35,554 nucleotides of DNA, from the IMG/VR virus record IMGVR_UViG_3300012346_000166, positions 1 to 35,554 of that record. The stretch is one strand, 5' to 3'. The DNA comes from a virus. The notes beneath the pieces were generated by a model that had not been told where the DNA came from, ran no database searches, and saw only the letters and a program-made list of their open reading frames with translations. How positions within the stretch are numbered: the stretch's first letter is position 1; every line of letters begins with the position of its first letter. The position numbers and the translations under genes were made by a program. Positions 1-35,554 of this stretch are shown here, one piece after another.

Positions 1-55
1 AACTGTTTACCGTATGTTTGTTCTTTTACTTCGCCACTTTGTTCTAGGTTATGCT
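1..55. repeat. 55-nt sequence identical to the window end (35500..35554); circular-assembly overlap or terminal redundancy
   Basis: Direct comparison: nt 1-55 equal nt 35500-35554 base for base. Confidence 0.95.
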
Positions 56-818
56 CAAATATAAATGAATCATAAGCACCGAACTCATTAAGCCATTGAA
101 GCGTATTAGGTGAATAACAATAATCATTTAAGAAATAGATAGTCAGCATTTCACTACCCTCTACCGTTACAGTATAGTATGAAGCGTTTGTTAAAGTTAT
201 ACCTGCACTTGTTAGTAAATCGGTATTTAAATTGATTTGACTAATTAAAAATGACTGTGTTTCAGCGTAGAAATCTATTAAAGTGCCAGACGAATCGAAT
301 ACGTTTATTAATAACTCATTCGGTATTCCATCCGTAATAATGTTTAGGTAAAAATCTTGCTCAAACATTTGATAAATACGCTCATTTCTTGGTACGTTTG
401 TAAGATACTTTAAACCAACGTATGAACTACTTGTGTAACTCTTCCACGCTTTGTCGCTTAAACACGCTTTAAATACGTTAATCGGTGTACTTGATGCGTT
501 CGCCTGGTCTATTGGTGTTGTACCGTAGTTCTCAATTACCTTGATGTACACTTCATTTGAGTAGTTACCTTCACTATACAATGTAGTAGAACGTGTTGGA
601 ACTTGTATAAAGTCTTTAACAACACTCGAAGCGTCATAATGCGCACGTGTTGAACGCTCTAAAAATACGGTATCTTCTGCTACTTGAACACCATCTACAA
701 ACGTTTGTACTTTGTATGTAAAGTTAGCATTTGCCGTTTGATTAGAACTGAATACAAATGTAAGTGGATTGTCAGAAGGCGACCAATCTTGTGGGGTTGA
801 AATGAATGTTACTGCCAT
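1..818 (-). CDS. N-terminal part of a 372-aa junction-spanning tail-module protein (possible distal-tail-like); continues at 35499..35199
   Basis: ATG at 818..816 overlaps the stop (811..809) of the upstream gene. I read every codon from 818 down to 3 and found no stop. The frame is continuous through the 55-nt overlap with ORF 35199..35384. Confidence 0.8.
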   Translation of the reverse strand, partial: MAVTFISTPQDWSPSDNPLTFVFSSNQTANANFTYKVQTFVDGVQVAEDTVFLERSTRAHYDASSVVKDFIQVPTRSTTLYSEGNYSNEVYIKVIENYGTTPIDQANASSTPINVFKACLSDKAWKSYTSSSYVGLKYLTNVPRNERIYQMFEQDFYLNIITDGIPNELLINVFDSSGTLIDFYAETQSFLISQINLNTDLLTSAGITLTNASYYTVTVEGSEMLTIYFLNDYCYSPNTLQWLNEFGAYDSFIFEHNLEQSGEVKEQTYGKQ

Positions 819-1408
819 GGGTCAACTATTACTACTGTCATTGCTTTTTTAAATAATTTCTCTATTGGTTTACGAAGATAGTTAACTAACTTATCATTCA
901 CAACATCGGTGTAGAACGGTCTTGGTTTCTGTCCGTTCTTTGCTACCATGTACATAAGTCCTTTGTCTAGTTGGTCGTAACTACTAAACATTGGTTTGCC
1001 TGAATCGTTGGTAAATGAATTTAAGTTAATACCTACATTCATACGCCACGCACCTATTGACTCTTTAAACTCTTCACGTGTTGCTCCTGTCTTACCCCAA
1101 TTAGGTGCGCCATGATTAACTGCAAAACCATTTACACCATAGTTAACATACTTCCAATATAAAGGGGCGTATATTCCTATTGTAACAACATCACCACTAA
1201 CCTCTACTTTAGTTGGTCTAATTGACTGCCTTAAGTTATTACTTGCTCTGATATTATAGCTATCCATCGAATCGGTTAGCTGTTTTGTAACATCATTTGC
1301 AAGCGTAGTTAGTAACTGTCCAAGCGGTGAATTAGGTTGCCCTTCTACAACCGCTTTAGACGTTCCTAGATTCAAGGCGTTTAATATGTCAACTTCACTT
1401 GCCATCAC
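809..1408 (-). CDS. HK97 gp10-like head-tail joining / tail completion protein
   Basis: 199-aa ORF. Motifs RQSIRP..V..GIYAPLYWKYVNYG and ..KPRPFYTD resemble the gp10 family. It sits among tail genes. Confidence 0.5.
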   Translation of the reverse strand: MMASEVDILNALNLGTSKAVVEGQPNSPLGQLLTTLANDVTKQLTDSMDSYNIRASNNLRQSIRPTKVEVSGDVVTIGIYAPLYWKYVNYGVNGFAVNHGAPNWGKTGATREEFKESIGAWRMNVGINLNSFTNDSGKPMFSSYDQLDKGLMYMVAKNGQKPRPFYTDVVNDKLVNYLRKPIEKLFKKAMTVVIVDPWQ

Positions 1409-1430
1409 TATAATATAACAAAATCAAACG

Positions 1431-2152
1431 TTAACGACCCTTTTTACTAGCAATCTCTTTTTTGCGTTTATGAACTAAGTATTTACACTTATGATTAAAA
1501 GCAAAGATATTCATTCTAGTTACCTCATGCCATGTCATGTTAAATTCCTTGCTTACATCGTCTATTACTTCTTCCCATTGAAAGGGTTTAACTTTCTCGC
1601 TTGGGTTATTAGTATCTCCTTTTCCGTGTATCGCTTCGTTGATGTTACGAAGCGTTGCAAAAAAAAATTGGACGCTTCTAAAAATGTTGATAGTGGTAAA
1701 TGATTTTCAAATTCTTTGTAGCGGTCTTTAATAGGGTTTATTAAATTATCATAAGCATCTACTTCACCATAGATTGCACCTTTTGGATAGTACATCAAAC
1801 AAGCCATTCTTACGGGGTCGCTTTCAATATCACCATTCGACCAATCAATATGCCAACCTACACCTATCTTTTCAGGGTTTACTAGTTCATACGTTTTGCC
1901 GTTCAAAGTAATTTCTTTCGGTGGGTGTTTTACAACAGGCATTGAAGCGTATAATGTAGCAATGTGATTCGATAAGTTTGTAATATCTTTCACGTCAATA
2001 CTCATTAACTTAGCTTTCTTGATTCCTGTAAAGTCTGCTATAAACTCAACCATTAAATTCAAGTCCATTTGACCGAAATACTTATCCGTTTGAATAGGCT
2101 TTAAATGCTTAATGCGTAAATCTTTATACGTCTTTGGTAGTTTAATTTCCAT
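1431..2152 (-). CDS. Predicted -1 frameshift fusion product (about 240 aa) of the chaperone-like gene
   Basis: The -1 frame is open from 1706 to the TAA at 1433..1431. It fills the otherwise empty gap before the next gene. A slippery run and hairpin are present. Confidence 0.45.
1565..2152 (-). CDS. Tail assembly chaperone-like protein, 0-frame product (195 aa)
   Basis: 195-aa ORF. ITLNGKTYELV is a motif typical of siphovirus chaperones. The ORF contains a U9 slippery run near its 3' end. Confidence 0.45.
   Translation of the reverse strand: MEIKLPKTYKDLRIKHLKPIQTDKYFGQMDLNLMVEFIADFTGIKKAKLMSIDVKDITNLSNHIATLYASMPVVKHPPKEITLNGKTYELVNPEKIGVGWHIDWSNGDIESDPVRMACLMYYPKGAIYGEVDAYDNLINPIKDRYKEFENHLPLSTFLEASNFFLQRFVTSTKRYTEKEILITQARKLNPFNGKK
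1632..1667 (-). promoter_or_regulatory. -1 ribosomal frameshift signal: U9 run (1667..1659), spacer, 8-bp hairpin (1654..1632)
   Basis: The mRNA reads AAU UUU UUU UUG CAA, then CGCUUCGU-AACAUCA-ACGAAGCG. All 8 stem pairs were verified. Confidence 0.5.
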
Positions 2153-2762
2153 ATCTGTCTTGAATTGCTTTTATTTTAATTGCTCTTTCTTTTTGATTCG
2201 CTTGTTTACCTAGACTTTTTTGCTCTGAATGTCTACGGTATAAATATAATGTTGAAGGGCAATAACCAAGTTTAGCACCTTTTGAAAGTAAGTGCATATT
2301 TAGATCGTATTCTTCAGCGCACGTCAACGATTCATCAAACCAAACATTGAAACGTTCAAACACATCTCGTCTATACATAAGCGAACCACCATGAATTATA
2401 TTTTGATGCTTCATTTGTTTTAAGTCAGGAAATGGAACACGTGGCACATAAATATTACGTACACCATTCTCAAAGAAATTAATTGCTTTACCATGAACGA
2501 AATCGAAACCCTGTATCGCTTCAACTGAGTCAGCAAGTGAATTAGGCGTTAACATATCATCATCGCATAAGTACTTTACAAATTCACCTGTTGCAGTTTT
2601 AATACCTTCATTCAAATTATATGAAACCGATTTATCTGACTTACTTAAAATGATTTCAATATCACCACCAAAGTTTTGATTCTTTATTGATTCTATTGCT
2701 TGGTTTAAATAACCCCTATCTTTTGAATATGGAATAATTACGCTTACTTTGGTTCGTAACAT
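2142..2762 (-). CDS. Family 2 (GT-A) glycosyltransferase
   Basis: N-terminus VSVIIPYSKDRGYLNQAIESIKNQ and a DDD motif (CDDDM) are typical of GT2. Confidence 0.75.
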   Translation of the reverse strand: MLRTKVSVIIPYSKDRGYLNQAIESIKNQNFGGDIEIILSKSDKSVSYNLNEGIKTATGEFVKYLCDDDMLTPNSLADSVEAIQGFDFVHGKAINFFENGVRNIYVPRVPFPDLKQMKHQNIIHGGSLMYRRDVFERFNVWFDESLTCAEEYDLNMHLLSKGAKLGYCPSTLYLYRRHSEQKSLGKQANQKERAIKIKAIQDRYGN

Positions 2763-3280
2763 AACAAAAATACTTTAGGGGTTAACTCTTCTTTATGTGT
2801 ACAATTCCAATCACTAAACGCCTTATCAAAGTGTTCGTGTTCTAGTTTGAAAGTATGGTATTGGTCAACTTCAATGCCTATACCTGTTAGAATGATAATG
2901 TTTTTTCGTGCAATACGTTTCATATTCTCACACGCCTTATCAAAATTTCTACAATTATCTAGTACTGCAAATGCGCAAACGGTGTCGAAATCAAATTCAA
3001 AATTAGTATAATCTTCAATCGCTACTTTAATAGCATCTTCATGTATAGGAAAAGCGTCAATACCGAAATATTCAACTCCCTCATCCAAACAAGATTTAAG
3101 AAACATACTACCACAACCAACATCGAGTACTGAATTACCTACACCGCACTTTCTTAAATGCGTTCTGTAATCTCGAATAACGCTATCTAAGGCTCTATTA
3201 TCATCTGAATGACCTGCCGACTTTCTACGCTTGTTTAAATTCTTTGTAGCGTTTATCCATGTTTGTTTGTTTACTTTCAT
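2744..3280 (-). CDS. Class I SAM-dependent methyltransferase
   Basis: Motif I VLDVGCGSMFL followed by GIDAFP; 178 aa. Confidence 0.7.
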   Translation of the reverse strand: MKVNKQTWINATKNLNKRRKSAGHSDDNRALDSVIRDYRTHLRKCGVGNSVLDVGCGSMFLKSCLDEGVEYFGIDAFPIHEDAIKVAIEDYTNFEFDFDTVCAFAVLDNCRNFDKACENMKRIARKNIIILTGIGIEVDQYHTFKLEHEHFDKAFSDWNCTHKEELTPKVFLLCYEPK

Positions 3281-3411
3281 ATAGTATCGTATTTTAATCT
3301 AGTCATACAACCATATCTTTCAATACTTGATTTGATGACATACCGTTTAATACCTGTACGTTTAAACCATAGTTTTTTATACGCTTTCTTTTTCTTTCTC
3401 GGTATTCTCAT
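3277..3411 (-). CDS. Small very basic protein (44 aa, MRIPRKKKKAYKKLWFKR...)
   Basis: Below the ORF-track cutoff. ATGA overlaps at both ends (3411..3408 and 3280..3277). I read all codons and found no stop. Confidence 0.5.
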   Translation of the reverse strand: MRIPRKKKKAYKKLWFKRTGIKRYVIKSSIERYGCMTRLKYDTI

Positions 3412-4283
3412 TTCGTCAATTCTAAAATTTTATAACCTGTGCTTTCGATATTGTGATTAATATAAAAACCTGCTGGAGTTAATAACATATTTCTGTCCAC
3501 GTGTTTTAAGTCCTCTAAGATACGATAAAAACTTTCTTGGTCATTCGCTAAACTGAAATAACACGCACCGTAAACATCGTCATATACTTTCGGGTTTAAG
3601 TTTTGAGTAACTACATGACACCCTAAACCACTTGCTTCAAATGCTGTTACACCAAAACAACCATAAGGTTTGCCTTGTTGCATAGGCGCAAATAGTTCTA
3701 CGTAAACATGACATTCACTCATTCGTTTAAGTTGTTGGTCATGGCTTACTTTAGTGCGGTCTATTCGTATTTCAAAGTCATCTTTAAACTGATTTAAAAC
3801 GTATTCAATACCATCAGTACCTTTTACAAATGGATTGCTAGGATAATGACCGATTATTAGTTTCCCATCTTGGCGTTTAGGTTGGCTTATCAATGTGGTA
3901 TGTGGTGCAATGTAACTCATATTACCCAATTGAATAAACTCAGTTTGGTCAGTCAGTTGTTTATAGTCTTTGAATAACTCGTTATACATTTCATGGTTTT
4001 GCCTGTAACGTGTTCCTGAATGATAGATAACAATTCGTTTCGGCTTACCCTCTAATACGTGTTTTAAAAGTCTTTCATCACTATGAAATATCTGAACACA
4101 ATCATAACCGCCTACAATATGTTTTATGTCATGCGGTCTAATTGGAAGTGATTGTGTTGCATAGTTGAACACGTGTTTGTTAATAGAATAGTCTTTACAA
4201 TGCACGCCAATTGAACGTAACGCATTTGCATTTTCGTGACTCATGTTTGCAAAATCATCAACGGCTAAATTCAGATACCTCAT
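3408..4283 (-). CDS. GT-B fold (GT1/GT4-like) glycosyltransferase
   Basis: GCFGVTAFEASGLGCHVVT resembles the EX7E region of GT4 enzymes. I prefer the ATG at 4283 (ATGA overlap with the HNH stop) over the track start at 4325. Confidence 0.55.
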   Translation of the reverse strand: MRYLNLAVDDFANMSHENANALRSIGVHCKDYSINKHVFNYATQSLPIRPHDIKHIVGGYDCVQIFHSDERLLKHVLEGKPKRIVIYHSGTRYRQNHEMYNELFKDYKQLTDQTEFIQLGNMSYIAPHTTLISQPKRQDGKLIIGHYPSNPFVKGTDGIEYVLNQFKDDFEIRIDRTKVSHDQQLKRMSECHVYVELFAPMQQGKPYGCFGVTAFEASGLGCHVVTQNLNPKVYDDVYGACYFSLANDQESFYRILEDLKHVDRNMLLTPAGFYINHNIESTGYKILELTK

Positions 4284-4777
4284 CTTGTAGCGTTTATATA
4301 TGAAAATGGAGCTAGTGTAGGACAATTAAATATTCCTAGTTGTATTTTCTTACCTGCCATTCTGCAACACGCTCTAAATCGTCCGCTTGGTAATTTTGTA
4401 ACTCCTGTTGGTAATGTTGATTTTTTCTTTTTATCCTTAACAAGATTGTGTCTTGTGGTTATAATTTGTAAATTCTCAACTCTATTGTCAGTTGATATGT
4501 TGTTAATGTGGTCTATAATTAAACCTGAAGATTTATCATAACCTAAAAATGATTCAGCTACTAATTGATGAACGCTTCTATGTTTTATTATACCATCTTT
4601 ACATAGGATAACTCTAGGATATCTACCTCTTCCTTTTGAACTAATCTCTTTACCACTATGTGAACGAATAGAACCGTTTGCGCTTTCCCAAACTCTAGGT
4701 AAACTTATCACGTTACCAATATTTGATACCTTGTAAATACCTTCATATCCTACAACGTCTTTCCAAATTTCTTCCAT
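4280..4777 (-). CDS. Free-standing HNH homing endonuclease (NUMOD4-like N-terminus, HNH_3, AP2-like DNA-binding tail)
   Basis: EIWKDVVGYEGIYKVSNIGNV; DHINNISTDNRVENLQIITTRHN; GVTKLPSGRFRACCRMAGKKIQLGIF. Confidence 0.8.
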   Translation of the reverse strand: MEEIWKDVVGYEGIYKVSNIGNVISLPRVWESANGSIRSHSGKEISSKGRGRYPRVILCKDGIIKHRSVHQLVAESFLGYDKSSGLIIDHINNISTDNRVENLQIITTRHNLVKDKKKKSTLPTGVTKLPSGRFRACCRMAGKKIQLGIFNCPTLAPFSYINATR

Positions 4778-4822
4778 AAAATAAAGTTAAGTAAAACTTA
4801 TAAATATCGCATACCAAATAAA

Positions 4823-4830
4823 CAAAGATA
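4823..4830 (-). promoter_or_regulatory. Bacteroidota-type -7 box TATCTTTG upstream of the HNH gene
   Basis: Plus strand caaagata; lies in the 83-nt gap between terL and HNH. Confidence 0.4.
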
Positions 4831-4860
4831 TTAATAAAAGTAATATGTAAACAAGTAACC

Positions 4861-6024
4861 TCATGATGCGAAGTATTTACCTGTGTATTTCTTAGTTGTG
4901 GTAAAGAAGTATCTAATACCATCAATCGAGTGATTAAACGCATCAATCGGTTTATTAAGCGTTTGACCTGCTTTGTCTTTAGCCCACGTATAAGAACGTA
5001 ATTCTTTGATAAGATTTGTACTTCGCTTGGTTACATTAAACGGTTTCTCCTGCATTCTTTGTATTCCATACATAACAGAATCTGCTCCCTTTTCCGCACC
5101 TGTAATCTTGATGCCCGCGTTCTTTAATTCCTGAATTGATTTTGGTTCTGCTGAATCAGCATAGATATATTCACTAGTAACTCCCACTTCTTTACATAGC
5201 TTTGCAATATCTTGGTTTGTTAGTCCTGTTCGATATATCAATTCATCAAAGTAGTATTCATTATCTAGTTCATAGATTGCAGTTAATGTTGTAGGGTCGT
5301 TTGTATATCCAAAGTCCATACCGTAACCGAGTAGTTTTGCATTTGATGGAATACCATCGACTTGTTTCCAATTGTTAAACACAACCCCATCAAGGTTACC
5401 AATCAACCCAAGCCCATAAACGTTATACCAATTACGCCAAAAGTCTGAGTTTTCAGCTTTCTCTTTTGCTTTAAGAATAAAGTTCAATGCTGATTCTGGA
5501 CAGGCTTCATTATCTTGGTAGTTGATTATGAGAAAGTCCACATCGTTATCATTCATCAACTCAGTATGAAACCAAAATTCATTCGTTGGATTCCAATCGA
5601 GTATAACGCTTTGTTTTGTTCTTGATGCTAATTCAGTATAAGCGTGAAATGTCATGTTGTTAGCTTCATTCATATAAAGCCTATCACGCCTTGCACCTCT
5701 TAATTTTGAATCATTGTCTGCACTAAAAAATTCAATGTACGATCCGTTTGCAAAAGTATATTTAAAATCCGTAGCATTCCATCTTGAATCAACCCAACGA
5801 TTTGTTTCTTTCATTATCTTCTTAAAGTCCTTCATTGCACCACGCTTTAAATGCGGTACTGATTCAGCTACAATTGAAGTTTCTGTAAGTGGATGCCTTG
5901 TACAATAATCAATTTCGATAGGTAGGATGCCAAATGTTTTTCCTGCACTTGTTCCACCTTGAACGCCTTTGATAAATCTCTTTAAGGCTCGAATTTTTTT
6001 TATTGCGGTTGTGTACTTAAACAT
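4861..6024 (-). CDS. terL: Terminase large subunit (PBSX/Terminase_3-like)
   Basis: Walker A GGTSAGKTFG, LDWNP, a C-terminal nuclease-like region, and position directly after terS (TAATG overlap). Confidence 0.85.
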   Translation of the reverse strand: MFKYTTAIKKIRALKRFIKGVQGGTSAGKTFGILPIEIDYCTRHPLTETSIVAESVPHLKRGAMKDFKKIMKETNRWVDSRWNATDFKYTFANGSYIEFFSADNDSKLRGARRDRLYMNEANNMTFHAYTELASRTKQSVILDWNPTNEFWFHTELMNDNDVDFLIINYQDNEACPESALNFILKAKEKAENSDFWRNWYNVYGLGLIGNLDGVVFNNWKQVDGIPSNAKLLGYGMDFGYTNDPTTLTAIYELDNEYYFDELIYRTGLTNQDIAKLCKEVGVTSEYIYADSAEPKSIQELKNAGIKITGAEKGADSVMYGIQRMQEKPFNVTKRSTNLIKELRSYTWAKDKAGQTLNKPIDAFNHSIDGIRYFFTTTKKYTGKYFAS

Positions 6025-6437
6025 TAATCTTCGCTACCAAATAACGGTTGTTCTATTATAGTTGTTTCTGTTTGTTCTTTTAAGTTGTTTAATCGCTGTG
6101 TAATACTTGGATTGTATTGACCAACTAAACCGCCTTCGATTTGGTCTTGACGAATGATTCTTCTTATACGTGAACAGATAGTAATATAATCGTCATATCG
6201 TTTATCTTGATTATCGAAATACTGATTCACACAACAAATATTATCCTCACAATAGTTTTGGAATCCTTCAAGTGTTAAAGGTCGTTCTAGTTCTTGCCGT
6301 GCATCCATTCCATCCTTACCAACAAATACATGATTCGTTCTAGGTGTAGACTTTACTTCTTTTCTATACGCTTCGAATAACTCAAATAGTTTCTCAGGCG
6401 TTTCTATGTATTTATGCTTTGCCATGATACTCTTCAA
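6024..6437 (-). CDS. terS: Terminase small subunit
   Basis: 137 aa directly upstream of terL. PLTLEGFQNYC and the helical N-terminus are typical of small terminases. Confidence 0.55.
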   Translation of the reverse strand: MKSIMAKHKYIETPEKLFELFEAYRKEVKSTPRTNHVFVGKDGMDARQELERPLTLEGFQNYCEDNICCVNQYFDNQDKRYDDYITICSRIRRIIRQDQIEGGLVGQYNPSITQRLNNLKEQTETTIIEQPLFGSED

Positions 6438-6807
6438 TTAATTCAATCAATTTCTTTTCACCTGCTTTGTGGTGGTATTTAATACCGTAACTATCACAAG
6501 TGTTTTTTAACTCAGTCAATCTATCTTGTGTAACTGTAACCACCTCAATATTCGGCTTACTTACTTCTGTTGCTTCGTGCTTTTCTTCGTGAAACATCAC
6601 AAAATTATACAGAATATTTACAGCGTTATTAATACAACTTGAACAACCTTTACTAACTCCGATTGCTTTACCTGTTGATAGCTTTGTAATTTCACGGTGA
6701 ACTAAATCCAAATGCAGAAATTCCTTTTCGTCAATATCAATAGCTTTACGCATTACTTTAGGTCGAATCACATTCAATGAATCGTTTGCTTCTTTACTTA
6801 TTTTCAT
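6412..6807 (-). CDS. Hypothetical protein with a C-terminal HeH/Rho-N-like motif
   Basis: 131-aa ORF; LTELKNTCDSYGIKYHHKAGEKKLIELI. Confidence 0.5.
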   Translation of the reverse strand: MKISKEANDSLNVIRPKVMRKAIDIDEKEFLHLDLVHREITKLSTGKAIGVSKGCSSCINNAVNILYNFVMFHEEKHEATEVSKPNIEVVTVTQDRLTELKNTCDSYGIKYHHKAGEKKLIELIEEYHGKA

Positions 6808-7055
6808 TTTCTCAATCTATCAATTAATACTGCAATCAAATACACTCCAATACTTGCAAGTGGCGACCAAGTTAAACCAAGTGTTATCCAAAATGATACA
6901 CAAGGGTAACAATCAATAAGTTTAACATATTTAGTCATACTCATTTTAAACAACCTTCTAGTCAAATAAGGTAAGTTTAATTCTTGGTGCAAAATGTAAG
7001 ATACAAACCAACCAATTAAAACAAGCTGGTAGTATTCATGTATTAAGTATTTCAT
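6804..7055 (-). CDS. Small membrane protein
   Basis: 83 aa, 2-3 hydrophobic helices, ATGA overlap at 6807..6804. Confidence 0.6.
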   Translation of the reverse strand: MKYLIHEYYQLVLIGWFVSYILHQELNLPYLTRRLFKMSMTKYVKLIDCYPCVSFWITLGLTWSPLASIGVYLIAVLIDRLRK

Positions 7056-7482
7056 ATCGTTTACGTATTTCGTTATTAATCTGTTTACAAATCGGTGAAA
7101 TCGTTTGACATACCGACTTTTTTAATCGTTTAGCTACCTTTGTTTTATTGCTTACTAAAATAGCTTCTTTGTATATTCCAACTTCATAGCCTAGCCCATC
7201 AATCTCTAATTCTAAAAATATCTTATGCAACAAATTAGCATCGTATTTTATTGATTCGTCTTCTATTGTATCGGTTAAATCAAAATTCAATGGTGAATAA
7301 TCAGGTCGAAAGTTTTTGTTGAAACTAGATCGTTTTGAATAATATTGTAATTTCATAGCGTTTACAAAATAACCTGCATTAATTTCTAAATCAATATCAG
7401 GCATCAGTAAAAAAGTATGGTGAACTAAGTCATTGCCTAATTCACCTGCTATACTTTTCGCTATCAAATAGAATTTATCCAT
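7036..7482 (-). CDS. Putative ECF-like sigma factor (region 2 and region 4 like)
   Basis: GNDLVHHTFLLM...YFVNAMKLQYYSKRSSF resembles region 2. The C-terminal helix-turn-helix resembles region 4. This is a weak assignment made by eye. Confidence 0.3.
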   Translation of the reverse strand: MDKFYLIAKSIAGELGNDLVHHTFLLMPDIDLEINAGYFVNAMKLQYYSKRSSFNKNFRPDYSPLNFDLTDTIEDESIKYDANLLHKIFLELEIDGLGYEVGIYKEAILVSNKTKVAKRLKKSVCQTISPICKQINNEIRKRYEILNT

Positions 7483-7487
7483 TGAAG

Positions 7488-7495
7488 CAAATATA
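7488..7495 (-). promoter_or_regulatory. -7 box TATATTTG within CTTATATTTGCTTCAATG, 5 nt before the ATG (possible leaderless mRNA)
   Basis: Plus strand caaatata. The 16-mer matches the element at 10949..10964 at 15 of 16 positions. Confidence 0.4.
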
Positions 7496-7502
7496 AGAAA
7501 AA

Positions 7503-7676
7503 TTAATTATCATACGGATAAGTTTTGCTTTTATATCTTCTTTCAATATCATTAGCTATATATGATTCATAGCCAATTTGAGGATAAGAACAAAATTTAT
7601 AGTATGAAGATTTACCTTTGTATTCCACTTTAAAACAAGGCTCGCTATCTTTTGTTTTTACGTTCGTTATATTCAT
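7503..7676 (-). CDS. Small hypothetical protein (57 aa)
   Basis: Below the track cutoff. The ATG overlaps the upstream TGA (ATGA at 7676..7673). Codons were read through to the TAA at 7505..7503. Confidence 0.5.
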   Translation of the reverse strand: MNITNVKTKDSEPCFKVEYKGKSSYYKFCSYPQIGYESYIANDIERRYKSKTYPYDN

Positions 7677-7945
7677 CTATCAATATCGTTTAACATCTGT
7701 TCATAAACTAACCGCTTTTCCCATCCGATAGTTGAATCCTTAGCAAAGTCATTATTCACAGTATCCGCAACAATCGGACATTCATATTCTACAACTTTAG
7801 GCACTTGTTTTTTCGGTTCTTCGCATTGTTTAAAATAGATAGTCATAACTATTAAACCAACTACAACCAAATAGAATCCAAATTTAATTGCATCTAAAAA
7901 CGTTGTTAAGTACCATTGTTTGTCGTGTTCGTTTCTGTTGTTCAT
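7673..7945 (-). CDS. Single-pass membrane protein
   Basis: 90 aa; hydrophobic segment FGFYLVVVGLIVMTIYF. Confidence 0.6.
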   Translation of the reverse strand: MNNRNEHDKQWYLTTFLDAIKFGFYLVVVGLIVMTIYFKQCEEPKKQVPKVVEYECPIVADTVNNDFAKDSTIGWEKRLVYEQMLNDIDR

Positions 7946-7947
7946 AA

Positions 7948-8184
7948 TTACCAGTTTTTACCGTTAAACCAATTTTTATTACTTGGTAGTTCGCCTAATC
8001 TTCCTAAACGTGTTTTAGTGTCTTGAAGGTCTATGATTTCAACTACTATTCCTATAATTGGAATAAACCATGTCCAAGTACTTATTGTTACAACTTGTCG
8101 CCATAATTTGTAGTTAATCATATTAATGTAACGTGCTATAAACACATTGACTACGTAAGCTAAAATAATAATTGCTAGTGTCAT
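7948..8184 (-). CDS. Small two-TM membrane protein, paralog of 8616..8807
   Basis: MTLAIIILAYVVNVFIARYIN...WFIPIIGIV aligns with MTTVIIIALYFLNIHISRYYN...WFIPILGFV. Confidence 0.65.
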   Translation of the reverse strand: MTLAIIILAYVVNVFIARYINMINYKLWRQVVTISTWTWFIPIIGIVVEIIDLQDTKTRLGRLGELPSNKNWFNGKNW

Positions 8185-8378
8185 AATCTGTAGTTATCAA
8201 TAAAATTAGTAATTCTTTCAATCGTTTTCAATTCCAAATCTTTATTGAAATTATCATCATACACATACTTTCGAACCTTTGAATTTTGCGAGTAATTAAC
8301 CTCTTTACAAATTGCTGAAATAGTTAATCCTGTACGTTCTACAAAGTCCTTAACTTTTATTTGAAATGCTTGTTTCAT
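8181..8378 (-). CDS. Small helix-turn-helix DNA-binding protein
   Basis: 65 aa; VKDFVERTGLTISAICKEVNYSQNSKVRKY looks like an HTH. Confidence 0.5.
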   Translation of the reverse strand: MKQAFQIKVKDFVERTGLTISAICKEVNYSQNSKVRKYVYDDNFNKDLELKTIERITNFIDNYRL

Positions 8379-8629
8379 GTTAATAGTTTATAATTAATTA
8401 CTAACTCATTTAATTCTTCCCATAAAATACTGCCACTCCTGTCTGATTTATACTTCAAATCGCTTGGTTGTGGATACCTTTTTGCGTCACCATTAAATAA
8501 ATCATGTTGAGCATTCATTCTATGCCACAAATTACATAGCTCTTCTTCACTTTGAATCGTAATTGTTAGCGTAATTGGTTGGAATGTTTCTTGTTCTTTT
8601 ACTTCTACTTTCATATTATTTAAATTCAA
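8375..8629 (-). CDS. Hypothetical acidic protein
   Basis: 84-aa ORF, ATGA-coupled to the HTH gene. Confidence 0.6.
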   Translation of the reverse strand: MNLNNMKVEVKEQETFQPITLTITIQSEEELCNLWHRMNAQHDLFNGDAKRYPQPSDLKYKSDRSGSILWEELNELVINYKLLT

Positions 8630-8807
8630 TTTGTTGTACTCGTTCGTAATAATAAGTAAGTAAAATACTTACAAATCCAAGAATAGGAATAAACCAAATA
8701 AGAGTATAAACACTATAAGTTTTATCTATTCTAATTAATTTAATGTTATAGTATCTTGATATGTGAATATTCAAGAAATACAATGCTATAATAATAACTG
8801 TTGTCAT
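8616..8807 (-). CDS. Small two-TM membrane protein, paralog of 7948..8184
   Basis: See 7948..8184. Confidence 0.65.
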   Translation of the reverse strand: MTTVIIIALYFLNIHISRYYNIKLIRIDKTYSVYTLIWFIPILGFVSILLTYYYERVQQIEFK

Positions 8808-8808
8808 A

Positions 8809-9138
8809 TCACTTATTTTTTAAAATTTCAATTCGTTTATCGTATAAATCAACTTCACTTTGATATTGTGCGTATTCCATTAACCAATCATTATGTTGCG
8901 CACGTTTCATTTTGTGATGCGCTTGATTTCGTAAGTTGGTTAAATTGTCGAATGTTTGCTGTGTTTCGACTGCTTTATTAAGTTCTTTGAGGTTGTCTAA
9001 AAATGCGTTGTAATCGTAATTGCTAGCGTGTTCATGTGTCATTGAATTATCTGTTTCAGATTGTAACGTGTTGTAATTACACTTTTCAATAAACTCCAAA
9101 GCTGTTCTTGTAAGGTCTTCTATTTCTTGTTTTTTCAT
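8809..9138 (-). CDS. Hypothetical helical/coiled-coil protein
   Basis: 109-aa ORF. Confidence 0.6.
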   Translation of the reverse strand: MKKQEIEDLTRTALEFIEKCNYNTLQSETDNSMTHEHASNYDYNAFLDNLKELNKAVETQQTFDNLTNLRNQAHHKMKRAQHNDWLMEYAQYQSEVDLYDKRIEILKNK

Positions 9139-9178
9139 AATCTTTTTGTTTTGTTCTGCTAATATAATAAGAATTTAT

Positions 9179-9841
9179 TTAACAGCGATACTTTTCTTCC
9201 AATCTTTTTAACTCAGCATCGACTTGTGCATCTAACAACTCAGCTTCAATCAATGCAATATCAACCCATTCTTGAACTGTTTTGATGTTAGGTTTAGCTT
9301 TTGTACCTAAATCAATTTCAGTTTGTCTAGTTACAACCTTATACCACAATGGACAAATATTATTTTCAGGTCGATACGAGCAAAAGATATTTTTTTCTAG
9401 CTTTTCATTAACTACGAAAGCGTGTAATACTTGGTGAATATTGTCGCTAGGTATTTCATCTTGTCGTATTGTTTGAGTGTGTTTTTTAGATGCTGGTGAT
9501 TTAATCTCGCATTGAATAGTACCGTCTTCGTTTAATCCATCAGGACTAATACCAAGAATTTTGATCGTATCATGTGTAATAAATCCTACTTCATTAAACT
9601 TAACAAATACTTCACGACTTAGTTCTTCACGTGCTATTGGTTCTTTGTCTATACCCTCCTGCATTGCATAAGAAATATAACCATCTTCCTCATCATCAAA
9701 ATCTTCAATCATTTGACTAATTAAATCATTCAGCAAAGTATCTGATTTAACAAATAAACCTTTTGCTAATGTTCCACCGATTACACCTTTTTTGAGTAAG
9801 TGCCATTCGGTAGACCTTTGGAGTACGTTGTGTATTTTCAT
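9179..9841 (-). CDS. YqaJ-like (lambda Exo family) recombination exonuclease
   Basis: N-terminal QRSTEWHLLKKGVIGGT; PD-(D/E)xK-like ISPDG...CEIKSP. Confidence 0.7.
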   Translation of the reverse strand: MKIHNVLQRSTEWHLLKKGVIGGTLAKGLFVKSDTLLNDLISQMIEDFDDEEDGYISYAMQEGIDKEPIAREELSREVFVKFNEVGFITHDTIKILGISPDGLNEDGTIQCEIKSPASKKHTQTIRQDEIPSDNIHQVLHAFVVNEKLEKNIFCSYRPENNICPLWYKVVTRQTEIDLGTKAKPNIKTVQEWVDIALIEAELLDAQVDAELKRLEEKYRC

Positions 9842-10047
9842 AGTGCTTGTATTTCTTGTTTAACTTCATTCCAAAATTCATTAAAAATATCTGAAACGTG
9901 TTCTTCATCTACGCTATTGATAATCTCATCAACTGCGATAAGTGCGCATTGTTTGGCGTAATTTCTTTGAGTGCTATTTACAATAGTGTTAAAATCAAAT
10001 CTATTGTATTTATCAAATAACTCAACTGCCTTCTCTTTAGGTGTCAT
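9838..10047 (-). CDS. Hypothetical protein
   Basis: 69-aa ORF with ATGA overlaps on both sides. Confidence 0.6.
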   Translation of the reverse strand: MTPKEKAVELFDKYNRFDFNTIVNSTQRNYAKQCALIAVDEIINSVDEEHVSDIFNEFWNEVKQEIQAL

Positions 10048-10415
10048 AACTCAAACTCTTTTAAATATAAATCAATAACTCTTTTCGTCTTTTCTAAATC
10101 TTCTTTGAACTGTCCCTTTTTGCGACATCTTGTAATTCGTTTAATAATATCGAACTCCCAAGCATTCAACTCATGGTCTTGTGCGAACTTATAAAGGCTT
10201 CCGTTTGTGTTGTTGTAGTGTTGGTCGGTTGGTTGGTCTTCAATTAGTTCTACTTCTCGTTTAAATAAACACCATGTTCTACCATCACTACCTTTACACC
10301 AAACATCGCCGTTAACGTCTAATTTCTCAACTTCATAAATATTACCAATTATAAACTGTCTGTTTGAGCGTGCATTATCAAAACCGTCTGCAGGCACTAT
10401 ATATCTAACTCTCAT
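10044..10415 (-). CDS. Protein with a DUF3310-like C-terminal domain
   Basis: LNAWEFDIIKRITRCRKKGQFKEDLEKTKRVIDLYL resembles the DUF3310 signature. Confidence 0.45.
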   Translation of the reverse strand: MRVRYIVPADGFDNARSNRQFIIGNIYEVEKLDVNGDVWCKGSDGRTWCLFKREVELIEDQPTDQHYNNTNGSLYKFAQDHELNAWEFDIIKRITRCRKKGQFKEDLEKTKRVIDLYLKEFEL

Positions 10416-10927
10416 AACCTTTCAATTTGTTGCTGTGTCAATACAAAATTCTCTTCTAATTCTTTGCGAGTATAGTTACCATCTGTAATTGATTGTAATG
10501 CTTTGGCAAACTGTGTTTCGTTTAGCGTTTTCTTTTCAACTACTACTGCTTGCTGTTTTACTTTGATACCACCTACTACTTGACCCATCATTTTAACAGT
10601 TGCATCAAATGTAAGTTCAATCTGCATACCAACCCAATTAGCAATGTTTCTACTTTCGATAGGTGTTAATTGTTTTGTTTGCTTACATAACGAAGCGATA
10701 ACTTTACGATTGCCTGAATTTACTACCATCGGCTTAATATCTTCGGTAAACTCTAAAAAGTAACCATCTGTTTTATTACCCGATACATCAACACCTTTTG
10801 AATAGTACGCATCTTTAATCGTTACTATACATTTTCCTTTTTCTGCAATGATTGCTTCAACATCTACACCTGCTATGTGTGTAGCTTTTCTAAATTTCAT
10901 GCAATCGACATTGTGAATTTTATCCAT
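10412..10927 (-). CDS. Hypothetical protein (unassigned; possibly DNA-binding, part of the recombination module)
   Basis: 171-aa ORF preceded by a promoter-like box. Confidence 0.6.
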   Translation of the reverse strand: MDKIHNVDCMKFRKATHIAGVDVEAIIAEKGKCIVTIKDAYYSKGVDVSGNKTDGYFLEFTEDIKPMVVNSGNRKVIASLCKQTKQLTPIESRNIANWVGMQIELTFDATVKMMGQVVGGIKVKQQAVVVEKKTLNETQFAKALQSITDGNYTRKELEENFVLTQQQIERL

Positions 10928-10953
10928 AATTATTTGTTTTTTGTTTCTTGAAG

Positions 10954-10961
10954 CAAAGATA
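10954..10961 (-). promoter_or_regulatory. -7 box TATCTTTG within CTTATCTTTGCTTCAA
   Basis: Plus strand caaagata in the 82-nt gap; 26 nt before the ATG at 10927. Confidence 0.45.
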
Positions 10962-11009
10962 AGTATTTATTTTAATTAAATTGCAATTGAAGTGAAATTA
11001 TTTTTTAAA

Positions 11010-11879
11010 TTAATAATCAATACTGCACGATCTGCCACATTCTGATTCAAAATCAAACAAATCGTTTTCATAAACATATTCATCTGTCGCCTTACTAAAT
11101 TGTTTTTTAGTGTCTTCAATTAATTCTTTAATAGATTTATTTTTTCTACCAAAAAAAGCACCACCTGAATTTACAAACGCATTGTAATTATCCTTGCCTT
11201 CTAATTCAATTAAAGAATATTTTTCTTCCATTTCATTCCACCATATTAATTTTTCAGGATATTCAACTGCAATTGTCATTTTTTTACGGTTTGACTTTTC
11301 AAAACATATATCACAATTACCTTCATATGCTTTTAATTTCAATTGAATAGGCTGGTCTTTCCAAAACATATTCCTTTCACGTTGACTAATTTTATTTTCA
11401 AATGGTGGGTAAAAAATATTATTTGTTTTATAACTATCTGAAATGCGATCTATTTCATCAATTCTAATTCCAACTGCTGTACTCCAATTATTAGCGCCAA
11501 ATAAATGATTTGCGTATTTTTGCATTGGTATAATCTTCAACTCTCTATTACACCATTTATTAGCAACACTAGGAATACCATACTTTTTAATTCCTTGTTC
11601 AAATAAATCTCCATTGGTACATAATTCTTCAAATGTAGTCACTCTAAAATCTGTTCCTTTCCCTTTCTCATTAAACTTAGCTTCTAACCATACTAAATTT
11701 AACCCAAAATACTTGTCGCATTCATTCATAAATTCAAGGCTTCTAATGTCTTCTTTTGAAGTGTTAGCCATTACATTTACAATATTACAATTTGGATACC
11801 ATTCTTTCATTTTAATTGCCATCATTACAGAAGTATATCCCGCTGAAACTGAGCATAAAATATTATCACTTGTTTTCAT
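11010..11879 (-). CDS. PAPS/APS-reductase-like PP-loop enzyme
   Basis: PP-loop-like SVSAGYTS, WCNRELKIIP, CDIC pair, C-terminal ECGRS (compare the CysH ECGLH motif). Confidence 0.6.
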   Translation of the reverse strand: MKTSDNILCSVSAGYTSVMMAIKMKEWYPNCNIVNVMANTSKEDIRSLEFMNECDKYFGLNLVWLEAKFNEKGKGTDFRVTTFEELCTNGDLFEQGIKKYGIPSVANKWCNRELKIIPMQKYANHLFGANNWSTAVGIRIDEIDRISDSYKTNNIFYPPFENKISQRERNMFWKDQPIQLKLKAYEGNCDICFEKSNRKKMTIAVEYPEKLIWWNEMEEKYSLIELEGKDNYNAFVNSGGAFFGRKNKSIKELIEDTKKQFSKATDEYVYENDLFDFESECGRSCSIDY

Positions 11880-12325
11880 TGTCTATTAATTTTAATTAGT
11901 TGTTTTATTAATTGATCATTTTCCATTTCTAACTGTTGGATTTGAATTTGATATTTATCTTTAAACTCAATCAACTTCTTATTATAATCTTCTTCTAGTT
12001 GTTTTAAGGCATCATTTGAAACATGTTTAAGACTTTCTTTATTCATTGCTTCATCTTCACTTTCAAACTGCCTTAAACGTTCTTTTAACTGATTCTTTTC
12101 ACTAAGCAAAACACCGCAATCAATTTCAGCTTTATACATAATTGACCGAAACTGTTTTATCAATGTCAAAACGTTGTAAACATTATTAGAAAAATTAACC
12201 GCTTTCTTTACGTTTAACGCACTATTATTTTGTTCGCAATACTTTAGACATAAATTAGTTAAAAACGCGTCAGAATCGTTTATTTTGCTATCAAATGACG
12301 TTTGCCAATACTCTACTTTCTCCAT
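11876..12325 (-). CDS. Hypothetical coiled-coil protein
   Basis: 149-aa ORF with heptad-rich C-terminal half. Confidence 0.6.
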   Translation of the reverse strand: MEKVEYWQTSFDSKINDSDAFLTNLCLKYCEQNNSALNVKKAVNFSNNVYNVLTLIKQFRSIMYKAEIDCGVLLSEKNQLKERLRQFESEDEAMNKESLKHVSNDALKQLEEDYNKKLIEFKDKYQIQIQQLEMENDQLIKQLIKINRQ

Positions 12326-12336
12326 CTTGTAAATAT

Positions 12337-13374
12337 TTAAAAGGGTGTATCATCATTTTGTGGTGTCAAATCAAATTCATTGTTCGGTTCAAGTGGTTTA
12401 AATTGGTGGTTAAACTCAATTTTTTTATGCGTTTCGGGTTTTGTATCGTATTCACCACGATTTGAATAAATTTCATTACCTGCAAAATCCTTCATGTAAT
12501 AACGATATGCAGAAAGATTAAGATAAAATTTGTACGTTCCATTCTTTGATGTGCCTTTTGGTTTTGTCTTAGCAATCTTTACATGCACCTCGTTATCTTC
12601 TGCAATTTCACCTGCACCTGTTTCGAATCCTAAAGGCGGTCTCCAAAAGATTATCATTGACATACCTTTTCTAAACCAAGTTTGTCCACCTGCTAAATCT
12701 CTCGCTGTTGGTGGTGGGTAATAATACATATCCGTTCCTTTAACCTTTTCTATTTTTTGATCTCGAACGTGTGTAATTATGCAATGATGTTTTTGATTTT
12801 GTTTTGCATGCTTTCTAACAACTCCAAGCACTCGACTTAAATACAAATCTTCACGCCCTAAATCTTCAGGTTTAAAATCGCTTTTAAGTTCATTCCAAGG
12901 GTCGGCTGTTGTTGTGTGAATCTGAATATCATTTTCTTTTTCAAACTCATCAATCATATCGTAGAACTTTTGCGCACTCATTTCGCTTTGGTCGTCAAAT
13001 ACAAAGAAATGCTTTTCAATGAATTTTTCCGCTGTTAGTTTTTCAGTTGCGTTCATTTGCCAAGTTCCTTTAATGTAAGGCTTACCGATAAATTTGTGCA
13101 TTAACTCTGAGTAAATATCAACGTGTGAACCTGTTTCGGGTGAATAAATAACATGCTTCCATCCGTGCAAACAAGATAAGTTTATTAGAATCTCAAACCA
13201 CCATTCAGATTTTCCTGAAGCGGGCGCACCTGCAATGTAAGTAGTTGAACCAAGTTTTACCGTGTAAGGAAATTGTTCCCAAGTCCATCCAACATCTTTG
13301 CCAAGTTCAATCCCTACCGTATGCAAGTGTTCTAATTCTGTCTTTACTTCTGATAGTTTTTTAATCATGGTCAA
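12337..13374 (-). CDS. DnaB/gp4-family helicase-like ATPase
   Basis: Walker A GAPASGKSEW, SPETGS (H1a-like), FFVFDD (Walker B-like). Confidence 0.6.
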   Translation of the reverse strand: MTMIKKLSEVKTELEHLHTVGIELGKDVGWTWEQFPYTVKLGSTTYIAGAPASGKSEWWFEILINLSCLHGWKHVIYSPETGSHVDIYSELMHKFIGKPYIKGTWQMNATEKLTAEKFIEKHFFVFDDQSEMSAQKFYDMIDEFEKENDIQIHTTTADPWNELKSDFKPEDLGREDLYLSRVLGVVRKHAKQNQKHHCIITHVRDQKIEKVKGTDMYYYPPPTARDLAGGQTWFRKGMSMIIFWRPPLGFETGAGEIAEDNEVHVKIAKTKPKGTSKNGTYKFYLNLSAYRYYMKDFAGNEIYSNRGEYDTKPETHKKIEFNHQFKPLEPNNEFDLTPQNDDTPF

Positions 13375-14104
13375 GAATTTTAGAAGCTGGTGTATAACTG
13401 CTTGACTGATTCAAGTATCTGTTGAAATTGTCTAATCTCAAAAAATGTGTTGGTGTCAAATTACCTGTTTCATGAACCCATTGATTTTTATACATGTTGT
13501 TAAAAGCAATTGCAAAATCTGTAAATTCATACGAAGCCCTTACTTCCTTAAAATTGTTTCTATCGGGTTTTGATAATTTATTAAACCTGCCTAGCTTACC
13601 TTTTCGTTTAAGCATCATTTGATTCCACCAACCTAAAAATGCTTCTACTTGTTCTTCAAAAGTTTGTTTCTTTTTATCTACGACATCAGGCGTTAAAGAA
13701 TCTTCTTTTCCTTTCGTTTCTGTTTCTTCTTCGTTTCGTTTCAAGCCGTCATCTGTCAGACAACTGTCAGCCATTTGACCGCATGTTGCAGACGGCTCAG
13801 GAAATTTACTTTTCATTATACGCAAACGTTGGTTAAAGTCCTGAATTTCAACATACTCTTTTCCATCATTGTGATACAAAAGAATGATTCCAAACTTTAC
13901 GCATTCATCTCTATACTTTTCAATTGACTTAAGATTAATATCTTTTAACGGATATAATTGAGCCTTTAGCAACTTTGTAGAACCGTAAAATCTACCGAAG
14001 TCATCAGCTTTCATAATTAGTCTTGTAAAGAATTGTTCAGCTTCTATTGATAGTTCGTTAATCTTTTCCGAACATGTCCAATCTCTTAATACTCTATTTG
14101 CCAT
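13361..14104 (-). CDS. Putative replication initiation/organiser protein
   Basis: 247 aa directly upstream of the helicase, with an acidic linker. Function is assigned from position only. Confidence 0.3.
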   Translation of the reverse strand: MANRVLRDWTCSEKINELSIEAEQFFTRLIMKADDFGRFYGSTKLLKAQLYPLKDINLKSIEKYRDECVKFGIILLYHNDGKEYVEIQDFNQRLRIMKSKFPEPSATCGQMADSCLTDDGLKRNEEETETKGKEDSLTPDVVDKKKQTFEEQVEAFLGWWNQMMLKRKGKLGRFNKLSKPDRNNFKEVRASYEFTDFAIAFNNMYKNQWVHETGNLTPTHFLRLDNFNRYLNQSSSYTPASKILDHD

Positions 14105-14106
14105 AA

Positions 14107-14628
14107 TTAAAACCCTTCATTTTTCAATTTATAACCGTACTGAGATGTAAACTTAAGCCCGTCTAATGTATAGTCATAAGTAAAAATATCCATCGATAAC
14201 TTATTTTCATCTTCTTCGTGAATGCAATCAGTAGAAGAATCAATAATATCAGGTAAATAACAAATTGAAGAATTTACATCAATACTTTTGCCTATAAGAG
14301 TTATCCTGTAATTAAACAAATATTGTAGATGTGGCTTTTTTAATTCAATAAATCTTTTGATACCGTGTAAATAATTTACAGCTTGAAAGAATGAACTAAC
14401 AGATATATTTTCTTTCTTTAACTCTATGACATTTATAATACCTTTATGGTATAATTTCATTTCGTCATCCCACGAAGGTCTTTGAAATTCAATAATATCA
14501 GCAATCCCATAGTTGCCAATTCTTACTTGGTTCTTTCTTTTCCCGTGAATTCCTAAACCTCTTTGTTGTAACATTTCGTTACTTGCACTCATAATGATTT
14601 GTTCTAAATCCTTTTCTAAAAATTTCAT
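14107..14628 (-). CDS. NucS/DUF91-like PD-(D/E)xK nuclease
   Basis: EKDLEQII...LGIHGKRKNQVRIGNYGIADIIEF...INVIELKK follows the E.DLE..I / G.iD / ElK pattern. Confidence 0.5.
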   Translation of the reverse strand: MKFLEKDLEQIIMSASNEMLQQRGLGIHGKRKNQVRIGNYGIADIIEFQRPSWDDEMKLYHKGIINVIELKKENISVSSFFQAVNYLHGIKRFIELKKPHLQYLFNYRITLIGKSIDVNSSICYLPDIIDSSTDCIHEEDENKLSMDIFTYDYTLDGLKFTSQYGYKLKNEGF

Positions 14629-14650
14629 AACATTCCGTTATTTTATAAAT

Positions 14651-14740
14651 TAAAAAACCCCTTCATTCCTTAGTGCTTCGACCTACTAATTCATAAAGGG
14701 GCATAACTAATACCTTAAAGTTCTATAATGTCGAAGCGAA
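14651..14740 (-). ncRNA. Candidate structured leader or small RNA: two interleaved stems, terminator U-run and a 13-codon mini-ORF
   Basis: Stem A GCUUCGAC/GUCGAAGC (14737..14730 with 14682..14675). Stem B CCCCUU/AAGGGG (14701..14696 with 14663..14658) followed by U6. A promoter box lies upstream. Confidence 0.35.
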
Positions 14741-14746
14741 CCTTTG

Positions 14747-14754
14747 CAAATATA
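14747..14754 (-). promoter_or_regulatory. -7 box TATATTTG (TTTATATTTGC)
   Basis: Plus strand caaatata, in the gap between 14765 and 14628. Confidence 0.45.
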
Positions 14755-14764
14755 AAAAACTATT

Positions 14765-14968
14765 TCAATCTAAACAAATTTGTTTATAAATTAATTCTTC
14801 GTGTTGCTCCAATGTTCCTAAAAATAGCAATTTAACTTTATCGTATGGAGTAATATTTTCAGATTTCCATGCTTTTAATTTAGCATTTTTATCATCTTCA
14901 TCCTTTGCTGAAAAAGTATAGTTAACAAATCGACTGTTTTTCTGAATTATTAGTTTGTAACATTCCAT
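14765..14968 (-). CDS. Hypothetical protein
   Basis: 67-aa ORF. Confidence 0.55.
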   Translation of the reverse strand: MECYKLIIQKNSRFVNYTFSAKDEDDKNAKLKAWKSENITPYDKVKLLFLGTLEQHEELIYKQICLD

Positions 14969-14970
14969 AT

Positions 14971-15357
14971 CTATCTTAACACATTACTTAAATACTCATC
15001 AATAATCTGTTTACAATGTTCAAAACCAATTCCAAACGTAGCGTAATATCCTAGCTTGTTTAGTTCATCAATTGCCTTTTGTTGTCCTTCTAAATGTTCG
15101 TTTTTAAGTAAAGTACCATCTTTTTTAAATGGACTTTTAACTTTCAATTCAATAGCTAAACCATCGTAGTAATAATTCGGAAATAATACAAGCAAGTCAG
15201 GACATTTGAAGCCATCTTTTTGAATTGCTTTATTTCGTCCTGCTTGGCTTTGTGTTAGCTTTAAACTTGTTCCTGTGCTAAGATATAACACGTTCGGATA
15301 TTGAGCGTTTAAATAAGCGCAAATTGATTTTTGTAAATTGTATTCGGGGTGGTTCAT
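14971..15357 (-). CDS. VRR-NUC domain nuclease
   Basis: NLQKSICAYL..., CPDLLVL, LAIELKV; ends in one of only two TAG stops I found. Confidence 0.7.
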   Translation of the reverse strand: MNHPEYNLQKSICAYLNAQYPNVLYLSTGTSLKLTQSQAGRNKAIQKDGFKCPDLLVLFPNYYYDGLAIELKVKSPFKKDGTLLKNEHLEGQQKAIDELNKLGYYATFGIGFEHCKQIIDEYLSNVLR

Positions 15358-15587
15358 GGTTCAATTATTTTAATTTGCTCTCTATCCTTAGATAAAAGAC
15401 CTTTTTGTATCAAATATTCAGTAGCATCATCCATGATTCTTATGCAGTATTCATTGTAAAGAACTCCAGTGTTCACATTGTACCAACAATGCCAAAATCT
15501 TTCTGTGTTGAAATACATTAAAGAATCTCTTTCTTCTTGTGTAATTTCTACTTTTCTTTCAAAGTGTGGGTTTGGTATCATAATCAT
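15354..15587 (-). CDS. Hypothetical protein
   Basis: 77-aa ORF with an ATGA overlap downstream. Confidence 0.6.
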   Translation of the reverse strand: MIMIPNPHFERKVEITQEERDSLMYFNTERFWHCWYNVNTGVLYNEYCIRIMDDATEYLIQKGLLSKDREQIKIIEP

Positions 15588-15614
15588 ATTTTTTTTGTTT
15601 GTATAAATCTAATT

Positions 15615-15645
15615 AAAAAAGGGGAAAAACTAGCATTTAACCCCT
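15615..15645 (-). terminator. Intrinsic terminator-like hairpin (AGGGG/CCCCU stem) with flanking A and T runs (bidirectional shape)
   Basis: 5-bp GC stem, 16-nt loop, U-run on the minus strand; lies after gene 15702..16103. Confidence 0.4.
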
Positions 15646-15701
15646 ATTTTTTACCTAACCGTAAACAAAAAATAATTATGATACGGCTAAGATAGGAAAA
15701 T

Positions 15702-16103
15702 TTAAGCTACTTCCATCGTTTTTTTAAGTTCTTCCTGAAGTAATCGCATTTGGTGAAAATCCTCACAAGCTAATACACGTTCTTTTAATGTTTGAACTAA
15801 TACCAATCTATTACTTATTCCTAATTTTTCGCAAATATAGCTTTTAACAACATCAAAATCCTCATGTTTAAATCTGAATTCAGATAGTAATTTGTATTGT
15901 TTTAGTCCATGCAATACAGTTGTATGATCTCGATTAAAAAACTTACCTATTCTTTCAAGTGAAAGATTATAATTGCGTAGATATTTATACAAAATAAATC
16001 TACCATATACTTTTTCTCTAAGTCTGCATTTAGATTTTAAATCCATTTCTTCAATCAGTTTTATAACCGCTTCGAAATCTACTTCATGTTCATTATTCTT
16101 CAT
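15702..16103 (-). CDS. DnaA domain IV-like HTH protein (stand-alone DnaA C-terminal domain)
   Basis: REKVYGRFILYKYLRNYNLSLERIGKFFNRDHTTVLHGLKQ matches the Bac_DnaA_C signature (..SL..IG..F.RDHTTVLH). Confidence 0.6.
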   Translation of the reverse strand: MKNNEHEVDFEAVIKLIEEMDLKSKCRLREKVYGRFILYKYLRNYNLSLERIGKFFNRDHTTVLHGLKQYKLLSEFRFKHEDFDVVKSYICEKLGISNRLVLVQTLKERVLACEDFHQMRLLQEELKKTMEVA

Positions 16104-16365
16104 CTTCGTTAATTCTAATTTCTTTTACTAAATCGTCAATTCGTTTTACAATATCAATGTAGTTTTGAGATTGCTCACTATCTAAATTCTCGGTTGTTTT
16201 TTCTACTTCTTTTTCAATGAATGAATAAAAGTTTTCACAACGCATTTTAAATTCTCGCTTGTAAATTAATGTGTTGCTAAGTTGGTCGATTGTATGGATA
16301 ACACTTTGCATTTGTAACATAAGTGCTAGTGTTAAATCCATTTGGTGTTTCATTTCTTTTGTCAT
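16093..16365 (-). CDS. Hypothetical acidic helical protein
   Basis: 90-aa ORF. Confidence 0.6.
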   Translation of the reverse strand: MTKEMKHQMDLTLALMLQMQSVIHTIDQLSNTLIYKREFKMRCENFYSFIEKEVEKTTENLDSEQSQNYIDIVKRIDDLVKEIRINEDEE

Positions 16366-16601
16366 TTCGATTGTTTTAAAATTTCTTCTAGTTGTTGGAG
16401 GGTGATTTGTTCTCTATCTGCAAACAATCCTGTCCACCAATTACCATACTTATCTATTTTTAATCTGCATTTTACATGGAAAATAAACAAATCAATGTCA
16501 TTAATTATTTTTTCACCATACTTCTAAAGCATCTCTCTTGCTTCCTCTAGTTGCTCTTCATTCTCAATAAACACGCAAACGTTTTCTTTTGTTAGTTTCA
16601 T
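16362..16601 (-). pseudogene. 80-codon frame interrupted by one in-frame TAG (16526..16524): nonsense pseudogene, readthrough or recoding
   Basis: All 80 codons were read. ATGA overlaps at both ends. There is no Met codon downstream of the TAG. Confidence 0.45.
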
Positions 16602-16840
16602 TGTCTTTGTTTTTTAAATTGTTCAAACCATTCTTTTGCATCATGCCTATGACTACTTGCGTATATGTGAAATGCTTTGTCTATTATGATAAAAACTTCT
16701 TCATCACTATAACTTATTTTAGCTTGCCATTTAGCACCTTCTTTAAAATCAACATAAGCGCATTCATCAAAACTAATTGGCTCAGTAGAATTATTAGTAG
16801 CATATTTTCTAGATGCTTCTTCAAGTGTTTCTTTGGTCAT
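16598..16840 (-). CDS. Hypothetical protein
   Basis: 80-aa ORF, ATGA-coupled. Confidence 0.6.
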   Translation of the reverse strand: MTKETLEEASRKYATNNSTEPISFDECAYVDFKEGAKWQAKISYSDEEVFIIIDKAFHIYASSHRHDAKEWFEQFKKQRQ

Positions 16841-17001
16841 TGAATCGCTTTTATCTGTTTAAAAATATGTTCTGCTTTTTCGTTAAATGTCATTCCTTCA
16901 CCTTCATTAACTGTTGATTGAATTTTAATTTTAGGAATGTAAACGTTTTCTTTAGTTTGTGGCTTAGTGTCTTTGTTTAGCCATTTAGTTATTGCTTTCA
17001 T
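16837..17001 (-). CDS. Small hypothetical protein (54 aa)
   Basis: Below the track cutoff; ATGA overlaps at 17001..16998 and 16840..16837; codons read. Confidence 0.5.
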   Translation of the reverse strand: MKAITKWLNKDTKPQTKENVYIPKIKIQSTVNEGEGMTFNEKAEHIFKQIKAIQ

Positions 17002-17297
17002 ATCTCAGTCGCTTTTTTGATTAGTTCGATAGCCATTTCTTCACCAGTAATAGACAACATATTTTCTTTAACAAAATACTGTAACATCTCCAACATCTCA
17101 GGCGCACATGAAATAAGTTGTGCGTTGGCTTGTGTAACTTTTTTCCAATCTGCTCCGCTTGTTATTGTGTAAACTTTACAGAAGTTACTCCAATCATTAC
17201 CACTTAACCTACAGTGACCTTTTTTAGTTACCTCATAAGACCACTTCCCTTTTGTTCCTTTAAATTCCATAACCTCAAATCTTTTCAATAGCTTCAA
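16998..17297 (-). CDS. Hypothetical protein with an ANAQLISCAPEMLEML motif (recurrent phage family of unknown function)
   Basis: 99-aa ORF; alternative start at 17270 (MEFKG). Confidence 0.6.
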   Translation of the reverse strand: MKLLKRFEVMEFKGTKGKWSYEVTKKGHCRLSGNDWSNFCKVYTITSGADWKKVTQANAQLISCAPEMLEMLQYFVKENMLSITGEEMAIELIKKATEI

Positions 17298-17646
17298 TAA
17301 GCTGTTTTGTGAATAACTCTTTTTGTCTAATTGTAGCTTCTAGGCTTTCTTGCACTTTGTCGAAATCTTTAGGCTCGTATGGAAATACAAAACCTTCATC
17401 ATTTAAACTTTTCATTGTAGTTAATTTGTTTTCAAGTGCTTCAATTCCATCCGTGCAATCTTCAATCTGTTTTACCAAATAACTACACGAATCAATTAGC
17501 GGTTTAACTTCTTTGAATATAAACGGCTTTTCACTTAGTTTAACGCATTCCTCAACTACGAATTTACCTAGAATGCTTTTAGTCATTTGTTCGTTATCAT
17601 TTGCCATATCTGCAATTGTTCGAACGATTTGTTTTGATGTTGTCAT
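17275..17646 (-). CDS. Hypothetical protein
   Basis: I prefer the ATG at 17646 (MTTSKQ), 10 nt after the upstream stop, over the track start at 17736, which overlaps the upstream gene by 80 nt. Confidence 0.55.
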   Translation of the reverse strand: MTTSKQIVRTIADMANDNEQMTKSILGKFVVEECVKLSEKPFIFKEVKPLIDSCSYLVKQIEDCTDGIEALENKLTTMKSLNDEGFVFPYEPKDFDKVQESLEATIRQKELFTKQLIEAIEKI

Positions 17647-17656
17647 GATTATAAAA

Positions 17657-17854
17657 TTAAAGTGAATTATATTTTTCAGTAGCTTCAAATGGTTGCATAG
17701 TTTCAAGTACTCTTTCGTAGTTATGCCAAACCTCATAACTACCTCTTAAAGTACAATAAAGTTGTTTGTTTGCTACCGTAGAGCTTGCAAATAGTTTTTT
17801 AGATGCACTTTGAAATTCTATTAATGCTTCTAAATCAATTGTGTGTTTTTTCAT
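17657..17854 (-). CDS. Hypothetical protein, first gene after the predicted promoter at 17898..17891
   Basis: 65-aa ORF. Confidence 0.55.
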   Translation of the reverse strand: MKKHTIDLEALIEFQSASKKLFASSTVANKQLYCTLRGSYEVWHNYERVLETMQPFEATEKYNSL

Positions 17855-17890
17855 AACTTTTATTTTTTGTTTACTGCCTTATTGACCTCA

Positions 17891-17898
17891 CAAAGATA
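17891..17898 (-). promoter_or_regulatory. -7 box TATCTTTG with TTG about 18 nt upstream
   Basis: Plus strand caaagata in the 216-nt gap, about 36 nt before the ATG at 17854. Confidence 0.45.
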
Positions 17899-17954
17899 CG
17901 AACGTATTTTATATAAACAAGTTTCTGAACATTTTTTTTCACAATTATTTGCAC

Positions 17955-17997
17955 AACTAAGTAAAACTACGTAGAAAGAACTAAGTATTTATACGTA
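17955..17997. repeat. Two 19-nt direct repeats, AACTAAGTAaaAcTACGTA and AACTAAGTAttTaTACGTA, with a 24-nt period
   Basis: Read directly. Each unit ends in the palindrome TACGTA. They lie between a terminator and a promoter. Confidence 0.7.
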
Positions 17998-18028
17998 AAA
18001 AAGCCACTAACAAATCAATGTAGTGGCT
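17995..18028 (-). terminator. Intrinsic terminator (AGCCACUA/UAGUGGCU stem, 11-nt loop, U-run)
   Basis: 8-bp stem 18028..18021 with 18009..18002, followed by U6 on the minus strand. Confidence 0.7.
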
Positions 18029-18070
18029 GAAAATCTGCTCGTATTAGGGGTAGATTTGTGTGCTAATATA

Positions 18071-19138
18071 CTAAAAAATGTATTCGTTTAACGATTTTCT
18101 ACCTTCAAAATAATTATAATGTATAAATCCGCTTTTACCCTTTTGAAAATTAGTAGCAACCCAGTTAGAAGATGGACTAAATGCAGGATAATTTAAGTAA
18201 CTGAATAAGTCAGAAGTTGAATTATCAAACAAATATTGGTGTGAATCTCCTTTTTCGAATATAATCTCATATCCTTTATTTAATAAATCGTTTGCGTTTA
18301 AATAACCGATTATCTTTTTTTCTTGGTTAGCATCTAATTTCGGTTTAAACCCGAACTTCATATTGTGAGTATCTTTTCCGTGAGTAGTTACAAAACATCT
18401 TTTGCCTATAATCTCATAGTCAATAAATTTCTTTTGTATAATTATATCAACATTATCATAAGCAATTCCACAATAAGTTTTAATAGCTGAAGCAAGAAAA
18501 TAAGACATATCTCCTGAATGGTTATCGTTTGTAATTATTCTTATTTTAACCTTTCTGTAATTGGTAGCCATGCAATGTACTAATGTCAAATAAAATTCCA
18601 TTCCTAAATCGAAACATTCTTGGTTAGACATATTTTGAGGCAATCCATGACCGCCCCTTGTGGTTTGTCCATCTTGACCATCAAAGAAATCTCCTAAATC
18701 TAATATCTCTAATACATCACTTTTACGGTTATCCAAAGTGAATTGGATCATTGTGTTTAAACGTTCTAAAACTATCTCTTTATTCCACTTTAAATCATAT
18801 AATGACCTACCTTTATCGCTTGCATCCATTCCATTATGTACATCTGTAAAAACAAGTTTATCAAATAAACATAAAGGAGTAATGTAGTTTGGTGTATATT
18901 CTAATTTTTTTACCTTACTAAAAATCTTTGTGAAATCTACTTTATCAATTACTTGTTCAACCTCAGTTTTAAAATTCGGATTTTTAAAGAACAAAGAAGC
19001 ATCTTTAGATTTTAGCCACCCATGTTTTACGTCTTTATCATTTACACCAATTTCATCTGATGCGTTTTTAATTGCTCTATATTGGTTTAGTACTTCAATT
19101 TCATCTTGTTTTAATCGGAAGCGGTTGTTTTTCTTCAT
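18071..19138 (-). CDS. Calcineurin-like metallophosphoesterase
   Basis: FTDVHNG (DxH), LGDFFDG (GDxxD), NDNHSG (GNH-like), THGKD, GDSH; ends in TAG. Confidence 0.65.
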   Translation of the reverse strand: MKKNNRFRLKQDEIEVLNQYRAIKNASDEIGVNDKDVKHGWLKSKDASLFFKNPNFKTEVEQVIDKVDFTKIFSKVKKLEYTPNYITPLCLFDKLVFTDVHNGMDASDKGRSLYDLKWNKEIVLERLNTMIQFTLDNRKSDVLEILDLGDFFDGQDGQTTRGGHGLPQNMSNQECFDLGMEFYLTLVHCMATNYRKVKIRIITNDNHSGDMSYFLASAIKTYCGIAYDNVDIIIQKKFIDYEIIGKRCFVTTHGKDTHNMKFGFKPKLDANQEKKIIGYLNANDLLNKGYEIIFEKGDSHQYLFDNSTSDLFSYLNYPAFSPSSNWVATNFQKGKSGFIHYNYFEGRKSLNEYIF

Positions 19139-19156
19139 GGTTTCAATTTAGTTAAA

Positions 19157-19182
19157 TAAAAAAAGCCTACTTATGCAGGCTT
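19157..19182 (-). terminator. Intrinsic terminator overlapping the endolysin stop (AAGCCU/AGGCUU stem plus U7)
   Basis: 6-bp stem 19182..19177 with 19168..19163, 8-nt loop, then UUUUUUU. Confidence 0.65.
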
Positions 19183-19740
19183 GAAAGTTTTTTCATAATC
19201 GGCAAGTCTATTTAACCAACCTTTTCTGAATTTAGCGTTTTTAGTTCCAGCTTCAGATATTGCTAAAAAGAATTGCTTTCTTAATCGTATCAATTCATTG
19301 AATAGTTTTAGGTCATTTATAGCATTTGCACCTGCTACTGTTTTCATTCCGATTTTACCATCAACAGTTACATTACCGCCACAATTGTTAATAGCTTGTT
19401 GTAGTGTAATTCCTGCACGTGAAGCACCCGAACCCCAAGCCATACCTGTTACTACTACTGCAATGCTAAAACACTTGTAGTCGTCTCCTTTTACGCTATC
19501 CCAATAAAGCGATTTGAATACTTTAAACCAATCTTCATTATTCATTGCAAAGAATCGAGAATCGTTGTTTTTACCGAATACTGAAACCCAAACTTTATAG
19601 GTAATTCCAATATTTGTATGATAACCGCTTTTACCTTGATACGGTGTTGGGCATGGATAAGAACTTGCTGAATCGTTTGTGTCTCTAGAAAGTCCACCTT
19701 CCCAACGCTTCGTAAAATTAATGTATGTTTCTAAATTCAT
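19171..19740 (-). CDS. Endolysin: GH108-like N-terminal domain plus PG_binding_3-like C-terminal domain
   Basis: FTKRWEGGLSRDTND, VDGKIGMKTVAGANAI, KFRKGWLNRL. Confidence 0.8.
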   Translation of the reverse strand: MNLETYINFTKRWEGGLSRDTNDSASSYPCPTPYQGKSGYHTNIGITYKVWVSVFGKNNDSRFFAMNNEDWFKVFKSLYWDSVKGDDYKCFSIAVVVTGMAWGSGASRAGITLQQAINNCGGNVTVDGKIGMKTVAGANAINDLKLFNELIRLRKQFFLAISEAGTKNAKFRKGWLNRLADYEKTFKPA

Positions 19741-19763
19741 CTGTTATGTCTTTAAGTTTAATA

Positions 19764-20075
19764 TTATTCAGCTATATAAATTTTTGTAGGTCTTTTAAAT
19801 TCAAGGTAATTAGAAGCGTCAACATTCCAATCTTCCACATCATCCGTATTTGGTTTTGATTCACATTTAACGGCATAGTGAATTTGACACCCAGCAACAA
19901 TTACATACTTTTCTTCGCTTCCAATTTTAGCAAACCAATTCGTACTTCTTGCATTTGTTTTTATTCCTAAAATTGAATCGTTTACAATTTCAATATTACC
20001 CCATACTGAGTTATAACTTTTGCCATCAGGAGCGATAAACCAAGCGTCAGTTGTTATTAAATATTTTCCTTCCAT
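19764..20075 (-). CDS. Hypothetical protein inside the lysis cassette
   Basis: 103-aa ORF. Confidence 0.6.
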   Translation of the reverse strand: MEGKYLITTDAWFIAPDGKSYNSVWGNIEIVNDSILGIKTNARSTNWFAKIGSEEKYVIVAGCQIHYAVKCESKPNTDDVEDWNVDASNYLEFKRPTKIYIAE

Positions 20076-20079
20076 ATTA

Positions 20080-20556
20080 TCACTTTTTAATTATATAAAA
20101 TAAACTTGCTATAACTCCACGAAGATAAGCACCTAAAACGAAAGCAACAACTAACAGTAAATAGTGATACCATTTAAACGCTTTACTATCTTGTTTATTC
20201 GTTTGCTTAACATACTTAATCTTGTATTTCGTTTGCCATTTAATTTTAGCCTTTTCTACTTTTGTTTTGTAACGATATTCAATTCTAGTTTGCCAACGTG
20301 TTTTAGGTAATTCAATTTCAGGACAAATACATTCTACATTTCGGTAAACTATTGAATCTTTACCATCAATTCCTTTGATTGTATCGGTTATAATTACAGT
20401 ATCACGTTTGTATTCAATCTTACCACCATGCTTAATAAACTTATTATAGCCTTTTTGCGCTTGTTTAGCATCGCTACACGAAGCAAATGATAGTAGAACT
20501 ACAATTGATAGTGTAGATACTATTAGGATTGTTAGGAGTTGGTATATTCTTGACAT
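20080..20556 (-). CDS. Unimolecular spanin candidate (N-terminal lipoprotein signal plus C-terminal TM helix)
   Basis: Lipobox LSFASC after a hydrophobic signal. C-terminal WYHYLLLVVAFVLGAYLRGVIASLFYII. Lies between holin and endolysin. Confidence 0.5.
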   Translation of the reverse strand: MSRIYQLLTILIVSTLSIVVLLSFASCSDAKQAQKGYNKFIKHGGKIEYKRDTVIITDTIKGIDGKDSIVYRNVECICPEIELPKTRWQTRIEYRYKTKVEKAKIKWQTKYKIKYVKQTNKQDSKAFKWYHYLLLVVAFVLGAYLRGVIASLFYIIKK

Positions 20557-20575
20557 AATCTATTTTTCGTTTAGG

Positions 20576-20583
20576 CAAATATA
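20576..20583 (-). promoter_or_regulatory. -7 box TATATTTG (TTTATATTTGC) upstream of the spanin candidate
   Basis: Plus strand caaatata, 19 nt before the ATG at 20556. Confidence 0.4.
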
Positions 20584-20586
20584 AAC

Positions 20587-20808
20587 TTATTTTTCAATTT
20601 TCTTGCTAAATGAATCTGTTATTTTAGAACCAAGTGCAACACCTACTAAAACACACCATACATCGAATCTAAGGCCGTTAAATGCAAAATCAATGGTAGA
20701 CATTACTAAACTTACAAACCATGCAGAAAACATCGTTAAACTAGTTCTGCTAAACTTACCCTCTTTTTTGAGTGTATCGTTAATTATTTGAATTATAATA
20801 TTTTTCAT
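20587..20808 (-). CDS. Holin candidate (two TM segments, 73 aa)
   Basis: I prefer the start MKNIII at 20808. The track start at 20835 lies inside the terminator hairpin. Confidence 0.55.
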   Translation of the reverse strand: MKNIIIQIINDTLKKEGKFSRTSLTMFSAWFVSLVMSTIDFAFNGLRFDVWCVLVGVALGSKITDSFSKKIEK

Positions 20809-20823
20809 TAAACAAACATAATT

Positions 20824-20853
20824 AAAAAACCCCACTTACAAAAATAAATGGGG
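20824..20853 (-). terminator. Intrinsic terminator (CCCCA/UGGGG stem plus U6) separating virion genes from the lysis cassette
   Basis: 5-bp stem 20853..20849 with 20834..20830, 14-nt loop, U6. Confidence 0.5.
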
Positions 20854-20972
20854 CTTAACAACCTAAACGATTTGACTAATGAACGGTTAAATGTAATAAT
20901 TTTAAATAATATACTATACATTTTGCAGTTTTTTATATGCTTTTGAATATAATATTATTCATTTCGTTAATT

Positions 20973-21215
20973 TTATACGTTATTACATATACCTTTTTCA
21001 ATCTTACCCACAGGATTGCTAGGTAGTATTGCCAAAAATTCGGGAATTAGTAGCACATTTTCAGTAGTTCCAACGCTTACGTGTTTTGTCATATAGCAAT
21101 CGAACAATTTACCCTCAACAATTGTAAGGCGGTTATTCGTAATAAACAACCAAACGACTAACACCCCCGTAATTCCGTAGTCTTTTATAGCTTTTAATGT
21201 GGTTTCTAGACTCAT
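20973..21215 (-). CDS. Small membrane protein (one TM; possible second holin/antiholin)
   Basis: 80 aa; ITGVLVVWLFI segment. Confidence 0.45.
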   Translation of the reverse strand: MSLETTLKAIKDYGITGVLVVWLFITNNRLTIVEGKLFDCYMTKHVSVGTTENVLLIPEFLAILPSNPVGKIEKGICNNV

Positions 21216-21227
21216 AACTAATATCTA

Positions 21228-21404
21228 TTACGCAATGTTTTTAGGTTTTACGCCCAAATGTTCAAACTTAGTAGTAATGTCAACAGTAGTTTCAAATTCG
21301 ATAATCTCATCAACTGTTGAAGATAATTCCAATGCCATTTCTCCTGCACTTTCTGTCGTGTTGTTTTCATCTAAAACTTGGTAACGTAATATTAATTTTT
21401 TCAT
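21228..21404 (-). CDS. Small acidic hypothetical protein (58 aa)
   Basis: I prefer the ATG at 21404 (ATGA overlap with the upstream stop) over the track start at 21440. Confidence 0.5.
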   Translation of the reverse strand: MKKLILRYQVLDENNTTESAGEMALELSSTVDEIIEFETTVDITTKFEHLGVKPKNIA

Positions 21405-21622
21405 TTTATTTGATATTTGATTAATTCTGTATTTGCCCATTCTAAGACTTCGCTATCTTCCCAAGTAGAAAAATAAGTGAAGCCATTTAATGTAACGCCA
21501 AATTTAGCATTAATTATTAAATCAACACTAGCCGTTTTAGCTTTAATGTTATCATTTACATTTTGTATTTCAACGCTTTCAATGTCTATTGTAGCGGAAA
21601 AGTTTTCTAGTTTTATTTTCAT
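21401..21622 (-). CDS. Small hypothetical protein
   Basis: 73-aa ORF after the fibre gene. Confidence 0.55.
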   Translation of the reverse strand: MKIKLENFSATIDIESVEIQNVNDNIKAKTASVDLIINAKFGVTLNGFTYFSTWEDSEVLEWANTELIKYQIK

Positions 21623-21623
21623 A

Positions 21624-23225
21624 TTAAGATAATGTTGTTCCTGTTACTGTGAATGTACGGCATCTAAAAGAAAAAGATGTACTTGTTTTACCTCTCGCAT
21701 CTATTCTGTGGTCGCTCCAAGAAACAATTGCAGAAGATGTTGATGAAGCGTAACTTGTAGATGTCCATACAACTGATAAACTTGTTATACTAAAGGGTGA
21801 ATAATTCCATGAAGTAGAAGCGCCATAATTTAAAATAGAAAATGCTTCACCAACATTTGGAATGCGCCATGTATTAAAGCCACCTACACTTAAAGCTGTT
21901 GCATTTGTTAAAGCATTAGTCCATGTTTCAAGAGGAAAAGCACCTTTATACCATCCTAAAACAGTCGATCCATCGTATGTACTCCAATCAATTACAATTC
22001 CGTTTGTATATGTTTGCGTTCCTACTTCGCTTGTAAATCTATTTGTATTTCCGAATGGATTGTTAGCGTTTAAAGTAGTGAAATTTACAAGCCTACCTAT
22101 TTCTAAATCTCCGTCGTCATTTGTTGCGTAACTTGTAGTTTGTCCTGTTTTCATAAGTTTAGCACCTACGGGAATTGTAGCACTAGCAGGTAATACAATA
22201 TCAACCTTATTCAATCCTGCGTTTGGTGTTACAGAAGTTGGTGTTACAGTCGAAGTGCCATCTGTTAATACAATGTTTAACGGTGCAGTTGCATCAATTG
22301 TAAAGTCATTTGTACCGTTTACTGTTATAGCGTTGTCTGCTACTGAATAGTTCGCAGTAGTTCCGCTTGGTATGTTTTGACTATTTATTAAACCGCCGCC
22401 TGTTTTGTTTATGTTTATAGTTGCATCAGGTGCTGAAATGTCAATATCTTTAACGCTAGGATATGCACCTGTATTTACTGTTGTTGCTAAACTGTTTTTT
22501 ACGTTTACATTCATGTCGGGTAATGTCAAACTACCTTCCGCAACAATGTTAGCTGAGTATGTAGCGTCTGAGTTTGATACTGTGGAGTTTTGAATAGTTA
22601 CGTCTAAATTTGCTGTAACATTGCCACTATACAAAGTAGTTAACGCTGTGTTTTTAATCGTATAAGTAAAGGCATCAGTAGTATAAGAATATACACCACC
22701 GCTTTCTACTGTATCAACTAATACACCGTTACGATAAATCTGTACAGGCAAACAACTTGAACCGATTACTTGGTCGAAATCGTAACCGCTCATAGGTAAA
22801 TCACAAATAGAGTTTGAATCTCTAAGCATGAAATTTACTGTCATTATATGACCTGCACAAATATCTGCTTGACTTTCGATAAACTTAGTAACACTACATG
22901 ATTCAACACGCCCCAATAATTGCCAACGTTTTGATTTATTCATAATATTGAATATGTGTCTACAATATTGCAATGTATCACTTTCAACATCATTCAAATT
23001 TGAATAGTCTGTATAAATTTTATCAGCTAAAACAATAGTAATCGGTATTGATGTTTGATTATCTAAGATTGAAGCACTTGGATAGTAAGAAGCCATTAAA
23101 GGATAATTAATAGTTTCTTCGTTTACTGCACGTGCAAAGTCACCCCAAAAGAATGTATGTAACATCAAGTGAGAACTTTGAATATCCGCTAATTCTAGCC
23201 TAAGTTGGTTAACGCTTAACTTCAT
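21624..23225 (-). CDS. Tail fibre / receptor-binding protein with a DUF1566 (Lcl C-terminal, lectin-like) domain
   Basis: KTGQTTSY..DDGDLEIGR...RFT...VIDWST...GGFNTWRIPNVGEAFSIL...WTSTS...RCRTF. Confidence 0.65.
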   Translation of the reverse strand: MKLSVNQLRLELADIQSSHLMLHTFFWGDFARAVNEETINYPLMASYYPSASILDNQTSIPITIVLADKIYTDYSNLNDVESDTLQYCRHIFNIMNKSKRWQLLGRVESCSVTKFIESQADICAGHIMTVNFMLRDSNSICDLPMSGYDFDQVIGSSCLPVQIYRNGVLVDTVESGGVYSYTTDAFTYTIKNTALTTLYSGNVTANLDVTIQNSTVSNSDATYSANIVAEGSLTLPDMNVNVKNSLATTVNTGAYPSVKDIDISAPDATININKTGGGLINSQNIPSGTTANYSVADNAITVNGTNDFTIDATAPLNIVLTDGTSTVTPTSVTPNAGLNKVDIVLPASATIPVGAKLMKTGQTTSYATNDDGDLEIGRLVNFTTLNANNPFGNTNRFTSEVGTQTYTNGIVIDWSTYDGSTVLGWYKGAFPLETWTNALTNATALSVGGFNTWRIPNVGEAFSILNYGASTSWNYSPFSITSLSVVWTSTSYASSTSSAIVSWSDHRIDARGKTSTSFSFRCRTFTVTGTTLS

Positions 23226-23728
23226 ATAAATCGAATGTTTGTTTTCGTTCTACCTTTGTCGGGTGCAATATTTTCAAATGAACATACCCAATTATAATAC
23301 TCAGGATATAACGTTTCATTATCTTTCAAGAATCCAATTAACGCTAATCTGTAAGGTTCAAAATCTTTGCGGTATTCATTGCGTAATTCAGTAGCTTCAG
23401 AAGTTCCAGCGTTCGTCATTATTTCATCACGATTTGCACCAACTGTTTTATTTCGTGTCTTGTAAATATTTGGATAGATAATCTTATAATCACAAGCTGA
23501 AGCAATGCAAGGTGCGATATAATCATTCAATAAAGTTTGTTCATCTGAATTTAGATCGTTTGCAGTAATACCTGCTAAAAGTCTTTTGTATAAACTTGTA
23601 CCAATAATAGGTTGAATAATATTATCTTGAACTCTTTGAATTGTAATCTTCAAAATACTATCTTCTACATTCTTATCAATGTAGCTGATATCTTTAACCT
23701 TTGTTGTTGTTATTAAATTTGCGTTCAT
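23222..23728 (-). CDS. Head-tail connector/adaptor-like protein
   Basis: 168 aa, helical, gp6-like pattern seen by eye. Weak assignment. Confidence 0.35.
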   Translation of the reverse strand: MNANLITTTKVKDISYIDKNVEDSILKITIQRVQDNIIQPIIGTSLYKRLLAGITANDLNSDEQTLLNDYIAPCIASACDYKIIYPNIYKTRNKTVGANRDEIMTNAGTSEATELRNEYRKDFEPYRLALIGFLKDNETLYPEYYNWVCSFENIAPDKGRTKTNIRFI

Positions 23729-23734
23729 GGTTTA

Positions 23735-24991
23735 TTAATTTAATGCTTCAATTATTACATTCATATAAGTTATAGTCACGTCCGATGCGTCTGTGTTGTT
23801 TTCTGTCCACATTTCTATGTAGTCATTTGTGGCTAAAGAAACGATTGTATGAACTGTTACTGATTCGGCACGTGAAGTTGAGTTAGTAGATACATACATT
23901 TCTGAATTAGTTATTACAGCACCATTCTTTGCAACATAAAAACCAACTTGGTCATTTGCAGAAGTCGATGTTACAGAAATAGTTGTTGTAACTTTAAAAC
24001 TTCTAGTAATCGCACCTACATAAGTCGCTCTATTATTAGTATGTGTAAACTTTTGATTGATACTATTTGCAGTAGTAGTTCCTGCTATCTTTAATGGTGT
24101 TGCACTTGAAATAACATTTGTTACAGTCGTATTGTTCAACATATAATAATTAGCCAATTCTGCTGAATTATTAATGCCTTTACAGTTTACAAATAACGCT
24201 TTGTTATCTGTGTACTGAACTCCTGTGTTATAAGTACCGCCACCACCAAAATTCACAGTATCTAATATGTAACTTTCTACGGGGATTGTAGCACTTGTAG
24301 AAACGTTTAACGATGTTTCACCACTCAATGTAACGAATGAACTGTAAATGATTCTAAAACGTCTTGAAACAGTACAAATCGAAGCAATAGTTAAAGCTGT
24401 AGTTCCTGAATAGTTATCAAATAAGCATTGAGAAAATCCAATAGTTCCGATAGTTCCATCAAATGTTAAACCGCCACTATTCAAAAAGGCACTATCAGCC
24501 ATGATGAAGTTTGAATAGTCTTTAATTGTACCAACCGTTGGGCAATCCGTAAAGTTTACACCAAACCAATCTAATGCCGTTGTAGTTCCATCACCATCTA
24601 AGTTCAATGCTACGTTTGCCTCAATTGTTATGTTTCGAATAGGCAAAGAATAGTTAGAAGTTATTAAAGCCGTACCTGTTAAACCTGTTGATTTAATACG
24701 GCAATTTTCAGAACTACCACCGATAATAGTAGTATTCACGCCACCAACTAAACGACTTCCATTTAAGTCAACAATAGACGTTATGAAGTAAGTAACGTTA
24801 TCAGCTAAAGTAATAACACCACTTACTGCGGTAGGTAAATCTGAAACACTAGCAACGAATACAACATCACCACTATCCAATCCACTACCACCAAGAAAGA
24901 TATCACCACTACCAAGAATAGTCGAACCATTGATAGTCTTTATATTACTACCGCTAGTTAGTTTATCTTGTATGTATCTTCTTTGGCTCAT
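23735..24991 (-). CDS. Thr/Ser/Asn-rich beta-helix-like tail fibre or spike protein
   Basis: 418 aa with repetitive short beta-strand-like segments and a G-rich N-terminus. Confidence 0.4.
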   Translation of the reverse strand: MSQRRYIQDKLTSGSNIKTINGSTILGSGDIFLGGSGLDSGDVVFVASVSDLPTAVSGVITLADNVTYFITSIVDLNGSRLVGGVNTTIIGGSSENCRIKSTGLTGTALITSNYSLPIRNITIEANVALNLDGDGTTTALDWFGVNFTDCPTVGTIKDYSNFIMADSAFLNSGGLTFDGTIGTIGFSQCLFDNYSGTTALTIASICTVSRRFRIIYSSFVTLSGETSLNVSTSATIPVESYILDTVNFGGGGTYNTGVQYTDNKALFVNCKGINNSAELANYYMLNNTTVTNVISSATPLKIAGTTTANSINQKFTHTNNRATYVGAITRSFKVTTTISVTSTSANDQVGFYVAKNGAVITNSEMYVSTNSTSRAESVTVHTIVSLATNDYIEMWTENNTDASDVTITYMNVIIEALN

Positions 24992-26862
24992 TTCTTTTTA
25001 ACGGTGATGTGCTGTTGGAACTGGTGGCGACACGAAGGAGTATTAATATCGGTTTCAGGATTATGATACCAACCACCTCTAAACGTCCATACATCACGAC
25101 CAATTGCGCTTGAAATCTTATTTATTTCATCACGTGTGTAAAGTCTTGGTAAGCTAACCATTCTCTCACAAAACGGACGACTAGAACCACCTGCTACTAA
25201 GTCAGGTGCATTCGAACGTAACTCATAAGAATAACGCACTTCTAATTCAGTTGCAGGTACACTCGCTTTTTTACCTTTATCTGTAACTTCCCAATCATTT
25301 ACGAATCCGTTTTCACCTAAAGCAAGTAAACGCTGTGAAATAAAAACACCACCTTTGCCAATTGCTTTAGAAATAGAATCAAAACTTTCTCCATTGTCAA
25401 TCATTTGTAGAATCTGTCTATCAATGTCGGTTAATTCAAAAGCGAATTTTCCCAAGATAAACTCATTCTTAAAACTTTCTTCGTTGTCTTCAAATGAATC
25501 GTAAGCACGTGAATTTAAAATAGTGTATTCGTCTTTAAGTACACCGCATTTTTCAAACATTGAAACAACGTCTATTTCTTCTGACATTTTTTCTTGTGAT
25601 AAAACAGTAGGCGTTGCAGTCGGTACAACATCACCACCTTCGATAGGTTGTAATCTTGCCAACGCACGAATTTCGTTTGTAGTTAATACGTTCAATAATT
25701 TATTTGCAACAAGTGGAGACATTCCATTAATCGCATTTGAAACCGCATTATCTGTTGAAACGTTTTTCTCTAAGTTAAGAACGTAATCATTGAATATAAT
25801 TTTACCTGCAAAACTGTTTAATCTTTTGAATGCCCACGTTAAAGAATCCGCTACAATTGCTTGACGTTTTTTAACGTAGTTTTCTTGGAACAATTTGTAA
25901 GATATTTCTAATTGCTCTTTTGAACCGAATAAAGAATCAGAAACTAAACCAAACAATTCAGCACTAATAACGCTATGTGCCATCATTATCTTTTTAGTAA
26001 TTTCTTTGTTTGATTCTAAGTATCTTTTATCTAGATCGTTTCCATTAATCTGTTGAACTGTTGGTGCTGAATCTTGACCGTCAGAAAAAGTAATTGTCAA
26101 ACCACCTTGTGTTTCTTTTTTAGATGCTTCACCCTTAACTCTACGTATAATTTTATCTTCTTCTGCTACCGTTTCAGGAACTCCATTTGCAAGGTTAATT
26201 AATGTACCGCCTTTGTAAGAATTGACTACCTCTGAATAGGTGAAATAGTCTTGCTCAATTCCTGCAAGTATAGAAGTAATAGCACCTGAATAAGTTGGTA
26301 CAGGATAGTAGTTTGAAGTAAGTGTTTTCTTACCTTCGCCGTGGAATCTTTGCTTTGGTCTTGTAACATTTGTTAAAATACACTCAGTATCTTCAGGTGT
26401 TACATAGTGAATAGACTTAATTTTACGGTAATTCGTCTCTTTTCCTTGTCTTGATTTACTCCAATCGTCCGAATAATCAAAGAAAACAAGGTTTTCAGTA
26501 GCGCGAATTAACTCAAAATCGACGTTTTCGGCGTACCATTTACCACTTGATAACGATTTTTTAAAGATTAGTGAGTAAGTTTCTCCGATTTCAAAGTCAC
26601 GAATAACACTTTCTACCGTACTTTGTAGCGTTTCACCGTGTGCAAATTGTACATTTTGCTCATCACCTTCGATAATTACCCCACCTGCGGTCATAAAAGT
26701 AACCTTTTGGTTGATAATTCCACCGTGAATAGGGTTATCATAAGCTATTCCCACAAGGAATTGAGGGTATAAATTATCTTCACCCCACTTTACATAGCCC
26801 GATTTGTCTATTTTCTCAGTAGGTTCAGGCTTATTAGCTTCACGAAATAGCGTTCGAATCAT
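24988..26862 (-). CDS. Portal protein fused to a winged-helix-like insert and a Mu F / SPP1 gp7-like minor head domain
   Basis: N-terminal GYVKWGEDNLYPQ portal-type start. Residues about 470-530 LTDIDRQILQMIDNGESFDSISKAIG. C-terminal SRPFCERM...TPSCRHQF. Confidence 0.55.
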   Translation of the reverse strand: MIRTLFREANKPEPTEKIDKSGYVKWGEDNLYPQFLVGIAYDNPIHGGIINQKVTFMTAGGVIIEGDEQNVQFAHGETLQSTVESVIRDFEIGETYSLIFKKSLSSGKWYAENVDFELIRATENLVFFDYSDDWSKSRQGKETNYRKIKSIHYVTPEDTECILTNVTRPKQRFHGEGKKTLTSNYYPVPTYSGAITSILAGIEQDYFTYSEVVNSYKGGTLINLANGVPETVAEEDKIIRRVKGEASKKETQGGLTITFSDGQDSAPTVQQINGNDLDKRYLESNKEITKKIMMAHSVISAELFGLVSDSLFGSKEQLEISYKLFQENYVKKRQAIVADSLTWAFKRLNSFAGKIIFNDYVLNLEKNVSTDNAVSNAINGMSPLVANKLLNVLTTNEIRALARLQPIEGGDVVPTATPTVLSQEKMSEEIDVVSMFEKCGVLKDEYTILNSRAYDSFEDNEESFKNEFILGKFAFELTDIDRQILQMIDNGESFDSISKAIGKGGVFISQRLLALGENGFVNDWEVTDKGKKASVPATELEVRYSYELRSNAPDLVAGGSSRPFCERMVSLPRLYTRDEINKISSAIGRDVWTFRGGWYHNPETDINTPSCRHQFQQHITVKKK

Positions 26863-27229
26863 AAATATCTGTATTTGTATCTACATTAAATGTAGGAATT
26901 TCCTCTTCTGTTGGTTCAATTAGTCGCATCTTACCGATTTCTACTAGATGACCTAGTGTTTCATCTGTACTGCCACCGTTTGGCATTTGATAAACTTGAT
27001 ATTCATAGTCGCCTATTGAACGAAATGTTACATCTGTACCTTCTATAAGTGTAAAAAGGTTGTAACTATTAACCGATTGTGATACATCAGTTAAATATAA
27101 TTTGTATTGATATTCACTAGATTGCTCTAATGTAAAAACGAATAGCCAATTACTTGGTAGTTCGCTTTGGCTTAACTCGCTTAACGTTAACGCTATTGGG
27201 TTTGATTGCCCTTGTCTTAATAGTATCAT
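26840..27229 (-). CDS. Hypothetical virion-module protein
   Basis: 129-aa ORF between the tube-like and portal genes. Confidence 0.55.
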   Translation of the reverse strand: MILLRQGQSNPIALTLSELSQSELPSNWLFVFTLEQSSEYQYKLYLTDVSQSVNSYNLFTLIEGTDVTFRSIGDYEYQVYQMPNGGSTDETLGHLVEIGKMRLIEPTEEEIPTFNVDTNTDIYDSNAIS

Positions 27230-27321
27230 CTTCGATTAAACCTTTTTTAATTAATAGCGGTTTGTTTTCCTTATTGTTTTCAATAAGTCCTAAACCTTTG
27301 ACAAATATTTTTTCCATAGTT

Positions 27322-27353
27322 AGAAAAATAAAGGGAGTGTATTTCAACTCCCT
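27322..27353 (-). terminator. Intrinsic terminator or attenuator directly after the tube-like gene
   Basis: 7-bp stem 27353..27347 with 27338..27332 (AGGGAGU/ACUCCCU), 8-nt loop, then UUAUUUUUC. Confidence 0.55.
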
Positions 27354-27360
27354 AAATTAT

Positions 27361-27891
27361 TTAAGATGCTGGTTCTAACAATGCATCAACAATAGCTGAA
27401 GAAATTTTACAAGCTTTTAATTTCTCTTTACCTGTTAACGTCAATGTGTTACCATTCATGTCTTCGTATTTTGTACCTACTGCACGCTCGTCTAATACCT
27501 TAGCACCGTTCTCAGCGAATAACAACTCATACGTTCCATCGTTACATTTTGCAATTGCACTAACACGACCTTGACAAAGTTGTTCAATCATAGTAATCAT
27601 TTCGGCTGTATTACCGTGCGCTACAATCGTTGCTGATTGTTCACGTGCATACGCTTTATTTGCTCTATCACCTACTGCCTTGTCTGTAAAAGTCGATGTT
27701 TCCATTTCAACATTGAACGGATAAGCGTACTTACCCGTTACTAATGTTAATGCAGAAACTTGACCATTTGCGATCGTGAGCGTATCAATATTACTTGTAC
27801 CTGTGCTATCTTTAGTAGCGAACAAGTACCACGTTTCAACACCACCTTGAGTGTCGCACAACGCATTATATCCTGAAGTTAACTCACACAT
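27361..27891 (-). CDS. Major tail (tube)-like protein
   Basis: 176 aa directly after the MCP gene. GGVETWYLF start and the NGNTLTLTGKE end are typical of tube proteins (by eye). Confidence 0.45.
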   Translation of the reverse strand: MCELTSGYNALCDTQGGVETWYLFATKDSTGTSNIDTLTIANGQVSALTLVTGKYAYPFNVEMETSTFTDKAVGDRANKAYAREQSATIVAHGNTAEMITMIEQLCQGRVSAIAKCNDGTYELLFAENGAKVLDERAVGTKYEDMNGNTLTLTGKEKLKACKISSAIVDALLEPAS

Positions 27892-27902
27892 ATTCTATAA
27901 AA

Positions 27903-28877
27903 TTAAGATGTAGCTAATGCTAATTTAGTGAAGTATTGAGGGAATACATAAGAAACACCTGAACGCCATTTTACACCGAAGCGTAATTTTTCGTCATTCT
28001 CATTGTATTTAAACTCAAACCCTTCGAAATCACCTTCCAAATCTGTACCAAAGAACATATAATCGTAAGGTACCGCATACATTTTAGAAGTACCATTCAA
28101 TTGAGAATAAGCACGAACACGAATGTTAGTAGTTGGTAAAATGAATGAAGGTTCAACTCCTGCCTCTTCTGAAATTGTGTAGTTGTAGTTGTTATCGTTG
28201 TAGTTTTGCTCAATGATTTTTCTGAATGTTTCACGACCTACGATAATTTCAACGTTAACACCGTTATCAAATAATACAGGGTCAATAGTATTGTACAATC
28301 CTAATGCAACATCCAATGCGTTTGTATTATCTAAAGCTGTTTCAGTTGAAGTGTATGTAATTAAACCCGCATCAGCATCCCACAATTTAATAAATCCATC
28401 GTAGTGTGCTAATGAAGGAACTAAAGATGTTGTATCACCTTTGAACATCAAATCTTGGTTAGCTTTAGCCGCTTTCTTAACGTAGTAAGATGCCATGATG
28501 TCAGAGAATGGAGCTTCTTGGTCTTGACGATTAGCACCTGCCGCATTCATCAACTGCGCCCAAGTTCCATTCAAGTCTTCATTACAATACTCTTCTTGAA
28601 TTTTAACACGCTCAGTAGTTAAAGTTTCGTTAGTCAAAACAATACCACCTGAAGCATTCCATCCACAAGATGAAGCCGCCTGTACAACTGGTGCTGATTC
28701 CAACAATTTAATTTTCTCTGAACCTTTTACGCCTTCCATTACAGAAATACGTGATGTTAACCCTGCATTGTAAACCAAGTCAGTTAACATATTAGTTGAT
28801 TGCTCATCTGTGTATGATGCTAAACCTGACACATCATAAGCAAATCGGTCTTTTACAATTTGATCTAGTTTTTTCAT
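27903..28877 (-). CDS. Major capsid protein (HK97-fold type)
   Basis: 324 aa directly after the protease-scaffold gene; composition and length are typical. Confidence 0.65.
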   Translation of the reverse strand: MKKLDQIVKDRFAYDVSGLASYTDEQSTNMLTDLVYNAGLTSRISVMEGVKGSEKIKLLESAPVVQAASSCGWNASGGIVLTNETLTTERVKIQEEYCNEDLNGTWAQLMNAAGANRQDQEAPFSDIMASYYVKKAAKANQDLMFKGDTTSLVPSLAHYDGFIKLWDADAGLITYTSTETALDNTNALDVALGLYNTIDPVLFDNGVNVEIIVGRETFRKIIEQNYNDNNYNYTISEEAGVEPSFILPTTNIRVRAYSQLNGTSKMYAVPYDYMFFGTDLEGDFEGFEFKYNENDEKLRFGVKWRSGVSYVFPQYFTKLALATS

Positions 28878-29956
28878 TTTGTTTCTTTTAGTAAGTCTTT
28901 ATAACTTTTTGTTTTTTGCTCTTCAACTTTCTTAGGATTTGCACCGAACTTTCCTGAAGATTTGAAAGTTTCGATTTCCGCTTTTAGTGTTTCGTTTTCT
29001 TTTGTAATTGCTGTGAACTTAGCTTCAAATTCTGCGAACTTAGCATCAACACCTTTAATTGTTTTTGCTAATACTTCCGCAACTTCTGCGCTTAATTCTG
29101 TTGGTACTTCTTCAGTAGCTTCTTCCATTGCATCTACAATAGAAACAATTGCACCTGTACCATCCAACGTTACAACTTTCACCGTACCATCTTCTAGTGT
29201 CAATTGATGCTCTCCTTCAGGTGCAGGAACTTTAACACCATCTAACTCGATTGTTAGTAAAGTGCCTTCTGCTAATTCACCTTCGTAAAACACAACTGTA
29301 CCTTCAGCGGTAGTAGCTTCAGAAAACGTAACTTCTTCTGTTGTTGCAACCTCAGGATTGTCATTAAACATATCCTTCATGATTTGCAAAAGCGATTTGT
29401 CTTGTTTACTCATCTTTGTTTTAACTTTAATTTGTTTTTTTTCGAACCATCCTTCAACAGAGAAGCCAACGAACTTGCCGCTTTTCACATCGTCCCACAA
29501 CACATTATCTTCAACGTAATACGAAGCAATCCAACTGCCATCTTGCAGATTCATTTGTTTAAATGCTTCAGGAACGTTTGGAAGTTTCGGGTCGCTATTT
29601 GAAACTATGTAAGAATCAATTAACGTAGCACCTTTTATTACGTCTTTGGAATTGTGTTGTTTGTTTACGTTTTGAATAAATCCGTTTTTAAAGAATTTTC
29701 TACGTATAAGGTCAATCGTTGGTGCATCAAATACAACATAATGCTCGCCCATGTCAGGCGAATTTCTGTATATTGGAGTACCTGCCGAAATCATTACACC
29801 TGTAACAATTCTTTTTTCTTCGTTAAATTCGTAACGTACTTGGTTTTTACCGAAAGCAATAAAGGCTTTCATGTGAGCAGGAGCATCGACAAAGGAATTA
29901 AAATCAATTCCCGTTTCGTCATTTTCGTTAACTACTATTTTGAAAAATGGTAACAT
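28874..29956 (-). CDS. XkdF-like prohead protease domain fused to an acidic coiled-coil scaffold-like domain
   Basis: N-terminal FVDAPAH...GFSVEGWF (XkdF family pattern); C-terminal half is rich in E, A, T and K. Confidence 0.55.
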   Translation of the reverse strand: MLPFFKIVVNENDETGIDFNSFVDAPAHMKAFIAFGKNQVRYEFNEEKRIVTGVMISAGTPIYRNSPDMGEHYVVFDAPTIDLIRRKFFKNGFIQNVNKQHNSKDVIKGATLIDSYIVSNSDPKLPNVPEAFKQMNLQDGSWIASYYVEDNVLWDDVKSGKFVGFSVEGWFEKKQIKVKTKMSKQDKSLLQIMKDMFNDNPEVATTEEVTFSEATTAEGTVVFYEGELAEGTLLTIELDGVKVPAPEGEHQLTLEDGTVKVVTLDGTGAIVSIVDAMEEATEEVPTELSAEVAEVLAKTIKGVDAKFAEFEAKFTAITKENETLKAEIETFKSSGKFGANPKKVEEQKTKSYKDLLKETK

Positions 29957-29982
29957 ATCTATATTAATATAACATTTGTAAA

Positions 29983-32064
29983 TTATCCGACCGTAGCAAT
30001 ACTTAATGTATTAGCTGTTTGGTTTTGTTTTGCTGTGATTTCTGAATCAACTACAAAGACTTTTCCTGCATTTGATTTAGGTGCTTCATTTCCTATTCCA
30101 CTTGTTAAAGTTGTTTGAGCGTTTGCAAGTTGTGGATTTGGAATGTTAGGTGCTGTTGTTGGTGGGCTAACTGAACCACCTCCAGCACTACCTACACCAC
30201 CACCACCACCACCGTACTGAGTACTAGCAATTTTAGCAATGTTAGCCGATGAAGTAATAGCCGCCGCACCTGCATACACCGCCGCAGTTGCAGGACCTAA
30301 TAATGGGATAGGGTTTTGCATACCGTTTCTAAATGCGGCAATAGTTGTCTGAATACCATCAATAGTTGCAGTAGCTAAACTTAAAGCCTTAGCAACTTTG
30401 AATTGTCGTCTTGCTCTTTGGTCTTTACTCTTTTCATCTTGTGCCCCAAAACGATTAGCAACTGCGAACACACCCTCGGCTAAATCATTTAAAGACTTAG
30501 CACCCATTTGTGCAATCTGAACTTTTGCATCGTTTAGCTTTCTATGGTCTTCTAGTATTTGAGCGTTTGTTTCTTGTTCTGATTTGATTCGGTTACTAAG
30601 TATTAAAGCGTCTGCGGCTTCTTTATCCCATTGTAATTGTTGTGCTTGTTCGTCCTTTAATGCTTGTGCTTCTTTTGCTAGTGTTTCTTGTTCAGCTTTC
30701 CACGCTTCTTCGTCTAATAACATTTGACGTTCAGCATCTTGCTTAGATTTATAAGCATCTAGTTCTTGTTGGTTTTTATCCTTTTGAATTTCGATTGCTT
30801 TATCCGCTTCTGCTTTTGCTTCATCGCTTCTTTCTTTAGCAAGGTCTTTCTTTTCCTGATTAAGTTTTGCTTCTGCTACTTCAATCGTATTAAGTGAATC
30901 CTCAGCCGCTGAAACCATATCTTGAAACGATTGTTCAAATATTTCGTTTCCTTGCATTCGACCTTTCATGTACTTCGCAAATGCTACGTTTGCTTCTGCT
31001 TCTTGCTTTTGAAGTTTGATTTTTTCTTCACGCAATGCAATAGTACTTTTCCCTTCAGCTTCTAGTAACGCAATTTTTCTATCAATGCCTTTAATATTTT
31101 CTTCACGTGCTTTTGCTTCTTCATCTAATTGGCGAATATGCTTTTCATGGTTTTCAGCTTGTACTGCACTTGCTTTTCTACTTGCTTCTGTTGTACCTGT
31201 AAATAGATCGTATAACTTTTGCAACGATTTAATAGTAATCGTAATTGGAAAAAACGCAACCTCTAAAGCTGTCTTAATTACCTTACTTGCTTCTGGGTAT
31301 TTATTAGCAAATGACTTGTAAGCATCTTGAAACTTAGCACTAACTTCTGTGGCTTTAGTTTTCAGTTTATCAAAGTTCGCTACTACTGCACCTAAAGCAA
31401 CAATAAACAAACCAATACCTGTTGACGCTAAGGCAATCTTAAATAACTTCATTGCACCTGTTGACGTACCAACCACCGTAGCATAAGCACCTGTTGCCGT
31501 TGTAAGTAACCAAGTTTGTAAAGTCTTAGCCTTTTGCATCAAGAATGATTCCTTTTCTAAAGCCCCACGTATTTCTTCAAGTGATGCCAAAACAGCTTGA
31601 ACGGCTTGCAACTTAACAAGTGATTTAGTAAGGTTTTCATTCTCTTGACCTAATAACGCTTGAACTCCCGTTAACGCACCGTAACCCGCTGTTATTGTAG
31701 AACCTAATTGAAGTGCCGCTTTCATTCTAGCACCATCAGTACCGAGGTTATTAATCTCAGTCTTTAAGTCGCCTAACTTATCTTTTAATTCCCCCGCACG
31801 TTGTAACGCTTCTTTACCTATTGGACTTTCTCGACCTGCTTGTAGTGCGATTGTTTGGTATTGCTTAATAGCTTGCGTACTTTCACGCATTGACATCGTA
31901 CCACTTTCAACACGTTTATTAAGGTCATCAAAGGTTTTATTTAAGTCATTACTAGTATTCTTAGTAGTGCCATCAATGTTCTTTAATTCCTTATCAATTG
32001 CTTGTAAATCGTTTGCAGTTGTACCCGTGTCGACTGAGGTCTTAAAAATTATTTCTTCTGCCAT
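29983..32064 (-). CDS. Tape-measure-like protein (coiled coils, central hydrophobic segments, Gly-rich C-terminus)
   Basis: 693 aa. TM-like TGIGLFIVALGAVVA, long heptad regions, GGGGGGVGSAGGG. Confidence 0.5.
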   Translation of the reverse strand: MAEEIIFKTSVDTGTTANDLQAIDKELKNIDGTTKNTSNDLNKTFDDLNKRVESGTMSMRESTQAIKQYQTIALQAGRESPIGKEALQRAGELKDKLGDLKTEINNLGTDGARMKAALQLGSTITAGYGALTGVQALLGQENENLTKSLVKLQAVQAVLASLEEIRGALEKESFLMQKAKTLQTWLLTTATGAYATVVGTSTGAMKLFKIALASTGIGLFIVALGAVVANFDKLKTKATEVSAKFQDAYKSFANKYPEASKVIKTALEVAFFPITITIKSLQKLYDLFTGTTEASRKASAVQAENHEKHIRQLDEEAKAREENIKGIDRKIALLEAEGKSTIALREEKIKLQKQEAEANVAFAKYMKGRMQGNEIFEQSFQDMVSAAEDSLNTIEVAEAKLNQEKKDLAKERSDEAKAEADKAIEIQKDKNQQELDAYKSKQDAERQMLLDEEAWKAEQETLAKEAQALKDEQAQQLQWDKEAADALILSNRIKSEQETNAQILEDHRKLNDAKVQIAQMGAKSLNDLAEGVFAVANRFGAQDEKSKDQRARRQFKVAKALSLATATIDGIQTTIAAFRNGMQNPIPLLGPATAAVYAGAAAITSSANIAKIASTQYGGGGGGVGSAGGGSVSPPTTAPNIPNPQLANAQTTLTSGIGNEAPKSNAGKVFVVDSEITAKQNQTANTLSIATVG

Positions 32065-32087
32065 GTGTTTTGTATTGAATTATTTAA

Positions 32088-32095
32088 TACGTTTG
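32088..32095 (+). promoter_or_regulatory. -7 box TACGTTTG on the plus strand, upstream of the lipoprotein gene
   Basis: 23 nt before the ATG at 32119; TTTG at 32069..32072. Confidence 0.4.
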
Positions 32096-32118
32096 TATTA
32101 TAAACAAATAAATTAATT

Positions 32119-32430
32119 ATGAAAAAGGTATTGTTATTATCAGTTATTGCTTTGGCATCTTGTAGAAAATTCAAATTTGAAAATAAAATACAAGGTACAT
32201 GGCAAATGAAAGAAATCAAATTACATGACCAAAGTGTTTGGTTTAACGTTCCATCAAATGAACAAGCGGTTACCATTACAAAAGATAGCGTTTCGAATCC
32301 TTGGAGCGATAAGTATATGATTGTAGACAAACATACAATTGTAATAAACAACACTTTTATAGATGTTGACATCAAAAAAAATAGTATGTTGTGGGTTTCC
32401 AATGGTGATTCGATTAAATTTGTACGTTAA
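32119..32430 (+). CDS. Lipoprotein (lipocalin-like), the only plus-strand gene; candidate superinfection-exclusion or receptor-masking moron
   Basis: Signal peptide MKKVLLLSVIALASC with lipobox LASC; GTWQMKEI motif. Its stop overlaps the stop of the convergent fibre-tip gene. Confidence 0.7.
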   Translation: MKKVLLLSVIALASCRKFKFENKIQGTWQMKEIKLHDQSVWFNVPSNEQAVTITKDSVSNPWSDKYMIVDKHTIVINNTFIDVDIKKNSMLWVSNGDSIKFVR

Positions 32431-32936
32431 TATTTTATAACAGTAATTGAACAACCTGCAACTAAAACACCATTTGCAGAAGCACCCAAATATTGAGAAT
32501 CAAGAAATAATGTATTAGCGTCTAATATACCGAAACCACATTGATTATCTAAACTTCCTAATGGTAGGTTAGCGTGAACTTCTAAAGGCGCAACCAAATT
32601 ACCCGCAAACCCTGAAATAGTATAACCGCCTACACCTAAATAGTTGGGTGTGGCTGTTATACCTAAAGAGTTTTCAATAACAGTTAAAGATGGTGCGCTT
32701 GTTCCTGTTTGTGTTATTAACGCTTTCCAAATAGACTGCGCTTTACGTCCATCTGACATTTGAATTATACTACCATTCCTCGTATAAGTCAACCCCGTAT
32801 CAGTGTCCATGTAAAATTCACCATCGTAAATATCGGTAGCTATCCAATCGCCATTACGGTGGTCAGTACTTGCAGGAATTGTAGGAACTCCTGAACCCAT
32901 TTTAATCTGTCTTCTTTCAAATTTATCTTGACACAT
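32427..32936 (-). CDS. Tail fibre tip / receptor-binding candidate
   Basis: GSGVPTIPASTDHRNGDWIATDIYDGEFYMDTDTG is a motif recurrent in Bacteroidota phage fibres. Possible alternative start at 32900. Confidence 0.45.
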   Translation of the reverse strand: MCQDKFERRQIKMGSGVPTIPASTDHRNGDWIATDIYDGEFYMDTDTGLTYTRNGSIIQMSDGRKAQSIWKALITQTGTSAPSLTVIENSLGITATPNYLGVGGYTISGFAGNLVAPLEVHANLPLGSLDNQCGFGILDANTLFLDSQYLGASANGVLVAGCSITVIKY

Positions 32937-32940
32937 ATTT

Positions 32941-35202
32941 TTATCCTTTACTTAAATTACTATAAATTAAAACGGTATCTTTTCCACCGCTTGAAACTCC
33001 TGTATCTATTCCAACACCAACAGGACTGCTAGCCATTCCAACACTAACAGGTGCTATTCTTGGTATTGTTAAATTTTGTCTATTCTTTTTCTTTGCCTTT
33101 AATACTTTAATCAATTCGATCTGCGTGCTATCTTCTGATTCGGGTGCAAATTCATTTACTTCATTCAATCGAAATAATGCACCGTTCACCATTAAGAATT
33201 TACTAAAGTCTAAATTCCTTACATCAAGTGCTTTCCAATATACGTATAACTTTACAATTTGTCCTGCTCTGTTTGTCATTTCATTAACAAAATCAAAGTA
33301 GTACGTACTGTAACAGTTGTTAGTCGTTATCTTATTTGCTACATAATACAATTCGTTTGTAAGCTGAAAAGATAAATCAAATGTAGGTGTATTCCAATTA
33401 TTGAAATGATGAATACAAGGATAAGTAGTTAGTACTTCTTGACCTGTTCCAACCGTATCTTTAAAAGTCCATGAACCCGTTTTACTTCCATTACGGAAAC
33501 AGATAATTGGATCCCCTTGATTCATTTTAACCGTGTTGTTTTCAATCTTAATAAATCGAGGTACTAAAATTCCTGTTGATACTTCATAAGGTATAATTGT
33601 AGCCCACGTTAAATCGACTTTGTAATCACCTTTAGCATAGTAACTACCTTGAACTTGGTTTAAGTTGTTGTATTCAACCTGCCACTTATTAAAGTATTGC
33701 TCAAAATCGTAGTGGCTTTGTTTCTTAAATTGAAATAAAATATTCTTTTTAAACTCATTTGCACTTGGTCGAATCTGAATTTCTTTATCGTTATCAACAA
33801 TATCTGTAATATCTGTGAATACACTTGTTTGTTGGTAGTAATCGCTTAACGGTTCAATCTTACATACGCCACTTTCTGAAGGGTCTGATATGTACAAATT
33901 AAATTGACGAATACAGTTTAACATAAAATCGCTACACTTCATAGAAGGTAAGAAACGACTTAACAAAATAGTATCACCATCCGTTGCATTCGTATCAATA
34001 CTTACAAAGTCAATTGTAATTGGGCTTGATTCTGTAAGTGTTAAAGTCGCACTTGTATCTGTGTTATCTAAAAGCGTTAATTGCCCTGTGTCAAAAGTAA
34101 AATCTATTACATCGCCTGATTGACATTCCAATTCAAAAGTAGAATCTAAAATGATTGTACCTGTCATTGAAGTATAAACTAAATTCCCATCCGTTGCAAC
34201 CGTAGCGACTACACCGTTTTTGTTTATGTTTAGTTTTAATCCTTTATAGTTGTCTATTGTACCGCTTGGTGTTGTAATTGTATAATCTAATTCTAAGCCT
34301 ATTGTCATTTGATAACGTCCTGAACGTTGTACGGTGATAGTACCGTTATCATGTTGACTGTAATTATCTGTAACCTCAGTAAAGGTAGAAGTAGATGAAC
34401 TAAACGCATTTAGAATAGGCAACCAAATTAAAAGCCTGATTCCATTACCAAGTAACTCGGTAGCACTATAAATCGCAGTAGCGTCAAACGTTCCATTTGT
34501 TAATTCAATGCGTCTATTTTCAACATCAGCTGGTGCAATGGTTTTAATCTCACCGCCACCATATCCAAACAGTATATTTTTGAACTGTGAACTATCTAAA
34601 AAATCAGAATCCCAAGTCAATCCAACTAATTCAAAGCACTTAAGCAAGGTTTCACGCACATAAACATACGGTACTAAGTCGGTAGTATTCCAAATTGTAG
34701 CACCTAAACGAGGTCTTCTGTCAATTAATGGGTAATAATATCCACTTCCTGCCGTTGCAGTCCATGAATTTTTGATGTTTGTACGGTTTAAAGTGTGATT
34801 ATACGTACTCCAATCCAACTCACTTACCATAATATTCTGTAACAATAGAAAAATATCTACTGATTCTGAGAATATTTGACATTTATAGCTTGGTATTCCA
34901 TCGTTTATTACAACAGAATTTAGTTTAATCAGTCCTTTTAGTACAACTACACCACGTTTTTTAAGTACAATATCAGCTTTTGCAGTAGCGTCAAAGTTTA
35001 CTATACTATCATTTGAGGTTAATCTGAATGAACCTGCAAAGAAAGCGTTATTATTCATAGTTGCAGGTAGCGTAATTTCTTTCGAATAAGACTTTTTACG
35101 CTTGCTTGGTTCTTTAACGTCTGCTATTGCATAGCTTACAGGGATGGGTATAGTGTCAGATATATCTAAACTATACCCGTTTGAGATTAATTCATCCGTC
35201 AT
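32941..35202 (-). CDS. Large tail/baseplate structural protein (Tal-like)
   Basis: 753-aa ORF in the tail module, ATGA-coupled to the upstream gene. Confidence 0.4.
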   Translation of the reverse strand: MTDELISNGYSLDISDTIPIPVSYAIADVKEPSKRKKSYSKEITLPATMNNNAFFAGSFRLTSNDSIVNFDATAKADIVLKKRGVVVLKGLIKLNSVVINDGIPSYKCQIFSESVDIFLLLQNIMVSELDWSTYNHTLNRTNIKNSWTATAGSGYYYPLIDRRPRLGATIWNTTDLVPYVYVRETLLKCFELVGLTWDSDFLDSSQFKNILFGYGGGEIKTIAPADVENRRIELTNGTFDATAIYSATELLGNGIRLLIWLPILNAFSSSTSTFTEVTDNYSQHDNGTITVQRSGRYQMTIGLELDYTITTPSGTIDNYKGLKLNINKNGVVATVATDGNLVYTSMTGTIILDSTFELECQSGDVIDFTFDTGQLTLLDNTDTSATLTLTESSPITIDFVSIDTNATDGDTILLSRFLPSMKCSDFMLNCIRQFNLYISDPSESGVCKIEPLSDYYQQTSVFTDITDIVDNDKEIQIRPSANEFKKNILFQFKKQSHYDFEQYFNKWQVEYNNLNQVQGSYYAKGDYKVDLTWATIIPYEVSTGILVPRFIKIENNTVKMNQGDPIICFRNGSKTGSWTFKDTVGTGQEVLTTYPCIHHFNNWNTPTFDLSFQLTNELYYVANKITTNNCYSTYYFDFVNEMTNRAGQIVKLYVYWKALDVRNLDFSKFLMVNGALFRLNEVNEFAPESEDSTQIELIKVLKAKKKNRQNLTIPRIAPVSVGMASSPVGVGIDTGVSSGGKDTVLIYSNLSKG

Positions 35203-35554
35203 AATGAAATACCGTTATGTGCGTTCGTATATTCAAAAGCTACTGATTCAGAAATTAACTCTTCGAATCTGTCTTGTTGGAAACTGAATTGATTAGTAGT
35301 GATTTTAATTGAATCCACTACACCATCAACGTCAATTAAGTAATGTCTTGGTGATTTATATAATTCACATAGCCAACGTTGCATTGATTGTGTAATGTAG
35401 CTTGTGTAAATAACTCCTTTATCTTTTTGCTTTGTACCTACTCTTAAAGTTCCTGCTGAATTTAGATCGTACTCAAATGAAGTTCCATTCCATTGCCCGA
35501 ACTGTTTACCGTATGTTTGTTCTTTTACTTCGCCACTTTGTTCTAGGTTATGCT
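35199..35554 (-). CDS. C-terminal part of the same junction-spanning 372-aa protein (unique part 35199..35499)
   Basis: The frame is open from 35554 down to the TGA at 35201..35199. That stop overlaps the ATG of the next gene (ATGA). Confidence 0.8.
   Translation of the reverse strand, partial: HNLEQSGEVKEQTYGKQFGQWNGTSFEYDLNSAGTLRVGTKQKDKGVIYTSYITQSMQRWLCELYKSPRHYLIDVDGVVDSIKITTNQFSFQQDRFEELISESVAFEYTNAHNGISL
35500..35554. repeat. Second copy of the 55-nt terminal identity
   Basis: Identical to nt 1-55. Confidence 0.95.

Follow-up and report, generated by a model that had tools for sequence, protein, structure and literature searches.

A conserved nine-thymine run is predicted to give two C-terminal isoforms of a phage protein encoded between the terminase and neck genes

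In the G/GT model of tail assembly, the short form coats the tape-measure protein and the extension of the long form binds the tube protein, and neither of the two is present in the virion. In lambda-like phages the gene for this pair lies between the major tail (tube) and the tape-measure genes. Structural proteins may also have a minor frameshift-extended isoform, as is the case with T7 gene 10A/10B and SPP1 gp17.1/17.1*, where the extension is dispensable and lineage-specific. In the Shigella mxiE gene the slippage run is 9 nt long. The two products of lambda gpG/gpGT, and those of other tail assembly chaperone genes, come from a ribosomal shift into the -1 frame (Xu, Hendrix and Duda 2004; PMC5009743), and in Thermus thermophilus dnaX productive transcriptional slippage occurs at a 9-nt run (PMC5009743). 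Both kinds of recoding, the programmed frameshift in a phage morphogenesis gene and the slippage of transcription at a 9-nt run, are already known. In vivo, runs of nine A or T make bacterial RNA polymerase, whose RNA-DNA hybrid spans 9-10 bp, slip very efficiently (PMC5009743); the rate of the Bacteroidota enzyme may differ. For E. coli ribosomes U_UUU_UUU and U_UUU_UUA are far less shift-prone than A_AAA_AAG (PMC5009743).

Here we analyzed a viral gene, termed gene X, in which a previous reading of the sequence alone (the first-pass annotation) had described a complete -1 frameshift cassette. The gene lies in the window, i.e., the whole stretch of 35,554 nt that was analyzed (IMG/VR record IMGVR_UViG_3300012346_000166). 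When the sequence was read again, the ORF, the U9 run, the hairpin, the -1 frame and the two products of 195 and about 240 aa that had been described were all found in place:

2152..1565, minus strand: gene X, 0-frame ORF of 195 aa (ORF list and sequence)
1667..1659, minus strand: candidate slip run, T9 (U9 in the mRNA), in the codon phase AAT TTT TTT TTG (read directly)
1431..1667, minus strand: -1 frame extension, FFF plus 75 codons plus TAA (1433..1431) (translation; open in relatives; coding-type substitutions)
1565..1658, minus strand: dual-coding overlap, in which the 0-frame tail (LQRFVTSTKRYTEKEILITQARKLNPFNGKK and its stop) shares its nucleotides with the variable linker encoded in the -1 frame (open-length test; damped periodicity)
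1434..1577, minus strand: helical domain, WEEVIDDVSKEFNMTWHEVTRMNIFAFNHKCKYLVHKRKKEIASKKGR, conserved at the C-terminus of the long isoform (alignment with invariant W and N; AF2; hhalign to the family-B extension)
1654..1632, minus strand: 8-bp stem-loop, CGCTTCGT-AACATCA-ACGAAGCG (read directly; folding energy)

Like lambda gpG/gpGT, gene X would give a short and a C-terminally extended product via a -1 shift, and the arrangement is conserved despite sequence divergence. However, gene X is located after TerL and before a gp10-like neck gene, the shift falls 31 codons before the 0-frame stop, leaving a long dual-coding overlap (up to ~80 codons in a distant family, termed B), a strict T9 takes the place of a heptamer as the slip site, and some lineages have the long form only. 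With dnaX and mxiE it can be compared in having a nine-base A/T homopolymer within the coding sequence, in requiring no RNA structure, and in that an extra base would lead to an alternative C-terminus. Those are cellular replication or regulatory genes, whereas gene X belongs to the virion module of a phage, both of its tails are conserved, and its slippage is a prediction. As in T7 10A/10B and SPP1 gp17.1/17.1*, the two isoforms differ at the C-terminus, but in gene X it is the extended form that appears to be conserved. What would be new is the gene X family together with the place of its gene, a strict T9 that has no conserved structure beside it, a dual-coding overlap of such length, and a recoding that was missed even in isolate genomes; a literature search found no paper describing recoding of gene X.

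The 0-frame product of gene X consists of an N-terminal domain (residues 1 to ~177) plus a 31-codon alternative basic tail. Around the run the mRNA reads TCC AAT TTT TTT TTG CAA in the 0 frame, and this T9 is the only homopolymer of at least 9 bases in the 35.5-kb window. The heptamer U_UUU_UUU at 1667..1661 is in phase with the 0 frame, as it also is in family B. Reading or inserting a single additional U at the run would yield the 240-aa isoform, whose junction is ...EASNFFFATLRNINEA... In the -1 frame, 92 codons follow one another without a stop between 1706 and the TAA at 1433..1431. In the -1 frames of 36 window genes there are 0.128 stops per codon (one per 7.8 codons), and the next longest open stretch has 52 codons; from this stop rate the probability of 92 open codons is ~3e-6 per position, so that the stretch is indeed as improbable as had been supposed. 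A gap of 156 nt separates the 0-frame stop from the next gene (start at 1408). The proposal that the -1 frame fills this gap agrees with the substitution pattern and with the relatives in which the extension is in frame, both of which mark it as coding.

A search with the fused protein gave 53 homologues, nearly all of them of 195-216 aa (i.e., the 0-frame product), and the 0-frame homologues of that search carried FFL at the site. In one protein of 244 aa (P0018) the -1 extension was matched in frame, and its contig (L001) has a T10. From IMG/VR 54 loci of this family (family A) were fetched, and uniqueness was judged on a 149-nt region. The run was exactly T9, and in the same phase, in 45 of the 46 unique sequences (38-96% aa identity), which share ancestry; the relatives are phylogenetically linked, so that such T9 counts overstate independence. 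The -1 frame was open for 76-90 codons in family A, and the +1 frame closed within 2-9 codons. The first T of the run (T1) was found as the synonymous third position of six different codons. As observed in the alignment, the extension starts with a variable charged linker, which is followed by a conserved domain of ~45 residues (consensus WEEvIDxIAKEFxxxDWxxVTdxNIYtFNHRxxFLtHKxKK) and by a basic end. Past the 0-frame stop, the substitutions at codon positions 1/2/3 of the -1 frame were 0.36/0.26/0.56, and those of the N-terminal domain 0.38/0.29/0.60; this likeness argues that the extension is translated. In the overlap region the codon periodicity was damped (0.44/0.41/0.54), and the 0-frame tail was open for 33-54 codons, versus a median of 12 when the -1 frame was recoded synonymously. 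There is, hence, moderate evidence that the short tail may also be kept by selection.

A profile search of 1.84 billion representatives gave 284 clusters at 50% identity, and 173 of the 191 near-full-length members had FFL at the site in frame 0. With a single extension sequence as the query no database match was obtained, and a profile of the extension recovered a few short -1 ORF calls only. No run-length variant of the window phage was found in a pattern scan of metagenomes, and the viral collection gave three known contigs, all of them T9. Prophage or host relatives were absent from a scan of 185,579 genomes. When 50,697 phage records were searched by megablast with positions 1..6100 and by tblastn with the fused protein, no match was obtained.

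Five lineages (P0087, P0107, P0128, P0129 and P0164) have no run and carry the long form as a single ORF, so that, together with P0018, the extension sequence is encoded in frame in six proteins. The aligned site reads VFA in P0107, KFQ in P0128, HFA in P0129 and KYA in P0164, and in P0087 it is TTT TTC TTT. The flanking phenylalanines, and hence T8-T9 of the run, are therefore not needed by the protein, which, judging from these residues, appears to need only the middle aromatic residue at the site. Since these lineages keep the long form without the run, and since T1 is a synonymous third base, the nine T's of the recoding lineages are selected as nucleotides. The alternative frame was closed in four of the five run-less lineages and open where the T9 is present. 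On this comparison the long protein would be a real product, and it is probably indispensable. The long form appears to be the conserved one and is possibly ancestral, with the short form as an addition.

Family B was reached through the AF2 model of the 240-aa form, which matched protein I6R9M9 of the cultured Nonlabens (Persicivirga) phage P12024S (NC_018271) in BFVD, and its members are ~13% identical to family A. Gene gp38 of P12024S lies directly after TerL and contains the sequence CTT TTT TTT TAT, i.e., a T9. The -1 ORF runs to 23830, and its end has been annotated as a separate gene, gp39, so that the record lists two unrelated hypothetical genes; they correspond to phrog_32199 and phrog_38404, both of 'unknown function'. 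Taken together, gp38 and gp39 resemble gene X in the T9, in the -1 extension and in the TerL-X-neck synteny, and they belong to a cultured siphophage with a genome of similar size (35.7 kb), but the run is one nucleotide out of phase with that of the window gene and the identity is only ~13%. The 63 family-B relatives fetched correspond to 43 unique sequences. The run was exactly T9 in 42 of these, and the remaining one has a T10 that arose via a frame-keeping substitution. In this family the -1 ORF comprises 82-94 codons, the 0 frame is open for up to ~80 codons and the +1 frame closes after 5 codons. Most of its members have a far longer 0-frame tail than gene X, although that of P12024S itself is short (28 codons from the run).

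When the fused alignments of families A and B were compared by hhalign, a match with 97.5% probability (E 6.5e-12) was obtained over 233 columns that included both domains, and the FFF of family A was placed opposite the FFL of family B. This match over both domains, with FFF aligned to FFL, indicates that the slip site is homologous and ancient. Nevertheless, relative to the codons the run is shifted by one nucleotide between the families (xxT TTT TTT TTG vs xTT TTT TTT TAT), and its length is nine in both. Among the 89 unique relatives that keep two frames, counting both families, the run was never shorter than nine. The -1 ORF, whose conservation in relatives had been put forward as a check, is open for 76-94 codons across both families. 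The recoding into the -1 frame that had been proposed at the U9 run thus gains support from a T9 and an open -1 frame kept in two families. All of this points to a recoding that is real and old, with the site, both frames and the long product under selection.

The stem-loop was the other element of the proposed cassette. It lies 4 nt past the T9 run and 6 nt past the first heptamer. Its folding energy is -11.4 kcal/mol when it is considered alone and -12.7 kcal/mol in a 66-nt context, in which z was -1.68 and 10 of 200 shuffles folded equally well. The structure is limited to the window, its three 96%-identical relatives and the 78%-identical contig L002 (L002-L005; z -2.1 to -3.8), and was not found in any other T9-bearing clade (z near 0), nor in family B. 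Since all other T9-bearing relatives in the two families lack it, the comparison indicates that the stem-loop is not a conserved stimulator of the recoding, and the term 'complete' cannot be maintained for a cassette whose hairpin is present only in the closest clade of the window. In the 23-nt element L002 has three substitutions, of which two fall in the loop and the third, A to G, turns a base pair into U.G, and no compensatory double changes were seen in this comparison. Such a pattern fits a maintained structure, but dual coding explains it equally well. In the clade of the window, the stem-loop may be a local enhancer of ribosomal slippage. No structure was detected in the downstream windows of family B (mean z +0.5) or in the upstream 45-nt windows of either family (mean z +0.7 and +0.5). 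A terminator-like hairpin before the run was not found, and slippage assisted by an upstream hairpin was rejected.

The explanation that we slightly favor, with about an even chance of being right, is a programmed recoding at the T9 in which the long form would arise mainly by slippage of the RNA polymerase, with a contribution of the ribosome. The 195-aa form, with its short basic tail, would be translated in frame 0 from mRNA that keeps its U9. The host RNA polymerase would slip on the nine-base homopolymer to generate a share of U10 transcripts, and these, once translated normally, would give the 240-aa form, in which the shared 164-residue N-terminal part is followed by a flexible linker and a basic domain of three helices. 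The ribosome would add to the long form by slipping into the -1 frame on U_UUU_UUU, and the hairpin may boost this ribosomal part in the clade of the window. Which of the two machines slips, and in which ratio the isoforms are made, we infer from the comparison of sequences. The polymerase is slightly favored because nine T's are conserved, not seven, with the two extra T's placed differently between the families, because no stimulatory RNA structure is conserved, and because the bacterial enzyme slips efficiently at 9 A/T whereas U_UUU_UUU is poor in E. coli. With such efficient slippage at 9 A/T, U10 transcripts are expected from a T9 template in any case (PMC5009743). Transcriptional slippage, which the first-pass annotation had named as an alternative, has thus moved to the front on comparative grounds. 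Against the choice of the polymerase, every T9 holds an in-phase U_UUU_UUU, so that the ribosome may suffice if a few per cent of long form is all that is needed, and a downstream hairpin at canonical spacing can aid the ribosome, but not a polymerase that has yet to transcribe it. A more specific proposal, that the T9 is a transcriptional-slippage site long kept across at least 284 clusters (50% identity) and the Nonlabens-type family, with the polymerase setting the isoform ratio, is plausible, though we put it a little below even. If so, the alternative C-termini would lie in a dual-coding overlap of 30-80 codons, and slippage may stand in for the G/GT frameshift. The cultured hosts, or the nearest cultured relatives, of these phages are Flavobacteriia only.

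Several other explanations were weighed against polymerase-led recoding. The main one is a purely ribosomal -1 programmed frameshift, in which tRNA-Phe pairs would slip on U_UUU_UUU or U_UUU_UUG, stimulated by the hairpin in the window and proceeding at low efficiency without a stimulator in the relatives. Phage tail chaperone genes provide a precedent for -1 frameshifting (PMC5009743), and the in-phase heptamer of both families, the canonical geometry of the -11.4 kcal/mol hairpin in the window, and the fact that the L002 substitutions are in the loop or give a U.G pair would all be accounted for. We consider it a substantial rival, albeit a less probable one, because the hairpin is missing in all other clades and in family B and has a z of only -1.68 in the 66-nt context, because E. 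coli ribosomes shift rather poorly on U_UUU_UUU, and because slippage of the polymerase is expected on a T9 template regardless. Moreover, a ribosomal site of seven T's leaves out of account the nine that are kept, of which the extra two differ in position relative to the heptamer and are unneeded by the protein. Replication slippage between T9 and T10, by which the population would be a mixture of short-form and long-form genotypes, is unlikely. Two contigs do have a T10 (L001/P0018 and L129/P0193), with 35 and 63 open codons, respectively, in the alternative tail frame, but ~87 of 89 unique assemblies agree on T9, errors of assembly or sequencing would explain the rare T10 contigs just as well, and the long form that run-less lineages keep implies that it is needed in every infection.

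Errors of this kind were also considered for the window itself. Homopolymers are error-prone, and the T10 read in one contig of the close family (L001) would fit a true T10 with a continuous ORF, or else the gene could be a frameshifted pseudogene. The first-pass annotation had mentioned such a homopolymer length error, but the T9 recurs in the window, in three independent 96%-identical assemblies and in dozens of diverged ones that include two finished isolate genomes, the 0-frame tail is open far past expectation, and FFL is encoded in frame 0 in the 173 of 191 proteins cited above, so that an artefact or decay is very improbable. The same small weight is given to the proposal of two separate genes, with the -1 ORF translated alone from an internal ATG at 1538. 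Gene callers sometimes do give short ORFs here (P0054-P0057), and gp39 of the Nonlabens phage was annotated in this way. However, the conserved part of the -1 frame starts right at the run (FFFAxxRxINEAIHGK), the relatives share no start codon there, and in the run-less lineages the extension is covalently fused to the N-terminal domain.

The genomic setting of gene X was analyzed in the window, which is an almost complete, circularly permuted genome, as deduced from its synteny with the 96%-identical contig L003. Its genes are on the minus strand, and a lipoprotein gene lies opposite. The genes that frame gene X are:

6437..6024, minus strand: TerS (phrog_606, E 1e-11)
4861..6024, minus strand: TerL (tblastn, 56% identity to a Flavobacterium phage TerL)
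809..1408, minus strand: HK97-gp10-like / tail-completion (Neck1) protein, with which the neck/tail module begins (Pfam PF04883, E 0.014; phrog_5, E 1.9e-4)

In the basic architecture, observed in the Nonlabens phage and in L125, gene X follows straight after TerL, and L125 keeps the order TerL-X-194aa-373aa. Here, an HNH gene, a 305-aa ORF, a methyltransferase gene and a family-2 glycosyltransferase gene are inserted between TerL and gene X (Pfam matches for the inserts). The gp10-like gene also adjoins gene X in L001, L002, L125, L127 and the Nonlabens phage (gp42). Past it, the order of transcription is a 374-aa gene (which wraps the window ends), a 753-aa and a 169-aa gene, the lipoprotein gene on the opposite strand, a 693-aa tape-measure-like gene, and the prohead protease, capsid and portal genes. 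The 693-aa protein, encoded at 29983..32064, is considered tape-measure-like by its match to phrog_9483 (E 9e-10), and gene X is five genes upstream of it. The remark that gene X does not sit between the tube and tape-measure genes was therefore correct, and the order is the same in the Nonlabens phage. The nearest cultured TerL proteins (56%) are those of Flavobacterium psychrophilum phages, whose genomes are without gene X. Gene X as the small terminase subunit was rejected, because TerS is encoded at 6024..6437, and a 117-aa minus-strand ORF (32049..32402), a candidate chaperone upstream of the tape-measure-like gene, was also rejected, because the plus strand encodes the lipoprotein there.

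The AF2 model of the 240-aa form (pLDDT 83.3) has a confident N-terminal domain, a disordered stretch (residues 178-192) and then three helices. When the PDB was searched with this model nothing was obtained below E 3.6, and in BFVD all the significant matches were uncharacterised proteins, with four named chaperones at E 0.12-0.5. A weak fold match to gp10 of Flavobacterium phage 6H was discarded, as that gene has only a T6 and inconsistent frames. Sequence searches of Pfam, PHROG and the PDB with the window protein, extended in Pfam and PHROG to 21 diverse fused members, assigned gene X to no family, and the single Phage_TAC_7 match (E 0.088 among 21 scans) is at chance level. The comparison with tail assembly chaperone families that the first-pass annotation had suggested thus revealed no Pfam or PHROG profile membership. 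Membership of gene X in such a family is not supported, since the gene position is wrong, no profile matches, the fold matches are sub-threshold and some lineages are long-only. The likeness to gpG/gpGT that had been proposed holds for the two products that share an N-terminus via a -1 shift, but it does not extend to a profile or a significant fold match, to position, or to the long-only lineages. Nonetheless, gene X is the only recoded gene in a genome that encodes a tape-measure-like protein without an adjacent G/GT pair, and this keeps a chaperone-like role alive, as a tentative suggestion that is clearly short of even. From the TerL-X-gp10-like position and the two isoforms, a role of gene X in neck/tail (virion) assembly can be proposed.

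To our knowledge, this would be, if true, the first conserved productive polymerase slippage in the morphogenesis of dsDNA phages. If gene X proves to be a tail chaperone, the 'universal' G/GT rule would extend to another gene position and another slippage mechanism. Annotation is affected as well: gene X is split or cut short by gene callers and in reference records, and almost all database entries represent the short form, so that an entire family of proteins of marine and freshwater phages is mis-described. The strict run, the lack of a conserved RNA structure, the phase-shifted homologous site and the sister lineages without recoding offer a clean natural test of polymerase versus ribosomal slippage, and the P12024S / Nonlabens pair is cultured. 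The isoforms would be distinguished by their predicted peptides. In the window phage these are ...LEASNFFFATLR for the long form, ...LEASNFFLQR for the short form and ...EASNFFFATLR at the junction, and at the P12024S site they are ...CILFFLSFR versus ...CILFFYHLGNDL...

In the cultured Nonlabens phage P12024S (L058; NC_018271), a distant homologue of gene X, the recoded gene, lies at 23136..23830 and is divided by RefSeq into gp38, of 175 aa, and gp39, whose 55 aa are the terminal part of the -1 ORF. The arrangement is identical in P12024L, and in PHROGs the two parts of the P12024S gene are placed in separate families, both of unknown function. A weak fold match to X was also found in gp10 of Flavobacterium phage 6H (L059; NC_021867), at 10044..10927 on the minus strand. 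This gene is followed by an unannotated gap of 305 nt, and the -1 frame of the gap encodes a helical segment resembling the X extension (...TPLWEILIRMYDITKRSLDEEAAYKK). The run at this site is only T6, and a stop interrupts the -1 frame; candidate explanations for the 6H site are a separate recoding event, decay of the site and an error in the sequence. In L123, the P0107 contig and one of the run-less relatives in which the long form is a single ORF, the alternative frame is still open for 39 codons and ends ...GKN*, which resembles the tail of the short form, as though the loss of the run were recent.

In the distant homologues (family B, L060-L121), the T9 run is followed at a distance of about 12 nt by ATCATTTAGGNA, whose nucleotides are nearly invariant among sequences with only 25-57% protein identity. 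This conservation is probably due to dual coding, with YHLGND read over LSFRxR, and a sequence-specific part of ATCATTTAGGNA in slippage is a possible alternative to dual coding. A sense-strand A8 run also lies at 5994..6001 of the window, near the 5′ end of the gene for the large terminase subunit (TerL); it ranks second in length among the intragenic sense-strand homopolymers of the window, and is one base below the length at which polymerase slippage turns efficient.

Two further features of the window were recorded:
2142..4777, minus strand, accessory block between TerL and X, with an HNH endonuclease, a 305-aa ORF, a SAM methyltransferase and a family-2 glycosyltransferase
32119..32430, plus strand, lipoprotein-type gene of 103 aa (signal MKKVLLLSVIALASC...)

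In L001, a family-A contig with T10, the TerL-X interval holds a different set, namely three glycosyltransferase-type genes, one of them rhamnosyltransferase-like, and no accessory genes are found between TerL and X in the Nonlabens phage or in L125. Judging from gene content, this interval looks like a variable cargo slot whose contents differ among relatives.

The window (1..35554) seems to be a circularly permuted phage genome of ~35.5 kb that is close to complete. In L003 (10001..20585), a contig 96% identical to it, the genes downstream of the counterpart of the gp10-like neck gene 809..1408 encode 374, 759, 175, 693, 360, 324 and 176 aa, and these correspond to genes at the right end of the window; the 374-aa gene is probably split between the two window ends. 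The lipoprotein-type gene adjoins the tape-measure-like gene, just upstream of it; possibly it is an accessory (moron) gene, for instance one for superinfection exclusion. It is the single plus-strand gene, all the others being on the minus strand, and L001 also carries a reverse-strand gene of similar size, at a different place.

Follow-up and report, generated by a model that had tools for sequence, protein, structure and literature searches.

A hypervariable slot for sugar-modifying enzymes beside the terminase gene of an uncultured phage, with a possible role in virion glycosylation

The site between the large terminase gene (terL) and orf195 in the uncultured phage IMGVR_UViG_3300012346_000166 is a hypervariable cargo slot, and the sugar-transfer and methylation cassette that occupies it here may decorate the virion. 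The genome contained in the window, that is, in the whole stretch of 35,554 nucleotides analysed, is complete and circular and measures 35,499 bp. Our census covered ~140 related metagenomic loci, 47 of which had both flanks (terL and orf195); among these, 20 carry a GT-B and a GT2 glycosyltransferase with or without a methyltransferase (MT), 8 carry other sugar enzymes and 19 are empty. At least nine different sugar-enzyme sets occur across the relatives, and the other cargo includes rhamnosyl-, GT25- and GT9-like transferases, a second GT2 family, methyltransferases of the FkbM, Methyltransf_23 or Methyltransf_25 families and others, and tailoring enzymes such as hexapeptide acetyl- and formyl-transferases, together with weak sulfo-transferase matches. 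Such variety would be expected if the glycan is exposed and diversifying. The initial annotation had listed four coupled genes; these are no fixed unit, and the window holds one allele of a slot that is empty in ~40% of relatives. Of three census proteins considered as TerL and rejected, two proved to be glycosyltransferases with two domains and the third a ParB-DNA methylase fusion; a fourth candidate group was identified as TerL by hhalign.

The phage is probably lytic and siphovirus-like, with a Flavobacteriia host. Its TerL (4861–6024, minus strand; PF17288 and terminase PHROGs), which forms the upstream border of the slot, shares 56% identity with that of Flavobacterium psychrophilum phages; for the portal gene, the isolate-phage search returned no more than a weak match to Nonlabens phages. 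The strictly lytic look follows from the lack of an integrase among the scanned ORFs of the genome and of prophage relatives in GTDB genomes, which were scanned with motif-seeded GT-B and orf199 profiles that distant relatives could escape. The phage collection searched holds no isolate of this clade: 8 kb of the window had no nucleotide match to isolate phages, and tblastn of GT-B, MT and orf199 against 50,697 phage records gave no match.

All four ORFs of the proposed unit are present on the minus strand, where they belong to a single overlapping chain of six genes: HNH, GT-B, a 44-aa ORF, MT, GT2 and orf195. The genes are real, as shown by >300 GT-B, >170 GT2 and >50 orf195 homologues. There are ATGA stop/start overlaps at 4283, 3411 and 3280, as originally noted, and the one at 4283, taken then for a junction inside the cassette, joins HNH to GT-B; MT and GT2 overlap by 19 nt, and GT2 and orf195 by 11 nt. 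The overlaps bear out the tight translational coupling initially proposed, and no terminator-like site lies on the coding (minus) strand within 1–7000. A sigma-70 promoter scan returned fewer sites than chance, with a consensus that does not cover Bacteroidota promoters. The cassette is indeed co-oriented with the structural genes, but this is uninformative because every credible gene of the window is on the minus strand. Its placement among virion genes holds: TerS and TerL lie upstream, and downstream are orf195, a gp10-like gene (orf199, a weak likeness), large tail-like proteins and a tape-measure-like protein. Together with an extension in the −1 frame, orf195 (1565–2152; with the extension 1431–2152, minus strand), the downstream border of the slot, is a probable tail assembly chaperone pair. 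A slippery T TTT TTT at ~1667 precedes a −1 frame peptide that is conserved in all relatives inspected; 96 of 98 orf195 homologues have a heptamer followed by at least 50 aa of open −1 frame, and in one relative (L106) both parts are fused in frame. This G/GT-type −1 frameshift is typical of tail assembly chaperones, and the role is read entirely from it, since the fold search with the AF2 model (pLDDT 88) gave no PDB match.

Two members of the chain are recent, lineage-specific insertions. The HNH/NUMOD4 homing-endonuclease gene (4280–4777, minus strand; PF13392 and PF07463) is a mobile insertion in the 5′ end of the GT-B gene and lies outside the cassette. In relatives without it (L002 and L006), the GT-B gene begins 48 nt after terL; in the window, the former start is kept as ATGCGATATTTATAA at 4798–4812, and the insert provides a new ATGAGGTATCTG start. 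The GT-B gene, previously assigned a TTG start at 4325, begins at ATG 4283 and encodes 291 aa, since all homologues begin MR[YV]LN. The very basic 44-aa ORF (3277–3411, minus strand; pI 10.7) is a 132-bp insertion at the GT-B/MT ATGA junction and has no Pfam, PHROG or NCBIfam match. In L004 and L002 it is absent and MT directly abuts GT-B; it occurs on one other contig only (L005/L084), with 61% amino acid and 74% nucleotide identity next to a GT-B gene of 91% nucleotide identity. The two copies differ by 17 nonsynonymous and 4 synonymous codons, with no signal of purifying selection, and its standing as a functional part of the cassette, as originally listed, is doubtful.

The 291-aa protein (3408–4283, minus strand) is clearly predicted to adopt a GT-B/GT4-like fold. 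The initial GT-B call could not be supported from sequence families: the protein has no Pfam match (E ≤ 0.1), no PHROG match and no meaningful NCBIfam match, and the curated GT1/GT4 models PF00534, PF13524 and PF13692 do not match it at gathering score, although two homologues have a precomputed PF13524 match and GT-B fusion proteins score 22.7 and 24.6 bits (cut-off 25). Structure prediction and Foldseek confirm the fold. GT-B enzymes have two Rossmann-like domains, the nucleotide-sugar site being in the C-terminal one, and the AF2 model (pLDDT 94.6, pTM 0.90) shows alternating strand and helix elements; its top PDB matches, including PglA, BshA and SenB, are all GT-B/GT4-like (E ~1e-9 to 1e-7; best 2e-9; TM 0.6–0.73). 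BFVD contains one true relative, which is uncharacterised and comes from an uncultured phage (52% identity, TM 0.96). We found 313 homologues, and the family comprises 401 clusters at 50% identity (E ≤ 1e-30). No relative was found in 50,697 isolate phage records (tblastn) or in 185,579 representative bacterial and archaeal GTDB genomes (a motif-seeded scan that may miss distant ones), and GT-B is apparently the founding member of an unannotated, phage-only family. The possibility raised at the outset that these are ordinary host capsule genes therefore fails for GT-B, and, with no relatives of the orf199 profile in GTDB either, host-derived capsule genes and prophage origin are both unsupported.

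The other two enzymes are recognisable from their families, as first annotated. GT2 (206 aa; 2142–2762, minus strand), of GT-A fold, matches PF00535 with 40.6 bits (cut-off 23.3; E 3e-10), has a DDD (DxD) motif at residues 67–69 and is remotely similar to the glycan-extending GT2s PglI, EpsE, TarS and SpsA. The majority of its >170 homologues are on phage-sized contigs, and tblastn against the 50,697 phage records returned only gut and Enterococcus phage records at 22–28% identity. GT-B and GT2 are adjacent in almost all loci of sufficient extent and occur as single-protein fusions in both domain orders among metagenomic proteins, which argues that they act together. MT (178 aa; 2744–3280, minus strand) is a class I SAM-dependent methyltransferase, with a PF13489 match of 30.8 bits (cut-off 27) and the motif VLDVGCG. 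It is presumably a sugar O-methyltransferase, a role supported by the sugar-acting kinds of tailoring enzymes in sister slots. A DNA N6-adenine or N4-cytosine methyltransferase was considered and rejected: the (D/N/S)PP(Y/F/W) motif is absent, as is any DNA-methylase family match in Pfam, PHROG and NCBIfam. MT is dispensable, being absent from a 96–99% identical genome (L006/L086) and from many further loci.

Among the three roles originally proposed, namely glycosylation of virion proteins, modification of a host surface polysaccharide and sugar hypermodification of DNA, context and analogy favour the first. The likeliest reading, which we regard as plausible and slightly short of probable, is that the cassette, through unrelated enzymes, does what Cluster O mycobacteriophages do and attaches a methylated glycan to virion proteins. 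The cassette would presumably be expressed late from its slot between terL and the tail chaperone gene, and the soluble GT-B and GT2 would take nucleotide sugars from the host and, in the cytoplasm during assembly, link them into a short glycan on an acceptor that may be one or several phage structural proteins; MT would then O-methylate, and so cap, a sugar of this glycan. Related phages, whose slots carry other transferases and tailoring enzymes, would make different glycans or none, and the benefit might be, for example, shielding of the virion surface. In favour of virion glycosylation, the cassette is flanked by morphogenesis genes and coupled by overlaps into orf195. GT-B, MT and GT2 have no hydrophobic segments (maximum 19-residue Kyte-Doolittle mean 1.06), and the search turned up neither a flippase nor a polymerase or priming transferase. 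Against it stands that 19 of the 47 informative relatives have no cargo at all, so that assembly does not require the glycan, and that a capsid protein 75% identical to that of the window occurs in two empty-slot phages (L114 and L118). No acceptor emerged either: when the capsid protein, orf195, orf199 and p169 were examined for acceptor tails, cassette-bearing and cassette-free phages looked alike. A Ser/Thr-rich C-terminal extension is missing from p324, the putative major capsid protein, whose C-termini are short and alike in both groups, a comparison confined to the capsid, as the tail tube protein was not identified. Fold similarity counts against virion glycosylation in that it does not discriminate among acceptors: a DNA arabinosyltransferase (HY126, 9ir0) is the fourth PDB match of GT-B, DNA alpha-glucosyltransferases are among its BFVD matches, and the nearest cellular relatives of GT-B and GT2 have lipid-linked or small-molecule acceptors. 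Late timing would also fit DNA modification ahead of packaging (PMC13326640).

Modification of a host envelope glycan is unlikely. Here the soluble transferases would act at the cytoplasmic face on lipid- or polymer-linked host precursors of O-antigen, capsule or another surface polysaccharide, with the methyl group capping or terminating chains, so that superinfection is blocked or progeny are kept from adsorbing to debris. The nearest characterised relatives, GT4 enzymes of the PglA, PimB′ and BshA type and GT2 enzymes of the PglI, EpsE, TarS and TuaG type, use such acceptors, the diversity of the slot mirrors that of O-antigen and capsule loci, and LPS modification was suggested for the structural-module glycosyltransferase of a Cellulophaga phage by its authors (PMC11946311). 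However, no membrane component, flippase or Gtr-like protein accompanies the enzymes, the location of the genes in a late morphogenesis string would leave little time for export, and a family found in no cellular genome searched would be odd for an enzyme recognising a host precursor. Furthermore, seroconversion is a trait of lysogens, and this phage appears strictly lytic; the features of Gtr-type seroconversion (hydrophobic segments in the enzymes, an integrase, a GTDB prophage relative) were all absent.

Sugar hypermodification of DNA just before packaging, with GT-B placing the first sugar on a base, GT2 extending it and MT tailoring it, is equally improbable, and would account for the position beside the terminase genes. 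Phage GT-B and GT-A enzymes that build di- or oligosaccharides on bases are known (bioRxiv 10.1101/2023.12.21.572611; PMC13326640), and known group transfers to DNA are late, ahead of packaging (PMC13326640). The arabinosyltransferase match of GT-B points the same way, as does a relative (L122) whose terminase genes have a DNA-modification gene of the Mom family nearby. In known routes, the hydroxylated base comes from a thymidylate-synthase homologue or from the joint action of a C5-methyltransferase and a TET-like oxygenase, and the base-hydroxylating enzymes are usually clustered with the transferase gene. Yet in this complete genome, thymidylate-synthase-like enzymes, TET-like enzymes and C5-cytosine methyltransferases are all missing from the ORFs ≥148 aa, every one of them scanned with Pfam and/or PHROGs, every ORF ≥200 aa outside the virion module has an assigned function, and neither a phage DNA polymerase nor a nucleotide-metabolism module is encoded. 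The best 50 PDB matches of GT-B do not include T4 beta-glucosyltransferase, MT lacks DNA-methylase motifs, and the formyl- and acetyl-transferases and FkbM methyltransferases of sister slots are polysaccharide-tailoring kinds. It is very unlikely that the cassette makes a free, cytoplasmic methylated oligosaccharide or small molecule, or that it glycosylates a host protein as part of takeover: GT-B does match the mycobacterial methylmannose polysaccharide mannosyltransferase (7qsg), mycobacteria making this cytoplasmic polysaccharide with a ~300-aa GT-B and methyltransferases, and has SenB and BshA, with small-molecule substrates, as top matches, but a lytic phage would have no evident benefit, takeover functions are normally early genes, and slot hypervariability and linkage to morphogenesis genes would be left unexplained.

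If virion glycosylation does apply, a wider picture is conceivable, which we hold as a tentative one: a large clade of uncultured aquatic phages may carry strain-variable, tailored virion glycans, encoded in the slot beside terL and built partly by a phage-only GT-B, the glycans being methylated here and acetylated or formylated in sister lineages. This would amount to phage ‘serotypes’ beyond actinobacteriophages, independently evolved, and would affect recognition of phages by grazers, proteases, mucus or immune systems. Experimental proof of virion glycosylation by phage-encoded enzymes was found for mycobacteriophages only in our literature search; if the cassette works alike, the trait would be far more widespread, with an independent origin and O-antigen-like variation among close relatives. 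An unannotated GT-B family of >400 clusters at 50% identity is defined, the terL-adjacent slot is a precise genomic site to mine for new sugar-tailoring enzymes, and natural variants without MT or without the whole cassette make the question directly testable given a host.

Known systems resemble the cassette to different degrees. Bacterial GT4/GT2 polysaccharide enzymes (PglA/PglI, TarS, EpsE) with methyl capping share its folds, its DxD motif and the scheme of transferring sugars one after another before methylation, whereas NCBIfam scores here are all far below family cut-offs, the cellular genomes searched hold no relative and there is no lipid-carrier or export machinery. Phage DNA glycosylation (T4 alpha/beta-GT; 5hmC and 5hoC glycan pathways) likewise places GT-B and GT-A in series, with generic fold similarity, but this genome encodes no base-hydroxylating enzyme and the cassette is not clustered with DNA-metabolism genes. 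As the initial annotation stated, the cassette appears to be undescribed: we found no isolate record or publication of such a cassette, and the nearest case is the lone glycosyltransferase gp41 that Cellulophaga phage phi18:1, a flavophage of similar size, and its genus carry inside their structural module, where neither a methyltransferase nor a second transferase is reported (PMC11946311); no Cellulophaga phage was among the tblastn results of the cassette enzymes. Cluster O (Corndog gp35-38) and Cluster F (Che8-like) mycobacteriophages differ in host phylum and in having their genes at the portal/protease rather than the terL/tail-chaperone position, and tblastn of the three enzymes against the 50,697 phage records gave no actinophage match, so that no sequence relationship was detected. 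Furthermore, the capsid protein here has no C-terminal acceptor tail, the slot is hypervariable and often empty, and virion modification here is a prediction from the genes. Those phages are nevertheless reported to carry a SAM O-methyltransferase and several glycosyltransferases among co-transcribed virion genes, and the enzymes are not virion components, assembly proceeding without them, to which the present cassette may be likened. Similarly, glycosyltransferase and methyltransferase genes lie here within a string of virion genes, between terL and the frameshifted chaperone-like gene, and Corndog, too, has an HNH gene directly after terL (PMC4351075).

Every credible gene of the window lies on the minus strand, where TerS (6024-6437), TerL (4861-6024) and an HNH gene (4280-4777) are followed by a 291-aa protein (3408-4283), a 44-aa ORF (3277-3411), a methyltransferase (MT; 2744-3280), a GT2 glycosyltransferase (2142-2762), orf195 (1565-2152) and orf199 (809-1408). 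The ATGA overlaps at 4283, 3411 and 3280, reported in the initial annotation, were confirmed in the sequence; MT and GT2 overlap by a further 19 nt, and GT2 and orf195 by 11 nt. No terminator-like site was found on the minus strand from 7000 to 1, and at 0.33-0.35 the cassette has the same G+C content as the genome on average (0.33). The window ends (1-55 and 35500-35554) are an exact 55-bp direct repeat, and the assembly is therefore circular, representing a complete genome of 35,499 bp. Its junction is spanned by a 372-aa gene, beyond which lie p753 and p169 (proteins named by length), a tape-measure-like protein, a protease/scaffold, the putative capsid protein p324, the portal, fibre-like proteins and lysis genes.

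GT2, with DDD at residues 67-69, and MT each score above their own Pfam cut-offs, and the MT sequence lacks a DNA-methylase motif. For the 291-aa protein, neither Pfam nor PHROG gave a match, and NCBIfam gave none that is meaningful. The structure modelled for it with 36 homologues has high confidence (pLDDT 94.6), and all its matches are GT-B enzymes, including PglA, BshA, SenB, PimB' and a phage DNA arabinosyltransferase, which identifies it as a predicted GT-B enzyme (hereafter GT-B). Hydrophobic segments are absent from all three enzymes. The GT-B family comprises 313 homologues in a 90% identity database and 401 clusters at 50% identity (E<=1e-30), with a single member in BFVD, an uncharacterised protein of an uncultured phage; no relatives were found in 185,579 GTDB genomes or in 50,697 phage records. 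GT2 homologues are mostly ~200 aa long and mostly on phage-sized contigs. One GT2, 52% identical to that of the window, lies at 10001-10666 of L147, a 412-kb, presumably bacterial metagenomic contig, within a prophage-like region with HTH regulators, an S49 protease and capsid-sized genes; L147 may thus represent a temperate carrier of GT2 and a clue to the host.

The cassette site varies in content among relatives. In the IMG/VR loci compared (80 with GT-B as seed, 80 with orf199), the string orf195-orf199-p753-p169-tape measure-protease-capsid-portal is kept, and the interval between terL and orf195 (the slot) is not. Among the orf199-seeded loci with both borders located, counted without de-replication, the slot is empty in 19 (terL adjoins orf195), holds GT-B and GT2, with or without MT, in 20, and holds other sugar-enzyme sets in 8. 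Among these other contents are a rhamnosyltransferase-like protein, transferases resembling GT25 and GT9, and a second GT2 family, whose members stand alone or are joined to the first family in 410-aa proteins. Methyltransferases (FkbM, Methyltransf_23 and Methyltransf_25), a hexapeptide acetyltransferase and a formyltransferase also occur, as does a weak match to sulfotransferases. Phages that are more distantly related carry the module as GT2-GT2-(MT)-GT-B, either upstream of their terminase genes or following a large tail protein, and single proteins fuse GT-B with GT2 in either order. This synteny and these fusions argue that the two transferases are a functional pair and that the slot is a hot spot for glycan tailoring. 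In one distant locus (L071:9213-10004), the N-terminal start of a GT2 domain and a MetW-like methyltransferase domain are joined in a single ORF, which is either a genuine fusion or a scar left by recombination. In a relative (L122:1663-4206), a Mom-family gene (PF25680, 9e-35) sits between ORFs matching a ParB-DNA methyltransferase fusion and terL fragments; DNA-modification cargo can therefore also lie near terminase genes in this clade.

Other pieces of the locus are accessory. The HNH gene, absent from close relatives, entered the GT-B gene directly behind its fourth codon. The original start persists as ATGCGATATTTATAA at 4798-4812, a stranded mini-ORF (MRYL-stop) upstream of HNH, and is replaced by a synonymous start that the insert supplies, leaving GT-B intact and overlapping the HNH stop. 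The 44-aa basic ORF, initially listed as a cassette member, corresponds to 132 bp inserted precisely where GT-B and MT share their ATGA; since it occurs on only one other contig and diverges faster than its flanks (17 nonsynonymous versus 4 synonymous codon changes), we do not treat it as a functional component. Relatives also have small ORFs, 57-118 aa long and lacking a family match, at cassette junctions (L002:8299-8529 and 9131-9307, L017:10861-11091, and upstream of GT-B in L009/L010), none similar to the 44-aa ORF. One genome lacks both MT and the 44-aa ORF, GT-B directly overlapping GT2; its packaging, GT and capsid proteins otherwise share 93-99% identity with those of the window, with p753 (78%) and p169 (59%) more divergent.

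Downstream of the slot, orf195 carries a slippery T TTT TTT at ~1667, with the -1 frame open to 1431; a 35-aa 'ORF' at 1431-1538 is the tail end of this -1 frame peptide. The peptide is conserved in all relatives inspected and fused in frame in one, and a slippery heptamer followed by an open -1 frame of at least 50 aa is present in 96 of 98 homologues. By analogy with lambda G/GT, we read this conserved signal for a programmed frameshift as characteristic of tail assembly chaperones. A fold search with the orf195 model gave no PDB match, and despite the chaperone-type signal orf195 lies four or five genes from the tape-measure-like gene. The module order of the region (21600-35554 and 1-2152) is itself unusual, with tail-like and tape-measure-like genes ahead of protease, capsid and portal, the last ~14 kb downstream of terL. 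Its proteins lack cultured relatives, save for a weak match of the portal to Nonlabens phages. Together with TerL, which shares 56% identity with its counterpart in Flavobacterium psychrophilum phages, this match suggests a host within the Flavobacteriia. Among the replication genes, a 289-aa PAPS-reductase-like protein (11010-11879) matches phrog_424 (1e-35) and has no Pfam match.

What the cassette modifies can be weighed from this context. We tentatively favour glycosylation of virion proteins, which would receive glycan from the cassette enzymes, because the cassette is coupled to morphogenesis genes, the enzymes are soluble and without export machinery, slot contents diversify, no relative was found in cellular genomes, and Corndog, a Cluster O mycobacteriophage, offers a precedent. 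Against it, similar capsids are present in phages with empty slots; a search for the glycan acceptor found none, capsid C-termini being alike whatever the cassette status. The closest cellular enzymes use lipid-linked or small acceptors. The lipid-linked ones would fit modification of host-envelope glycans, which soluble enzymes lacking export machinery make unlikely. Glycosylation of phage DNA appears equally unlikely: DNA glycosyltransferases are among the fold matches, which also counts against virion proteins, but no base-hydroxylating enzyme was found in the complete genome, an absence that also favours virion proteins. Other acceptors, suggested by the cellular enzymes that use small ones, seem more improbable still, and a share of the probability is assigned to none of these readings.

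Natural variants without MT or without the whole cassette make its function testable. Corndog carries an O-methyltransferase and glycosyltransferases within its virion operon (PMC4351075), and glycosylation of capsid and tail tube was reported by Freeman 2023, according to the passages citing it in PMC11600133 and PMC12619734. The idea of virion glycosylation is thus already known from actinobacteriophages; new and unannotated here are the enzymes, the host group, the slot architecture and the GT-B family.

What the first reader, a model, noticed from the sequence alone, without database searches (positions are those of the whole stretch)
32065..32430. Lone opposite-strand lipoprotein gene inserted next to the fibre-tip gene
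Every other gene is on the minus strand. ORF 32119..32430 on the plus strand encodes a 103-aa protein with a textbook lipoprotein signal (MKKVLLLSVIALASC) and a lipocalin-like GTWQ motif. It has its own TACGTTTG box (32088..32095). It converges on the 169-aa fibre-tip/receptor-binding candidate with overlapping stops (TTAA at 32427..32430). It is antisense to late transcription between the fibre and tape-measure-like genes.

The layout recalls phage T5 Llp, a lipoprotein encoded beside the receptor-binding protein gene. Llp masks the receptor to block superinfection and to stop progeny being inactivated by cell debris.
Basis: partly seen in the sequence, partly recalled or inferred. Interest (0 to 1): 0.65.

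Follow-up and report, generated by a model that had tools for sequence, protein, structure and literature searches.

The report
Phage lipoprotein paired with swappable tail tip
A probable Flavobacteria-type phage carries a small, separately transcribed lipoprotein gene that is exchanged as one unit with the variable tip of a neighbouring tail protein, which suggests, without proving, that it blocks the phage's own receptor as T5 Llp does, using an unrelated protein.

Summary
ORF 32119..32430 (+) is a real gene under purifying selection (dN/dS 0.07-0.43). It encodes a 103-aa lipoprotein (lipobox LASC, Cys15) and is the only sizeable plus-strand gene in a circular ~35.5-kb phage genome.

It has a Bacteroidota-type -7 promoter box (TAnnTTTG) 31 nt upstream. 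That box recurs upstream of the homologous genes in diverged relatives. Its stop overlaps that of the 169-aa gene.

The main new result is a swap cassette. In phages ~90-94% identical on both flanks, window ~32140..32770 is replaced as one block. This block holds the mature lipoprotein and the C-terminal two-thirds of the 169-aa protein. Two unrelated lipoprotein families pair with two unrelated C-terminal types. A different phage backbone carries the same tip-lipoprotein pair. More distant relatives have no gene at this junction.

Homologues are few, all metagenomic, and phage-borne wherever context could be read. None turned up in pattern scans of 185,579 reference genomes.

The protein is not homologous to Llp; only the signal peptide aligns. 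The model is a small beta-barrel with weak lipocalin-like matches. A separate spanin-like lipoprotein sits in the lysis cassette.

Best reading: a receptor-masking, superinfection-exclusion lipoprotein analogous to Llp/Cor (~0.5). Function and the receptor-binding role of the 169-aa protein remain inferred.

The parts
32065..32118 (.). 54-bp divergent intergenic region between the start of the tape-measure-like gene (-) and the start of the lipoprotein gene (+)
   Evidence: Read from the sequence. The 70 bases shown upstream of the ATG are identical in L001/L002/L005. The 80 bases shown are identical or near-identical in the family-B loci L019/L062/L095.
32088..32095 (+). TACGTTTG, an instance of the Bacteroidota-type -7 promoter box TAnnTTTG, starting 31 nt upstream of the ATG
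   Evidence: Position. A TAnnTTTG box lies 21-31 nt upstream of the ATG in 11 of 16 related lipoprotein genes (15 of them convergent with the putative receptor-binding gene), even where the spacer sequence has diverged. The motif is enriched in sense orientation in intergenic gaps, 7 against 1.04 expected. That TAnnTTTG is the Bacteroidota -7 consensus is from my own knowledge.
32119..32430 (+). Gene for a 103-aa lipoprotein precursor (family A); the mature protein is about 88 aa and modelled as a small beta-barrel
   Evidence: Sequence. dN/dS 0.07-0.43. AlphaFold2 mean pLDDT 88.6, one short helix and eight beta-strands. Family alignment.
32119..32163 (+). Signal peptide with lipobox LASC; lipidated Cys15 codon at 32161..32163. 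Residues +2 to +6 are R-K-F-K-F, which lack the Bacteroidota surface-export signal
   Evidence: Sequence. The Cys is invariant in 27 members. The export-signal definition C-X-K-(D/E)2 is from PMC5080379.
32140..32770 (.). Swap cassette: the lipoprotein from about codon 8 to its stop, plus the C-terminal ~115 residues of the 169-aa protein, exchanged together between close relatives
   Evidence: Against L019/L062/L095, flanks are 89-94% identical; homology ends at 32139 and resumes at 32759-32772. Against L001, identity falls from about 93% to 55-70% over ~32200..32720.
32427..32936 (-). Gene for the 169-aa putative receptor-binding (tail-tip) protein. The N-terminal ~65 aa are conserved (encoded at about 32740..32936); the C-terminal ~100 aa are variable
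   Evidence: 147 homologues, many covering only the N-terminal 46-73% of the query. Alignment A2 shows at least two unrelated C-terminal types. The model has pLDDT 83 and no significant PDB match.
29983..32064 (-). Gene for the 693-aa tape-measure-like protein, transcribed divergently from the lipoprotein gene. In relatives without the insert its start overlaps the stop of the putative receptor-binding gene
   Evidence: phrog_9483 at 9.3e-10. The gap between the two genes is -1 bp in most surveyed loci.
32941..35202 (-). Gene for a 753-aa protein upstream of the putative receptor-binding gene; syntenic in all relatives, function unassigned
   Evidence: Synteny. No Pfam, PHROG, GenBank-phage or PDB-sequence match.

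Best explanation
The gene encodes a phage lipoprotein that most likely acts on the cell envelope against further adsorption or injection by phages using the same receptor. This is superinfection exclusion and protection of progeny from cell debris, as with T5 Llp and the Cor proteins.

Proposed sequence of events:
1. The gene is transcribed from its own Bacteroidota-type promoter, against the direction of the structural operon. Probably this happens before late transcription runs through it.
2. The precursor is exported, lipidated at Cys15 and sorted to the outer membrane. It lacks the acidic surface-export signal, so it should stay on the periplasmic face.
3. There its small beta-barrel domain binds the outer-membrane receptor that the C-terminal domain of the 169-aa tail protein recognises, and makes it unusable.

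Shown: the gene is real, is a lipoprotein, carries a conserved promoter box, is accessory, is phage-restricted, and is exchanged as one unit with the variable C-terminal domain of the neighbouring protein.

Inferred: expression timing, membrane topology, the receptor-binding role of the 169-aa protein, and receptor masking itself.
For: 1. Lipoprotein signal with an invariant Cys, and purifying selection.
2. Own TAnnTTTG box, recurring at 21-31 nt upstream in 11 of 16 related genes. The motif is genuinely promoter-associated in this genome.
3. Cassette behaviour. Mature lipoprotein and the C-terminus of the 169-aa protein are replaced together between phages with 89-94% identical flanks. The breakpoints lie in the signal-peptide codons and at the domain junction of the 169-aa protein.
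4. Type-level pairing. C-terminal type A occurs with family-A lipoprotein or with none. Type B occurred with the unrelated family-B lipoprotein in 7 of 7 loci.
5. A different backbone (L007/L008) has a different N-terminal anchor and sits next to the portal gene. It carries the same type-A tip with a convergent family-A lipoprotein.
6. Accessory status. In about 45 of 70 surveyed loci the two flanking genes abut with nothing between them. This excludes an essential assembly role.
7. The adjacent tape-measure-like protein stays 97% identical while the mature lipoprotein drops to about 43-44%. The lipoprotein's variation therefore does not track that protein.
8. Phage-only distribution. There are 26 representatives among 1.84 billion clusters, all metagenomic. 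Every locus whose context I read was phage-like, and distant members sit at the end of baseplate/tail-fibre blocks. Pattern scans of 185,579 genomes found none.
9. Precedent. Virulent phages encode Llp/Cor at the receptor-binding-protein locus, and Llp acts from the periplasmic side (PMC9586334; PMC11990801).
10. No integrase or repressor was detected and no prophage copies were found. This fits the virulent-phage case.
Against: - There is no experimental evidence of any kind.
- The receptor-binding role of the 169-aa protein has no homology or fold support. The genome also has other tail-fibre candidates: the 418-aa gene, which is variable too, and the 533-aa gene.
- Fine-scale co-variation is weak. 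Mantel r=0.48, p=0.011 with 8 taxa, but this includes a near-identical pair. With 5 taxa r=-0.04. Joint replacement could partly reflect physical linkage.
- One family member (L009) lies in an early-gene region away from any tail gene.
- The protein is not related to Llp.
- Periplasmic topology rests only on the absence of a surface-export motif.
Confidence: 0.5

Rival explanations
1. It is a generic envelope 'moron': a lipoprotein that alters host physiology or protects against unrelated phages or stresses, as lambda Bor is thought to. It would have no specific link to this phage's receptor and would sit at a recombination-prone junction next to a variable tail gene purely by linkage.
For: It is accessory and present in a minority of relatives. 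Fine-scale co-variation with the C-terminus of the 169-aa protein is inconclusive. One homologue sits in an early-gene region. A weak homologue lies at the edge of a prophage-like block. Structural matches are to generic Bacteroidota lipocalin-like lipoproteins and the protease inhibitor potempin E.
Against: Two unrelated lipoprotein families each pair with one C-terminal type at the same junction; type B did so in 7 of 7 loci. The tip-lipoprotein pair moves together onto a different backbone. Distant members again sit by baseplate/tail-fibre genes. No lysogeny genes were found, so a prophage-style fitness moron fits this phage poorly.
Confidence: 0.2
2. It blocks DNA entry rather than adsorption, by interfering in the periplasm with the incoming tape-measure or ejection protein. 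This would resemble the lipoprotein Ltp of Streptococcus phage TP-J34.
For: The gene is head-to-head with the tape-measure-like gene and shares a 54-bp control region with it. It is a lipoprotein that probably faces the periplasm. The Ltp mechanism is cited from my own knowledge.
Against: The tape-measure-like protein stays 97% identical between window and L001 while the mature lipoprotein falls to about 43-44%. The cassette boundary excludes the tape-measure-like gene and includes the C-terminus of the 169-aa protein. L007 keeps the tip-lipoprotein pair with no ORF of tape-measure size beside it; the next ORFs on that side are 220, 262 and 287 aa.
Confidence: 0.1
3. It is a surface-exposed decoy or shield that binds the incoming tail tip directly, or covers the receptor from outside, rather than acting from the periplasm.
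For: It is exchanged together with the tip domain. Some distant family members carry an export-signal-like C-X-K-(D/E)2 motif: P0138, P0141, P0145 and P0146.
Against: The members encoded next to the putative receptor-binding gene have C-[RGSA]-K-F-K-F-E-N-K or close variants of it, with no acidic pair at +3 to +5.
Confidence: 0.1
4. It is a lysis protein: an outer-membrane spanin component.
For: Weak PHROG hit to Rz-like spanin, E=0.055, covering only the signal peptide.
Against: The lysis cassette is about 12 kb away. It has an endolysin (19171..19740), a holin-like 82-aa protein, and a 158-aa protein with both a lipobox and a C-terminal membrane segment, which is the architecture of a single-component spanin. 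The gene is absent from most relatives. No partner inner-membrane spanin gene is adjacent.
Confidence: 0.03

Closest known systems
T5 Llp (lytic conversion lipoprotein) next to oad/pb5
   Same: A small phage lipoprotein encoded directly beside the putative receptor-binding gene, on the opposite strand, with its own promoter, in a phage without detectable lysogeny genes. Llp acts from the periplasmic face of the outer membrane (PMC9586334), and this protein also lacks a surface-export signal.
   Different: No homology: only the signal peptide aligns. Llp's mature form is 62 aa and has an internal disulphide. This one is about 88 aa with no Cys beyond the lipid-anchor Cys15, and is modelled as an eight-stranded beta-barrel. 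In T5 the two genes are divergent, with back-to-back promoters. Here they are convergent with overlapping stops. The host phylum also differs (Bacteroidota-type signals against Enterobacteria).
Cor lipoproteins of T1, phi80, N15 and related siphoviruses
   Same: Exclusion lipoproteins encoded at the receptor-binding-protein locus downstream of the central tail fibre gene, varying with receptor specificity (PMC11990801; PMC9586334).
   Different: Cor belongs to the Llp-related family (about 20% identity to Llp, PMC9586334). I did not compare a Cor sequence directly. The present family matches no Pfam or NCBIfam model above threshold and no PHROG family at E<=0.001.
Bacteroidota lipocalin-like small lipoproteins (for example BACUNI_01346 4qrl, BACEGG_01585 5byp) and Tannerella potempin E (8ehd)
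   Same: Best, but weak, structural matches: TM-score 0.48-0.60 and E 0.0085-0.22. A small beta-barrel behind a lipoprotein signal.
   Different: Sequence identity is 9-14% and no match reaches E<=0.001. Those are cellular proteins. This family was found only in phage contexts.
Phage 'morons' (independent transcription units inserted between genes that are adjacent in related phages)
   Same: Own promoter, opposite strand, and inserted exactly where the flanking genes abut in relatives.
   Different: No intrinsic terminator was found. The phage shows no lysogeny module. The insert is coupled to a swap of the neighbouring gene's C-terminal domain, which is not part of the moron concept. The concept itself is cited from my own knowledge.

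Membership tests
Llp/Cor superinfection-exclusion lipoprotein family | Sequence homology of the mature domain to Llp or Cor | tested here: not met
   hhalign of the family profile A3 against T5 Llp aligns only 24 signal-peptide columns. A profile search of PDB sequences gave no Llp hit at E<=1; I assume the FhuA-Llp entry of PMC9586334 is in that copy. Cor itself was not compared.
Llp/Cor superinfection-exclusion lipoprotein family | Small mature protein with a conserved intramolecular disulphide (Cys11-Cys58 in Llp, PMC9586334) | tested here: not met
   The mature protein is about 88 aa and has no Cys apart from the lipid-anchor Cys15. Llp's mature form is 62 aa.
Llp/Cor superinfection-exclusion lipoprotein family | Lipoprotein signal peptide with lipobox | tested here: met
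   MKKVLLLSVIALASC with lipobox LASC; the Cys is invariant in 27 members.
Llp/Cor superinfection-exclusion lipoprotein family | Encoded adjacent to the receptor-binding protein gene | tested here: inconclusive
   It is adjacent to, and exchanged together with, the variable C-terminus of a modular 169-aa protein. That protein's receptor-binding role has no homology or fold support.
Llp/Cor superinfection-exclusion lipoprotein family | Blocks the phage's own outer-membrane receptor | not testable with these tools
   This needs expression in the host, adsorption assays and identification of the receptor.
Lipocalin-like domain proteins (Pfam Lipocalin_8, PF16585, and relatives) | Score at or above the Pfam gathering threshold | tested here: not met
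   16.2 bits against a cut-off of 27.2, E=0.015, over residues 11-38 only. Only 3 of 27 members give any hit.
Lipocalin-like domain proteins (Pfam Lipocalin_8, PF16585, and relatives) | Eight-stranded antiparallel beta-barrel fold | tested here: inconclusive
   The AlphaFold2 model (pLDDT 88.6) has one short helix and eight strands. Foldseek's best hits are lipocalin-like proteins but at E>=0.0085 and TM-score 0.45-0.60.
Spanins (outer-membrane or single-component) | Located in the lysis cassette, with a partner inner-membrane spanin or a C-terminal membrane segment | tested here: not met
   The gene is about 12 kb from the endolysin and has no C-terminal membrane segment. A separate 158-aa protein at 20080..20556 has the single-component spanin architecture.
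Moron (independent transcription unit inserted into a phage operon) | Flanking genes adjacent in related phages; own promoter | tested here: met
   The gap between the two flanking genes is -1 bp in most of the 70 surveyed loci. A TAnnTTTG box recurs upstream of the gene.
Moron (independent transcription unit inserted into a phage operon) | Own terminator | tested here: not met
   No terminator-like site follows the stop codon. The stop overlaps the convergent gene.

The most novel reading that the evidence does not exclude
Phages of Bacteroidota carry a previously undescribed host-range and self-exclusion cassette. A fixed 'expression and export platform' (promoter plus signal peptide) and a fixed virion-anchor domain flank a ~0.63-kb exchangeable block. 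That block encodes both the receptor-binding tip and its matching receptor-blocking lipoprotein, so one recombination event changes receptor specificity and exclusion specificity together. At least two unrelated lipoprotein folds have been recruited to this role. The lipoprotein could then serve as a handle for identifying Bacteroidota phage receptors, which might be TonB-dependent or SusC-like transporters.
Probability: 0.35. Interest if true: 0.8.

Novelty: new variant of a known kind. Interest (0 to 1): 0.6.

Why it matters
**If the reading is right.** My two literature searches for a receptor-masking exclusion lipoprotein in Bacteroidota or Flavobacterium phages found no primary report. 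The protein family here is unrelated to Llp/Cor.

**Evolutionary point.** The receptor-binding tip and its cognate blocker would be inherited as one recombination module. That would explain how phages can switch receptors without losing self-exclusion.

**Practical use.** The lipoproteins could be used as baits, by pull-down or by co-folding, to identify receptors of marine and fish-pathogen Flavobacteriia phages. They could also help predict cross-exclusion groups from sequence.

**If the reading is wrong.** The cassette structure is still a clear, testable example of modular exchange with breakpoints inside two coding sequences.

Tried and rejected
- **Nucleotide and protein searches of GenBank phages.** No match for the locus, the lipoprotein, the 169-aa protein or the 753-aa protein. 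Only the terminase matched: 56% identity to Flavobacterium psychrophilum phages.
- **Family libraries.** Pfam, PHROGs and NCBIfam gave nothing above threshold for the lipoproteins or the 169-aa protein.
- **PDB sequence searches.** None significant for A3, A2 or the 753-aa protein.
- **Foldseek.** No hit at E<=0.001 for either model. A confident fold assignment, and structural support for 'fibre tip', were therefore dropped.
- **Fine-scale co-variation.** With 5 taxa r=-0.04. With 8 taxa Mantel r=0.48, p=0.011, but this set includes a near-identical pair. I treat the result as inconclusive and do not count it as support.
- **Reference genome scans.** Nothing found for the lipoprotein or the 169-aa family. 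These are pattern-based, so sensitivity is limited. One attempt with the broad alignment failed for lack of a conserved stretch.
- **The exact 8-mer TACGTTTG as a special motif.** Not enriched. Replaced by the general TAnnTTTG reading.
- **A late-sense promoter for the tape-measure-like gene inside the lipoprotein gene.** Present only in window and L090, not conserved.
- **An intrinsic terminator after the lipoprotein gene.** None found.
- **Spanin hypothesis.** Rejected.
- **First locus survey.** It undercounted lipoproteins because upstream in-frame ATGs masked the true start. It was redone.

Full report
**1. The observation**

The window has a 55-bp identical terminal overlap, so it is a circular assembly of about 35,499 bp. 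Its ends join colinearly in relatives.

All ORFs of any length that tile the genome are on the minus strand. ORF 32119..32430 (+) is the only plus-strand ORF of at least 50 aa that lies 99% outside minus-strand ORFs. It fills the 362-bp gap 32065..32426.

It encodes MKKVLLLSVIALASC-RKFKFENKIQGTWQ... (103 aa), with a canonical lipobox (LASC) and Cys15. TACGTTTG is at 32088..32095, and the two stop codons share TTAA at 32427..32430. So the described features are all present at the stated coordinates.

**2. Is it a real gene?**

Six close homologues at 55-98% identity were found among 5.8 billion proteins. All come from metagenomes. A profile search of 1.84 billion cluster representatives gave only 26 hits. 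Apart from three much longer proteins that matched only over short internal stretches, they are 75-133 aa, and the 22 whose sequences I retrieved are all lipoproteins of 95-133 aa with an invariant Cys and a conserved GxW motif (mostly IQGTW).

Across ten homologous genes, dN/dS is 0.07-0.43 in every pair where synonymous sites were not saturated. The closest pair (window against L090) gives 0.07. The plus-strand frame is therefore under purifying selection.

**3. Promoter**

The exact 8-mer is not enriched: 5 found against 2.2 expected. TAnnTTTG is also not enriched genome-wide: 57 against 58.5.

In the intergenic gaps of the minus-strand operons, however, sense-oriented TAnnTTTG occurs 7 times against 1.04 expected. 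None of 2000 shuffles reached 7. TAnnTTTG is the -7 element of Bacteroidota promoters (my own knowledge), so the motif is a genuine promoter signal in this genome.

A TAnnTTTG box lies 21-31 nt upstream of the ATG in 11 of 16 related lipoprotein genes, 15 of which are convergent with the 169-aa gene. This includes loci whose spacer has diverged. Three others show one-mismatch variants.

No late-sense box is conserved inside the gene, and no terminator follows it. Late transcription probably reads through the gene in antisense. That suggests temporal separation of the two transcripts, which is an inference.

**4. Genome and host context**

| Feature | Evidence |
|---|---|
| Terminase | 56% identical to Flavobacterium psychrophilum phages |
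| G+C content | 33% |
| Head module | Portal, head protease and small terminase identified |
| Endolysin | 19171..19740 |
| Lysogeny genes | No integrase or repressor detected |
| Prophage copies | No relative of the 169-aa protein in pattern scans of 185,579 reference genomes |

This fits a virulent phage of Flavobacteriia or another Bacteroidota host.

The 693-aa neighbour has a modest tape-measure PHROG hit at 9e-10. The 753-aa and 169-aa proteins match nothing described.

**5. The 169-aa neighbour**

It belongs to a large family: 147 hits, typically on contigs of 34-42 kb. Many hits cover only the N-terminal 46-73% of the query.

The alignment shows a nearly invariant N-terminal ~65 residues (GSGVPTIPASTDHRNGDWIATDIYEGE...). 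The C-terminal ~100 residues are variable, with at least two unrelated types:
- Type A: WKALITQTGTSAP...ITKY
- Type B: ENFANADLT...YKTATGELRIKL

This is the architecture expected of a modular receptor-binding protein. It is the only evidence for that role. The AlphaFold2 model (pLDDT 83) has no significant PDB match.

**6. The key result: a swap cassette**

Against L001, which is about 93% identical over the backbone, identity falls to 55-70% between ~32200 and ~32720. This stretch covers the mature lipoprotein and the C-terminal ~100 residues of the 169-aa protein.

Against L019, L062 and L095, flanks are 89-94% identical. Homology stops at 32139, which is codon 7 of the lipoprotein gene. It resumes at 32759-32772, which is about codon 55-59 of the 169-aa gene.

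In those phages the block is replaced by a type-B C-terminus plus a 112-aa lipoprotein. That lipoprotein's mature part is unrelated to family A; only the signal peptide aligns. A 124-aa variant is distantly related to the 112-aa one, at 26% identity and E=2e-12. The promoter region and the first signal-peptide codons are the same sequence in both cassette types.

All seven type-B loci examined carry a convergent gene of 112-124 aa. The six I translated begin with a lipoprotein signal.

**7. Other contexts**

- **L007/L008.** This is a different phage. Its tail protein has a different N-terminus (MAEVRISELTA...), and its gene lies one gene (166 aa) away from the portal gene. It has a type-A C-terminus and, again, a convergent family-A lipoprotein.
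- **L096 and L097.** Distant family-A members at 26-30% identity sit co-directionally at the end of baseplate/tail-fibre blocks. These phages are unrelated and have a lambda-type portal and a ClpP protease.
- **L009 (exception).** A member lies in an early-gene region.
- **L011 (exception).** The family-A domain, from 'QGTW' onward, is fused to an unrelated N-terminus in a rearranged or chimeric contig.
- **P0157.** This weak homologue (E=5.8e-4) lies at the edge of a prophage-like block in a 205-kb contig.

**8. Accessory status**

Of 70 complete loci of the 169-aa family from IMG/VR, about 45 have its stop overlapping the start of the tape-measure-like gene, with nothing between. Eight carry a convergent lipoprotein. 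The gene is therefore an insertion of the moron type and is not needed to assemble the tail protein.

**9. Structure and family membership**

The AlphaFold2 model (pLDDT 88.6) has a short helix followed by eight strands. Foldseek gives only weak hits, E>=0.0085 and TM-score 0.45-0.60. They are to Bacteroidota lipocalin-like lipoproteins, potempin E and viral 'lipocalin-like' proteins. Pfam Lipocalin_8 is below threshold.

T5 Llp shares only the signal peptide. In T5, llp (110429..110662, +) is divergent from oad/pb5 (108427..110349, -), not convergent with it. The protein is therefore an analogue candidate of Llp, not a member of its family.

**10. Topology**

Residues +2 to +6 are R-K-F-K-F, or G/S/A-K-F-K-F and close variants in relatives. 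They lack the C-X-K-(D/E)2 surface-export signal of Bacteroidota (PMC5080379). This predicts retention on the periplasmic face of the outer membrane, as shown experimentally for Llp (PMC9586334). Some distant members do carry such a signal.

**11. Rivals**

- **Spanin.** Rejected. The lysis cassette about 12 kb away already contains a 158-aa protein with a lipobox and a C-terminal membrane segment.
- **Injection blocker acting on the tape-measure-like protein.** Disfavoured, because that protein stays 97% identical while the lipoprotein diverges.
- **Generic moron linked only by position.** Cannot be excluded. Quantitative co-variation is inconclusive: r=-0.04 with 5 taxa. With 8 taxa r=0.48 and p=0.011, a set that includes a near-identical pair.

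**12. Verdict**

The most likely function is receptor masking or superinfection exclusion specific to the receptor of the co-swapped tail tip (about 0.5). It would be carried out by a new phage lipoprotein family, in a new cassette arrangement, in a phylum where my two literature searches found no primary report of such a system. All functional steps remain to be tested.

Noticed in passing
window 20080..20556 (-): This 158-aa protein has an N-terminal lipobox (LSFASC, Cys27) and a C-terminal membrane segment, which is the architecture of a single-component spanin. It lies between a holin-like 82-aa gene (20587..20835) and the endolysin (19171..19740), with a 103-aa gene of unknown function (19764..20075) in between.
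   Followed up: partly
window 1..55 and 35500..35554: The first and last 55 bases are identical, so the window is a circular assembly of a complete genome of about 35.5 kb. A 372-aa gene spans the junction: 35199 to the end, continuing from base 1 to about 818.
   Followed up: yes
window 23735..24991 (-): This is a second variable locus. The 418-aa gene has a C-terminal tail-fibre PHROG hit. Window 23745..24905 has no nucleotide match in the ~93% identical relative L001, which has 285-aa and 81-aa genes there instead. It may be a second host-range determinant.
   Followed up: partly
window 21624..23225 (-): The L001 homologue of this 533-aa protein carries an Lcl_C (PF07603) domain. I read it as another possible fibre or adhesin candidate, downstream of the portal and 418-aa genes.
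   Followed up: no
window 29983..32064 and 24988..29956 (-): The gene order is unusual. In transcription order it runs: 753-aa, 169-aa, tape-measure-like, head protease, 324-aa putative capsid protein, two small genes (176 and 129 aa), then portal. The 'tape measure' may instead be an internal or ejection protein of a short-tailed phage.
   Followed up: no
window 16366..16597: This 232-bp gap in minus-strand coding holds a 61-aa TTG-start ORF on the plus strand (16342..16527) and no TAnnTTTG box. It may be a regulatory region or an origin.
   Followed up: no
L011 4507..5046 (-): A convergent 179-aa ORF has the family-A lipoprotein domain as its last ~80 residues, starting exactly at 'QGTW'. 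Its N-terminus is unrelated and has no signal peptide, and no tape-measure-like gene follows. The contig is either rearranged or an assembly chimera. The breakpoint coincides with the cassette boundary seen against L001.
   Followed up: partly
L009 757..1071 (+): A family-A lipoprotein (104 aa) lies in an early or replication-type gene block, co-directional with its neighbours. It is followed by an 88-aa protein that looks membrane-embedded. No tail gene is nearby.
   Followed up: partly
window 11010..11879 (-) and 2142..3280 (-): Auxiliary genes: a PAPS-reductase-like gene (phrog_424), and a glycosyltransferase-like plus a methyltransferase-like pair located between the packaging and tail genes.
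   Followed up: no
window 32049..32402 (-), also L012-L014, L091, L092: A long antisense ORF overlaps the lipoprotein gene. In the window it is 117 aa (32049..32402). In the relatives it is 87-101 aa and begins 'MVFFLTSI...'. It confused the first locus survey. I take it to be a non-coding shadow frame of the lipoprotein gene, whose own frame shows purifying selection.
   Followed up: partly
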